Positions 1-38,859 of a stretch of DNA of 38,859 nucleotides are shown here, in pieces (the stretch's first letter is position 1; every line of letters begins with the position of its first letter). The notes beneath the pieces are model-generated. The model made no database searches, was not told the DNA's origin, and saw nothing but the letters and a program-made list of their open reading frames with translations. Source of the stretch: an uncultured Nitrospirales bacterium. GTDB lineage: Bacteria > Nitrospirota > JACRHL01. The stretch spans positions 1-38,859 of the forward strand of contig CAZGRJ010000008.1 in the NCBI GenBank assembly GCA_964528115.1. The letters run 5' to 3'. Both the position numbers and the translations under genes were made by a program.

Positions 1-816
1 CTCATGGGGATGCAGGCCCTCGGCTTCGTCCTGCACGCCTTCGCACAGGTCCGCAAATCCGGTGGGTGGACGATGGTGGACGGCTGCGGCATCGGTCCGC
101 TCCGGCAGGACAACCACGTTCGGGCGGTGCGCGAGATCCTGCGCCTGGCGAACGCGATCACCGTGCGCGACACGCCGTCCCTCGCGTGGGTTTCCGGGGA
201 GACCGGGCGCGAGGACGCCGAATGCGCCGGCGATCCGGCGGTCGGGTACGTGCGGGCCTGGGCGGCGGAGAACCCCGCGCCCGAAGGCCTGGGCGGACCC
301 GAATACCTGGCGTGCTTCCTGCGCCAGCTGACCACCGAGTACGCGGGCGGCATGGAGCGGGCGGCGTTCGAGGCCTTCCGGGAGCGGTTCGAGCACGGCC
401 TGGCGGCGCTCGTGGGCGAGGCGGCGGCGCGCACCGGGCTCACGCCGCTCCTGTTGCCCATGCACACCTTTGCCATTGGCGGCGACGACCGCGACTTCGC
501 CCGCCGGTTCGCGCGCATGCTGCCCAAGGGCCTGAAGTGCGAGATCGCGGACCGGGTCTATGCCCCCGGGGCGCTGCTGACGGCCATGGCGCGCTCGCCG
601 TTCTCCATCTGCATGCGGTTCCACTCGGTGCTGTTCGCCGAGACCCTGGGAGCGCCGTACCTCGCGGTGGACTACACCGGCGGCGGCAAGATCCGGGGAT
701 TGCTCGGGGACCGGGGCCGGGAGGCCGTGTGCCTGGACCGAGAGGCGTTGGCGTCCGGCGCGTGGGAGGAACCGCTGGCGGCCGCCATGCCGCGGCGGCT
801 CGTGCGGCCGGGATGA
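1..816 (+). CDS. polysaccharide pyruvyl transferase family protein, C-terminal part (5' end outside window)
   Basis: ORF 4..816 is open to the window edge. It carries the C-terminal signature I associate with WcaK/CsaB/PssM-type pyruvyl transferases: PGALLTAMARSPFSICMRFHSVLFAETLGAPYLAVDYTGGGKIRGLL. Stop TGA 814-816 overlaps the next ATG (ATGA). Confidence 0.65.
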   Translation, partial: LMGMQALGFVLHAFAQVRKSGGWTMVDGCGIGPLRQDNHVRAVREILRLANAITVRDTPSLAWVSGETGREDAECAGDPAVGYVRAWAAENPAPEGLGGPEYLACFLRQLTTEYAGGMERAAFEAFRERFEHGLAALVGEAAARTGLTPLLLPMHTFAIGGDDRDFARRFARMLPKGLKCEIADRVYAPGALLTAMARSPFSICMRFHSVLFAETLGAPYLAVDYTGGGKIRGLLGDRGREAVCLDREALASGAWEEPLAAAMPRRLVRPG

Positions 817-2048
817 AGGTCGCCGTCGTCAGCGACCTGGAGACGAAGGGCGGCGCGGCCATCGCGGCCACCCGCATCTGCCGGGGCCTGGAGGCGGGCG
901 GCGCCGAGGTGCGCCGGTTCGTCCGTCGGCGGCAGACCCCGGACGCGGTCCAGGTGAGCCCCGACCGGACCCAGGACGTGCTGGTCGAGTTCCTGATGCG
1001 CCGGACCGGCCAACGCGGCCGGGTCAAGCGCCGCCGCGTGGCCGTGAGCGACGCGCTGGTGGCGAAGGCGGTGGACCGGTACCGCCCCGACGTGGTGCAC
1101 GTGCACAACCTGCACTTCAACGCCTTCGGCATCGGGGCCGTGGCGCGCCTCCGGGCCCTCGGCTATCCGGTCGTGTGGACGCTCCACGACGCGTGGGCCT
1201 TCACCGGCGGCTGCGTCTATCCCTACGACTGCGATCTCTTCTACCGGGGCGGCTGCGACCACACCTGCCCGATCCCCGAGCGCTACCCGGTCCTGGACCC
1301 GCGCCACATCCGGGCCGACTACGAGGCGCGGCGGGCCTTTTACCGCGGCCAAGGGCGCGACCTGGTGTTCGTTACGCCGTCGCGCTGGCTGGCCGGCGAG
1401 GCCCGCAAGGGCATGCTGGCGGAGCACCGGATCGAGGTGATCCCGAACGGGATCGACCTGGAGGTCTTCAAGCCCTTCCCCGCCGACGCCGCGCGCCGCG
1501 CCCTGGACCTGCCGGAGGGCGTCCCGATCCTGTTGGCCGGTACCCAGACCCTGGCCGAGGAGCGCAAGGGGGCGACGTATCTGATGCAGGCGCTGGAGAT
1601 GCTGCCGGCCCGCCGCGAGGTGTGCCTGGTCACGTTCGGCGTCTCGGCGGCGGTCAAGTCGCCGGTTCCGACGGTGTCCCTCGGGACCGTGCGCGACGAT
1701 CGCCTGACGCGCCTCTGCTACGCCGCGGCGGACCTGTTTGTCCTCCCCACCCTGGCCGACAATCTGCCCAACACGCTGGTGGAGGCGACGGCCTGTGGCA
1801 CGCCGTCGGTGGCGTTCGACGTGGGCGGAGTGTCGGAGATCGTGCACGACGGCCGGACCGGGTTCCTGGCCCGGTGCCGGGATGCCCGGGACCTGGCCGA
1901 CAAGATCGAGCGCGTCCTGGCCCTGGACCCGGAGGAGCACGCCAAGATGCGCTCCGCGTGCCGGGACTGGGCCCTGCGCGCCTACGACCACCGCGCCCAG
2001 GGACGGGCCTACCTGAACCTGTTCGGGTCCCTGGTCGGTGCGCGATGA
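813..2048 (+). CDS. glycosyltransferase, GT-B fold (family 4-like)
   Basis: Internal ATG 813 of ORF 66..2048 (MKVAVVSDLETKGGAAIAA...), with an ATGA overlap on the upstream stop. The ORF part upstream of 813 overlaps the pyruvyl-transferase frame and is Arg/Gly/Pro filler. The C-terminal GT4-type block is DLFVLPTLADNLPNTLVEATACGTPSVAFDVGGVSEIVHDGRTGFL. Contains a C-x5-C-x7-C-x3-C cluster at 1212-1268. Confidence 0.85.
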   Translation: MKVAVVSDLETKGGAAIAATRICRGLEAGGAEVRRFVRRRQTPDAVQVSPDRTQDVLVEFLMRRTGQRGRVKRRRVAVSDALVAKAVDRYRPDVVHVHNLHFNAFGIGAVARLRALGYPVVWTLHDAWAFTGGCVYPYDCDLFYRGGCDHTCPIPERYPVLDPRHIRADYEARRAFYRGQGRDLVFVTPSRWLAGEARKGMLAEHRIEVIPNGIDLEVFKPFPADAARRALDLPEGVPILLAGTQTLAEERKGATYLMQALEMLPARREVCLVTFGVSAAVKSPVPTVSLGTVRDDRLTRLCYAAADLFVLPTLADNLPNTLVEATACGTPSVAFDVGGVSEIVHDGRTGFLARCRDARDLADKIERVLALDPEEHAKMRSACRDWALRAYDHRAQGRAYLNLFGSLVGAR

Positions 2049-2082
2049 GCGTCGTGCCGGGGCGAAGCAAGGCGGTGGTTCG

Positions 2083-2985
2083 GTGAAGTTCTCCATCGTC
2101 ACGCCGTCCCATAACAGCGAGCGGTTCATCGCGGAGACGATCGAGAGCGTCGTGTCCCAGGCGGGGGACTTCGAGGTCGAGTACATCGTCGTGGACAACG
2201 CCTCGACCGACCGCACGACGGAGATCGTCTCCGACTACGCCGGCCGCGTCCGGGCGGGGACGTATCCCGTGGCGTGCAAGGGGGTGTCGATCGACCTGAC
2301 GTCCGAGCCCGACGAGGGCATGTACGACGCGATCAACCGGGGCTTTCGGAAGGCGACCGGGGACGTGTTCGCGTGGATCAACTCGGACGACATCTACGTT
2401 CCGGGAGCATTTCAGAACATGGCGCGTTGCTTCGCCAGGTTCCCGGACGTCCGATGGTTGAAAGGGATTACGTCCTTTATCGACGAGCAATCCCGGATCG
2501 TCAAGGCGGGCGGCTGTCTTCTGTATTGCCAGCAATGGTTACGTCGTGGCGTTTATGGCCGGGCGAGTCACTGGGTCACGCAGGACAGCGTCTTTTGGCG
2601 GGCCGACCTGTGGCATGAGGTGGGGGGATGCGACCCCCGGCTGAAGTTCGCCGGCGACTATGCCCTGTGGATGGCCTTCGCTGAGAAGGCCACGCTCTTC
2701 TCGCTGGACGTGGAGACGAGCTGCTTCCGACGGGTCGCCGGCCAGAAGAGCCAGGACATGGCCGCGTACCGGATGGAGATGGCCGCGCTCTCCGCGGGCC
2801 TGGATGGGGACGATGAGCGGATCCGACGGTATTTCGCTCGGGAACGCTGGCTTCCAAAATTGCTGCGTCCATGGATCTTCCGGTGGCTCTTCGGGGCGTT
2901 GGAGTTCCACCTGCTGAAGCCGGGTCCCGGGGACGACATCCGGCGCCACCAGGGGAACTTTCATCGGCTGAGGGCGCTGGTGTGA
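2083..2985 (+). CDS. glycosyltransferase family 2 (GT-A fold)
   Basis: VKFSIVTPSHNSERFIAETIESVVSQ...EYIVVDNASTDRT...AWINSDDIY is the classic GT2 N-terminal domain with a DxD-like SDD. GTG 2083 is preferred as start (typical GT2 N-terminus, purine-rich GGCGGTGG upstream). GTG 2038 is the longest alternative. Confidence 0.85.
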   Translation: MKFSIVTPSHNSERFIAETIESVVSQAGDFEVEYIVVDNASTDRTTEIVSDYAGRVRAGTYPVACKGVSIDLTSEPDEGMYDAINRGFRKATGDVFAWINSDDIYVPGAFQNMARCFARFPDVRWLKGITSFIDEQSRIVKAGGCLLYCQQWLRRGVYGRASHWVTQDSVFWRADLWHEVGGCDPRLKFAGDYALWMAFAEKATLFSLDVETSCFRRVAGQKSQDMAAYRMEMAALSAGLDGDDERIRRYFARERWLPKLLRPWIFRWLFGALEFHLLKPGPGDDIRRHQGNFHRLRALV

Positions 2986-3004
2986 CGGGCGCGCGACGGC
3001 GAGC

Positions 3005-3769
3005 GTGATCCGGGACTTCCTTAGCCGGGTTTGCCGTTTCTCGGCGCGCCGTCTCGGCAGGGCATCGGAGCGCCTCGGGGAGACCGCCGCCGAGCGCGAC
3101 GCGCGTCGATATCGCGACTGCTTCGTCACGGTGAAGCGAGTGTTGGACGTCATTCAGCCACATACGCTGTGCGACATCGGCGCTCATGCCGGTCACTGGA
3201 CCCACGTGATGGCACGCCTGAATCCGGACCTTCGGCACGTTGCCCTGTTTGAGCCGCAATCGGCGTTCCGTGGCGAGCTGGCGTCCCTGGAAGTGCCGGG
3301 CGTGGAGAAGGTGATCTATCCGTTCGCCCTGGGCCGGAAATCGGGGACGGCGCGCATCAAAGGAGGGACGGCCTCGGCCTCTCTGCTCGATGCGGCGGCG
3401 GCTCAGGATAGGTACTTTCCGGGAACGGTCAATCGGGAGGTGGCGGAGGACGTCCAAGTCGAGGTGCTGGACGAGGTGTATGAGCGGGACCGCCTGCCGA
3501 CCCCCGACCTGATCAAGCTGGATGTCCAGGGGTTCGAGCTGGACGTGTTGCGGGGCGCGGAAGCCGTTCTCGGCCGGGCGAAGTGCCTTGTGGTGGAGCT
3601 CTCCTTCCAAGCTTTCTACGATGGGCAGACCCCACTGTGGGAGCTGCTTCGGTTCCTGCACGAGCGGCACTACGTCATGGTCGCGCGCGGATTCGAGTGG
3701 CACGCGGCGACTCCGGCCCGGGAACTCCTCCAGATGGACGGTATCTTCCTCAACCAGACCGTGGCGTAA
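3005..3769 (+). CDS. FkbM family methyltransferase
   Basis: GTG 3005. FkbM-type motifs are present: LCDIGAHAGHWT (SAM loop), ALFEPQ, and PDLIKLDVQGFELDVLRGAEAVL. Confidence 0.8.
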   Translation: MIRDFLSRVCRFSARRLGRASERLGETAAERDARRYRDCFVTVKRVLDVIQPHTLCDIGAHAGHWTHVMARLNPDLRHVALFEPQSAFRGELASLEVPGVEKVIYPFALGRKSGTARIKGGTASASLLDAAAAQDRYFPGTVNREVAEDVQVEVLDEVYERDRLPTPDLIKLDVQGFELDVLRGAEAVLGRAKCLVVELSFQAFYDGQTPLWELLRFLHERHYVMVARGFEWHAATPARELLQMDGIFLNQTVA

Positions 3770-3773
3770 CGTT

Positions 3774-4970
3774 GTGGTGAGTCCGGCCATCGTCCTCATC
3801 GACCCATTGGGCGGCGGCCATCGGCCCGCCTACCTGGAGCGGCTGTGCGTCATGCTGCTGCGCGCCGGGCGGAAGGTGGCGGCGGTGACGCCGGACACGG
3901 ACGCGCTGGCCCGTCGGATAGCGGAGTCGGGCGCCGATTCGGGGGGACGGTTTCGGGCGTACGAGTACAACGAGCCGCCGACCGTGGCTTCCGGCTTGAT
4001 TCGGAATGTGCTCAGAGCGACCGGGCGGTGGATGCGGGCCGCCGGGCACGTGCGGTCGGCGTGGCGGGACTTCGGCGGCCCGGCACCCGACGTGCTGTTC
4101 ACGTGGATGGACATCTACGTCCAGGCCCGCCTGCCCCCCGTCGTGCTGGATCGGGTCTTTCCCTTCCGGTGGACCGGCATCTACTTCCACCCCCGGGTCT
4201 TTCGCTTGGCGGACGCGGGCGCGACACGCCGCCGGCGATCGGCCTCCGTCTTCCGGGCCCGCCGTTGCGGCGGCGTGGGTGTTCTGGACGGTGGCGTCAT
4301 CGCTGCGTTGTCGGAGGCGTGCGCGGGAAAGCCCGTGATTCACGTGCCCGACGTCGCGGACGACGCCGCGCCGGACCGCGACGACCCCATTGCGGTGGAG
4401 ATCCGGCGCAGGGCGGCGGGCCGCGTCGTGGTGGGCCTGGTGGGCGCCCTGGCGGCACGCAAGGGGATTCGCACGCTGCTCCAGGTGGCGGACCGCGTGG
4501 CGCCGGAGGAGTGGCTGTTCGTCCTGGTCGGCGACCTCGTGGAGAAGACCTTCGAGCCGCGAGAGCTGGCGCGGCTCCGGGAGATTGCCGGCAACGGGGA
4601 GAAGGGGATCTACGCCCACTTCGGCCGGATTCCGGGCGAGGCCCAGTTCAACGCCGTCATCGAGGCGTGCGACGTGCTGTTCGCGGCCTACGAGCGCTTC
4701 CCCCACAGCAGCAACCTTCTGGCGAAGGCCGCCCTGTTCAAGAAGCCCGTCGTCGTCAGCCGCGGGTACTACATGGAGGAGCTCGTGCGCCGCTACCACC
4801 TGGGGGCGGCCATCGACGAGGGGGACGCATCCCAGTGCGTCCAGGCGCTGGACGCGATCCGGAAGGACCTGGGCGCCGGCCGGATCGCGGGGTACGGGTT
4901 CGACGCCTACCTCCGGGAGCACTCGCAGGAACGCTTCGAAGAAGCCGTCATGCGCCTGGTCGGGTCATGA
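3774..4970 (+). CDS. putative glycosyltransferase (GT-B-like C-terminal domain, family unassigned)
   Basis: Internal GTG 3774 (or 3777) of ORF 3522..4970, 5 nt after the FkbM stop. The upstream part of the ORF overlaps FkbM out of frame. The C-terminal half resembles a GT-B nucleotide-sugar domain: VVVGLVGALAARKGIRTLLQVA...WLFVLVGD...FAAYERFPHSSNLLAKAALFKKPVVVSRGYYMEELV. Coding status is solid, function is tentative. Confidence 0.5.
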   Translation: MVSPAIVLIDPLGGGHRPAYLERLCVMLLRAGRKVAAVTPDTDALARRIAESGADSGGRFRAYEYNEPPTVASGLIRNVLRATGRWMRAAGHVRSAWRDFGGPAPDVLFTWMDIYVQARLPPVVLDRVFPFRWTGIYFHPRVFRLADAGATRRRRSASVFRARRCGGVGVLDGGVIAALSEACAGKPVIHVPDVADDAAPDRDDPIAVEIRRRAAGRVVVGLVGALAARKGIRTLLQVADRVAPEEWLFVLVGDLVEKTFEPRELARLREIAGNGEKGIYAHFGRIPGEAQFNAVIEACDVLFAAYERFPHSSNLLAKAALFKKPVVVSRGYYMEELVRRYHLGAAIDEGDASQCVQALDAIRKDLGAGRIAGYGFDAYLREHSQERFEEAVMRLVGS

Positions 4971-5923
4971 CCCCCCTCGCCCTGTTCGCATACAACCGCG
5001 CCGCCCACGTGGCGGCGGCGCTGGATTCGCTGGCGCGGTGCGCGCGGCTGGACGAATGCCGGGTTCACGTCTTCTGCGACGGCCCGAAGGGGCCGGACGA
5101 CGCGAGGGCCGTGGCGGCGACGCGTGCCGTGGTGCGCGAGCGGGCGGGGGCGCTGAACGCCGAGGTGGTCGAGCGGGAGGAGAACCTGGGCCTCGCGCGC
5201 TCCGTCGTGACGGGGGTCACGGACCTGTGCGCGCGGTTCGGGCGCGTGATCGTGGTGGAGGACGACCTGATCGTCGCGCCGGACTTCCTCGCGTACATGC
5301 TCGCGGCCCTGGACCGCTACGAAGACGCGGACGACGTGTACCAGGTCTCGGGCTTCATGGTCCCGGTCGCGCACCCGGCGGTGCCGGACACGTTCTTCCT
5401 GCCCCTCACGACCACCTGGGGCTGGGCGACCTGGGGGCGGGCGTGGGAGGCCTTCGATTGGGACGCCTCCGGCGCGGTCGAAGCCCTGCGCGACCCGGAG
5501 ACCCGGGCGCGCTTCGACCTGGGCGGTGCGTACCCCTACGCCGCCATGCTCGAGGACCGCCTGGCGGGCCGCAACGACTCCTGGGGCATCCTCTGGTGGT
5601 GGGCCGTCTTCAAGGCCCGGAGCCTGGTCCTGCACCCGCGCCGGTCGCTCGTGCGGGTGGGGGGCATGGACGGCACCGGGACCCATTCCGGCGCCGTGGA
5701 CCCGCTGGGCCAGCCCGGCGCCGAGGCCTTCCGCGCCCCGGTCCTTGGGACGGGTCCGGGGGTGTCGCCACGCCTGCCGGACCGGGTGGCGCCGGACGCG
5801 GCCGCCCTCGCGCGGGTCACGGCCTACCTGGACGAGCGCTTCGGGCGCCGCTCGCGCACCTGGACCCGGCGGCTCGCACGGCGCCTCGGCGCCGAACGCC
5901 CGGCCGCGCACGGGGGGGCGTGA
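4967..5923 (+). CDS. putative glycosyltransferase (GT-A-like, DxD = EDD)
   Basis: ATG 4967 (ATGA overlap with upstream stop) inside ORF 3845..5923. [19 protein letters not shown]...[10 protein letters not shown]...[20 protein letters not shown] gives a Rossmann-like beta-alpha pattern plus an acidic DxD-type motif. Function is tentative. Confidence 0.5.
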
Positions 5924-5927
5924 GGTC

Positions 5928-6521
5928 GTGGGCGGCGGGGGTCCCCTGGCGTTCGCGCGCCGGCTGCGGGAACGGCTCGCGGGCCCGCGCTGCGTGCGCG
6001 ATCCGACCGCGCGCTTTTACGCCACCGCGCGCGTGCACGACAACGCCGGGAGGGGCACGGCGATCCGCGTCGGCGCCCACACCCACGTCCGGGGCGAGCT
6101 GATGACCTTCGGCCACGGCGGCCGGATCGAGATGGGCGCCTACTGCCACCTGGGCGAGCAGAGCCGCATCTGGTCCGCCCAACGCATCGTGATCGGCGAC
6201 CGGGTGCTCATCTCGCACCTGGTGAACATCTTCGACAGCGACACCCACCCCTTCGGCCCGCGGGCGCGCCATGCCCAGTTCCAGGCGATCATCACCACCG
6301 GCCACCCGGACCGCCTGGAGATGGGCGAGGCGCCGGTGGAGCTGTGCGACGACGTGCTCGTGGGGTGCATGGCGATCATCCTCAAGGGCGTGACCGTGGG
6401 AAAGGGCGCCATCGTCGGGGCGGGGAGCGTGGTCACGAAGGACGTGCCCGAATGGACCGTCGTGGCGGGCAACCCGGCCCGGGTCCTGCGCGAGCTGACG
6501 CCCGAGGAGCGCGAGTCATGA
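5928..6521 (+). CDS. sugar O-acetyltransferase, hexapeptide-repeat (left-handed beta-helix) family
   Basis: GTG 5928, 4 nt after upstream stop TGA 5921-5923, inside ORF 5526..6521. Hexapeptide repeats are [13 protein letters not shown] and [43 protein letters not shown]. Confidence 0.8.
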
Positions 6522-7459
6522 CGGCGCCGAGGGTCAGCGTGGTGATCACCGCCTACAACCAGGCCGGGTGCGTGGGCGAGGCGGTGGCGAGCGTCCTGGC
6601 CCAGGAGGGGCCGCCGGTCGAGGTGGTGGTGGCGGACGACGCCTCCACCGACGGCACGCCCGACGTGATCCGGGACCTCGCCCGACGCCACCCGGGCGTC
6701 GTGGTCCCGGTCCTCGCCCCCGCCAACCGGGGTGTCTCGGCGAACCGCAACGCGGGGCTCGCGGCGGCGACGGGCGGGCGGGTCACCTGGCTGGACGGCG
6801 ACGACGTCTTCCTGCCCGGCAAGCTGGCGCGGGAGACCGCCGCGCTGGACGCCCGCCCGGACCTCGGCTGGGCCTACTCCCAGGTGACGGTCGTGGACGA
6901 GGCCCGGGGCACGCGCCGGCCGCGCTACGCCGCGGCGCCCCAGGGGGACGCCTTCGCCGCCATCGCGGGCATGGTGGGGCGCGCCCCGCGCAATCCCCTC
7001 GTGGCGCGGGAGGTGCTGGAGGCCGTGGGCGGGTTCGACGAGGGGCTCTCCCTGTACGAGGATTTCGACCTCATGCTGCGCCTGGCGCGGCGGTCGCGCT
7101 GCGCCTACGTGCCGGAGCCGGGCATGGAGTACCGCGTGCACGGCGGCGGCCTCCACGCCGGGGCGGCCGCGCGCCATGCCGCGAGCGTCGAGCGCCTCGC
7201 CGGCAACTTCGCCCGCCTCACCCAGGACCTGCCGCAACGGGAGCGGCGCCGGGCCCGCCGGGCGTTCCGGCACGGGCGGGAGCTGCTCCTCATGGGCACG
7301 GACCTCGCCGCCGGCGACCGCAGCGGCGCGGCCCGCCACCTGCTGCGCGGCCTCTCCCTCCGGCCCGCCACCGTCCTGCGGGCGGACACCCTGCGGGCCA
7401 TCGCGGGCCTCTTGCGCCTGGCAGCCGGGCCCCGGCCGCCGGCGGGGGCCCGGCGCTGA
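6518..7459 (+). CDS. glycosyltransferase family 2
   Basis: ATG 6518 (ATGA overlap) inside ORF 6344..7459. Motifs: [25 protein letters not shown]...[12 protein letters not shown]...[13 protein letters not shown]. Confidence 0.85.
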
Positions 7460-8472
7460 TGGGGGACACGAAGGACACGGGCGCCATGCGGCCCCTCTTC
7501 CTGGTCTCGCTGCCGCGCTCGGGCTCCACGCTCCTGCAGAAGATGCTGGCCGTGAGCCCCCGGGTCGCGTCGGCCTCGGAGCCGTGGATCATGCTGCCCC
7601 TCGCGTATCTCTTTCGGCCCGACGGCGTCCTGGCGGAGTACGGCCACCGCACCCTCGCGGACGCCGTCGCCGACGTGGGCGAGGCGCTCCCGGGGGGTCG
7701 CGCGGAGCTGATCGCGGGCCTGGCGGAGTTCGCGCGCGGCGTCTACGCCGGGCTCGCCCGGACCGCGGGGCGTGCGGACGCGGCGTGGTTCCTGGACAAG
7801 ACGCCGCGCTACTTCCTCATCGTGCCGTTCCTCGCCGAGGCCTTCCCGGACGCGCGCTTCCTGTTCCTGTTCCGCAACCCCCTCGAGGTCCTCGCCTCCT
7901 GCCTGCGCACCTGGCACGCGGACCGCTTCGGTCCCGCCTTCAACGGCAGCTACGTGGACCTGTTCGAAGGTCCATCCCGCATGGCGGCGGGCCTGAAGGC
8001 GGTGGGGGACAAGGGACTCGCGGTGCACTACGAGCGCCTCGTGACCGACCCGAAGGGCGTCCTCGGGGAGGTATGCGGCCACCTGGACATCCCGTTCGAC
8101 GACGCCATGCTCTCCGCGTACCGCGACGTGGCCTTCGAGGGCCGCATGGGCGACCCGGACGGCGCCGGCCGCTACGACGGGGTCTCCACCGCGTCCCTGG
8201 ACCGCTGGCGCGCCTTCGTGCGCACCCACTTCCGGCGGGGCTACGCGCGCCGCTACCTGCGCGGCCTGGACGACGCCACGCTGGCCGCGTTCGGCATCGA
8301 CCGGGACGCGCTCCTGGCGGAGATCGACCGCTGCCCGGTGTCGTGGCGGGGGGACCCGGCCGACGTCGTGCGCGCGGGCGCCATGACCCTGGCGCGCCTC
8401 CTCAACAACGGTCGCTTTCGGCGCGCCTACGACACGCTGCGGCGGGGCGAGCGCATCATCCCGTTCGGATAG
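7459..8472 (+). CDS. sulfotransferase family protein
   Basis: ATG 7459 shares its A with upstream TGA 7457-7459 and lies inside ORF 6568..8472. An alternative ATG is at 7486. The N-terminal PAPS-binding-type loop is LFLVSLPRSGSTLLQKML, followed by DKTPRYF and FLFLFRNPLEVLAS. Confidence 0.8.
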   Translation: MGDTKDTGAMRPLFLVSLPRSGSTLLQKMLAVSPRVASASEPWIMLPLAYLFRPDGVLAEYGHRTLADAVADVGEALPGGRAELIAGLAEFARGVYAGLARTAGRADAAWFLDKTPRYFLIVPFLAEAFPDARFLFLFRNPLEVLASCLRTWHADRFGPAFNGSYVDLFEGPSRMAAGLKAVGDKGLAVHYERLVTDPKGVLGEVCGHLDIPFDDAMLSAYRDVAFEGRMGDPDGAGRYDGVSTASLDRWRAFVRTHFRRGYARRYLRGLDDATLAAFGIDRDALLAEIDRCPVSWRGDPADVVRAGAMTLARLLNNGRFRRAYDTLRRGERIIPFG

Positions 8473-8526
8473 GGGCGCCCCGGCCGTTCCCGATGGATGT
8501 CCTAGAAATGCCAAAGAATTGACAGG

Positions 8527-8556
8527 TTCGAATTCCTACCCGCACATGGGTACAAT
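8527..8556 (+). promoter_or_regulatory. candidate internal sigma70-type promoter (TTCGAA - 18 nt - TACAAT)
   Basis: This is the only AT-rich stretch in the glycan locus. TACAAT lies at 8551-8556. A perfect TTGACA at 8519-8524 is 26 nt away (too far), while TTCGAA at 8527-8532 has workable spacing. No experimental support. Confidence 0.25.
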
Positions 8557-8648
8557 GCGCGCAAAACGGAAGCTGATGGGGGGCACCTCCGTCCACGGGA
8601 CGCCCGGCCGCACGCGGGTACGGGCGGTCCATTTATGGGGCGGGATGC

Positions 8649-9629
8649 GTGCGGCTGCGGCGACGCGGCGTGGGGGAGGAGCCCGTGCGGGGGGATGCGA
8701 GCGGCCCGGCCGCTCCCGGTCCGGGGGCGGCGATACGCACTTCCGGAGTGGTGCGTCCGTCCGAGGGGAGGGCTGCGCCCCGGCGGACCGGCAGCGCGTG
8801 GGAGGATGCCGTCCGGTGGTACCGGAGCCTTCCGGGCAACGGGGCGGCGGTCCGCGACAACTACTTCGACCTGCCGGTCCGGCGGGCGGCGGAGCGCTAC
8901 GCGGCGGGCGCGGAGTGCGGCGCCGTCCTGGACCTGCTGGGCCCGGGGGACGGGCGCCGGCTCCTGGACCTGGGCGCCGGCAACGGCGTGACCAGCTACG
9001 CCCTGGCCCGGGCGGGCTGGCGGGTCACCGCCCTGGAGCCGGACCCGAGCGTCGAGGTCGGGTCCGCCGCGATCCGCGCCCTGGCGCGGGAGACCGGTTT
9101 GCCGATCCGGGTCGTGCGGCAGACGGGCGAGGCGCTGCCGTTCCGCCCGGCGGCCTTCGACGCGGTGCACGGGCGCCAGGTCCTGCACCACGCCGCCGAC
9201 CTGGACCGGATGCTCGCGGAGGCGGCCCGCGTCCTCGTGCCGGGCGGTGTCTGCCTGTTCACCCGCGAGCACGTGGTGGACGGCCCGGCGCAGCTCGCGC
9301 GCTTCCTGGCCGGGCACCCGCTCCAGCATCGCTACGGCGGCGAGCACGCCCATCCGCGCCCCCGCTACGAGGCGGCGATCCGCGCCGCGGGGCTCGACCT
9401 CGCGCGGGTCTGGGGTCCCCTGGAGTCGCCCCTCAACTTCCACCCCGGCACCGAGGCGGAGCGGCGGGCCGCCATCTTCCGCAGCGCCGCCCGCAGCTTC
9501 CTGGGGTTAGGCGCCCTGCTGGCCTGGTCGGCGGCCTACCGCCGCGCCCACCTGCGGCGCCTGCGGGCGGGCGGCGGCGCGCCGGGGCGCCTGTACAGCT
9601 TCTTTGCGGTGAAGCCGTGCGCCTCCTGA
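8649..9629 (+). CDS. class I SAM-dependent methyltransferase
   Basis: Motif I is RLLDLGAGNGVTSYALARAG, followed by ALEPD, and post-I/II-like FDAVHGRQVLHH...VLVPGGVCLF. The start is uncertain. GTG 8649 is the longest, with in-frame GTGs at 8670, 8685 and 8748/8751. The first ~35-50 residues look like non-coding high-GC translation. Confidence 0.7.
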   Translation: MRLRRRGVGEEPVRGDASGPAAPGPGAAIRTSGVVRPSEGRAAPRRTGSAWEDAVRWYRSLPGNGAAVRDNYFDLPVRRAAERYAAGAECGAVLDLLGPGDGRRLLDLGAGNGVTSYALARAGWRVTALEPDPSVEVGSAAIRALARETGLPIRVVRQTGEALPFRPAAFDAVHGRQVLHHAADLDRMLAEAARVLVPGGVCLFTREHVVDGPAQLARFLAGHPLQHRYGGEHAHPRPRYEAAIRAAGLDLARVWGPLESPLNFHPGTEAERRAAIFRSAARSFLGLGALLAWSAAYRRAHLRRLRAGGGAPGRLYSFFAVKPCAS

Positions 9630-10516
9630 TCACCGGTGTCCACGGCTTCATCGGGTCCACCGTGGGCTTCTTCGCCCTGGCCCGGGGCCACGACGTCCTG
9701 GGCATCGACCTGCCGTACCAGGCCCCCGAGGGCTGGACCGGCGCCTACCGCCGGCTGGACGCGGCGCTGGCCGACGTGGCGGGCCCCGTGGCGGCGTACG
9801 CCCCCGACGTCGTGCTGCATGCCGCCGGGGCGGCGTCGGTGGGCGCCTCCTACGCGGCCCCGAAGGAGGACATGCACGCCGCCGTCCTGACCTGGGAGAA
9901 CGTGCTGGAGGGCATCCGGCGCTCGGGCGTCCGGCCGGTCGTCGTGTTCCCGTCCAGTGCCGCCGTGTACGGCGACCCCGAGCGGCTCCCGATCGGGGAG
10001 GACACGGCGCCGGACCCCATCTCGCCCTACGGCTTCCACAAGTGCATATGCGAGGTGCTGGCCCGCGAGTACGTGAAGTGCTACGGTCTGCGCGTGGTGG
10101 TGGCGCGCCTGTTCTCCGTGTACGGGCCGCGCCAGCGGCGTCTGCTCCTGTGGGAGTTGTTCACGCGGGCCGTGGGCCCCGATCCGGAGATCGTGCTCGA
10201 GGGCACCGGCAAGGAAACCCGCGACTACCTGTTCGCGGACGACGCGGCGGCCGCGCTGCTCGAGGTGTCCGCGCGCCGTCCGGACGGGTTGACGGTCCTG
10301 AACGTGGCCTCCGGCGAGGCGATCGACACGGCGACCCTGGCGGCGCTCGTGGGACGCCTGACCGGGGGCGCCAAGCCCGTGCGGGCGCGGGGCGCGGAGC
10401 GCGCGGGCGACCCCCGCAACTGGCGCGCCGACGTGGGGCGGCTGAAGTCCCTGGGTGCCGCGGCCCACCGGCCCCTGGAGGCGGGCGTGCGGGCGTGCGT
10501 GGAGGCGTGGCGGTGA
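9617..10516 (+). CDS. NAD-dependent epimerase/dehydratase (extended SDR)
   Basis: GTG 9617 inside ORF 8519..10516, with a 13-nt overlap on the upstream gene. Motifs: LLITGVHGFIGS (GxxGxxG), SSAAVYG, and YGFHKCICE (catalytic YxxxK). Confidence 0.85.
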   Translation: MRLLITGVHGFIGSTVGFFALARGHDVLGIDLPYQAPEGWTGAYRRLDAALADVAGPVAAYAPDVVLHAAGAASVGASYAAPKEDMHAAVLTWENVLEGIRRSGVRPVVVFPSSAAVYGDPERLPIGEDTAPDPISPYGFHKCICEVLAREYVKCYGLRVVVARLFSVYGPRQRRLLLWELFTRAVGPDPEIVLEGTGKETRDYLFADDAAAALLEVSARRPDGLTVLNVASGEAIDTATLAALVGRLTGGAKPVRARGAERAGDPRNWRADVGRLKSLGAAAHRPLEAGVRACVEAWR

Positions 10517-11661
10517 GGGTCGCCCTGCCGGCCTTCGACGAGAGCGGCTGGACCGCCGGGGGCGTGTACGCGGAGATGATCGCCCGCTCCCTGCGCGCCG
10601 CCGGGGGCGACGACCTGGACATCGTCGTCTTCACCGCCGGCCCTCCGGGGCCCGGGGTGGGTGGCCGCTGGGAAGGCCTGGCCCGCCCGGTGCCCGCGCC
10701 GAACGTCACCCTGTTCGACCGGGGCGCCTTCCGCCTCGGCCTGCCGTGGCCCGACCCCGTGGAGCGCTGGTGCCTGACCCACAAGGTGGACGCCCTCCTG
10801 CTGCACCGCCGCCTGGGCGTGCCGTGGGCGCCGTTCAGGCGCATCCCGTGGATACCCGACTTCCAGCACAAGCACCTCCCGGAGCAGTTCTCCGCCGAGG
10901 ACAAGCGCGAGCGCGACAAGTCCCACGCCCTGTGCGGCCGCCTGGGGGACGCGATCCTGTGCTCCAGCCAGGCGTCGTGGGACGACTTCGTGCGCTTCCA
11001 CCCGCGCCACGCCGGCAAGGCGCGGGTCCAGCGCTTCCCGTCGCTCTACGCCTTTGTTCCGCCGCCCGAGAAGCCCGGCGACGCGGTCCGGCGCTACCAC
11101 CTGCCCCAGAAGTTCGCCCTGGTGGCGAACCAGTTCTGGGCCCACAAGAACCACCGCGTCGTGGTGGAGGCGGTCGCCCTGCTGGCGGCGCGCGGCGTGC
11201 GGGTGCCGGTGGCGTTCACGGGCCTGCCGGCGGACTACCGCGATCCGGAAAACGCCAACGTCTCGGCGCTCCTCCAGGCGATCGCCCGGGAGGGCCTGGC
11301 GGGACAGGTGGTGCCCCTGGGCCTCGTGCCCAAGGCCGACCTCACGGACCTCCTGCGGGCCACAGCGGTGGTGATCCAGCCGTCGCGCTTCGAGGGCTGG
11401 AGCACGTCGGTGCAGGACGCGAGGGCCCTGGGCCGGCCGGTGATCTGCTCCGACCTGCCCGTGCACCGGGAGCAGGCCCCGGACGCCCTGGGCCACTTCG
11501 GCTGCGACGACCCCAAAGCCCTGGCGGACATCCTGGAGCGGTCCTGGCCGGGCCTCTCCCCGGGCCCCAACGTGGACCGCGAGCGCGCCGCCCTGGCCGA
11601 CCACCAGGCCTTCGCCGCCACCCACGGCACGGCCCTGCTCGACCTGTGCCGGGGGCGGTAA
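10513..11661 (+). CDS. glycosyltransferase family 4-like (GT-B)
   Basis: GTG 10513 (GTGA overlap with upstream stop) inside ORF 10042..11661. The C-terminal block is FALVANQFWAHKNHRVVVEAV...AVVIQPSRFEGWSTSVQDARALGRPVICSDLPVHREQ (E-x7-type motif). Confidence 0.8.
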   Translation: MRVALPAFDESGWTAGGVYAEMIARSLRAAGGDDLDIVVFTAGPPGPGVGGRWEGLARPVPAPNVTLFDRGAFRLGLPWPDPVERWCLTHKVDALLLHRRLGVPWAPFRRIPWIPDFQHKHLPEQFSAEDKRERDKSHALCGRLGDAILCSSQASWDDFVRFHPRHAGKARVQRFPSLYAFVPPPEKPGDAVRRYHLPQKFALVANQFWAHKNHRVVVEAVALLAARGVRVPVAFTGLPADYRDPENANVSALLQAIAREGLAGQVVPLGLVPKADLTDLLRATAVVIQPSRFEGWSTSVQDARALGRPVICSDLPVHREQAPDALGHFGCDDPKALADILERSWPGLSPGPNVDRERAALADHQAFAATHGTALLDLCRGR

Positions 11662-11708
11662 TGGGGGCGGGCACTGCCGCCGCGCGGGCGGGCCGGTCCC
11701 CGCTCGCG

Positions 11709-12374
11709 TCAGCCCTCCGTGCCGGGCGGCGTCGGCGTCCCGGTTTCTGCGAGCCCGTCGAAGGTGTAGCCGAAGCGCTCGATGTCGGCCTTGAACGCCT
11801 GGGCCACCAGGTCGCGGGAGGCGTCCGAGTAGTAGGACCGGTAGTCCGCGTGGCGGCTGCGGTTGACGTGGGGAATCGTGATCGGCGGGATGCCGATGCG
11901 GGGGCAGATGCGGGCAAAGTCGTCGTCGAGGCGTTCCATGTGCCCGACGTAATCGACGATCAACGCCCCGGAGTCGTCGGTGACGAACGACTCTTGAAGG
12001 TGGAGGTCCTCCTCCACCCGCCAACGCAGGTAGTCATCGAACGAGGCGAGCGAGCGTGCCAGGGCGTGCTGGTGGTGCGCGGGCTGCTTGAGCATGAAGT
12101 GGTAGAGGGACACCTGCCAGTCCCACGGGTTGCGGACGAACGCGAACTTGAAGCAACGGCCGAACAGGTCCGCCCCGAGCAGCTCCCGGGCCTGGAGCGC
12201 CGTCAGATGAGGTTCGGGAAAGCGCGGGCGGTAGACGCGCCCCACCACCGGCATGCGCGCCAGGCGGCGTTTCCACGCGTCGTCGCAATAAGGCTCGAGG
12301 GCCCGCCGGATGCTGGTCCCGGCCACCTTGTACACGTGGATGAAGATGAAGCCGTGACGGCGCGACACGAGCAT
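11709..12374 (-). CDS. sulfotransferase, Sulfotransfer_2-like (carbohydrate sulfotransferase type)
   Basis: This is the only minus-strand gene in the glycan locus. The N-terminal loop FIFIHVYKVAGTSIRRAL, then FAFVRNPWDWQVS and IPHVNRSRH, match the layout I associate with that family. ATG 12374 is preferred (GGAAG 7 nt upstream). GTG 12380 is the ORF-track start. Confidence 0.75.
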   Translation of the reverse strand: MLVSRRHGFIFIHVYKVAGTSIRRALEPYCDDAWKRRLARMPVVGRVYRPRFPEPHLTALQARELLGADLFGRCFKFAFVRNPWDWQVSLYHFMLKQPAHHQHALARSLASFDDYLRWRVEEDLHLQESFVTDDSGALIVDYVGHMERLDDDFARICPRIGIPPITIPHVNRSRHADYRSYYSDASRDLVAQAFKADIERFGYTFDGLAETGTPTPPGTEG

Positions 12375-12481
12375 GGGCACACTTCCGGGATGGGGCCGAT
12401 TTCGGGCCCTAGCATAGCATTCCGGCCACGAGCGGCCGTCGCGCGACGCGCCCGGAACGCGGTCGGCGCGGCCGAGACGCC

Positions 12482-13402
12482 GTGACCCCCACTCCCCGCA
12501 TCTCCATCGTCACCCCCTGCCTCAACCGGGCGGACTTCGTCGCCGAGGCGGTGGAGAGCGTCCTGGAACAGGGGTATCCGGACGTGGAGCACATCGTCGT
12601 GGACGGCGGCTCCACCGACGGCACCCTGGAGGTGCTCGCGCGCTACCCGCACCTGAAGGTGGTTTCCGAGCCCGATACCGGGCTGTACGACGCCCTCAAC
12701 AAGGGCATCCGCATGACGACCGGCGACGTGATCGGCCACCTGAACAGCGACGACCTCTATCCCCCGGACACCTTCCGGGCGGTGGTGGAGGGGTTCGCGC
12801 GGCCGGGCGTGGATATGATCTCCGGCGGCGCCGATGTCCTCGCGGCGGGTCCGGACGGCGCCTGGCGCACCGTGCGTGCCTACCCCGCGGCCCGCTACGG
12901 GGCCCTGCGACTGAACGAGATCACGGAAGGCGTGCCCATCATCAACGCCCGCTTCTTCCGCCGCGCGGTGTACGACCGGGTGGGCCTGTACGACACCGCT
13001 TACCCCATCGCGGCCGACCGCGACTTCCTCCTGCGCGTCCACATGGCGCGGCTCGGGGAGGCGGTGGTGGACCGGACCCTGTACCACTACCGCGCCCACC
13101 CGGGCTCGCTCACCATCCACGCCCGGAATCCGCGACCCCTCGATCCGATCCGCGAGTATCTCCGGATGGCCGCGCGCTACGGCGAGGACGCCGCAACCCC
13201 GCCCGACGTGCGCCGCGCCTGCCGAGGCTGGTACGGCAAGGAGGCCATGGACGGGGCGATCGAGGCCCTGCGTATGCTCCGGCCCGCCGAGGCCCTCCGG
13301 TTCGCGTGGCTCGGGTGGCGCCGTGCCCCGCTCTTTCCCGCGTCGCTGGCGGGCTCCATCCTGTGGCGCATGGTGCGCTGGCCGTTCAAGACAACCGGAT
13401 GA
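12482..13402 (+). CDS. glycosyltransferase family 2
   Basis: GTG 12482. Motifs: RISIVTPCLNRADFVAEAVESVLEQ...HIVVDGGSTDGT...GHLNSDDLY. Confidence 0.85.
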   Translation: MTPTPRISIVTPCLNRADFVAEAVESVLEQGYPDVEHIVVDGGSTDGTLEVLARYPHLKVVSEPDTGLYDALNKGIRMTTGDVIGHLNSDDLYPPDTFRAVVEGFARPGVDMISGGADVLAAGPDGAWRTVRAYPAARYGALRLNEITEGVPIINARFFRRAVYDRVGLYDTAYPIAADRDFLLRVHMARLGEAVVDRTLYHYRAHPGSLTIHARNPRPLDPIREYLRMAARYGEDAATPPDVRRACRGWYGKEAMDGAIEALRMLRPAEALRFAWLGWRRAPLFPASLAGSILWRMVRWPFKTTG

Positions 13403-14304
13403 CGGGCCCGCGGGTCAGCGTCGTGATCCCCGCGTACAACCGCGAGGCCACCATTGAGCGGGCGATGCGGAGCGTCCTGGAGCAGTCCGTGCGCGACCTG
13501 GAGCTGATCGTCGTGGACGACGCCTCCACCGACGACACGGTCAAGGCCGTGGAGGCGGTGGGCGACACCCGCGTCCGCGTCCTGCGCCACGAAACCAACC
13601 GCCGCGCCGGCGCCGCCCGCAACACGGGCATCCGGGCGGCCACGGGCGACTACGTGGCCTTCCTCGACTCGGACGACGCGTGGCTGCCGGGCAAGCTGGA
13701 AAAGCAGCTCGCGTACATGGACGGGGCCGCGGACGTCGGGGCCAGCTGCACCGGGTTCCGCCTCGTGGACGGGAACGAGGTCTTTCCCCGGGTTCCCAGG
13801 TTCGTGACCTACCGGGAAATCCTCATGGGGTGCGACCTGGCGCCGGGCTCCACGCTGGTGGTGCGGCGCGGTGTCTTCGACGAGGTGGGCCTGAACGACG
13901 AGCGCTTCTACCGCTACGAGGACTGGGACTGGGTTCTGCGCTATGCCGCGGCGCACCCAATGGGCGTGCTGGCCGAGCCCCTCGCGGAGGTGTACCGGGG
14001 CGGCTATCCGCCCGCCGCGCCCATGGCGGGGGCTGCGCGGTACTTCCTGGAGAAGCACGCGGACGCCCTGGCGGCGTTGGGGCCGGCGTTCCGCCGCAAG
14101 GTGGCCGCACTGCGCTGGTTCGAGGTGTCCCACCACTACCTGCGCGAGCGCGCCTTCGGCCCGGGCCTGGCCTACTTCCTCCGGGGCGTGTTCACCTGGC
14201 CCCTCGTCCGCCCCGGCATGTACGTCCTGGCCCTGGACGCGGCCCTCGGCACGTCGCTCCAGCGCCGCCTGTGGCGGCTGCGGCGCGCGGCGGGGGGGAC
14301 GTAG
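13399..14304 (+). CDS. glycosyltransferase family 2
   Basis: ATG 13399 (ATGA overlap) inside ORF 13306..14304. Motifs: RVSVVIPAYNREATIERAMRSVLEQ...LIVVDDASTDDT...AFLDSDDAWLPGKL. Confidence 0.85.
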   Translation: MTGPRVSVVIPAYNREATIERAMRSVLEQSVRDLELIVVDDASTDDTVKAVEAVGDTRVRVLRHETNRRAGAARNTGIRAATGDYVAFLDSDDAWLPGKLEKQLAYMDGAADVGASCTGFRLVDGNEVFPRVPRFVTYREILMGCDLAPGSTLVVRRGVFDEVGLNDERFYRYEDWDWVLRYAAAHPMGVLAEPLAEVYRGGYPPAAPMAGAARYFLEKHADALAALGPAFRRKVAALRWFEVSHHYLRERAFGPGLAYFLRGVFTWPLVRPGMYVLALDAALGTSLQRRLWRLRRAAGGT

Positions 14305-14308
14305 GACC

Positions 14309-16243
14309 ATGTGCGGCATCGCGGGCATGCTCGAGCCGGGCGGGGCGGACTCGGAGGTCCTGGCGGCCATGACGGACGTCCTGGTCCACCGGGGGCCGGA
14401 CGACTCGGGCCTGTGGATCGACGCCGAGGCGGGCGCGGCCCTGGGACACACGCGTCTGGCGGTGCTCGACCTCTCGCCCCAGGGGCACCAGCCCATGGTG
14501 AGCTCCAGCGGGCGCTATGTCCTCGCATACAACGGCGAGGCGTACAACTTCGAGGGGCTGCGCACCGAGCTGGAGGCCGCCGGCGCGGACTTCCGGGGCC
14601 GGTCCGACACCGAGGTGGTCCTGGCCGCCATGGAGACGTGGGGCCCCGAGCCGACCCTGGGGCGCATGGTGGGCATGTTCGCCCTCGCCCTGTGGGACCG
14701 GCAGTCCCGCCGCCTGCTCCTGGCCCGCGACCGCATGGGGGAGAAGCCGCTCTACCACGGCTGGCAGGGCGACGCCTTCCTGTTCGGCTCCGAGCCCGCG
14801 GCCCTCGCCCGGCACCCGAAGTTCCGGGGCGAGATCGACCGGGACGCCCTGTGCCTGTTCCTGCGCCACAACTACGTGCCGGCGCCGTTCTCCATCTACC
14901 GCGGCATCCACAAGCTGCCGCCCGGCACGTACCTGTGGGTGGACCCGGCCGCCCCCGGTGCCGCGCCCGAGCCGGTGCCGTACTGGTCCCTGACGGCGAT
15001 CGCCGAGGCGGGGGCGGCGGCGCCCTTCGCGGGCGGCGACGCGGAGGCCCAGGACGCCCTGGAGGCCCTCTTGCGCGAGGTCCTGCGGGGCCAGCGCGTG
15101 GCCGACGTGCCCCTCGGGGTCTTCCTGTCGGGCGGGATCGACTCGTCCACCGTGACGGCCCTGCTCCAGTCCGAGTCCGAGCGGCCGGTGCGGACGTTCA
15201 CCATCGGCTTCGCCGAGGCCGGATACGACGAGGCCCCCCACGCCAAGGCGGTGGCGAAGCACCTGGGGACGGAGCACACGGAGCTGTACGTGGGCCCGGA
15301 CGACGCCCTCGCCCTGGTGCCCGAGCTGCCGAAGGTGTGGAGCGAGCCGTTCGCCGACGTGGCCCAGGTCCCGACGCTGCTGTTGTGCCGCATGGCGCGG
15401 AAGCACGTCACCGTGGCCCTGTCGGGGGACGGGGGCGACGAGCTGTTCTTCGGCTACGACCGCTACGCCACCGCCCGGGCCGTGTGGAGCACCGCCGGGA
15501 AGCTGCCCGACCCGGTCCGCCAGGCGGGCGCCGGGCTCCTGCGCAAGCTGCCGGCGGAGGGGTGGGACCGGGCCCTGGGCTGGACCGGGCCGCTCCTCGC
15601 GCGCTACGGCCGGGCGTCGGTGGGGGAGAAGGTCCACGCCGCGGCGGGCTTCCTGGCGGCCGAGGGGCCCGAGGCGATCTACCGCCGCCTGGTCTCCCAC
15701 TGGACGAACCCGGCGGGGCTCGTGCCGGGCGCGGCGGAGCCCCCGACGGTCCTCACGGACCCGGCGCGCTGGCCGGCCCTCAAGGACCTCCCGTCCCGCA
15801 TGATGGCCTGGGACATGCTGAGCTACCTGCCCGACGACGTCCTGGTGAAGGTGGACCGGGCGGCGATGGCGGTCAGCCTGGAGACTCGCGAGCCGCTCCT
15901 GGACCACCGCCTCGTCGCCTTCGTCTGGCGCCTGCCCCTCGCCATGAAGACCCGGGGCGGCAGGTCCAAGTGGCTGCTTCGGAGGGTCCTGCACAAGCAC
16001 GTCCCGGCGGACCTGGTGGAGCGCCCCAAGGCGGGCTTCGCCGTCCCGGTGGGGGAGTGGCTGCGGGGTCCCCTGCGCGACTGGGCCGAATCGCTCCTGG
16101 ACGAGGCCCGCCTGCGCCGCGAGGGCTACCTGGACCCGGCCCCGATCCGGCGCAAGTGGGCGGAGCACCTCGCGGGCACCCACGACTGGCGCCACCACCT
16201 GTGGGACGTGCTCATGTTCCAGGCCTGGCTGGAGGGCCGTTGA
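14309..16243 (+). CDS. asnB: asparagine synthase (glutamine-hydrolysing) family amidotransferase, glycan-locus type
   Basis: ATG 14309 inside ORF 13943..16243. MCGIAGM provides the N-terminal Cys nucleophile. Other motifs are HRGPDD, LAYNGEAYNF, and the PP-loop FLSGGIDSSTV. Confidence 0.9.
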   Translation: MCGIAGMLEPGGADSEVLAAMTDVLVHRGPDDSGLWIDAEAGAALGHTRLAVLDLSPQGHQPMVSSSGRYVLAYNGEAYNFEGLRTELEAAGADFRGRSDTEVVLAAMETWGPEPTLGRMVGMFALALWDRQSRRLLLARDRMGEKPLYHGWQGDAFLFGSEPAALARHPKFRGEIDRDALCLFLRHNYVPAPFSIYRGIHKLPPGTYLWVDPAAPGAAPEPVPYWSLTAIAEAGAAAPFAGGDAEAQDALEALLREVLRGQRVADVPLGVFLSGGIDSSTVTALLQSESERPVRTFTIGFAEAGYDEAPHAKAVAKHLGTEHTELYVGPDDALALVPELPKVWSEPFADVAQVPTLLLCRMARKHVTVALSGDGGDELFFGYDRYATARAVWSTAGKLPDPVRQAGAGLLRKLPAEGWDRALGWTGPLLARYGRASVGEKVHAAAGFLAAEGPEAIYRRLVSHWTNPAGLVPGAAEPPTVLTDPARWPALKDLPSRMMAWDMLSYLPDDVLVKVDRAAMAVSLETREPLLDHRLVAFVWRLPLAMKTRGGRSKWLLRRVLHKHVPADLVERPKAGFAVPVGEWLRGPLRDWAESLLDEARLRREGYLDPAPIRRKWAEHLAGTHDWRHHLWDVLMFQAWLEGR

Positions 16244-17331
16244 GCCGGGTCTGCGTCCTGTTCACCATCCCGACGCTGGAGGGGGGCGGCGCGGAGCGGG
16301 TGTTCGTGACCCTGCTGCGCCACCTGGACCGGGAGCGCTTCGAGCCGCACCTGGCCCTGGTCGAGCGCAAGGGGGGTTACCTGGCCGACCTGCCGGACGA
16401 CGTGCCCGTTTATGTGCTGGGCGGACGCAACCCCCTCTCGTTCCTGCGCCTTCTACGGCTCATCCGGCGCCTGCGGCCGGACACGGTCTTTTCGACCCTC
16501 ACCTTTCACAACACCCTCGTCCTCCTGCTCAAGCCGTTCGCGCCCAAGGGCACGCGGTTCGTGGCGCGGGAGACCTGCCTGCCCACGGTGCACGTGCGCC
16601 GCATGCCCTACGGGTGGCTGCGCTGGCGGCTGTACGCGCCCGCGAACCGCCGGGCCGACGCGATGCTGTGCGAGACCGAGGACATGGCAGCCGACGTGGC
16701 GCGCGCGGGCGTGTCGCGGGAGCGCACCCGTGTCATCCCGAACCCCCTGGACATCGCCGCGATTGCGGCCCGTGCCGAGGTGGACGCGAACCCGTTCGGC
16801 CCGGGCCGCCATCTGGTCGGCGCCGGACGGTTCGTGCCCCAGAAGGGGTTTGACCTCCTGCTCCCGGCATTCGCCCAGGTGGCTGCTCGGCATCCGGACG
16901 TCACCCTGCACCTCCTGGGGCAGGGGCCGGACCGGGCCGCCCTGGAGCGCCGGGCCCGGGAGCTGGGGGTCGCCGGGCGGGTGGTCTTCGAGGGCTTTCA
17001 GGACAACCCCTTCCCCTGGTTCCGTCATGCCGACCTGTTCGTCCTGCCGTCCCGCTACGAGGGCTTCCCCAACGTGGTTCTGGAGGTCCTGAGCCTGGGG
17101 ACGCCGGTGGTGGCGTTCGCCTGCCCCGGTGGCACCGCGGTGATGGACGGTGTGAACGGCTGGACGGTGCCCGCCGGCGACGTGGGGGCCCTGGGCGAGC
17201 GTCTCACCGCCGCCCTGGACGGGTCCCTGCCCCCCCGGGACCGGGTCGCGGCCAGCGTGGCGCGGCACGACGTGAGCCGGGTCGTTCCCCGGGTGGAGGT
17301 CGCCCTGACCCCGGAGGGTGACGCCGCCTAG
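16240..17331 (+). CDS. glycosyltransferase family 4
   Basis: TTG 16240 (TTGA overlap with asnB stop, GGAGGG just upstream) inside ORF 14311..17331. The next in-frame starts are GTGs near 16300. Motifs: VCVLFTIPTLEGGGAERV..., GRFVPQKGFDLL, and DLFVLPSRYEGFPNVVLEVLSLGTPVVAF (E-x7-E). Confidence 0.8.
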   Translation: MSRVCVLFTIPTLEGGGAERVFVTLLRHLDRERFEPHLALVERKGGYLADLPDDVPVYVLGGRNPLSFLRLLRLIRRLRPDTVFSTLTFHNTLVLLLKPFAPKGTRFVARETCLPTVHVRRMPYGWLRWRLYAPANRRADAMLCETEDMAADVARAGVSRERTRVIPNPLDIAAIAARAEVDANPFGPGRHLVGAGRFVPQKGFDLLLPAFAQVAARHPDVTLHLLGQGPDRAALERRARELGVAGRVVFEGFQDNPFPWFRHADLFVLPSRYEGFPNVVLEVLSLGTPVVAFACPGGTAVMDGVNGWTVPAGDVGALGERLTAALDGSLPPRDRVAASVARHDVSRVVPRVEVALTPEGDAA

Positions 17332-18518
17332 GGTTCGACGAGCCGGTTGTAGCGCTTCAGGACCGCCCGCAGGCGGTCGTGGGGCAGGGCATGGACCGTG
17401 TGCCCCGCGTTCCCGGTCATGGTCCGGGCCGCCACCAGGGCGTTGACCACCGCCTCCTCCACGGACCGGACCGTGGCCGTGAAGAGCGGGTCCATGCGGC
17501 CGTTGGGGACGGCGCGCCACTGCTCGATGCCATTGGCGCCCGTGCTTGGCCGGGCGGTGGAGAAGCATAAGAACAAGTCGCCCGAGGAGTCCGTGGCGAC
17601 GCTCCCCAGGCGCCCCAGGCCCAGGGGGATGCGGCGGCACAGGCGGGCCAGCTGATGGGGCAGGAGGGGCGCGTCGGTGGCGACCAGGACGATCACGGAG
17701 CCGGTCCGGCCCGCCCGGGGCACGTCGGCGGCGCCCGTCTCCGTGCCCCGCTCCGGCATCAGGTCCGGGATCTCGCGCCCGACGGGCACCCCGGCGATGG
17801 TCAGCTGGGGCCGGCGCCCGTAGTTGGCCTGGACCAGCACCCCCACCGTATAGCCCCCGGCCTCGGCCGCCAGCACGCGCGAGGCGGTGCCGATCCCGCC
17901 CTTGAAGCCGTAGGCCACCATGCCCGTCCCGCCGCCCACGTCGCCCTCCGCCACCGGGCCGCCGGCGGCCCCGTCCAGGGCGGCGAGGACGTCCTCCGGA
18001 TGGACGTGGAAGCCGTTGATGTCGTTCAAAAAGCCATCCCAGGTCTCGGCCACGACCGGCAGGGAATACGTGGCCGTGCCGGGGAAGCGCCGCTGGCCCC
18101 AGGCCACCACCGCGTCCCGGGCGATCCCCACGCTGTGGGTGTTGGTCAGGACCACGGGGCCCTCCAGGAGGCCCGACTCGTCCACCCACAGGGTCCCGGT
18201 CATCTCGCCGTTGCCGTTGAGGGCGAAGGTGGCGGCGGGGTAGCGCGCGTCCGTGGCGGCGGGGCCCGGGAAGACGGCGGTGACGCCGGTCCGGACGGCC
18301 TTGCCGCCTTTCAGGTCGCGCACGATCGTCGTGTGGCCCACGCGCACCCCGGGGAGGTCCGTGATGGCGTTCAGGGGGCCGGGCGTCCCCTCGAACGGCA
18401 CCCCCAGGTCCCGGGCCCGGGGCTCTCCCGCGTGGGCCGGGACGGCCAGCGCCAGGAGGAGGGCGGCCAGGACCCAGGGGCGGGCGCCGGGATCGGATGA
18501 TCGGGGTGGATGGGGCAC
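17328..18518 (-). CDS. DmpA/peptidase S58 (P1) family aminopeptidase, secreted
   Basis: The signal-peptide-like N-terminus is ARPWVLAALLLALAVPAHAGEP. Family-typical blocks are GVRVGHTT, TGVTAV, NGNGEMTG, LTNTHSVG, GGGTGMVAYGFKGGIGTAS and VLVATDAPL. Its stop overlaps the convergent GT4 stop (CTAG at 17328-17331). Confidence 0.75.
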   Translation of the reverse strand: MPHPPRSSDPGARPWVLAALLLALAVPAHAGEPRARDLGVPFEGTPGPLNAITDLPGVRVGHTTIVRDLKGGKAVRTGVTAVFPGPAATDARYPAATFALNGNGEMTGTLWVDESGLLEGPVVLTNTHSVGIARDAVVAWGQRRFPGTATYSLPVVAETWDGFLNDINGFHVHPEDVLAALDGAAGGPVAEGDVGGGTGMVAYGFKGGIGTASRVLAAEAGGYTVGVLVQANYGRRPQLTIAGVPVGREIPDLMPERGTETGAADVPRAGRTGSVIVLVATDAPLLPHQLARLCRRIPLGLGRLGSVATDSSGDLFLCFSTARPSTGANGIEQWRAVPNGRMDPLFTATVRSVEEAVVNALVAARTMTGNAGHTVHALPHDRLRAVLKRYNRLVEP

Positions 18519-18617
18519 GGAAAACCGTCTGCGGGGCTAAGGTTTTGCCCGGAACGTCCCGATTTATACGGGGAGAGGCCCCTTTGTGGCAAGGGCGCCG
18601 AAGGGGGGACGAGCGCG

Positions 18618-18920
18618 ATGCACGAGAACCGCAAGCACGAACGGTTCGACGCCTTTCTGGAGGTGGAGGTCACGTGGCCCGGCCACGGCACCGCCCGGGC
18701 GTTGACGCAGGACCTGAGCGACGGCGGCGTGCGCCTGGAGCCGCCCTTCAACCCGCCGCCGCCGGTGGGGACGATGGTGCAGGCGCGCCTGGTCGCGAAC
18801 ACCGGCGACGGGGCCGAGCCGCCGACCCTGTCGGCCCGGGTGGTGTGGGTGGCCCCGGACGCCATCGGCCTGATGTTCGTCAAGGACGGCGAGCCGGTGG
18901 GCGATCCCGCCGCCGGCTGA
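18618..18920 (+). CDS. PilZ domain protein (c-di-GMP receptor type), 100 aa
   Basis: ATG 18618 inside ORF 18510..18920, with GAAGGGGGGA 8 nt upstream. Both PilZ signatures are present: RKHER (RxxxR) and DLSDGG (D/NxSxxG). Confidence 0.7.
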
Positions 18921-19038
18921 TCCGCGAAATGGCCCGATCCGTGCGCCGCGGGCTCCCGCGGTTGCGCTATCATTTGCGTCGAACCCGGGGCCGCGTTCGA
19001 CACGCCCCCACTCGCCGCAAGAGACGCTGAACCGGTCC

Positions 19039-20733
19039 ATGGACCCCAACACCTCCGTCGCCTACTTCTCCATGGAGATCGCCGTCGAGGCGGGCATGCC
19101 CACCTATGCCGGCGGCTTAGGGATCCTGGCCGGCGACACGGTCCGCGCCGCCGCCGACCTGCGCATCCCCATGGTGGCCGTCACCCTCCTGCACCGCCAG
19201 GGCTACTTCTACCAGCGCATCGGGCCGGACGGCGAGCAGGTGGAGGAGGCGGTCGCCTGGGCGGTGGAGGACTACCTGACCGAGTCGCCTGCCCGCGTCA
19301 CCCTCTCCCTGGCCGGCCGCGACGTGGTGGTGCGGGCCTGGAAGCACAAGGTCGTGGGGGCCGGCGGACACGTGGTGCCGGTCTACTTCCTGGACACCGA
19401 CCTGCCCGAGAACGCCCCGGACGACCGCCGCATCACCGACCACCTCTACGGCGACGGCAAGGACATGCGCATCCGCCAGGAGGCCGTGCTCGGCATCGGC
19501 GGCGTGCGCGTCCTGCGGGCCGTGGGCTACGGCCAGCTGGGGCGCTACCACATGAACGAGGGCCACTCGGCCTTCCTGGTCCTGGAGCTGCTCGAGGAGC
19601 ACGCCCGCCAGGCCGGCCGCACGGTGCCGGTGATGGCCGACGTGCACGCGGTGCGCGAGCGCTGCGTCTTCACCACCCACACGCCGGTCCCGGCCGGCCA
19701 CGACAAGTTCCCGGTGGGAACGGTGGAGAAGCTCTTGGGCTCGCGCCCCGAGTTCGGCATGAGCGACATCTTCTGCTGCGACGGCGAGGTCAACATGACC
19801 TTCCTCGCCCTGAACCTGTCGCGCTTCGTCAACGGCGTCGCCAAGAAGCACGGCGAGGTGGCGCGCCACATGTTCACCTCGCACACGATCGACTCGATCA
19901 CCAACGGCGTCCACATGGCCACCTGGGTCGCGCCCGCCATGGCCGAGCTGTTCGACCGCCACATCCCGGGCTGGCAGGAGGACAACTTCTCCCTGCGCTA
20001 CGCCCTCTCCATCCCCAAGCCCGAGGTCTGGCGCGCCCACCACGAGGCCAAGCGGGAGCTGCTGGACTACGTCAACCGCTTCACCAACGCGGGGCTGGAG
20101 CTGGAGACCTTCACCATCGGCTTCGCCCGCCGCATGACCCCCTACAAGCGCCCGGACCTGATCTTCCACGACCTGGACCGCCTGAAGCATCTTGTCCACA
20201 CCCTGGGGCCCATCCAGGTGATCTGCGCCGGCAAGGCCCACCCGGCCGACCGGGAGGGCAAGGCCCTGATCCACAAGATCCTGGAGGCCGCCGAGGCCCT
20301 CAAGGACGACATCAAGGTGGTCTTCGTCGGCAACTACGACATGGCCTTGGGTCAGCTCATCACGTCCGGGGTGGACCTGTGGCTCAACACCCCGCATCCC
20401 CCCATGGAGGCCTCCGGCACCAGCGGCATGAAGGCCGCTGCCAACGGCGTGCCGAGTTTGAGCGTCCTGGACGGGTGGTGGATCGAGGGCTGCATCGAGG
20501 GGGTGACCGGCTGGGCGATCGGCGAGAACCACCGCAACAGCGGCGGCGAGGTCAATCACACCCGCGACACCGAGGACCTGCTCTCCAAGCTGGAGAAGGC
20601 CGTCCTGCCCATGTTCTACCAGGAGCGCGACCGCTACCTGGAGGTCATGCGCCACGCGATCGCGCTCAACGCGTCGTTCTTCAACACCCAGCGCATGATG
20701 CAGCAGTACGTCCTGAAGGCGTACTTCCTGTAG
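19039..20733 (+). CDS. glgP: alpha-glucan family phosphorylase (GT35)
   Basis: Motifs: [51 protein letters not shown], and the PLP-lysine block [25 protein letters not shown]. Confidence 0.9.
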
Positions 20734-20789
20734 CCCCCCGCGCCCGCTGCCCGGCGCCCGGCGGGTCCCGCCGTCGGAACCGGAACCCG

Positions 20790-22178
20790 CTAGAACTGAA
20801 AATAGATGAAGGCGGGCGACTCCAGCGTCGCCCCCATGAAGAGCACCAGGAGCCCCGCGTACACGGCCCCCTGGAGCGCGGCCGGCGTGCCGGCGAAGAG
20901 GTCGGCGGCCCGCGTCACCCACGCCTTGGGGAAGACGTGGGTGAAGAAGGCCAGCCCCAGGACGCCGTAGAACATCGGGTGCAGGCGGGTGCCCAGGGTG
21001 AGGTGCGACAGCCCCGTCACGTAGGCCTGGATGGTCTGCATGTCCCCGCCCCGGAACAGGAGCCACCCCACCAGCACCAGGTGGAAGCAGACGATCCGGT
21101 TGAGGATCCTGGCCGGCAGCGCGTCGGCCCCGTGCTTGCTGGCCCCGCGGTAGAGCACCAGGAGCACGCCGTGGTAGGCGCCCCAGAACACGAAGTTCAG
21201 CGCCGCCCCGTGCCACAGGCCGCCCAGCAGCATCGTCATCATCAGGGAGAAGGCCACCCGCGCCCGGGTGCCCCGGTTGCCGCCGAGGGGGATGTACAGG
21301 TAGTCGCGCAGCCAGGTGGACAGGGAGATGTGCCACCGGGTCCAGAACTCCCGCGGGTTCTGGGCCAGGTAGGGGCGGTTGAAGTTCTGGGGCAGGTAGA
21401 ACCCCAGCATCAGGGCCGCCCCGATCGCCACGTCGCTGTAGCCGGAGAAGTCGTTGTAGATCTGGAACGCGTAGGCGTACAGCCCCATCAGCAGGTCCCA
21501 GGACGAGAACCCGGACGGGTCGGAGAAGACCGCGTCCACCGCCAGGCCGGCGAGGAGGTCCGCCAGGAGCACCTTCTTCGCCAGGCCCTGGAACACGAGG
21601 TACAGGCCGCGCTGGACGTTCTCCCGGCTCACGTCCGGCGTGCGCCGCATCTGGGGCAGGAAGTCCCGCGCCCGCACGATGGGCCCCGCCACCAGCTGGG
21701 GGAAGAAGGCCACGTAGGTGGCGAACCGGATGAGGTTCGGCTCGTGCTCGATGTGCCGGCGGTACACGTCGATCGTGTAGCTCAGGGTCTGGAACGTGTA
21801 GAAGGAGATGCCGACCGGCAACAGGAAGGAGTGCTTCAGGAAGCTCATGTCCACCCCGAACAGGGGCGTGATGAGGTCCACGAAGAAGTTGTTGTACTTG
21901 AAGTAGCCGAGCAGCCCCAGGTTGCAGCACAGGCTCGCGATCAGCAGCAGCCGGCGCCGGGCCTGCCGCTCCTCGCCGGAGAGGCGCAGGCCCACGTAGT
22001 AGTCCACCATCGTGGAGGCCGCGATGAGACCGGCGTAGCGCCAGTTCCACGACATGTAGAACATGTAGCTGGCGCAAAGCAGAAAGGTCGTGCGCAGCAG
22101 ATCGCGCCGGAACAGCAGGCCGTAGATCACCAGCACCGACGGCAGGAAGAACAGGAACTCGGGCGAGTTGAAGCTCAC
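20790..22178 (-). CDS. MBOAT family O-acyltransferase (AlgI/DltB/PatA-like)
   Basis: GTG start at 22178 (GTGA overlap with upstream stop). Motifs: MSFNSPEFLFFLPSVLVIY..., ISFYTFQTLSYTIDVYR, FPQLVAGPIVRA, NPREFWTRWHISLSTWLRDYLYIPLGGNR (catalytic His block). Multi-pass membrane protein. Confidence 0.9.
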   Translation of the reverse strand: MSFNSPEFLFFLPSVLVIYGLLFRRDLLRTTFLLCASYMFYMSWNWRYAGLIAASTMVDYYVGLRLSGEERQARRRLLLIASLCCNLGLLGYFKYNNFFVDLITPLFGVDMSFLKHSFLLPVGISFYTFQTLSYTIDVYRRHIEHEPNLIRFATYVAFFPQLVAGPIVRARDFLPQMRRTPDVSRENVQRGLYLVFQGLAKKVLLADLLAGLAVDAVFSDPSGFSSWDLLMGLYAYAFQIYNDFSGYSDVAIGAALMLGFYLPQNFNRPYLAQNPREFWTRWHISLSTWLRDYLYIPLGGNRGTRARVAFSLMMTMLLGGLWHGAALNFVFWGAYHGVLLVLYRGASKHGADALPARILNRIVCFHLVLVGWLLFRGGDMQTIQAYVTGLSHLTLGTRLHPMFYGVLGLAFFTHVFPKAWVTRAADLFAGTPAALQGAVYAGLLVLFMGATLESPAFIYFQF

Positions 22179-23275
22179 GGCGCCGCCCCTCCGCGCGCCA
22201 GCCGGGAAAGGGGCGAGCCCGGCGGAGGCTGGAGCAGGGCCGCGGCGAGGGTGTCGGCCACGATCTTGTGCCCCTCGGGGGTGAAGTGGACGAAGTCGCG
22301 GAAGTACGCGTCCTTCCCGCCCAGGGCGGCGTTCACGTCCACGAGCCCGGCCCCGGTCTCGGCGGCCACCCGCGCCATGACGCGGTTGTACCGCTCGATG
22401 GTCCGGACCCAGCCGTCCATGGACAGCTCCTGGTTGTAGCGGAACACGCCGTTGCGCACGCCCAGGGGCATGCGGGCCAGGTTGTGCCGGTCATAGCTCG
22501 CGGCGAAGGTCACCAGGACGGGTGTCGCCCCGATCTTCCGGCAGGCGGCGACCAGGCGGCGCAGGCGGTGGGCGAACGCCGCCTCCCCCGCGTCGCCCAG
22601 GGTGTCGGCCAGGAGGCGCTGCTGCACCACCTGGCTGGAGAGGTTCGCCTTGACCTGGGCGTAGAGGGTGGTGGACTCCACCGCCCGGGTCGGCCAGTCG
22701 GCCTCGGGCTTTTCCCCCGGGTCGTTCGCCGGGTCCTCCGCCGGGTCGCCTGGGGGGGTGTCGTCGCGGGACTTCGTCCCCCCCAGGAGCCGGTGCGAGA
22801 GGTCGTTGATGTCGCCCGACATCTGGTAGAGGATCACCACGTCGGGCCGCCAGTCGGCCCCGAGGCGCTCCAGGTCGTCCGTGTTGGCGTCCGTGTCCAT
22901 GCCCGCCCGGCTGGCGTTGAGCACCTCCACGGGGACCCCGGCTTCGGCCAGAAGCGCCTCCAGGCGGCTCGGGAAGATCTCGTCGGGGGGGAGGTAGACG
23001 TCCTCGCCGTAGGAGGCCGAGGCGACCCAAATCCGGGGGACGCCCGGCCGCTTCTCCCGGGGGACGACGGCGCTGCGGAACGGGAACCCGCGCGTCGGAC
23101 CGTACGCGGGCCCGTCCCCGGGGGGGCCGGACCCGCCCGCGTCCGCCGCCACGGCGCGATCGCCGAACAGGGGCGTGCCCCAGCCGTGCAGGTGGGCCCG
23201 GAATTCCAGCCCGGCCTCGCCGGCCAGGAGGAAGAGGGCGATCCAGAAAAGGACGCGCAGGTCGCCGAGCTTCAC
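22175..23275 (-). CDS. SGNH/GDSL-type hydrolase/acyltransferase partner of MBOAT, membrane-anchored
   Basis: GTG 23275, with GGAGGA 11 nt upstream. The N-terminal anchor is LRVLFWIALFLLAG. SGNH blocks are IWVASASYGED (I), YQMSGDINDL (III) and RDFVHFTPEGH (V, DxxH). Confidence 0.7.
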   Translation of the reverse strand: MKLGDLRVLFWIALFLLAGEAGLEFRAHLHGWGTPLFGDRAVAADAGGSGPPGDGPAYGPTRGFPFRSAVVPREKRPGVPRIWVASASYGEDVYLPPDEIFPSRLEALLAEAGVPVEVLNASRAGMDTDANTDDLERLGADWRPDVVILYQMSGDINDLSHRLLGGTKSRDDTPPGDPAEDPANDPGEKPEADWPTRAVESTTLYAQVKANLSSQVVQQRLLADTLGDAGEAAFAHRLRRLVAACRKIGATPVLVTFAASYDRHNLARMPLGVRNGVFRYNQELSMDGWVRTIERYNRVMARVAAETGAGLVDVNAALGGKDAYFRDFVHFTPEGHKIVADTLAAALLQPPPGSPLSRLARGGAAP

Positions 23276-23352
23276 CGCCCCCGGCGTCCTCCGTGACTTC
23301 CGGGCGCCCGCCGCGGCGCCTCGTTTCCCGACAACCAGCGCATCGTGCAGCG

Positions 23353-23376
23353 GTGCGTCCTGTGGGCGTGCGTCCT
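23353..23376. repeat. direct repeat GTGCGTCCT - 6 nt - GTGCGTCCT (minus strand AGGACGCAC x2)
   Basis: Two exact 9-mers lie at 23353-23361 and 23368-23376 in the 118-nt phoU-to-SGNH spacer, about 80-100 nt upstream of the SGNH start. Function unknown. Confidence 0.5.
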
Positions 23377-23393
23377 TGGGGTCAGGCCGGGCC

Positions 23394-24110
23394 TTACGGC
23401 TGGCGGGCTTCCTCCTCCTTGAGGAGGGCGGCGGCGGCCTCGTGGTCCACGTGGCGGATGTCGTGCCCGCGGATCATGTAGATTACCATTTCGCAAATGT
23501 TCGTGGCGTGGTCGCCGATCCGCTCCAGGTTCTTGGAGATGTTCGACAGGATGATGTAGCCGCTGATGCCCGGCGGGTTCTCGAGCATGTAGGTGAGGAT
23601 CTCGCGGTAGAGCGAGTGGTACATCTCGTCCACCGAGGCGTCGTGCTCGATCACCTGGATGGCCAGGTCGATATCGCCCCGCGAGAGGGCGTCCAGGGCC
23701 CGCTGGACCTGGGACTGGACCGCCTCGGACATGTTGGACAGGGCCCCCAGGGGATGGATGCCCGTTCCCTGGAGGCGCAGCGCCCCCTCGCTGATGCCCA
23801 CGGCCAGGTCGCCCATGCGCTCCAGGTCCGTGACCACCTTCACCGACGACAGGATGAAGCGCAGGTCCCGCGCGGCCGGCTGGCGCAATACGAGAATCCG
23901 GCGGATCAGCTCGTCGCACTGGACCTCCAGGGCGTTGACCGCCGCGTCGCGCTCGATGGTCCGCTCGGCGAGGGCCGAGTCGCCCGTCATGAGGGCCTGG
24001 GTGGCGCCGGCGATGGCCTTCTCCACCAGGCCCCCCAGGGAGAGGACCTTGGCCTTGAGCTCGGAGAGCTCGTCGTCGAACCGGCGCATGGTGTGGGCCT
24101 TGGTGGCCAT
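23394..24110 (-). CDS. phoU: phosphate signalling complex protein PhoU
   Basis: ATG 24110 inside ORF 23394..24503. Two PhoU repeats are present: MRRFDDELSELKAKV...DLERMGDLAV and ...NLERIGDHATNICEMVIYM. Confidence 0.9.
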   Translation of the reverse strand: MATKAHTMRRFDDELSELKAKVLSLGGLVEKAIAGATQALMTGDSALAERTIERDAAVNALEVQCDELIRRILVLRQPAARDLRFILSSVKVVTDLERMGDLAVGISEGALRLQGTGIHPLGALSNMSEAVQSQVQRALDALSRGDIDLAIQVIEHDASVDEMYHSLYREILTYMLENPPGISGYIILSNISKNLERIGDHATNICEMVIYMIRGHDIRHVDHEAAAALLKEEEARQP

Positions 24111-24145
24111 GGGCGTGCGGGTTGCCTCCTGGTGCGGGTCCGGAC

Positions 24146-25021
24146 TCAGCCGAACCGGCCGGTGATGTAGGCCTCGGTCTGCTCGTTCTGGGGCCGGGTG
24201 AACAGGGCCTCCGTCTCGCCGAACTCCACCAGGCGTCCCAGGTAGAAGAACGCCGTGTAGTCCGACACGCGCCCCGCCTGCTGCATGTTGTGGGTGACGA
24301 TGACCACGGTGAAGCGGCCCTTGAACTCGTCGATCAGCTCCTCGATCTTGCCGGTGGCGATGGGGTCCAGGGCCGAGCACGGCTCGTCCATGAGCAGCAC
24401 CTCGGGCTCCACGGCGATGGCGCGGGCGATGCACAGGCGCTGCTGCTGGCCGCCGGAGAGCTGGGTGCCCTGCTGGTTCAGCATGTCCTTGACCTCGTCC
24501 CACAGGGCGGAGCCCTTCAGGGCCTCCTCCACGCGCCCCTCCAGCTCGCTCTTGGGCATGCCGCCGCGCAGGCGCAGGCCGTAGGCCACGTTGTCGAACA
24601 CGGTCATGGGGAACGGGGTGGCTTTCTGGAAGATCATCCCGATCTTGTGGCGCAGGGAGAGGGCGGGAATGGCCGGGTCCAGGATGTTCACCCCGTCCAG
24701 GAGGATCTCGCCGGTGGCGCGCTGGCCCTTGTAGAGCTCGTACATCCGGTTGTAGGTGCGGATGTGGGTGCTCTTGCCGCAGCCCGAGGGGCCGATGAAG
24801 GCGGTGACCTCGCCGCGGGCAATGTCGAGGGTGTTGTCCGTGAGGGCCTGCTTCCCGCCGTAGTAGAAATTGAGGTCGCGCACGGAGATCTTGGGGTCGG
24901 TGACGGGAGCGGCCTCCTGCACCATGGGCGTGGGGAGCTCGAGGTGCGGCGTCTCCGGCGGGTTCTGGGCGGTGGAGGGGTCTTCGGTCATGGGGTCCCG
25001 GGTCTGTTGGGGGCGGATCAT
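24146..25021 (-). CDS. pstB: phosphate ABC transporter ATP-binding protein PstB
   Basis: Motifs: [11 protein letters not shown], Walker [10 protein letters not shown], signature [14 protein letters not shown], Walker [13 protein letters not shown], and C-terminal [13 protein letters not shown] 25021 is the longest start. ATGs at 24991 and 24925 would give a more E. coli-like length. Confidence 0.9.
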
Positions 25022-25032
25022 TGGTATATACC

Positions 25033-25893
25033 CTACGGGCGGTGGGTCCGGGCGAGCACCAGGCGCGAGGTCACGGTCAGGGCCAGGACCGCCGCCGTGA
25101 TCAGGAAGGCGGCGCCCCAGGCCATGGCGTGCCAGTCGTCGTAGGGGCTCATGGCGTAGTTGAACAGGGTGACGGTCAGGTTCGCCATGGGCTCGTTCAG
25201 GCCGTTCATCCAGTAGGGGCTGTTGAGGGCGGTGAACAACAGCGGCGCCGTCTCCCCCGAGACCCGCGCCACGGCCAGCAGGATCCCCGTGACCATGCCC
25301 GCCGCCGCGGCCCGGTAGATGACCCCCACCATCATCCGCCAGTACGGCGCGCCCAGGGCCAGGGTGGACTCGCGCATCTCGAGCGGCACCAGGCGCAGCA
25401 TCTCCTCCGTGGTCCGGGTGACCACCGGCAGCATGATAATCGCCAGCGACACCGCCCCGGACCAGCCCGAGAAGTTGCCCAGGGGCTTGACCATGACCAG
25501 GTAGACGAACACCCCCACCACGATCGACGGGGCCGACACCAGGATGTCGGACACGTAGCGCACCGCCGCGCCGAACTTGGTCGCGGCGCCGAATTCGGCC
25601 AGGTAGGTGCCCGCCAGAACGCCGATGGGCACCGCCATCAGGGCCGCCACGACGGTCAGGAGCAGGGTCCCGGCGATGGCGTTGGCCAGGCCCCCGCCGC
25701 CCTGGCCGGGGGGGGAGGGGAGCTGGGTGAAGAACGTCCAGTTGATCGCCTGAGTCCCGCGCAGTGCCACGTCGCCCAGGATCCAGACGAGCATCCCCAG
25801 GCCCACGAAGGCGGCCAGGGTGGACAGGGCCATGACCGCGGCGTTGACGTTGCGGCGCCGGGCCGTGGCGGCGGAGTTGGCGATGCCGGCCAT
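25033..25893 (-). CDS. pstA: phosphate ABC transporter permease PstA
   Basis: Multi-pass permease with the EAA-type loop [15 protein letters not shown], and it sits immediately after pstC (TGACATG junction). [10 protein letters not shown] is typical of PstA. Confidence 0.9.
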
Positions 25894-25894
25894 G

Positions 25895-26872
25895 TCAGCT
25901 GCTCCTCGCCGGGGCGGACATGTGCTTCATCCACAGGTTGGCCAGCCCCAGGATGACGAACGTGATCACCGCCAGCACCAGCCCCAGCTCCACCAGCGAG
26001 GCGGTGTAGACGTCGCCGTCCGCCTCGGTGAACTCGTTGGCCAGGGTGGAGGCGATGGAGTTGCCCGGGGCGAACAGGGAGAGCGACAGGCGGTGGGCGT
26101 TGCCGATCACGAAGGTGACCGCCATGGTCTCCCCCAGCGCCCGGCCGAGCCCCAGGAACACGGCGCCGTAGATGCCCTTGCGGCCATAGGGGATCATGAT
26201 GTCCTTCACCACCTCCCAGGTGGTGGCCCCCATGCCGTAGGCCGACTCCTTGAGGGTCGGCGGCACCATCCGGAAGACGTCGCGGGTGACCGCGGCGATG
26301 AAGGGCACGATCATCAGGGCCAGGACCAGGCCCGCGGTGAGCATGCCGATGCCCATCTTGGGGCCCTGGAACAGGGGCATCCAGCCGAACACGGCCGCCA
26401 GCCACGGCTGCACGTGGTCGGCCATGAGGGGGGCCAGGATGAACAGCCCCCACATGCCGTACACGATGCTCGGGATGGCGGCCAGGAGCTCGATGGCCAC
26501 GCCGAACGGGGTCCGGATGCGGACGGGCGCGATCTCGGCCAGGAAGAGGGCGATCCCCAGGCTCACCGGCACCGCCACGACCAGGGCCACGGCGGTGGAG
26601 AGCAGGGTGCCGACGGCGGCGGCCAGGGCGCCGAAATTCTCCGTCACCGGGTTCCAGGCGTCGCTCGTGAGGAAGCTCCAGCCGAACGCCTCGATGGACG
26701 GCCCCGAGGCCCGCCAGAGGACGAAGAACATGGAGCCGAGCAGCAGCAGGATGCCGCCCGCGACGCCCGCGGTCAGGGCCTTGAAGATACGGTCGCCGAA
26801 GGCGCCGCGGGACCGCGAGGCGGCCTTGTCGGGGCCCATGGTGGCGGCGTCCTGCATGGCGGTTGCCGGCAT
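25895..26872 (-). CDS. pstC: phosphate ABC transporter permease PstC
   Basis: GGAGGA lies 5 nt upstream of ATG 26872. Motifs: FGALAAAVGTLLST, IPSIVYGMWGLF, and the EAA loop KESAYGMGATTWEVV. Confidence 0.9.
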   Translation of the reverse strand: MPATAMQDAATMGPDKAASRSRGAFGDRIFKALTAGVAGGILLLLGSMFFVLWRASGPSIEAFGWSFLTSDAWNPVTENFGALAAAVGTLLSTAVALVVAVPVSLGIALFLAEIAPVRIRTPFGVAIELLAAIPSIVYGMWGLFILAPLMADHVQPWLAAVFGWMPLFQGPKMGIGMLTAGLVLALMIVPFIAAVTRDVFRMVPPTLKESAYGMGATTWEVVKDIMIPYGRKGIYGAVFLGLGRALGETMAVTFVIGNAHRLSLSLFAPGNSIASTLANEFTEADGDVYTASLVELGLVLAVITFVILGLANLWMKHMSAPARSS

Positions 26873-26940
26873 CTCAATCCTCCAGGGCGGCTCGCCGCCC
26901 GCGCCAGAAATCCCTGCCCGCTCCCGGCATCACCCGCCCT

Positions 26941-27438
26941 TCAGGGCGCCTCGCGGGAGCCGCGGGCGGATCGGGAGCGCTCGCGGTCGATCGCCTTGAG
27001 CATCACCATCTCGCGCTGGAAGACCATGACGCTCGCGATCCGGAGGGCACCCAGCACCAGAAGCAGGACGCTCATGGCGTAGATCTCGGCGGTGCCGAAC
27101 TCGTGCTCGAAGGTCTTGATCATCAGCTCCCGGAGCATGAACACGATCGCCGCGTCGACGATGAACGTCAGACGCAGCCGCAGGGTGTCGAAGTACTCCA
27201 CCAGCGAGCGCGAGAGCTCCACCAGGACGAACAGCGTCAGGATGTCCGACACCATCGCCAGGTAACGTTCCGCCACCCCCGGCTCCGAGATCAGCTCGAG
27301 CACGGTCAGGAAGAGGCGCGTGGTCCCGATCACCATGCCGAGCATGATGAAGACCAGGATCACTCCGAAGATGACCCCGGTGATCTGGTCGAACCAGACC
27401 TTGGGGTTCAGCCGGAGGTGGCGGAACGGGCGCTCCAT
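26941..27438 (-). CDS. PsiE-like (phosphate-starvation-inducible) small membrane protein
   Basis: 165 aa with four hydrophobic helices: ITGVIFGVILVFIMLGMVIG, YLAMVSDILTLFVLVELS, LTFIVDAAIVFMLRELMI and IYAMSVLLLVLGALRIASVMV. This layout is what I associate with the PsiE family. The assignment is from memory, not from a search. Confidence 0.55.
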   Translation of the reverse strand: MERPFRHLRLNPKVWFDQITGVIFGVILVFIMLGMVIGTTRLFLTVLELISEPGVAERYLAMVSDILTLFVLVELSRSLVEYFDTLRLRLTFIVDAAIVFMLRELMIKTFEHEFGTAEIYAMSVLLLVLGALRIASVMVFQREMVMLKAIDRERSRSARGSREAP

Positions 27439-27485
27439 GGGGGAGCTATGTTACCCCAAGCGGGGCGGCCGTCAGTGCCCGGCGG

Positions 27486-28547
<1,062 letters not shown>

Positions 28548-28628
28548 GACGAAAATCCTTTCGCGTGAATGTGGAGGCCGGGGGCCCCGACGGGTTCTGT
28601 TTGCCGTGCCGGCCTGAGTTTCCGCGGG

Positions 28629-28661
28629 ATCGTAGAGGGGCAACGTTAATGTTTCATGAAG
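28629..28661 (-). promoter_or_regulatory. candidate pstS promoter / Pho-box-like element
   Basis: This is the only AT-rich patch in the 169-nt phoR-pstS spacer. The minus strand reads CTTCATGAAACATTAACGTTGCCCCTCTACGAT. ATGAAA (4/6 to -35) is 17 nt from TACGAT (TAnnnT). TTCAT and TTAAC are offset by 11 nt, as PhoB half-sites are, but the match to the CTGTCAT consensus is poor. Confidence 0.3.
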
Positions 28662-28716
28662 GGCCGGTGAGGACCGCGTGCGGACCGTCGCCCGAGGCGC
28701 GGAGGGGGGGGCCGGG

Positions 28717-30111
28717 TCAGGCCACGGGCAGGTGGATGCGGAACGTGCTCCCTAAGCCCGGGGTGCTCTCGACGCTGGCCCGCCCGCCGTGGGCCAGGCA
28801 GATGTGTTTCACGATGGCGAGCCCCAGGCCCGTGCCCCCCAGCTCGCGGCTGCGGGCCGGGTCCACCCGGTAGAAGCGCTCGAACAGGCGCGGGAGGTGC
28901 TCCGGTTCGATGCCCCGGCCCCGGTCGATGACCTCGATGACGCACTCCCCCCCCTTGGCCACGCCGTGCAGGGTCACGACGCCGCCCTCGGGGCTGTACT
29001 GGATGGCGTTCTGGAGCAGGTTGATGATCGCCTGCTCCAAGAGGGGCGGGTCCATGGGGGCGGTGAGGTCGGCCGGGCAGTCAACCTCCACCCGCACCTC
29101 GCGCGCCAGGGCCTGGGGCTCGCAGGCGGTCTCGGCGGCGGCCAGGACCTGGGCCACGGGGCCCTCGCCCAGGTGCGTCGCGGCGCCCGTGTCCACCTGC
29201 TGCTCGATGCGGGCCAGGCTCAGGGTGTCGGAGATCAGGGCCGCCAGGCGCTCGGACTGGCGCCCGATGATGGCCAGGAAGCGCTCTCTCGCGGGGGGGT
29301 CGTCGCCGGCCCCTTCCAGGAGGGTGTCGGCGGCCCCCTTGATGGCGGTGACGGGGGTCTTGAGCTCGTGGGAGACGTTCGCCACGAAGTCGCGCCGGAC
29401 GTTCTCCAGCTCCCGGATGCGGGTGATGTCGGAGAGCACCACCACCGTCCCCAGGCGCCGACCGCCCCGGTCCGCCAGGCGCGTGCCGCCCACCCGCAGG
29501 TGGCGGGCCCGGGCGCCGGAGCCGAGGGTCACCTGGGTCTCGGCCGGCGCCCCCTCCTTGTCGATGCGCTCCACGAAGCGCAGCAGGTCGGGGTTGCGCA
29601 CCACGTCGGTGAGCGCGCGTCCCTGGTAGGGGACGCCGGTCATGCCGAAGATGCGGGCGGCGGCCGGGTTCAGGGTGAGCACCCGCCCGGCCGTGTCCAC
29701 GGCCAGGACGCCTTCCGTCATGCTGGCGAGGATGGCGTCCTGCTCGGTGCGCTGGCGGGCCACGTCGCCGTGCCTGGCCTCCAGCTGGCGGGCCAGCTCG
29801 TTGAGGGCCTCGTTGAGCTCGGAGAGCTCGCGGATCGGGGCCGACGGCAGGCGCAGACCCCCCTCGCCGGCCGCCAGGCGCGCGGCCTCGGCGGCGGCCT
29901 CCTCCACCGGGCGGGCGATGCGCCAGGCGGCGAGCAGGCCCACGGCCCCCGCCACCAGGCCCGCCACGCCCACCACGGCGCCGATGCCCGACTTCCCCGT
30001 GCCCCCGGTGCCCCCCGTGCCCGCCGTGCCAAAGACCAGCACCACGGCCAGGGCCCCCCAGGTGCACAGGAGCACCGCGGCGCCGATCCGCCAGCGGAGC
30101 CGATCCTGCAC
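28717..30111 (-). CDS. phoR: phosphate regulon sensor histidine kinase PhoR-type (TM-TM-HAMP-PAS-HisKA-HATPase)
   Basis: GTG 30111, 3 nt after the phoB stop. Two TM helices flank a tiny loop. The PAS-like segment is ILASMTEGVLAVD. Kinase motifs are H-box FVANVSHELKTPVTAI, N-box LLQNAIQYSP, G1 DRGRGI and G2 GGTGLGLAIV. Confidence 0.85.
   Translation of the reverse strand: MQDRLRWRIGAAVLLCTWGALAVVLVFGTAGTGGTGGTGKSGIGAVVGVAGLVAGAVGLLAAWRIARPVEEAAAEAARLAAGEGGLRLPSAPIRELSELNEALNELARQLEARHGDVARQRTEQDAILASMTEGVLAVDTAGRVLTLNPAAARIFGMTGVPYQGRALTDVVRNPDLLRFVERIDKEGAPAETQVTLGSGARARHLRVGGTRLADRGGRRLGTVVVLSDITRIRELENVRRDFVANVSHELKTPVTAIKGAADTLLEGAGDDPPARERFLAIIGRQSERLAALISDTLSLARIEQQVDTGAATHLGEGPVAQVLAAAETACEPQALAREVRVEVDCPADLTAPMDPPLLEQAIINLLQNAIQYSPEGGVVTLHGVAKGGECVIEVIDRGRGIEPEHLPRLFERFYRVDPARSRELGGTGLGLAIVKHICLAHGGRASVESTPGLGSTFRIHLPVA
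29998..30030. repeat. imperfect 9-bp tandem repeat (3.7 units) inside phoR
   Basis: CGTGCCCCC / GGTGCCCCC / CGTGCCCGC / CGTGCC encodes GTAGTGGTGGT, the short loop between the two PhoR transmembrane helices. The unit length is a multiple of 3. Confidence 0.6.
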
Positions 30112-30114
30112 GGC

Positions 30115-30801
30115 CTACTCCCGGACGCGGTAGCCGACCCCGCGCACGGTCTCCACCACGTCCCCGGCGGCCCCGAGCTTCTTGCGCAGGGCCGCCACCT
30201 GTACGTCCACGCTGCGCTCGGTCACGGGGTGCCCGATCCCCATGACGGCGTCCACGATCTGGTGGCGGGTGAACACCCAGCCCGGGCGCCGGGCCAGGAA
30301 GTGCAGGATGCGGAACTCGGTGGGGGTGAGCGGCACGGCCTCGCCGTCCACCTCCACCCGGTGCCGGCCCGGGTGGATCGTCACCCCGTGCACCGCGAGG
30401 GGCTGCTCCGGGCCGGGCTCCGGCCCCCCCACGCGCCGGAGGAGCGCCGCCACCCGGGCGAGCAGGACGGCGGGGGAGAACGGCTTGACCATGTAGTCGT
30501 CGGCCCCCAGGTTGAGGCCGGCCACGATGTCGGCCTCGGTGCCCCGGGCGGTGACCATCATGACCGGGACGTTCTGGGTGGCGGGGGTGCGCTTGAGGGC
30601 CCGGGCCACGGACAGGCCGTCCAGCCCGGGGAGCATGAGGTCCAGGACCACCATGTCGGGGGGCGCCTCGCGGCACAGGGCGAGGCCCGCCTCGCCGGTG
30701 GCCGCGGGGGTGACGCGGTACCCCCCCTTCTCCAGGTTGTAGCGGATGAGCTCGAGGATGTCCGGCTCGTCCTCGACCACCAGGATGCGCGCTTCGGCCA
30801 T
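30115..30801 (-). CDS. phoB: phosphate regulon response regulator PhoB (OmpR family)
   Basis: ATG 30801 (AAGGACGGA upstream) inside ORF 30115..30879. The receiver domain shows RILVVEDEPDI...VVLDLMLPGLDG...MVTARG...DDYMVKPF. The winged helix shows LTPTEFRILHFLARRPGWVFTR...VDVQVAALRKKL...VRGVGYRV. Confidence 0.9.
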   Translation of the reverse strand: MAEARILVVEDEPDILELIRYNLEKGGYRVTPAATGEAGLALCREAPPDMVVLDLMLPGLDGLSVARALKRTPATQNVPVMMVTARGTEADIVAGLNLGADDYMVKPFSPAVLLARVAALLRRVGGPEPGPEQPLAVHGVTIHPGRHRVEVDGEAVPLTPTEFRILHFLARRPGWVFTRHQIVDAVMGIGHPVTERSVDVQVAALRKKLGAAGDVVETVRGVGYRVRE

Positions 30802-30817
30802 GGTTTCCGTCCTTGGG

Positions 30818-30870
30818 GTGTGCGGGGCGCATGATCCCACGACCACGCCCCGGTCGTCGGTCCCGCACAC
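30818..30870 (-). other. two-tier GC-rich hairpin in the phoB 5' leader
   Basis: The outer 9-bp stem pairs 30818-30826 (GTGTGCGGG) with 30862-30870 (CCCGCACAC). The inner stem pairs 30837-30844 with 30852-30860 (6 bp, a 1-nt bulge, then 2 bp) around a 7-nt loop. The 3' arm on the mRNA ends about 7 nt before the AAGGA ribosome-binding site. Confidence 0.35.
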
Positions 30871-30893
30871 AAACCGCACCGGAACCGAACCGG

Positions 30894-30902
30894 ATTCTAA
30901 CA
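30894..30902 (-). promoter_or_regulatory. candidate extended -10 promoter for phoBR (TGTTAGAAT)
   Basis: The minus strand reads GCTGTTAGAATCC, i.e. TGn + TAGAAT (5/6 to TATAAT), about 95 nt upstream of the phoB ATG. There is no good -35, consistent with an extended -10 or activator-dependent promoter. Confidence 0.3.
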
Positions 30903-30937
30903 GCGTTTCCCGGGCATCGGGAGCCGGGGGGCCGGGA

Positions 30938-32119
30938 TCAGGGCACGGTGAAGTTGAGCGTCGAGGTGTGGGTCGGCCCGCCGCCCACCTGGGTGTGGGT
31001 GAAGACGATGGTCACGTCCATGCCGCTGATGGCGCCGTTGAAGTCGAACTCGTCGAAGGTGTAGGTGCCGCCGGCCGGAATCTGGACCGTCTTGCACAGC
31101 GTGGTCAGGCTGGCGGGGGTGGACTGGTCGCCGTTCGGCGTGCCGCAGCTGAAGTTGTCCCACACGTCGGTGCCGCCGTTGCAGGAGGAGGCGGTGCCGC
31201 CGCTCTGGACCTGCTGCAGGTCGCGCCAGTTGTAGCTCCAGCTCACGTCGATCTGGGTGATCTCGATGTCCACCGTGTCGTTGTTGGTCAGGACGAAGGC
31301 CGTCTCGTCGTTGCCGCCGCACTGGTACAGCTCGCCCGGCACCATGGTCAGCACGTCGTCCGAATCGCCGCCCGAGGCGCCGCTCCCGCCGCCGCCGGGG
31401 GGGCTCCAGACCATGGCGAAGTACACGTCGTCCCCCGTGGGCCCGGTGCCCACGCCGGCACCGTCCGGACCCAGGCTGTAGACCACCGCGGACTCGTCGT
31501 TGTTGTAGGCATACATGAGGCTGTTGCCCCAGGCGTCCGTCTGCCAGGCGGCCGGGATCGTGTAGGCGGAGGGCGCCAGGGTGGGGCTGGTGCCGTAGAC
31601 GTCGCCCGCGACGAGCTTCAGGCGCTCGTAAGTGTCGCGGATCCGGCGCTCCACGGTCTCGTAGTCCTGGACCACCGTGAGGGCGATGTCGTCCGTCGTG
31701 CCCGCCGTCTGGTCCTGCCCCGGGCTCGTGAGCACGGCGGTGGGGTCGCCGGCGGTGTAGGCGTAGTCGATCAGGCCACCCCAGGCGTCCAGGGCGTAGT
31801 CGCCCGCGGCCCACTGGGCGGTGAGGTAGGGGCCGCTCCAGCCCGGGGCGCCGATGGTGTCGGCCTGGAGCTCGCCCAGGTCGGCCACGTCGTCGCCGGT
31901 GTCGGGGGGGAAGGCGTCCACGTCGCGGTGGTAGGCGCGCAGGGCGTCGGCGATCAGCTCCAGGTGGTCCTCGGTGGCGAAGCGCCGCTGCTGGTCCACC
32001 CGGGCCGCGATGAGGGGGGCCAGGGCCCCCGCCAGGACGGCGAGGACGGCGATCACCACGATCACCTCGATCAGGGTGAAGCCCGCGCCGCGGGCGGTTC
32101 GGCGCGGTTCAGGCGGCAT
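30938..32119 (-). CDS. giant GspG-like pseudopilin/pilin (393 aa) with prepilin N-terminus, duplicated GspG-type head and unassigned C-terminal Cys-containing domain
   Basis: ATG 32119 inside ORF 30938..32383, with an 11-nt overlap on the secretin stop. The class III signal is MPPEPRRTARGAG|FTLIEVIVVIAVLAVLAGALAPLI (G-1, F+1, E+5). Two GspG-like blocks are DAWGGLIDYAY...SPGQDQTAGTTDDI and DAWGNSLMYAY...LGPDGAGVGTGPTGDDV. A Gly/Ser linker is followed by a ~138-aa tail with 4 Cys. Confidence 0.8.
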   Translation of the reverse strand: MPPEPRRTARGAGFTLIEVIVVIAVLAVLAGALAPLIAARVDQQRRFATEDHLELIADALRAYHRDVDAFPPDTGDDVADLGELQADTIGAPGWSGPYLTAQWAAGDYALDAWGGLIDYAYTAGDPTAVLTSPGQDQTAGTTDDIALTVVQDYETVERRIRDTYERLKLVAGDVYGTSPTLAPSAYTIPAAWQTDAWGNSLMYAYNNDESAVVYSLGPDGAGVGTGPTGDDVYFAMVWSPPGGGGSGASGGDSDDVLTMVPGELYQCGGNDETAFVLTNNDTVDIEITQIDVSWSYNWRDLQQVQSGGTASSCNGGTDVWDNFSCGTPNGDQSTPASLTTLCKTVQIPAGGTYTFDEFDFNGAISGMDVTIVFTHTQVGGGPTHTSTLNFTVP

Positions 32120-34391
32120 GGCCGAAGCCGGTGCCCGTCCCCGCGGTCGGCACGGGCGTCGGCGCGGACGGGGCCTCGGCGGGTCGGGGCGGCGCCGGGG
32201 TATGGGCCGCAGGCGCGGCGTCTGCCGGTGCCGTGCCGGCGGTTGCGGATTTGCCTTCGGGCCCGGCCAGGAGGGCGTCGATGGCGGCGATCCGGCGCCG
32301 CACCTGGAGGACGAACTCGGGGTCGCGCTCGCTGATCTTCGGCAGGGCCGAGACGTACAGCATCCGGGCCGCCTCCAGGCCACCCTCGGAGAGCAGGATC
32401 TCGGCCCGGTCCACCACCGCCTCCACGGCCTGGGGGTCGATGCGGGCGGCCTCGGCGAAGGCGGCCTCGGCCAGCTCGGGCTGGCCCGCCCCCAGGTAGG
32501 CGACGCCCAGGTTCGTGATCAGGCCCGCGTTCTTGGGGAAGTACTCGATGCCCTGCTTGAGCACGCGGATCGCCGGGTCGAACGCCCCGGCGGCGGTGAA
32601 GGCCAGGGCGATGCGGTTGACCCCCTGGGCGTGCTCGGGGCGCGTCTTGGCCAGCTCGGACCAGAGCTGCAGGGCCCGGGTGGTCTGGGCCCGCTGGGCG
32701 TACAGGAGGGCCAGCTGGAAGCGGGCCTCGGAGAGGTTCGGGTCCAGGCGCAGGGCCTTCTGCCACTCCTGCTCGGCGCGCTCGCCCTCGCCCTGGCGCG
32801 CGAACCCGGTGCCGGCATCCAGGTGGTAGCGGGCCAGCCCCGAGCGCGTGACCGGGCTGAAGCCGCCCCCGGGGACGGGGGGCGTGCCCCCGGCGGGAAA
32901 GCCGAGCGGGGCGAAGCCGCCCGTGGGCGATTCCTGCACCAGGTCGAAGCTGCGCCCGTGGAGGATGCCGAAGTGGAACGGCCGGGCCACGTCGGTCAGG
33001 CCCTCGATGCCGTCCGAGACGGCCTGGGCGATGCGCTGGGTGTCCAGGACCGTGGGGGTCAGCAGGATCAGCAGCTCGACCCGGTCCTCCTTCTGGTCCG
33101 TGCTGCGGAACAGGGGACCGATGAGGGGCAGGCTGCCCAGGCCCGGGACCTTGCTCACGTCCTCGGTGCGGCGCTTCTGGATGAAGCCGCCCAGGACGAT
33201 GCTCTCGCCGTCGCGCACCTTGAGGACCGTCTCGGTCTCGCGCTCGTTGAGGATCGGCAGGGTCTGGAGGCCGTCGGGGGTGGTGATCTCGCCGGACACC
33301 TCCGTCACCTTCGGGTGGACCAGGATCGTCAGGCCGCCGTCGGCGCCGATCTGGGGGGTCACCTCCAGGCGAATGCCGGCCTCCTTGAAGCTCACGTCGT
33401 AGCGCGCGATCGTGTTGGTGGGGTCGATCTCGCCCGAGAGGACCTCCCGGCTGACCACGGGCACCTGCTCGGTGACGTGGATGACCGCCGGGTTGTTGTT
33501 CAGGGTGGCGACCCGGGGCGAGGACAGCATGTTCACCTGGCCCTGGGCGTGCAGGGCCTCCAGCAGGGCGGAGAAGTCCCCGGTGCGGAACAGGCCGAAC
33601 TGGATGCCGTTCACGTTCGGGGCGAAGGACTGGAGCAGGGCGTTGCCCCCTGCGGCGGCGCCGGAGACGCCGGGGCCGATCCCCAGCGCGCGCGGGAAGA
33701 GGCCGTAGTTGACCCCCATCTGGAAGCTGTCGTTGAGGGTGACCTCGATGACCTTGGCCTCGATCAGCACCTGGCGCCCGATGATCTCCTCCAGGTGGTG
33801 GAGGTGGGCCTCCACCTGGTCCAGGTTCTCCGGGCGGTCGGCGACGATCAGCGTCCCCGTGGCGGGGCTCACGGTGACCTTGCCCTCGGGGGTGAGCAGG
33901 GCCTTGACCTGGGTGCCGATGTCGTCCCACAGGGCGGTGTAGCCGGCGCCGGCCACGTAGTCCAGGTGGAAGACCCGGCGGTCGTTCTGGCCGATGCGGG
34001 CGTAGCCGTCCTGGTAGGTCATGGCCAGGCCCTGGCTGCGCAGGACGGCGGCCAGGACCTGCTCCGGGGTGGCGCCCAGGAAGTCGGCCGTGATCCGGCC
34101 CTGGACGCCGTCGTCCACCATCACGTTCATGTCGCTGCCCTTGAACAGCAGGCGGATGGCGTCGGCCACGGGGGTGTCGCGGAACCGGAACTTGCCCGCC
34201 GTCCGGGTGGGCGCCGCGGGGGCGGCGGGCACGGTGCCGGGCGGGAGGGCGTCGGCCACCACCAGGGGGGTGAGGGGCTTCGGCAGGTCGGGGCCTTGTG
34301 CGTGGCGCGGGGCCGGGCCGTGGGCGCAGCCCGACAGGAGCACGGCCACGGCGGCCCAGAGGGCGAGGATGCGCTTCAGGGCGGAGGTCAA
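32109..34391 (-). CDS. secretin (GspD/PilQ/MshL family) lipoprotein fused to C-terminal TPR repeats
   Basis: TTG 34391 is preferred (TTGA overlap with upstream stop). It gives LTSALKRILALWAAVAVLLSGC, a lipoprotein signal with lipobox LSGC. ATG 34442 is the ORF-track start. N0/N1-like segments are PVADAIRLLF... and TLIVADRPENLDQVE. The secretin core runs RQVLIEAKVIEVTLND...LSSPRVATLNNNPAVI...GIRLEVTPQI...SKVPGLGSLPLIGPLFR...ELLILLTPTVL. TPR-like repeats cover residues ~535-725 (nt ~32268-32840), followed by a Pro/Ala-rich tail. Confidence 0.85.
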   Translation of the reverse strand: MTSALKRILALWAAVAVLLSGCAHGPAPRHAQGPDLPKPLTPLVVADALPPGTVPAAPAAPTRTAGKFRFRDTPVADAIRLLFKGSDMNVMVDDGVQGRITADFLGATPEQVLAAVLRSQGLAMTYQDGYARIGQNDRRVFHLDYVAGAGYTALWDDIGTQVKALLTPEGKVTVSPATGTLIVADRPENLDQVEAHLHHLEEIIGRQVLIEAKVIEVTLNDSFQMGVNYGLFPRALGIGPGVSGAAAGGNALLQSFAPNVNGIQFGLFRTGDFSALLEALHAQGQVNMLSSPRVATLNNNPAVIHVTEQVPVVSREVLSGEIDPTNTIARYDVSFKEAGIRLEVTPQIGADGGLTILVHPKVTEVSGEITTPDGLQTLPILNERETETVLKVRDGESIVLGGFIQKRRTEDVSKVPGLGSLPLIGPLFRSTDQKEDRVELLILLTPTVLDTQRIAQAVSDGIEGLTDVARPFHFGILHGRSFDLVQESPTGGFAPLGFPAGGTPPVPGGGFSPVTRSGLARYHLDAGTGFARQGEGERAEQEWQKALRLDPNLSEARFQLALLYAQRAQTTRALQLWSELAKTRPEHAQGVNRIALAFTAAGAFDPAIRVLKQGIEYFPKNAGLITNLGVAYLGAGQPELAEAAFAEAARIDPQAVEAVVDRAEILLSEGGLEAARMLYVSALPKISERDPEFVLQVRRRIAAIDALLAGPEGKSATAGTAPADAAPAAHTPAPPRPAEAPSAPTPVPTAGTGTGFGHAA

Positions 34392-34882
34392 TTCCCGTCC
34401 TCCTCCGCCTCGCCCGACACCGGGGGCAGGGGGACGCGCCACACCCGGCCGCCCCGGGCGAGGGTCACCCCGTTGTCTTGCACGCGCACCACTTGGATGT
34501 CACCGACATACCCCCCCTCGCGCACCGGCTCGCCGTCGATCAGCGCCGCTCGCACGCCGCCGTGGACCGCGATCCCCTGCAGGTGCACGGGGTCGGTTCC
34601 CTTCCCCATCGTTTCGGTCGCCCGCACCGGGAACTTGCCCCGGAACTGCTCGCCGGCGGTCATGAACGGGTTGCGGGCGTCGTCCGCGAGGGCCGTGGGC
34701 ACGGCGCTCGCGACGGACGGCTGTGCGGGGTGCCACGGCAGGACGGCCGGCGCCGCCTGCGGCGCCGTCCGGGTGACGGGCTGGGCCGGGTTCTTGCGGG
34801 CCCGGAAATGGTGCAGGTCCCACGCCCCCACGACCACGAGCAACAGGATCAGGGCCCCGATGAAGCGCCGGTCGCGCAGCAT
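34388..34882 (-). CDS. PilP/GspC/MshK-like inner-membrane-anchored secretin-interacting protein
   Basis: 164 aa with the N-terminal anchor FIGALILLLVVVGAW and an ARNPF motif (compare the R-D/N-P-F of PilP/MshK). The C-terminal beta-rich block is LQGIAVHGGVRAALIDGEPVREGGYVGDIQVVRVQDNGVTL. It sits immediately upstream of the secretin. Confidence 0.55.
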   Translation of the reverse strand: MLRDRRFIGALILLLVVVGAWDLHHFRARKNPAQPVTRTAPQAAPAVLPWHPAQPSVASAVPTALADDARNPFMTAGEQFRGKFPVRATETMGKGTDPVHLQGIAVHGGVRAALIDGEPVREGGYVGDIQVVRVQDNGVTLARGGRVWRVPLPPVSGEAEEDGN

Positions 34883-34883
34883 C

Positions 34884-35375
34884 TCAGGCGCCCCCCAGGA
34901 GGTCGAGGCGCAGGGCGACCTCGATCCGGCCGCGGTCGGCGCGCTCCAGGTCCACGCCGATGACGGTCACGGCCGGGGCCGACGCGGCGACGTCCGCCAG
35001 GACCCGGGCCACGGCGGGGAAGCCGGCATCGAAGAACAGGGTGAGCGGCTGGGCGGAAATGCTGCCGCGCGGGACCCGCTGGCCCAGCCGGTACTGCACG
35101 TCGCCCACGCCCTGGCGGCGCACGGCGTCCACCACGGCGGCGGCGCCCGCCGGCAGGGCCGCGGCGGTGGGGATCGGGACCGTTCCCGGCGCGGCGGCGG
35201 GACCGAGCCCGGCGTGGCCCCGGTCGCCGAGGTCGGCGCCGATCCGGTCCGCCTCGGCCCGCAGGGCGTCGGCCTTGCGCGGCAGCAGGTACACGCCCGA
35301 CAAGGCGAGGCCCAGGGTCAGGACGGCCGTGACGCCCAGGACGGAGCGGATGGCGACGCTACGCGGGATCCGCAT
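34884..35375 (-). CDS. GspM/PilO-like bitopic assembly protein
   Basis: 163 aa with the N-terminal TM helix SVLGVTAVLTLGLALSGVYLL, a short helical segment KADALRAEADRIG, and a C-terminal ~80-aa globular region. There is no diagnostic motif. The call rests on size, topology and synteny between the GspL-like and PilP-like genes. Confidence 0.45.
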   Translation of the reverse strand: MRIPRSVAIRSVLGVTAVLTLGLALSGVYLLPRKADALRAEADRIGADLGDRGHAGLGPAAAPGTVPIPTAAALPAGAAAVVDAVRRQGVGDVQYRLGQRVPRGSISAQPLTLFFDAGFPAVARVLADVAASAPAVTVIGVDLERADRGRIEVALRLDLLGGA

Positions 35376-37083
35376 CGCCGGGCTCCTTCAGGGTGAGGTG
35401 GACGGAAAAGGGGGTGACGCCGCCCGTGTCCGGGGGCCCGCCCTTCGGGCTGTTCGTTGGACTGTTCATGGGGCTCAGGTCTACGGCGGCGAAACGGCCC
35501 GTGGCCTCCAGGGCCGAGACCAGCGCGCCCACGGCGCCCAGGGCCTCGGCGGGCCCGGCCAATACCTCACCGCTCGCCGCCACGTGCCAGGCGCCCTTCT
35601 CCCAGGTGACGTAGGCCGTCAGCAGCCGGGCCGCGGGCGGCATGGCGGCCCCCAGGTCGGCCAGCAGGGCGGTGGCGGGCAGGGGGGACGGCAGGCCGTC
35701 GGGCAGGGGGTGGCGGACGCCGTCGGGGGTCACCAGGGGCGTGGGGCCGGAGGCGCCGGACCGGGCCGCGTGCAGGCGCGCCTGCTCCGCCTGGAGCGAG
35801 GCCAGGCGGGCGGCCTCCTCGCCCACGGCGCGGGCCTGGAAGACGACCCCCATCCCGGCCGAGAGCAGGGCGAAGACGAGCAGGGCGGCGGCGGCGTAGG
35901 CGAGGGAAGTGGGCACCTCGCGCCGGCGCAGCTCCTCGGGCACCAGGGTCACGGCGCCGGAGGGCCGCGTGAGCCCCGAAAGGGCCGCCCCCATGGCGAT
36001 CACCATGCGCGGGTCCGGGGCGCCGCGCCAGGTGATGTCCGGGCGGTGGCGGAGCAGGGGGAGCACCTCGGCCCGCAGCTGGCGCGAGAGCCATTCCACG
36101 AAGGGGGCATCGTCCGCCACCGCGCCGGTGAGGACCACCCGGGCGACCTCCCCCGCCTTGAGGTTCTTCTTGGCGTACAGGTGGGTGCGGTGGATCTCCT
36201 CCGTCAGGCGCTCCCAAGCCGCGGGGATCTGCGGGGCGGGGGCCGGGGCGGGCGCCGCCTCGGCCGCGGCGAAGGGGTCCGCCGGCGCCTCGGCGGGGGG
36301 CTCCGGCGGTGAGGCCGCGCCGGTCTCGGAGGACCCGTCCAACGCCGTAGGTCCGTCCAAATCAAACGCGAGGTCGATCTCGCCGAACATCTGGGCCACC
36401 TCGGCGTCCAGGTCGGCGGCCCCCTGGGCGGGTGCCGGGGGCGGCGGGGCGGGCGCCTCCTCGCCGCGGCGGCCGAGGATGCCCCGGTTCATGTGGCGGT
36501 CGTACACGTGGGCGCCGGAGCGGGTCAGGATCAGGTCGGCGTTGTGGTCCCACACCTCGATCAGGGACATCAGCTCGCCCGTCTCCCGGTCGGCGGGGCG
36601 GGTCATGGCCATGATGAACGAGGTGGCGTGGGGCACCACGTCCGAGAGGCTCAGGCCCGCCTCGGTGGCCTCCGCGGCCAGGGTCTCCACGACGTTCCGG
36701 GGCATGGCCCGCACCTCCACGTCGCGCAGGCCGTCGCCGCGCGCCCGCCGGACCGTCCAGGCCACCGCGTCGCCGGGCCGGGCCCCGGCCTCCCGCGCCA
36801 CCACCCGGGCCAGGTCGCGCCGCGCCAGGGCGGGGACGGTCACGGTGCGGTGGCGGAAGTCGGTGTCCACCAAAGAGAAGGTGGCGGAGATGCCCTTCGC
36901 GCCCATGTCGGCGGCCACCCGCGGCAGGGTGGCGCGCTCGGCGGCGGCCAGGATGCGGGTCGCCACGACCTCGTAGCCGGCGCCCTTGCGCGCCACCAGG
37001 CACAGGTTGATCCAGTGCTTGCCCACGGCCACCCCCAGGTGGCTCTGGGCGCGCCCGCCGCCGGGTGTCAGGCGGAAGGCCAT
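35359..37083 (-). CDS. GspL-like / fused PilM-PilN (MshI-like) assembly protein with Pro/acidic insertion
   Basis: ATG 37083 (TGATG junction with gspF stop) inside ORF 35359..38574. The upstream 497 codons of that ORF overlap gspF out of frame. The N-terminal actin-like (PilM/GspL-cyto) pattern is HLGVAVGKHWINLCLV...LIEVWDHNADLILTRSG...VVLTGAVADDAPFVEWL. It is interrupted by a ~85-aa Pro/Ala/Asp/Glu-rich insert (residues ~205-288, nt ~36220-36471). A TM helix LAYAAAALLVFALLSAGMGVVF follows, then a periplasmic PilN/GspL-like tail. Confidence 0.6.
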   Translation of the reverse strand: MAFRLTPGGGRAQSHLGVAVGKHWINLCLVARKGAGYEVVATRILAAAERATLPRVAADMGAKGISATFSLVDTDFRHRTVTVPALARRDLARVVAREAGARPGDAVAWTVRRARGDGLRDVEVRAMPRNVVETLAAEATEAGLSLSDVVPHATSFIMAMTRPADRETGELMSLIEVWDHNADLILTRSGAHVYDRHMNRGILGRRGEEAPAPPPPAPAQGAADLDAEVAQMFGEIDLAFDLDGPTALDGSSETGAASPPEPPAEAPADPFAAAEAAPAPAPAPQIPAAWERLTEEIHRTHLYAKKNLKAGEVARVVLTGAVADDAPFVEWLSRQLRAEVLPLLRHRPDITWRGAPDPRMVIAMGAALSGLTRPSGAVTLVPEELRRREVPTSLAYAAAALLVFALLSAGMGVVFQARAVGEEAARLASLQAEQARLHAARSGASGPTPLVTPDGVRHPLPDGLPSPLPATALLADLGAAMPPAARLLTAYVTWEKGAWHVAASGEVLAGPAEALGAVGALVSALEATGRFAAVDLSPMNSPTNSPKGGPPDTGGVTPFSVHLTLKEPGDADPA

Positions 37084-38300
37084 CAGCGCGCGCCCCCGAT
37101 GGACGAGATGATCGTATAGAGGGTGTAGAAGACCGTCAGGGCGATGCCGCCCACGACGACGCCGAGCACGATGATGATCGCCGGCTCCAGGATCGACAGG
37201 GCCAGGCGGATGCTGGCCTGAACCTCGCGCCGCAGGAACTCGGTGGCGCGGAACAGGGAATCCGGCAGGCGCCCGCCCTCCTCGCCCACGGCCACCATTT
37301 GCAGGGACAGGGGCGGAAAGACGCCGGTGGCCTCCAGGGCGTCGGCCAGGCGGCCGCCGCCCACCACCCGCTCCTCCACCTCGGCCACGCGCTCGGCCAG
37401 GTGGCGGTTCTCCACCACCCCCTGGGAGAGGGTCAGCGCCCGGGCGATGTCCACCCCGGCGTCCAGGAGCAGGCCCAGGCAGTACATGAGCTGGGAGACG
37501 CGGATCAGCCGGATCGTCGTGCCGAACAGGGGCACCTTGAGCACCGCCCGGTCGAGCCACCGGGCGACGGGCTCGCGCCGCCGCAGGACGCCGAACAGGG
37601 CGCCGCCCAGGACGAGCGCGGCGAGCATGAACGGCCAGTAGGCCCCGAAGAACGCGCTGATCCCCAGCAGCACCCGGGCCGCCGCCGGGATGGGCGCCCC
37701 CGAGCCGAAGATGCCCACCAGGCGGGGCAGGACGAAGGTGAGCAGGAACACGATCAGGGCGAGCACGAGGGAGACGATCACGACCGGGTACACGGTGGCC
37801 TGCCTCAGGTCCCGCGCCAGGCCGTCCTGCCACTCCAGGTAGGAGTTCAGGCGGCCCAGCACCGTGTCCAGGCGGCCGGTCTCCTCGCCGGTGGCGACCA
37901 TGGAGACGTAGAGCGGGCTGAAGCACCTGGGGTAGCGCCCCAGGGCGTGGGCCAGGCCCTCGCCGCTCTCCAGGCCGTGGGCCACGTCCTCGAGCATGTG
38001 GGCGATGCCGGGGTCGGGCACGTGGTGGCCGAAGCCGCGCAGCGCCTCGAGCACCGGGATGCCGGCTCCCGCGGCGGTCTCCATGTGGGCGGTGAAGGTC
38101 ATGCGCTCGCGCCGCCCCATGCGCACCTTGGGCGGGCGCACGTGGATGGGCCTGGCCTCGATGAGGATGCCGCCGTCGCCACGGATGCGGGCCGCGAGGC
38201 CGGCCTCGTCCGGGGCCGCCATGGTCCCGGTGCGGGTCCGGCCGTCGGCGCCCGCCATGCGGTAGTGGAAGTCCGGCATGGCGATGCTCCCGGCGCCCAC
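37083..38300 (-). CDS. gspF: type II secretion system F family platform protein (GspF/PilC)
   Basis: Two T2SSF repeats are present: GIPVLEALRGF...LESGEGLAHALGRYPRCFSPLYVSMVATGEETGRLDTVL and GVDIARALTLS...VVGGGRLADALEATGVFPPLSLQMVAVGEEGGRLPDSL. The protein has three TM segments. GTG 38300 is the longest start and ATG 38279 is an alternative. Confidence 0.9.
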   Translation of the reverse strand: MGAGSIAMPDFHYRMAGADGRTRTGTMAAPDEAGLAARIRGDGGILIEARPIHVRPPKVRMGRRERMTFTAHMETAAGAGIPVLEALRGFGHHVPDPGIAHMLEDVAHGLESGEGLAHALGRYPRCFSPLYVSMVATGEETGRLDTVLGRLNSYLEWQDGLARDLRQATVYPVVIVSLVLALIVFLLTFVLPRLVGIFGSGAPIPAAARVLLGISAFFGAYWPFMLAALVLGGALFGVLRRREPVARWLDRAVLKVPLFGTTIRLIRVSQLMYCLGLLLDAGVDIARALTLSQGVVENRHLAERVAEVEERVVGGGRLADALEATGVFPPLSLQMVAVGEEGGRLPDSLFRATEFLRREVQASIRLALSILEPAIIIVLGVVVGGIALTVFYTLYTIISSIGGAR

Positions 38301-38303
38301 GCG

Positions 38304-38859
38304 CTAGGTTCCGGTCCCTTCCGGCGCCGCGACGGGCTCCGCGCGCCGGCCCGAGTGGGCGGGACGGGCGGGCTCGCCCCCGACCTCCGGGCGCTTGAGC
38401 ATCAGGCGGCGCTCGGCCACGCGGCGCACCTCCGCCAGGGTGGTCTCGCCCCGGCGGGCCTTCTCGTAGCCGTCCTGGCGGATGTCCACCATGCCCTCCT
38501 GGCGCGCGGCCTCGGTGATGGCCGAGGCGGAGGCGCGGGCCATGACCAGGTCCGTGACGGCGGTGCTCATGCACAGGAACTCCGCGATCGGGATGCGGCC
38601 CAGGTAGCCGGTCTGGTTACAGCGCGGGCAGCCCACGGCGGACACGAAGTCGCCCGGCTCCGGGTCGTGGGCGAAGGCGGCGAACAACTCCGCGTCGGGG
38701 GTCATGGGCACCTTGCAGTGGGCGCAGGGGCGGCGCACCAGGCGCTGGGAGATGACGGCGATGATCGTGGACGGCAGCAGGTAGGGGGCGACCCCCATAT
38801 CCACCAGGCGCGGCAGGGCGCTGGCGGCGTCGTTGGTGTGCAGGGTGGAGAGCACCAGG
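38304..38859 (-). CDS. gspE: GspE/PilB family secretion ATPase, C-terminal part (5' end outside window)
   Basis: The ORF is open to the window edge. It has the His-box region [21 protein letters not shown], then [12 protein letters not shown], and the tetracysteine motif CAHC...[13 protein letters not shown] ~35-aa Pro/Arg-rich C-terminal tail follows. Confidence 0.9.

Follow-up and report, generated by a model that had tools for sequence, protein, structure and literature searches.

A GspG-type modular pilin with tandem heads and a pilin-associated C-terminal beta-sandwich, a candidate tip subunit from a Nitrospirales type-4-filament operon

The type IVb minor pilins CofB, from the CFA/III pilus of ETEC, and TcpB, from the TCP of Vibrio cholerae, are large proteins of roughly 400-520 aa, and the TCP and CFA/III systems contain a single minor pilin. 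These proteins initiate filament assembly and are located at the tip (PMC5207764, PMC6048534), and CofB is composed of a pilin domain, a flexible linker and one or more beta-rich C-terminal domains (PMC8179133). Modular pilins in general have been described as widespread, with over 1,200 examples spread across 264 architectures that are thought to be exposed at filament tips, such as PilB (vWA module) and PilC (lectin module) among the type IV pilins of Streptococcus sanguinis (PMC8179133).

The gene considered here lies in a 38,859-nt stretch of DNA from an uncultured Nitrospirales bacterium (assembly GCA_964528115.1, contig CAZGRJ010000008.1), hereafter called the window. The gene and the parts of its product, with the evidence for each, are as follows:

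30938..32119, minus strand: gene for a 393-aa modular GspG-type pilin, stop codon included (translation, Pfam, NCBIfam, homologues)
32081..32119, minus strand: leader peptide, residues 1-13 (MPPEPRRTARGAG), last residue G13 (Pfam N_methyl, TIGR02532; G13, F14 and E18 invariant)
32006..32080, minus strand: hydrophobic alpha1-N segment, residues 14-38, with E18 as E+5; filament-core assembly interface (AlphaFold2 helix 16-67, conservation)
31682..32005, minus strand: head 1, residues 39-146, GspG-type globular domain with a DAWGG...TTDDI motif (Pfam T2SSG, PDB GspG match, AlphaFold2)
31406..31681, minus strand: head 2, residues 147-238, GspG-type, with its own amphipathic helix (153-177) and lacking a hydrophobic alpha1-N (hhalign, AlphaFold2)
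31355..31405, minus strand: Gly/Ser/Asp-rich flexible linker, residues 239-255 (SPPGGGGSGASGGDSDD) (pLDDT, conservation)
30941..31354, minus strand: C-terminal beta-sandwich domain (C-domain), residues 256-393, with four invariant Cys (AlphaFold2, recurrence on other pilins)

This architecture resembles that of the modular pilins of Raynaud et al. (2021) in its N-terminal class III pilin module, its linker and an extra folded module presumably placed at the tip; AlphaFold2 resolves pilin module and extra module as separate domains joined by a linker that is disordered at residues 241-251 (pLDDT <50 there). It differs from them in that the pilin module is of GspG type with duplicated heads, in that the grafted module is an unnamed, seemingly pilin-restricted beta-sandwich instead of a vWA or lectin module, and, with respect to the S. 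sanguinis pilins, in that the host has a diderm envelope and a secretin. The first-pass annotation had considered a filament subunit with its own passenger domain an unusual solution, which is an overstatement, since modular pilins are already described as widespread (PMC8179133); what is new is the C-domain family on pilins, not the grafting of modules onto them. With CofB and TcpB the protein shares its standing as a large minor-pilin candidate proposed to act as a tip initiator or adaptor, and, as in CofB, a pilin domain is followed by a flexible linker and a beta-rich C-terminal domain. The combination of one canonical pilin and one large modular pilin in the operon likewise recalls the TCP and CFA/III systems. 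However, no homology to CofB or TcpB was detected in a profile search of the PDB or by Foldseek with both models, the machinery is of GspE/F/secretin-TPR and not type IVb kind, and the second GspG-like head has no counterpart in those proteins, so that the likeness would be one of function only.

The open reading frame translates into 393 aa plus a stop codon, in a frame that is favoured by a third-codon-position GC of 0.93. Its start is the ATG at 32119, as in homologues and in the JGI gene calls; a longer ORF with a GTG start, reaching up to 32383, falls within the secretin gene. The elements of a class III signal, namely a Gly-ending leader, a hydrophobic stretch and Glu at +5, are all present (GFTLIE, residues 13-18), scores exceed the thresholds of both Pfam N_methyl (PF07963; 27.2 bits, cut-off 21.2) and TIGR02532 (26 bits, cut-off 16.3), and a prepilin-peptidase cleavage site is predicted before F14. 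No Peptidase_A24 (prepilin peptidase) gene was found among the scanned ORFs of the window. About 20 homologues (388-403 aa, 46-91% identity) have the full architecture; none of them (n=20) deviates at G13, F14, E18 or any of the four Cys, and alpha1-N is the best-conserved region, with 75% mean pairwise identity. The mature protein is extremely acidic, with a pI of about 4.05, a net charge of about -37 and no more than two Lys; net charges in the family range from -12 to -39, values that make a DNA-uptake receptor unlikely.

Because 393 aa is far above the usual size of a pilin, one may ask whether the ORF was mis-called, or whether a frameshift or a chimeric assembly joined a pseudopilin gene to a downstream gene, and a fusion artefact was a concern of the first-pass annotation itself. 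The probability of such an origin is negligible: the architecture is common to about 20 homologues, down to 46% identity, in which it is never split into separate genes, and the gene is identical in two independent assemblies (JGI and Logan), so the architecture is not a fusion artefact. Third-codon-position GC is also uniformly high along the ORF, and the C-domain is modelled with a pLDDT of 96.8.

Pfam T2SSG (PF08334) matches the protein in two stretches with 40.1 bits (cut-off 21), the best of them covering residues 40-144, and a profile search of the PDB aligns GspG (5wda) with residues 14-146 (E 2.3e-7). Each head contains the motif D-x-W-G...S-x-G-x-D...DD-I, which spans the calcium-loop region of GspG and reads DAWGG...DDI in head 1 (residues 111-145) and DAWGN...GDDV in head 2 (195-232); an alignment of head 1 with head 2 shows their relationship over the DAWG...DDI region (hhalign probability 95%, E 2.8e-8), and AlphaFold2 models a helix and three strands in each, the strands of head 1 lying at 118-150. 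When searched singly against the PDB, head 1 had no match and head 2 had EpsG/GspG as its top matches, at sub-threshold E values of 0.45-0.8; since these single-head searches are weak, the assignment of two heads rests on the two Pfam stretches, hhalign and the AlphaFold2 model. The linker is Gly-rich in all homologues of the 393-aa pilin. The first-pass description is thus supported as regards the prepilin-type N-terminus, the tandem GspG-like heads, the flexible linker and a C-terminal domain that is unassigned and of disulfide type, with every motif it quoted (class III signal, E+5, GspG-type motifs, linker and Cys) at the residues it had given.

The class III signal, F+1 and E+5 are shared with GspG proper (PF08334, TIGR01710; PDB 5wda, 3fu1). 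By comparison with GspG, however, the protein is 393 instead of ~140 aa long (TIGR01710 model length 134), has two heads and an additional domain, is encoded without GspH-K and is accompanied by a separate single-head GspG-like pilin; its score against the GspG equivalog TIGR01710 (62.5 bits) is below the cut-off of 88.85. A scan of genome contigs with the full-length alignment returned mainly ordinary GspG genes and no family members, being swamped by GspG because one search pattern, GFTL[IV]EV[IV]V, is generic. Pilins of Planctomycetota and Kuenenia match the full-length alignment up to residue ~219-234, and in one further chain, P0022, GspG-type heads are triplicated. Duplicated, and even triplicated, GspG-type heads bear on how filament tips accommodate bulky subunits.

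The C-domain contains the only Cys residues of the protein (267, 313, 325 and 342), which are predicted to pair in two disulfide bonds, and a family-wide signature of N279, W294, W320, G326-x-P-x-G-x-Q332, F360 and F373. AlphaFold2 models it as an all-beta sandwich (pLDDT 96.8, pTM 0.90). It has no sequence match in Pfam, NCBIfam or the PDB, and Foldseek searches of the PDB (with full-length and domain-only models) and of the viral structure library BFVD returned generic Ig-like or beta-sandwich folds only: the TXNIP/arrestin N-lobe, TTHA1873, TRAP-alpha, DsbD-N, PapD-like chaperones and Als adhesins, all with TM <=0.5 and E values of 4e-4 or worse. With matches as generic as these, no function was drawn from the fold.

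A profile built from the Nitrospirota family detected 69 library proteins at E <=1e-3, 17 of them at <=1e-10, and 75 domain copies were aligned. Among these 69 the domain occurs almost exclusively on prepilin-type proteins; among 50 carriers scored with a loose class III filter, it sits at the extreme C-terminus in 43, and three of the 50 are fragments. Among the carriers are, in Nitrospirota, giant minor pilins resembling PilW and, in Patescibacteria, pilins resembling PilV/GspI. Two of the former, P0032 and P0035 (~1,100 aa), have a stalk of Ig-like repeats with the domain at its distal end and are encoded inside clusters of the FimU/PilV/PilW/PilX type. The patescibacterial carriers (~275 aa) have XpsI/GspI/PilV-like pilin modules, are encoded in type IV pilus operons and have copies of the domain without the four Cys. 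The C-domain is thus a new, unnamed family of pilin-associated beta-sandwiches, defined by its signature and by its position C-terminal to a prepilin module. The first-pass annotation had held that a match to a well-known pilin-associated family would count against its reading; no named family is matched, yet the module does recur in association with pilins. Modular pilins have further been delimited by an extra module that is not specific to type IV pilus biology, and in this respect the C-domain departs from them.

The C-domain is the fastest-evolving folded part of the protein, with 50% mean pairwise identity against 65-75% in the other regions, which fits an exposed binding module. A domain of about 120-140 residues without a Pfam, NCBIfam or PDB entry decorates pilins of the very distant Nitrospirota and Patescibacteria, and its presence on pilins of two such groups makes it a candidate for a receptor or adhesin at the tip. 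Attachment of Patescibacteria to their host bacteria is believed to depend on type IV pili. PilX1 of Saccharibacteria TM7x and other patescibacterial minor pilins possess a C-terminal beta-rich accessory domain absent from databases and have been proposed as tip adhesins (PMC11623550). Many patescibacterial pilins carry the C-domain found here, in systems that, unlike the present one, have no secretin.

The pilin gene is the last of an operon whose other members in the window are the following:

32109..34442, minus strand: secretin (STN/N0, Secretin_N and Secretin domains) with a fused C-terminal TPR region (Pfam, NCBIfam)
34388..34882, minus strand: 164-aa membrane-anchored protein in PilP/GspC/MshK-type position, so assigned by position and appearance only, with a faint T2SSB match (syntenic in all loci)
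34884..35375, minus strand: 163-aa GspM/PilO-like protein with a weak T2SSM_b match (Pfam, synteny)
35359..37083, minus strand: 574-aa protein without a Pfam match, in GspL or PilM-PilN-like position, with a faint Amuc_1101 PilM-like match (position, synteny)
37083..38300, minus strand: GspF/PilC-type platform protein (Pfam T2SSF, 1.8e-52; TIGR02120 300.7 bits, under its cut-off of 424)
38304..38858, minus strand: C-terminal 184 aa of an assembly ATPase of GspE/PilB/MshE type, truncated at the edge of the window (Pfam, NCBIfam)

The gene order is identical in four related loci (L001, L004, L086 and L096). With T2SSE and T2SSF proteins encoded alongside the 393-aa pilin in conserved synteny, this machinery presumably assembles it. 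In L001, L004, L096 and, in cut form, L086, the first gene of the operon, upstream of the ATPase, encodes a single-head GspG-like pilin of ~205 aa, whose alpha1-N is nearly identical to that of the 393-aa pilin and whose gene is preceded by a GGGGAG Shine-Dalgarno sequence. The earlier claim that the 393-aa protein is the only pilin-like product of the operon thus reflects the position of the window edge, just beyond which the second pilin gene lies in these loci; the contigs available from the window's own organism all end short of that gene. Of the two pilins, the ~205-aa protein is the more plausible major subunit.

That the 393-aa pilin would itself be the major subunit, as the first-pass annotation implied, deserves weighing against this second pilin. 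Every subunit of such a decorated filament would display a second head and a tethered beta-sandwich, and the ~205-aa pilin would be a minor or priming one. The GspG-like head 1 agrees with this idea, GspG being the major pseudopilin type, as do the flexible linker, which could place extra domains on the filament surface, the two tandem paralogues of the 393-aa pilin at one locus (L091) and the strong conservation of its family. However, a single-head GspG-like pilin heads the operon wherever the 5' end is seen, and the start of the 393-aa gene, in an 11-nt overlap with the end of the secretin gene, lacks a Shine-Dalgarno sequence at suitable spacing; elsewhere the C-domain is found on minor-pilin-type carriers, and the sub-threshold TIGR01710 score also speaks against a GspG-like major subunit. 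From established secretin and pilus dimensions, an extra ~25 kDa per subunit would give a filament far exceeding the width of a secretin channel, which argues against such a load on every subunit. A major-subunit role is accordingly improbable, and a minor or tip role more likely.

The reading that we favour, with somewhat better than even confidence, is that the 393-aa protein is a modular type-4-filament subunit of low abundance that presents a binding module at the tip. It is suggested by the translational coupling to the secretin gene, the want of a good ribosome-binding site and the bulk of the protein, and the minor-pilin-type carriers of the C-domain elsewhere support it. The place of the gene at the end of the operon, ahead of hairpins in L001 and L086 and of a separate phoB promoter, also agrees with low abundance, for which operon position and the absent Shine-Dalgarno are weak proxies. 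Once the protein has entered the inner membrane, a prepilin peptidase encoded elsewhere would cut it after G13 and N-methylate F14; the GspE/GspF/L-M-like machinery of the operon would then load it into the filament. While the ~205-aa pilin from the operon 5' end would form the bulk of the filament, the 393-aa protein would be made in small amounts, as the coupled start suggests, and would probably enter first, so that it comes to lie at the tip, by itself or in a small cap. In this position, head 2 and the tethered, disulfide-stabilised beta-sandwich may point outward without blocking passage through the secretin, and the beta-sandwich may serve as the ligand-contacting module, either an adhesin or a receptor for a surface, glycan or protein. 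The long flexible linker would in principle also permit placement along the filament body. As a two-pilin operon with a secretin-TPR fusion and no GspH-K, the locus offers a tractable minimal system for the start of type-4 filament assembly.

A GspG-like fold is also found in bona fide pilins (PMC5131608), so that these genes do not distinguish a pilus from a secretion pseudopilus. The protein may cap a type II secretion-like periplasmic pseudopilus that never leaves the cell, the second head and beta-sandwich at its tip either binding an exoprotein, perhaps one of the Pho regulon (a phosphatase or PstS/DING-like protein, for example), or docking in the secretin and pushing the cargo out; we consider this possible but unlikely. 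Both pilins are of GspG type, no retraction ATPase is encoded at the locus, and the pilin start is coupled to the secretin gene, all of which agree with a pseudopilus. So does the neighbourhood: in each of the eight loci with flanking sequence, the next gene after that for the pilin is phoB-like, succeeded by phoR where the contig reaches and, in several loci whose flank extends that far, by pst genes. A precedent is provided by the Hxc type II secretion cluster, which flanks and exports the PstS-like DING protein Psp (PMC2225411). On the other hand, the window, L001, L004 and L096 contain no GspH, I, J or K genes and the operon lacks a PDZ-domain GspC, the N-domains of the secretin are limited to N0 and one other, the secretin scores best, below threshold, with MshL, and no candidate substrate is conserved in the neighbourhood.

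Transcriptional signals also speak against the pseudopilus reading. The phoB gene has its own promoter, with an extended -10 element, in the window, L001, L004 and L086, and hairpins lie 3' of the pilin gene, between it and phoB, in L001 and L086. A crude search for Pho boxes (four half-sites at 11-bp spacing) detected Pho-box-like repeats upstream of pstS in the window and L086, but the region before the first pilin gene contains none in either L001 or L004; together with the separate phoB -10 element, this leaves Pho control of the pilus operon unsupported. Nevertheless, the invariant phosphate-starvation regulon next to the operon suggests a link between the filament and phosphorus scavenging. 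A bolder and decidedly doubtful proposal is that the operon encodes a phosphorus-acquisition filament, a compact two-pilin machine tied to phoBR and, where the flank extends far enough, to pstSCAB-phoU, whose extremely acidic, double-headed tip subunit with its pilin-specific beta-sandwich would capture a phosphate-bearing target. That target could be the surface of a calcium or iron phosphate mineral, or else a Pho-regulon exoprotein, for example a phosphatase or PstS/DING-like binder. In that case, the same domain on minor pilins of Patescibacteria and Nitrospirota would be the sign of tip receptors forming a general class not described before.

Among described machineries, the MSH-type pilus is approached in gene order, as the I-J-K-L-N-like succession of the 574-aa protein, the 163-aa protein, the 164-aa protein, the secretin and the TPR region resembles mshIJKL(M)N. 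However, secretin and TPR region here form one protein, the pilins resemble GspG and not MshA, and MshB, C, D, O, P and Q are missing. The secretin has MshL (TIGR02519) as its best NCBIfam match, at 200.9 bits, under the cut-off of 250.2, with GspD (198) and PilQ (194) nearly equal; the ATPases of related loci possess an MshEN N-domain.

The minus-strand ORF at 30938..32119 encodes a conserved prepilin-type protein of 393 residues, in which two GspG-type heads are followed by a flexible tether and a new β-sandwich domain, and its translationally coupled gene closes a type-4-filament operon that encodes two pilins and a secretin. The G+C content of the window (~72%) gives rise to many spurious ORFs; third-position GC reaches 0.93 in the pilin frame, and the ATG start matches the N-termini of all homologs as well as the JGI gene calls. 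The features read from the sequence by the first-pass annotation lie exactly where it had placed them, namely the class III signal (G13-F14 junction, with E18), two DAWG...DD[IV] motifs (residues 111-145 and 195-232), the linker (239-255) and cysteines at 267, 313, 325 and 342 only. Both Pfam families proposed for the protein, N_methyl and T2SSG, match above their gathering thresholds, T2SSG as two stretches. Motif and machinery context place the protein in the type IV pilin superfamily. Its NCBIfam GspG equivalog score (62.5 bits) falls below the cut-off of 88.85, and identity as the GspG equivalog fails on score, size and operon content.

A search of 5.8 billion proteins retrieved ~20 full-length relatives (388-403 aa, 46-91% identity), and an identical gene is present on a JGI contig and in an independent Logan assembly. 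A fusion, frameshift or chimera behind the long ORF, which the first-pass annotation had wished to see checked, is thereby excluded, leaving an artefact with practically no probability. In the homolog alignment, G13, F14, E18, all four cysteines and the linker entry W-S-P-P-G-G-G are invariant or nearly so.

The proposed relatedness of the two head modules is borne out by three approaches: the two T2SSG stretches, a comparison of the profile for residues 36-146 with that for 147-238 (95% probability, E 2.8e-8, over the DAWG...DDI block), and a full-length AlphaFold2 model built from 20 sequences (mean pLDDT 83.5). In this model, head 1 comprises a long α1 helix (16-67) and three strands, head 2 a second helix (153-177) and three strands, residues 241-251 of the linker are disordered, and the C-terminal module is all-β. 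Since head 2 lacks a hydrophobic α1-N and has only a separate amphipathic helix, it cannot itself enter the filament core. Head multiplication also occurs in the comparison proteins P0022 (373 aa, three T2SSG stretches or heads) and P0023 (273 aa, two). Loci L018, L025, L031 and L042 belong to this set of multi-head or modular GspG-like proteins; P0025 (322 aa, Nitrospiraceae) combines one head with a different Cys-rich C-terminal domain, and Planctomycetota and Kuenenia genes align to the 393-aa pilin as far as residue ~219-234.

The operon in the window reads as follows, in order of transcription.

Genes of the pilin operon in the window
(-), GspE-type ATPase, truncated at the window edge
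(-), GspF platform protein
(-), 574-aa protein, no Pfam match, faintly PilM-like
(-), 163-aa protein, weak T2SSM_b match
(-), 164-aa protein, faint T2SSB match
32109-34442 (-), secretin (N0/STN) with a TPR region fused to its C-terminus, best NCBIfam match MshL, below threshold
(-), 393-aa pilin, last gene of the operon in the window

This gene order recurs in four related loci: L001 (a Nitrospirota MAG), L004, L096 and L086 (cut by its contig end). In all four, the operon opens with a gene for a ~205-aa pilin, placed just ahead of the ATPase gene. This pilin has one T2SSG head and an α1-N near-identical to that of the 393-aa protein, and its gene is preceded by a long intergenic region and a GGGGAG Shine-Dalgarno sequence. 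The view that the operon has only one pilin-like gene is thus overturned, having arisen because the window stops inside the ATPase gene. The start codon of the 393-aa pilin gene lies 11 nt ahead of the secretin stop codon, with no well-placed Shine-Dalgarno sequence in front of it. Hairpins lie 3' of the gene in L001 and L086; in L001, the intergenic region behind it (11183-11496) holds a strong-hairpin element of ~35 nt (GGATGTCGC[A/G]AAAGGCCATCCGTGGCC...) in two copies, possibly a terminator or small repeat.

The machinery is like that of MSH-type clusters in its order of genes, although the secretin does not qualify as an MshL. Its C-terminal fusion (~200 residues of TPR repeats), kept in all related loci, resembles TPR lipoproteins (PilW/PilF, Tgl and PrsT types) at scores below threshold and looks like a built-in pilotin or MshN-like partner. 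In L001 and L004, the N-domain of the operon ATPase is of the MshEN type, which binds c-di-GMP in MshE, and the operon is directly preceded by a response-regulator-PAS-GGDEF-EAL gene (L001 1-1420, L004 1-1480); c-di-GMP control of the operon is possible.

Modeled alone from 17 sequences, the C-terminal domain forms a ten-strand β-sandwich (pLDDT 96.8, pTM 0.90). The earlier impression that it carries no recognizable motif holds, with no sequence match in Pfam, NCBIfam or PDB, and the structure search suggested for it (Foldseek against PDB and BFVD) returned nothing beyond generic sandwiches of the Ig-like type (best E 4e-4, TM <=0.5). An alignment of 75 copies defines a signature (N279, W294, W320, G326-x-P-x-G-x-Q332, F360, F373) and shows the four cysteines to be peculiar to the Nitrospirota clade. 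Within the 393-aa family, it is the fastest-evolving folded region, with a mean pairwise identity of 50% compared to 65-70% in the heads and 75% in α1-N.

A profile of the domain gave 69 matches at E <=1e-3 among 1.84 billion representative proteins, ~47 of them with pilin-type N-termini; the remainder are mostly fragments, or giant repeat proteins that match weakly and in part. The nearest carriers outside the family are ~1,100-aa Nitrospirota and Leptospirillia proteins (P0032, P0035, P0036), each with a prepilin N-terminus, a PilW/GspJ-like start, an Invasin_D3/Big_1 repeat stalk and the domain, cysteines included, at the extreme C-terminus; they are located in FimU/PilV/PilW/PilX-type minor-pilin clusters. 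Most other carriers belong to Patescibacteria (Paceibacterota, Wolfebacteria, Peregrinibacteria, Gracilibacteria, Magasanikbacteria) and are 270-300 aa long, or 400-780 aa where the domain is present as a tandem pair or triplet, with class III signal-like N-termini and XpsI/GspI/PilV-like pilin modules; one lies within a type IV pilus operon lacking a secretin. A study of Saccharibacteria describes a minor pilin whose accessory domain, β-jelly-roll-like, is missing from domain databases (PMC11623550).

A subunit carrying its own passenger domain had been regarded as an unusual solution, but the idea is already known: modular pilins are widespread, with >1,200 proteins in 264 architectures, and probably lie exposed at the filament tip (PMC8179133). 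The 393-aa pilin fits their architecture and differs in that its grafted module is itself pilin-specific and its pilin head is duplicated. CofB and TcpB, of which it is not a homolog, are minor pilins of large size; they initiate assembly of type IVb pili and sit at the pilus tip (PMC5207764, PMC6048534). By analogy with these precedents and with the minor-pilin-type carriers of its C-terminal domain, a role as a minor, tip-located pilin is somewhat favored for the 393-aa protein. It would be cleaved after G13 and methylated, and could co-assemble with the ~205-aa pilin via the common α1-N; it would be of low abundance and sit at the filament tip, where bulky additions would not hinder passage through the secretin, with the C-terminal domain binding a ligand. 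Its service as the major subunit of a fully decorated filament, which would place such additions along the whole fiber, is improbable. L091 (4199-6585) has two tandem paralogs (394 and 396 aa) downstream of its secretin gene, which suggests diversification of the tip subunit. The literature search found no published description of the Nitrospirota two-pilin system or of the C-terminal domain; novelty, open to testing, lies in the domain family, the head duplication and the invariant Pho neighborhood.

Adjacency of the pilin operon to Pho genes is conserved. A PhoB-type regulator gene directly follows the 393-aa pilin in all eight loci with downstream flank, and PhoR comes next wherever the contig extends far enough.

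Pho block directly downstream of the pilin gene
23394-30801 (-), PhoB-like regulator, PhoR-like kinase (HAMP-PAS-HisKA), PstS, PsiE, PstC, PstA, PstB, PhoU

Upstream of pstS (~28645-28682, minus strand) are four half-sites resembling Pho boxes ([CT]-x-CAC type, spaced 11 bp apart), and direct repeats of the same spacing precede pstS in L086; ahead of the first pilin gene of L001 and L004, a crude pattern search detected no such repeats. The phoB gene has its own extended -10 element (TGTTAGAAT), just upstream of a similar periodic array in its leader on the opposite strand (~30864-30901, plus strand). A link between a type II secretion cluster and a PstS-like exoprotein is on record (Hxc and Psp, Pseudomonas fluorescens; PMC2225411). 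A periplasmic pseudopilus cap that engages cargo in a type II secretion-like manner is an unlikely alternative to the tip pilin; a GspG-like fold is no guide to whether the machine is a pilus or a secretion device, since bona fide pilins can share it (PMC5131608). After the minor-pilin cluster of P0032 (1,106 aa, Leptospirillia), a PHO4-family phosphate transporter gene (L087 9671-10741) is a second phosphate neighbor, possibly by coincidence.

The 393-aa pilin is strikingly acidic (pI ~4.05, net charge -37, two Lys); net charge across its family ranges from -12 to -39, and the first pilin is near neutral. This acidity counts against DNA binding, while cation, mineral or basic-protein ligands remain compatible with it. 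The window also carries a large exopolysaccharide-type cluster.

Genes of the exopolysaccharide-type cluster (1-23300)
Pyruvyl transferase, several GT2 and GT1/GT4 glycosyltransferases, hexapeptide acyltransferase
Methyltransferase, sulfotransferase, AsnB-type amidotransferase, MBOAT and SGNH pair (AlgI/AlgJ-like O-acetylation)
Further genes: S58 peptidase, phosphorylase-like gene

Follow-up and report, generated by a model that had tools for sequence, protein, structure and literature searches.

A compact cluster of type IV filament genes in an uncultured Nitrospirales bacterium and its relatives in several phyla

The window analysed here, a stretch of 38,859 nucleotides from an uncultured Nitrospirales bacterium (GC 72%), carries a minus-strand gene cluster which, by its sequence, encodes a real, stripped-down filament machine of the pilus/secretion type. 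Since its gene set occurs in several phyla and its layout is similar to that of the Geobacter-type atypical system, the cluster is a variant of a compact design that has already been found, neither an isolated oddity nor an undescribed kind. The best overall explanation, which we favor with slightly better than even confidence, is that the window holds most of an eight-gene operon whose products would form a compact type IV filament machine, gated by c-di-GMP and displaying the modular pseudopilin G2 at its tip.

Gene content and the window edge

Minus-strand coding is unbroken from about position 25000 to 38859 (GC3 frame analysis). In gene order, the cluster consists of:

38304-38859, minus strand: E, fragment (C-terminal 184 aa) of an assembly ATPase of the GspE/PilB/MshE type, bearing a tetracysteine motif; the rest of the gene lies past the window end
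37083-38300, minus strand: F, GspF-like inner-membrane platform, 405 aa (T2SSF, TIGR02120)
35359-37083, minus strand: L, predicted PilM-PilN fusion, 574 aa (wider-family profile comparison)
34884-35375, minus strand: M, bitopic protein, 163 aa, tentatively GspM/PilO-like
34388-34882, minus strand: P, putative GspC-HR/PilP-like protein without PDZ domain, 164 aa (AF2 and Foldseek)
32109-34391, minus strand: D, liposecretin with a C-terminal TPR fusion, 760 aa (Secretin and TPR matches)
30938-32119, minus strand: G2, modular pseudopilin, 393 aa (T2SSG, N_methyl)

This order, proposed earlier by a sequence-only reading, was confirmed by gene calls, by family matches and by the independent public annotation of identical contigs, which concurs (products of 163, 164, 760 and 393 aa). 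The junctions are +3, -1, -17, +1, -4, and -11 nt; as all values fall between +3 and -17 nt, the statement that nearly every junction is an overlap or a gap of at most 3 nt was correct. Family matches of E, F, D, and G2 are far past chance (T2SSE, 1.4e-33; GspF, 1.9e-89; Secretin, 9.4e-45, plus TPR; T2SSG and N_methyl on G2). A Pfam scan of the called genes of the window found no Peptidase_A24, PilT or minor-pilin gene, in agreement with the same reading.

The cluster had also been taken for a seven-gene system with a single pseudopilin, which holds inside the window only: its edge truncates an operon of eight genes, smallG, E, F, L, M, P, D-TPR, G2. In contig L093, colinear with the window at 94.4% nucleotide identity, a 203-aa GspG-like gene sits between an EAL gene and gspE, and L095, L007, and L010 have the same layout. 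As a small GspG-like pseudopilin (about 205 aa) is encoded just upstream of the ATPase in this contig and in five more distant relatives, it follows that one lies just beyond nt 38859; the L012 contig ends within the gene, retaining only its 3' part, and is unreadable further upstream. No gspC (PDZ), gspH, gspI, gspJ, gspK, gspO, prepilin peptidase or pilT was detected in the window or within 10 kb in the relatives, where parts missing from the window might have lain.

Relatives and placement among known systems

Acidobacteriota, Nitrospiraceae, Desulfuromonadaceae, and other MAGs carry the compact gene set, and Planctomycetota have a related cluster. The gene order is G-E-F-G2-L-M-P-D-TPR in Terriglobia, E-F-G2-L-M-P-D in Nitrospiraceae, and E-F-G2-L-M-D-G-G, with no separate P gene called, in Desulfuromonadaceae; the earlier reading had suggested a check of gene-order conservation, and this recurrence shows that the cluster is not isolated. 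In NJ bootstrap trees the compact clade was recovered in 195/200 replicates for E and, together with Planctomycetota, in 200/200 for F, both times separate from canonical-type T2SS loci. These trees compare the ATPase and platform with canonical-type T2SS loci as the only reference class. By sequence comparison the cluster is a member of a multi-phylum clade of compact systems.

No component reaches a curated cut-off (bits/cut-off: GspE 544/630, GspF 301/424, GspD 198/351, PilB 544/676, PilQ 194/284, MshL 201/250), which bears out the view that the cluster fits no canonical T2SS, T4aP or MSHA layout. The GspE and PilB scores come from the ATPases of L012/L007, the window having the C-terminal fragment only, and the cut-offs themselves are strict: of four proteins scored from two canonical-type loci, only the Nitrospira ATPase reaches its own. 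The cluster shares GspF- and GspG-like parts with canonical T2SS but has neither the GspHIJK set nor a PDZ domain in P. The ATPase N-terminus is MshE-like, and D scores below the MshL cut-off; L is of the PilM type, the PilB and PilQ scores lie below their cut-offs, and pilT is lacking. The idea of a hybrid is upheld in its outline, except that L, supposed to be T2SS-like, is PilM-like by sequence.

The nearest described relative by layout is the Pul/OxpG atypical T2SS of Pelobacter/Geobacter, published as pulF-E-M-N-O-P-Q(lipoprotein secretin)-G-oxpG, a nearly identical layout; the likeness is one of layout alone, taken from the literature. Thus the stripped-down variant singled out earlier as the best candidate for an undescribed system is real, but its gene set is multi-phylum and the Pul layout is already published.

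Components of the machine

The E fragment matches T2SSE (1.4e-33) and scores 159 bits with GspE vs. 141 with PilB; full-length orthologs (575-601 aa) give a tie (544.5 vs. 544.1). In the relatives, the ATPase N-terminus, which lies outside the window, matches the MshE-related c-di-GMP motif domain NF053729 (59-66 bits, cut-off 38). It contains two 24-residue MshEN motifs with the published 5-residue spacing; of six ATPases examined, five keep 10/11 and 8/11 of the key positions, and that of L010 keeps 9/11 in each motif. As the first Arg is replaced in both motifs (K/R-P-L-G and Q-L-L-G), c-di-GMP binding is only predicted. A REC-PAS-GGDEF-EAL gene is located upstream of the cluster in five of six lineages, among them L095, L007, and L010 (only the EAL end is present on the L093 and L094 contigs); the sixth contig, L012, stops there.

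The platform F matches T2SSF (1.8e-52) and the GspF model TIGR02120 (300.7 bits, cut-off 424) better than PilC models (about 200 bits). No Pfam match above threshold was obtained for L, M or P. L combines a PilM-like domain and another conserved region, both cytoplasmic and with a Pro/Ala-rich linker between them, with a TM helix and a periplasmic domain resembling PilN/GspL. Its family profile A2 matches Myxococcus xanthus PilM (1.9e-4) and aligns over 458 columns with the wider-family profile A3 (hhalign 99.3%, E 9e-21), which in turn matches PilM at 3.9e-16, 1.2e-11, and 3.7e-9, with faint PilN matches; L thus appears PilM-like rather than GspL-like.

The labels given to L, M, and P on first reading fit the other evidence, M weakly. 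M may be GspM/PilO-like: it scores 17.5 bits with T2SSM_b (E 0.004, under cut-off), its L010 ortholog 28.8 bits with GspM_XpsM (E 9e-7, cut-off 60), and a PDB sequence search gave no matches. P has an N-terminal TM helix, a disordered linker, and a small C-terminal beta-domain, modeled by AF2 with pLDDT of about 75-80 at residues 101-151. The top Foldseek matches of this domain, at weak E-values of 0.09-3, are GspB 4wfw, GspC HR 3oss_C (prob 0.99, TMt 0.67), LspC, PilP 2y4y, and PulC HR; the wider family aligns at hhalign 97.6%, with a weak GspC_delta match. A GspC-HR/PilP-like identity fits these data.

D is, as had been read, a lipoprotein secretin with a fused TPR: the lipobox is LLSG|C (Cys at nt 34326-34328), followed by the secretin (nt 33045-33557) and TPR (nt 32292-32846) domains. 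MshL, GspD, and PilQ score nearly alike (201, 198, and 194 bits, each under its cut-off), and the TPR region matches PilW (57 bits) and Pseudomonas aeruginosa PilF 2ho1 (4.8e-6). Five of six group-A secretins have the lipobox, PPG|C of L012 being atypical. Terriglobia encode the TPR in a PilW/Tgl-like gene of its own; Planctomycetota secretins appear TPR-fused too, as their alignment with the window secretin runs through the TPR region.

G2 starts with ATG at 32119, giving 393 aa rather than the 481 aa of the maximal ORF, and has a class III signal peptide cleaved at G|FTLIE (G13|F14, E at +5); T2SSG matches at 4e-10, along with N_methyl. Its modules are:

31670-32080, minus strand: GspG-like module 1
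31409-31663, minus strand: pilin-like module 2, without TM segment
31367-31402, minus strand: Gly-rich linker
30947-31351, minus strand: Ig-like beta-sandwich with four invariant Cys (alignment A1)

The AF2 model has pLDDT of 83.6 (above 90 in the C-domain), but with pTM of only 0.43 the module arrangement is uncertain. Foldseek searches with the C-domain yielded generic Ig-like folds and no specific structural match. The domain is rare (17 representatives in 1.84e9 proteins) and also forms the C-terminal module of adhesin-like proteins of about 1100 aa with N_methyl and Big_1/Invasin_D3, one of which is encoded in a T4P minor-pilin operon. Passenger-bearing subunits are an already known class, the modular pilins, which are proposed to be tip-located.

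Proposed function and alternatives

In the proposed mechanism, the GspE/MshE-type ATPase, gated by c-di-GMP via its MshEN N-terminus, would drive the GspF-like platform, which would polymerize the GspG-type major pseudopilin, while L, M, and P would couple the platform to the lipid-anchored secretin, itself bringing a PilF/PilW/Tgl-like TPR "pilotin" in cis. G2 would most likely be located at the fiber tip, replacing the absent GspHIJK-type initiation complex and exposing its Ig-like, possibly binding, domain on the cell surface; prepilin peptidase would have to come from another locus. Against the tip, G2 retains Glu5 and might instead belong to the shaft; against display, the GspG-type pilins and the GspF-like platform suggest secretion just as much.

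The genes downstream also bear on secretion:

30802-30937, minus strand: intergenic gap of 136 bp that ends the filament operon; a consensus scan gave no terminator
30894-30902: conserved extended -10 element TGTTAGAAT upstream of phoB, kept in the window, L093, L095, and L012
30115-30801, minus strand: phoB (PhoB 238 bits, under cut-off)
28717-30111, minus strand: phoR/pnpS-like (PnpS 361, PhoR 285 bits, both under cut-offs)

The phoB-phoR pair is immediately 3' of G2 in all six lineages (the L093 contig ends within phoR); these are conserved neighbors, not machine components. They are followed by pstS-pstCAB-phoU in the window, L012, and L007, and by psiE-pstCAB, with no pstS called, in L095. 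Alternatively, the cluster could serve secretion proper, as a minimal T2SS with a short pseudopilus pushing folded periplasmic proteins through the secretin, perhaps to export phosphate-scavenging proteins under Pi limitation, like Pseudomonas Hxc, which exports a PstS-like DING protein. The platform, the two GspG-type pilins, the GspC-HR-like domain of P, and the lack of a retraction ATPase are consistent with it. LapA is a further Hxc substrate. In P. aeruginosa, MshEN mediates c-di-GMP binding by a T2SS ATPase, PA14_29490, and OmpB secretion in Geobacter is reported to need OxpG, the sole functional datum for a system of this layout. However, no conserved candidate substrate gene lies in or beside the cluster; L010 keeps phoBR with no pst genes nearby; and a Pho-box-like direct repeat, found only upstream of pstS, psiE or a 312-aa gene (plus phoB in L007), does not precede the small-G gene in L093, L095, L007 or L010. 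With the GspHIJK complex and PDZ domain missing, L PilM-like, and the G2 C-domain common to adhesin-like pilins, we regard secretion as possible, though unlikely.

Less probable still, the minimalism could be a single-locus artefact, the cluster being one locus of an ordinary T4aP/T2SS-type system with minor pilins, prepilin peptidase, and possibly PilT elsewhere. The peptidase must indeed be elsewhere, as none is in the window or 10-kb flanks, and T4aP and MSH systems commonly borrow one; three more N_methyl genes lie 8.6 kb downstream in L010, and a separate minor-pilin operon is carried by a MAG of the same groundwater study. Yet unrelated phyla share the closed gene set amid differing neighbors, E and F form their own clade, and no equivalog cut-off, strict as these are, is reached. 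A DNA-uptake pilus of the competence type, using extracellular DNA as a phosphorus source, is very improbable: the cluster adjoins the Pho regulon, the secretin matches HofQ (131 bits), and Geobacteraceae Pul clusters lie near DNA-uptake genes, but HofQ scores well under MshL, GspD, and PilQ, the pilins are not ComP- or PilA-type, and no comEA, comEC, dprA or pilT occurs in the window or flanks.

The compact filament machine would serve the bacterium for c-di-GMP-gated display of a tip module, perhaps in adhesion, or else for secretion, and may be linked to phosphate limitation.

Gene order and conserved neighbourhood of the filament cluster

At a GC content of 72%, raw ORF lists of the window are full of shadow ORFs; genes were called by codon-position GC, which revealed minus-strand genes without a break from about 25000 to the window end, and start codons were picked by position and ribosome-binding site. 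The type IV filament genes called in this way are listed below.

Filament genes called in the window (coordinates, strand, description)
E: 38304-38859, minus strand, C-terminal 184 aa of the ATPase
F: 37083-38300, minus strand, platform protein, 405 aa
L: 35359-37083, minus strand, PilM-PilN-like protein, 574 aa
M: 34884-35375, minus strand, GspM/PilO-like protein, 163 aa
P: 34388-34882, minus strand, GspC-HR/PilP-like protein, 164 aa
D: 32109-34391, minus strand, lipoprotein secretin with a TPR region, 760 aa
G2: 30938-32119, minus strand, large pseudopilin, 393 aa

The junctions between the seven genes are +3, -1, -17, +1, -4, and -11 nt. Pfam and NCBIfam searches identified the ATPase (T2SSE, 1.4e-33), the platform (GspF, 1.9e-89), and the secretin (Secretin, 9.4e-45), the C-terminal part of which is a TPR region; G2 was assigned to the GspG-type prepilins with the motif G|FTLIE. 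Public gene calls on identical metagenome contigs (163, 164, 760, and 393 aa) match M, P, D, and G2. The seven minus-strand genes of the sequence-only reading are borne out by these calls and matches; its "giant" pseudopilin is a real gene, the size of which is 393 aa rather than that of the 481-aa maximal ORF.

Over its final 8.86 kb, the window runs colinear with L093, a contig of a close relative (94.4% nucleotide identity). Upstream of the position of the window end, L093 and the related contig L094 carry the rest of gspE (601 aa), a gene for a 203-aa GspG-like pseudopilin (small G), and the terminal part of a gene with an EAL domain. The full gene order REC-PAS-GGDEF-EAL, small G, E, F, L, M, P, D-TPR, G2, phoB, phoR is shared by three relatives at a greater distance (G2 identity 53-74%, GC 60-73%); in a fourth, L012, the contig starts within the small pseudopilin gene, and the order can be read from there on. 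Small G proteins of the relatives score 64-71 bits with the T2SSG/TIGR01710 model (cut-off 88.85) and have the GspG hallmarks DPWGxPY and GDDI. As small G precedes E on L093, L094, and other relatives, the filament unit is a predicted set of eight genes including two pseudopilins, and the seven-gene, single-pilin system proposed earlier is not what the relatives possess.

The downstream neighbourhood is conserved as well. The phoB-phoR pair directly follows G2 in every lineage examined, and pstS-pstCAB-phoU comes next in L012 and L007. One further gene of this region is shared by the window and L012, in the same place:

psiE: 26941-27438, minus strand, phosphate-starvation-inducible E (PsiE), between pstS and pstC

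In L095, psiE-pstCAB follows phoBR, no pstS was called, and the locus stops in pstB; contig L093 stops within phoR, and no pst genes were found near the cluster in L010. An unannotated 312-aa gene, absent from the window, lies between phoR and pstS in L007 (13719-14657) with a Pho-box-like repeat ahead of it; it could encode a Pho-regulated exported protein or porin, a candidate substrate in that organism.

In agreement with the sequence-only reading, the Pfam scan of the called genes of the window yielded no GspH/I/J/K, prepilin peptidase, or pilT. The same genes were lacking within 10 kb on either side of the cluster in L007, L010, L012, L093, and L095; no PilT-family gene was found, and Peptidase_A24 (GspO) had no match among the window genes scanned with Pfam or in the flanks of the relatives. 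Apart from small G and G2, there are no pilins at the cluster, in the window and the 10-kb flanks of the relatives. L010 has three N_methyl (prepilin) genes in a row at 19788-21167, 8.6 kb downstream of the cluster; therefore, further pilin loci are present in these organisms.

Alignment proteins and the large pseudopilin

L had no Pfam match, and a profile of 12 orthologues matched PilM of M. xanthus (1.9e-4) and Thermus (2.2e-3) weakly. Its counterparts from other phyla, however, match PilM strongly (3.9e-16, 1.2e-11, and 3.7e-9) and PilN faintly, and their profile aligns with that of L over 458 columns (hhalign probability 99.3%, E 9e-21). Together with the single TM helix and the conserved periplasmic end of L, the PilM and PilN matches of the wider family and this profile homology identify L as a predicted PilM-PilN fusion and a putative functional analogue of GspL. 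PilM is the only relative of L detectable by sequence; GspL was not matched.

M may be of the PilO or the GspM type. All GspM matches of M were below threshold, its family did not match the wider-family M candidates significantly, and neither the M nor the P profile matched PDB sequences. In P, a TM helix at the N-terminus is combined with a small beta-domain, the best PDB folds for which are GspB, GspC HR (from the GspC-GspD complex), LspC, PilP, and PulC HR, with weak E-values, as the domain is only about 50 residues long. No PDZ domain was found in P, and its homology to the wider family was scored at 97.6% and 92.6%.

Full-length homologues of G2 (n = 20, 46-90% identity) all come from metagenomes or MAGs, one of them carrying the NCBI annotation Nitrospirota bacterium. 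A contig scan, in which the generic pattern GFTL[IV]EV[IV]V accounted for most matches, gave N-terminal pilin matches, with no full-length G2 homologue among the matches listed; the loci obtained from it served to define the wider family. In the AF2 model of G2 (pLDDT 83.6), an alpha1 helix with a GspG-like sheet is followed by a second pilin-like helix-plus-sheet module, a disordered Gly-rich linker (residues 240-251), and a C-terminal beta-sandwich (257-391, pLDDT above 90) with four invariant cysteines. Foldseek with full-length G2 retrieved generic Ig-like folds only, with no functional lead.

The C-terminal domain belongs to an unnamed rare family, as an exhaustive HMMER search found 17 representatives among 1.84 billion proteins. 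Several of these proteins are about 1100 aa long and have a prepilin N-terminus, Big_1/Invasin_D3 repeats, and the C-domain at the far end. One, a 1134-aa prepilin of this architecture, is encoded in a T4P minor-pilin operon of GCA_016234185.1 (contig L098, 8906-17341), where the genes after it encode a PilX_N protein of 601 aa and a protein with a stand-alone MshEN domain. Because it terminates prepilins of about 1100 aa, one of them in a minor-pilin operon, the C-domain is a putative distal module of pilin-anchored adhesin-like proteins. With its class III signal peptide, pilin module, linker, and non-pilin module, G2 fits the class of modular pilins known from type IV systems, among them PilB/PilC of S. 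sanguinis, CofB, and GspK; in these, a short flexible linker joins a grafted module to the pilin module, and the pilins are proposed to be tip-exposed (Raynaud et al., 2021). The Gly linker and the grafted Ig-like beta-sandwich are shared with this class; unlike its known members, G2 has two tandem GspG-like modules, a rare graft, and a T2SS-like rather than T4P context.

Relationship to known type IV filament systems

The core proteins reach no T2SS, T4aP, or MSHA equivalog cut-off, and the cluster is non-canonical, as first suggested. Full-length ATPase orthologues (relatives L012 and L007) tie between GspE (544.5 bits, cut-off 630) and PilB (544.1 bits, cut-off 676), both scores lying below the cut-offs. 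The platform scores 300.7 against 424 for GspF and about 204 against 700 for PilC; the secretin scores 198 against 351 for GspD, 194 against 284 for PilQ, and 201 against 250.2 for MshL, the nominally best model, which gives 215 bits in the wider family. Two canonical-type T2SS loci, scored as a yardstick, gave 607-659 (GspE) and 381-415 (GspF), and only the Nitrospira ATPase among these comparison proteins clears its own cut-off. Tad, T4bP, Com, and T3SS secretin systems were rejected, the ATPase, platform, and secretin scoring far lower on those models.

The wider family was mapped by tblastn and ORF maps of the contig-scan loci. The gene order is G-E-F-G2-L-M-P-D, followed by a separate PilW/Tgl-like TPR gene, in Terriglobia (L013), E-F-G2-L-M-P-D in Nitrospiraceae, and E-F-G2-L-M-D-G-G in a Desulfuromonadaceae MAG (L025), where no separate P was called between M and D. 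The gene set also occurs in several "Deltaproteobacteria" and Acidobacteriota MAGs and in Planctomycetota, whose secretins align with the window secretin up to and including its TPR region. Homology across the groups extends to L and P, and the G2 N-modules align across the compact clade; G2 consists of a GspG module and a C-terminal beta-rich extension outside Planctomycetota, and of two GspG modules within it. In neighbor-joining trees, which set compact systems against canonical-type T2SS loci, the compact systems split from the latter in 195 of 200 bootstrap replicates for E and, together with Planctomycetota, in 200 of 200 for F. The gene set of this clade comprises E, F, an L that resembles PilM(N), small bitopic proteins in which an HR-like domain occurs, an MshL-like secretin, and two to three GspG-like pilins, one of which is the enlarged G2. 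The analysis shows a multi-phylum clade of compact systems beside the canonical T2SS, spanning Acidobacteriota, Nitrospirota, Desulfobacterota, and Planctomycetota.

A described system comes close to this layout. The atypical "Pul" T2SS of Pelobacter and Geobacteraceae has the order pulF-pulE-pulM-pulN-pulO-pulP-pulQ (secretin lipoprotein)-pulG-oxpG (Aklujkar et al., 2012, PMC3543383), and the OxpG system (Mehta et al., 2006) is cited in PMC3543383 as needed for OmpB secretion. Judged by published gene order, to which the comparison with Pelobacter and Geobacter refers, both clusters have the ATPase and platform genes, then a PilMNOP-type set, a liposecretin, and pseudopilins, of which Pul likewise has only two to three, without gspC/H/I/J/K/L/M. 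The Desulfuromonadaceae locus L025 falls into the E/F clade of the window at low identity (E 41%, F 32%, D 28%). Unlike in Pul, in the window cluster M is fused to N and a TPR region to the secretin, one pseudopilin of the lineage is encoded upstream of E, the other is the 393-aa three-module protein, and the locus is flanked by a GGDEF-EAL response regulator on one side and by phoBR-pst on the other. With the same gene set in several phyla and an essentially similar published Pul layout, the cluster is not the undescribed kind of system that had been proposed; overall, the sequence-only observation is confirmed and its interpretation partly supported. The window lineage is set apart by PilM fused to PilN, a TPR region fused to the secretin, a three-part G2 encoded after the secretin, and a fixed position between the c-di-GMP enzyme gene and phoBR.

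Other systems share fewer features. First, MSHA loci (mshIJKLMN-EGF and pilins) have a similar MshE-type c-di-GMP-binding-like ATPase N-terminus, a lipoprotein secretin, and no prepilin peptidase in cis, and the order L-M-P-D-TPR parallels mshI-J-K-L-(M)-N. However, the MshL cut-off of 250 is missed, no homologues of mshM, mshF, or mshO-Q were found in the window, the pilins belong to the GspG and not the MshA type, the platform resembles GspF, and E-F precede the alignment genes instead of following them. Second, canonical T2SS share with the cluster pseudopilins of the GspG type, a platform resembling GspF, and, in P, a domain similar to GspC HR, and HxcQ of the Pseudomonas Hxc T2SS is a liposecretin, as is the window secretin; but GspH/I/J/K, a GspL recognizable by sequence, a PDZ domain in P, and GspO are lacking, GspE, GspF, and GspD scores are 60-150 bits under the cut-offs, and E and F cluster apart. 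Third, the PilM-like domain of L, the PilP-like fold of P, and the TPR region, which is closest to PilW/Tgl/PilF, resemble the T4aP set (PilMNOPQ and PilF/PilW/Tgl), although here PilM-PilN are fused, the TPR is fused to the secretin, all genes form one operon, the PilB, PilC, and PilQ cut-offs are missed, no PilT is present, and the pilins are not PilA-like. Finally, Denise et al. (2019) listed 884 "generic" TFF systems and chlamydial T2SS without minor pilins and GspLM. In such systems an ATPase, a platform, a pilin, and a secretin are present but match none of the specific models; the cluster would probably be classed as "generic" or as a relaxed T2SS; unlike the chlamydial T2SS, the compact clade keeps the L/M/P-type alignment set.

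Possible links to c-di-GMP and phosphate, and putative function

The N-terminal part of the ATPase falls outside the window, and its MshEN region was read in orthologues. The MshE-related c-di-GMP motif model NF053729 matches the L012, L007, and L013 ATPases with 59-66 bits (cut-off 38); the full-length orthologues that tie between GspE and PilB score 59-62 bits. Two 24-residue motifs are 5 residues apart, the arrangement of the MshEN crystal structure paper. Of the key motif positions, 10/11 and 8/11 are kept in five of the six ATPases examined; for L010 the figures are 9/11 and 9/11. Both motifs have another residue in place of their first Arg. Given these motifs and the conserved upstream GGDEF-EAL response regulator, c-di-GMP gating of the ATPase may reasonably be proposed, although it is unproven. 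MshEN is also borne by a T2SS ATPase of P. aeruginosa, PA14_29490.

A small PilZ-domain protein is encoded elsewhere in the window (18501-18920, plus strand), adjoining an S58 peptidase gene (17328-18518, minus strand) and a glycogen-phosphorylase-like gene (18874-20733, plus strand); near the pst/phoU end, L007 has PilZ and S58, and L012 has PilZ and the phosphorylase. Thus, a second type of c-di-GMP receptor is present in the neighbourhood. The stretches 1-16243 and 20790-23473 hold a large exopolysaccharide-type cluster with several glycosyltransferases (GT1, GT2, and GT4), sulfotransferases of two families, methyltransferases of the FkbM type and of class I, a hexapeptide acyltransferase, an asparagine synthase, and MBOAT (AlgI-like) and GDSL/AlgX-like proteins as a pair. 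Taken together, this gene content suggests that the product may be a sulfated, O-acetylated polymer.

Candidate Pho boxes were sought with a motif of our own definition, [CT]T[ACT]A[CT]N6[CT]T[ACT]A[CT], with an 11-bp period. Three tandem half-sites with 11-bp spacing (CTCACcggcccTTCATgaaacaTTAAC) lie upstream of pstS at 28645-28671 (minus strand), the sole occurrence on both strands of the 38.9-kb window. In the relatives, the repeat precedes pstS, psiE, or the 312-aa gene (L012, L095, L007), or phoB in L007, and never small G in those scanned. Direct PhoB control of the filament operon was not kept among the established features, since the repeat marks pst promoters and is absent from the filament operon promoter; the phosphate link therefore rests on conserved adjacency in one lineage only. 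The 136-bp G2-phoB gap contains an extended -10-like element, TGTTAGAAT (30894-30902, minus strand), the conservation of which in the window, L093, L095, and L012 implies that phoBR may have its own promoter and not depend merely on read-through from the filament operon. A consensus promoter and terminator scan of 28400-32300 gave nothing useful.

We lean slightly towards a filament function, in which c-di-GMP would gate the assembly, a short GspG-type fibre would be built, and G2 would cap it, exposing the Ig-like binding module. The main rival, secretion in the Hxc or OxpG manner, appears unlikely: the Pho-regulated Hxc T2SS of Pseudomonas has a genomic and functional link to phosphate and exports a PstS-like protein, but the window cluster has neither a substrate gene next to it nor a Pho box in the promoter of the operon. 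A fuller version of the filament reading is quite improbable as a whole. It would make the cluster a minimal c-di-GMP-gated machine tied to phosphate limitation, with one multi-module pseudopilin, made of two stacked GspG-like modules and an Ig-like head, replacing the four-protein GspHIJK/PilVWX initiation complex and a pilotin in cis on the secretin, the fibre presenting a binding domain (e.g., for attachment to phosphate-bearing particles or ligand capture) and not serving secretion.

To our knowledge, only the Geobacter OxpG system has drawn experimental attention in the compact clade. If the capped-fibre reading holds, the cluster would be among the smallest self-contained type IV filament machines of diderms, with eight genes, two pilins, partly fused alignment proteins, and a pilotin fused to the secretin, and would be a handy model for a long-standing question, namely how little suffices to start and cap a filament that has no GspHIJK/PilVWX tip complex. 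The conserved enclosure of the filament genes by the GGDEF-EAL regulator and phoBR points to a possible, testable connection of c-di-GMP and phosphate sensing with surface filaments in uncultured sediment and groundwater bacteria.
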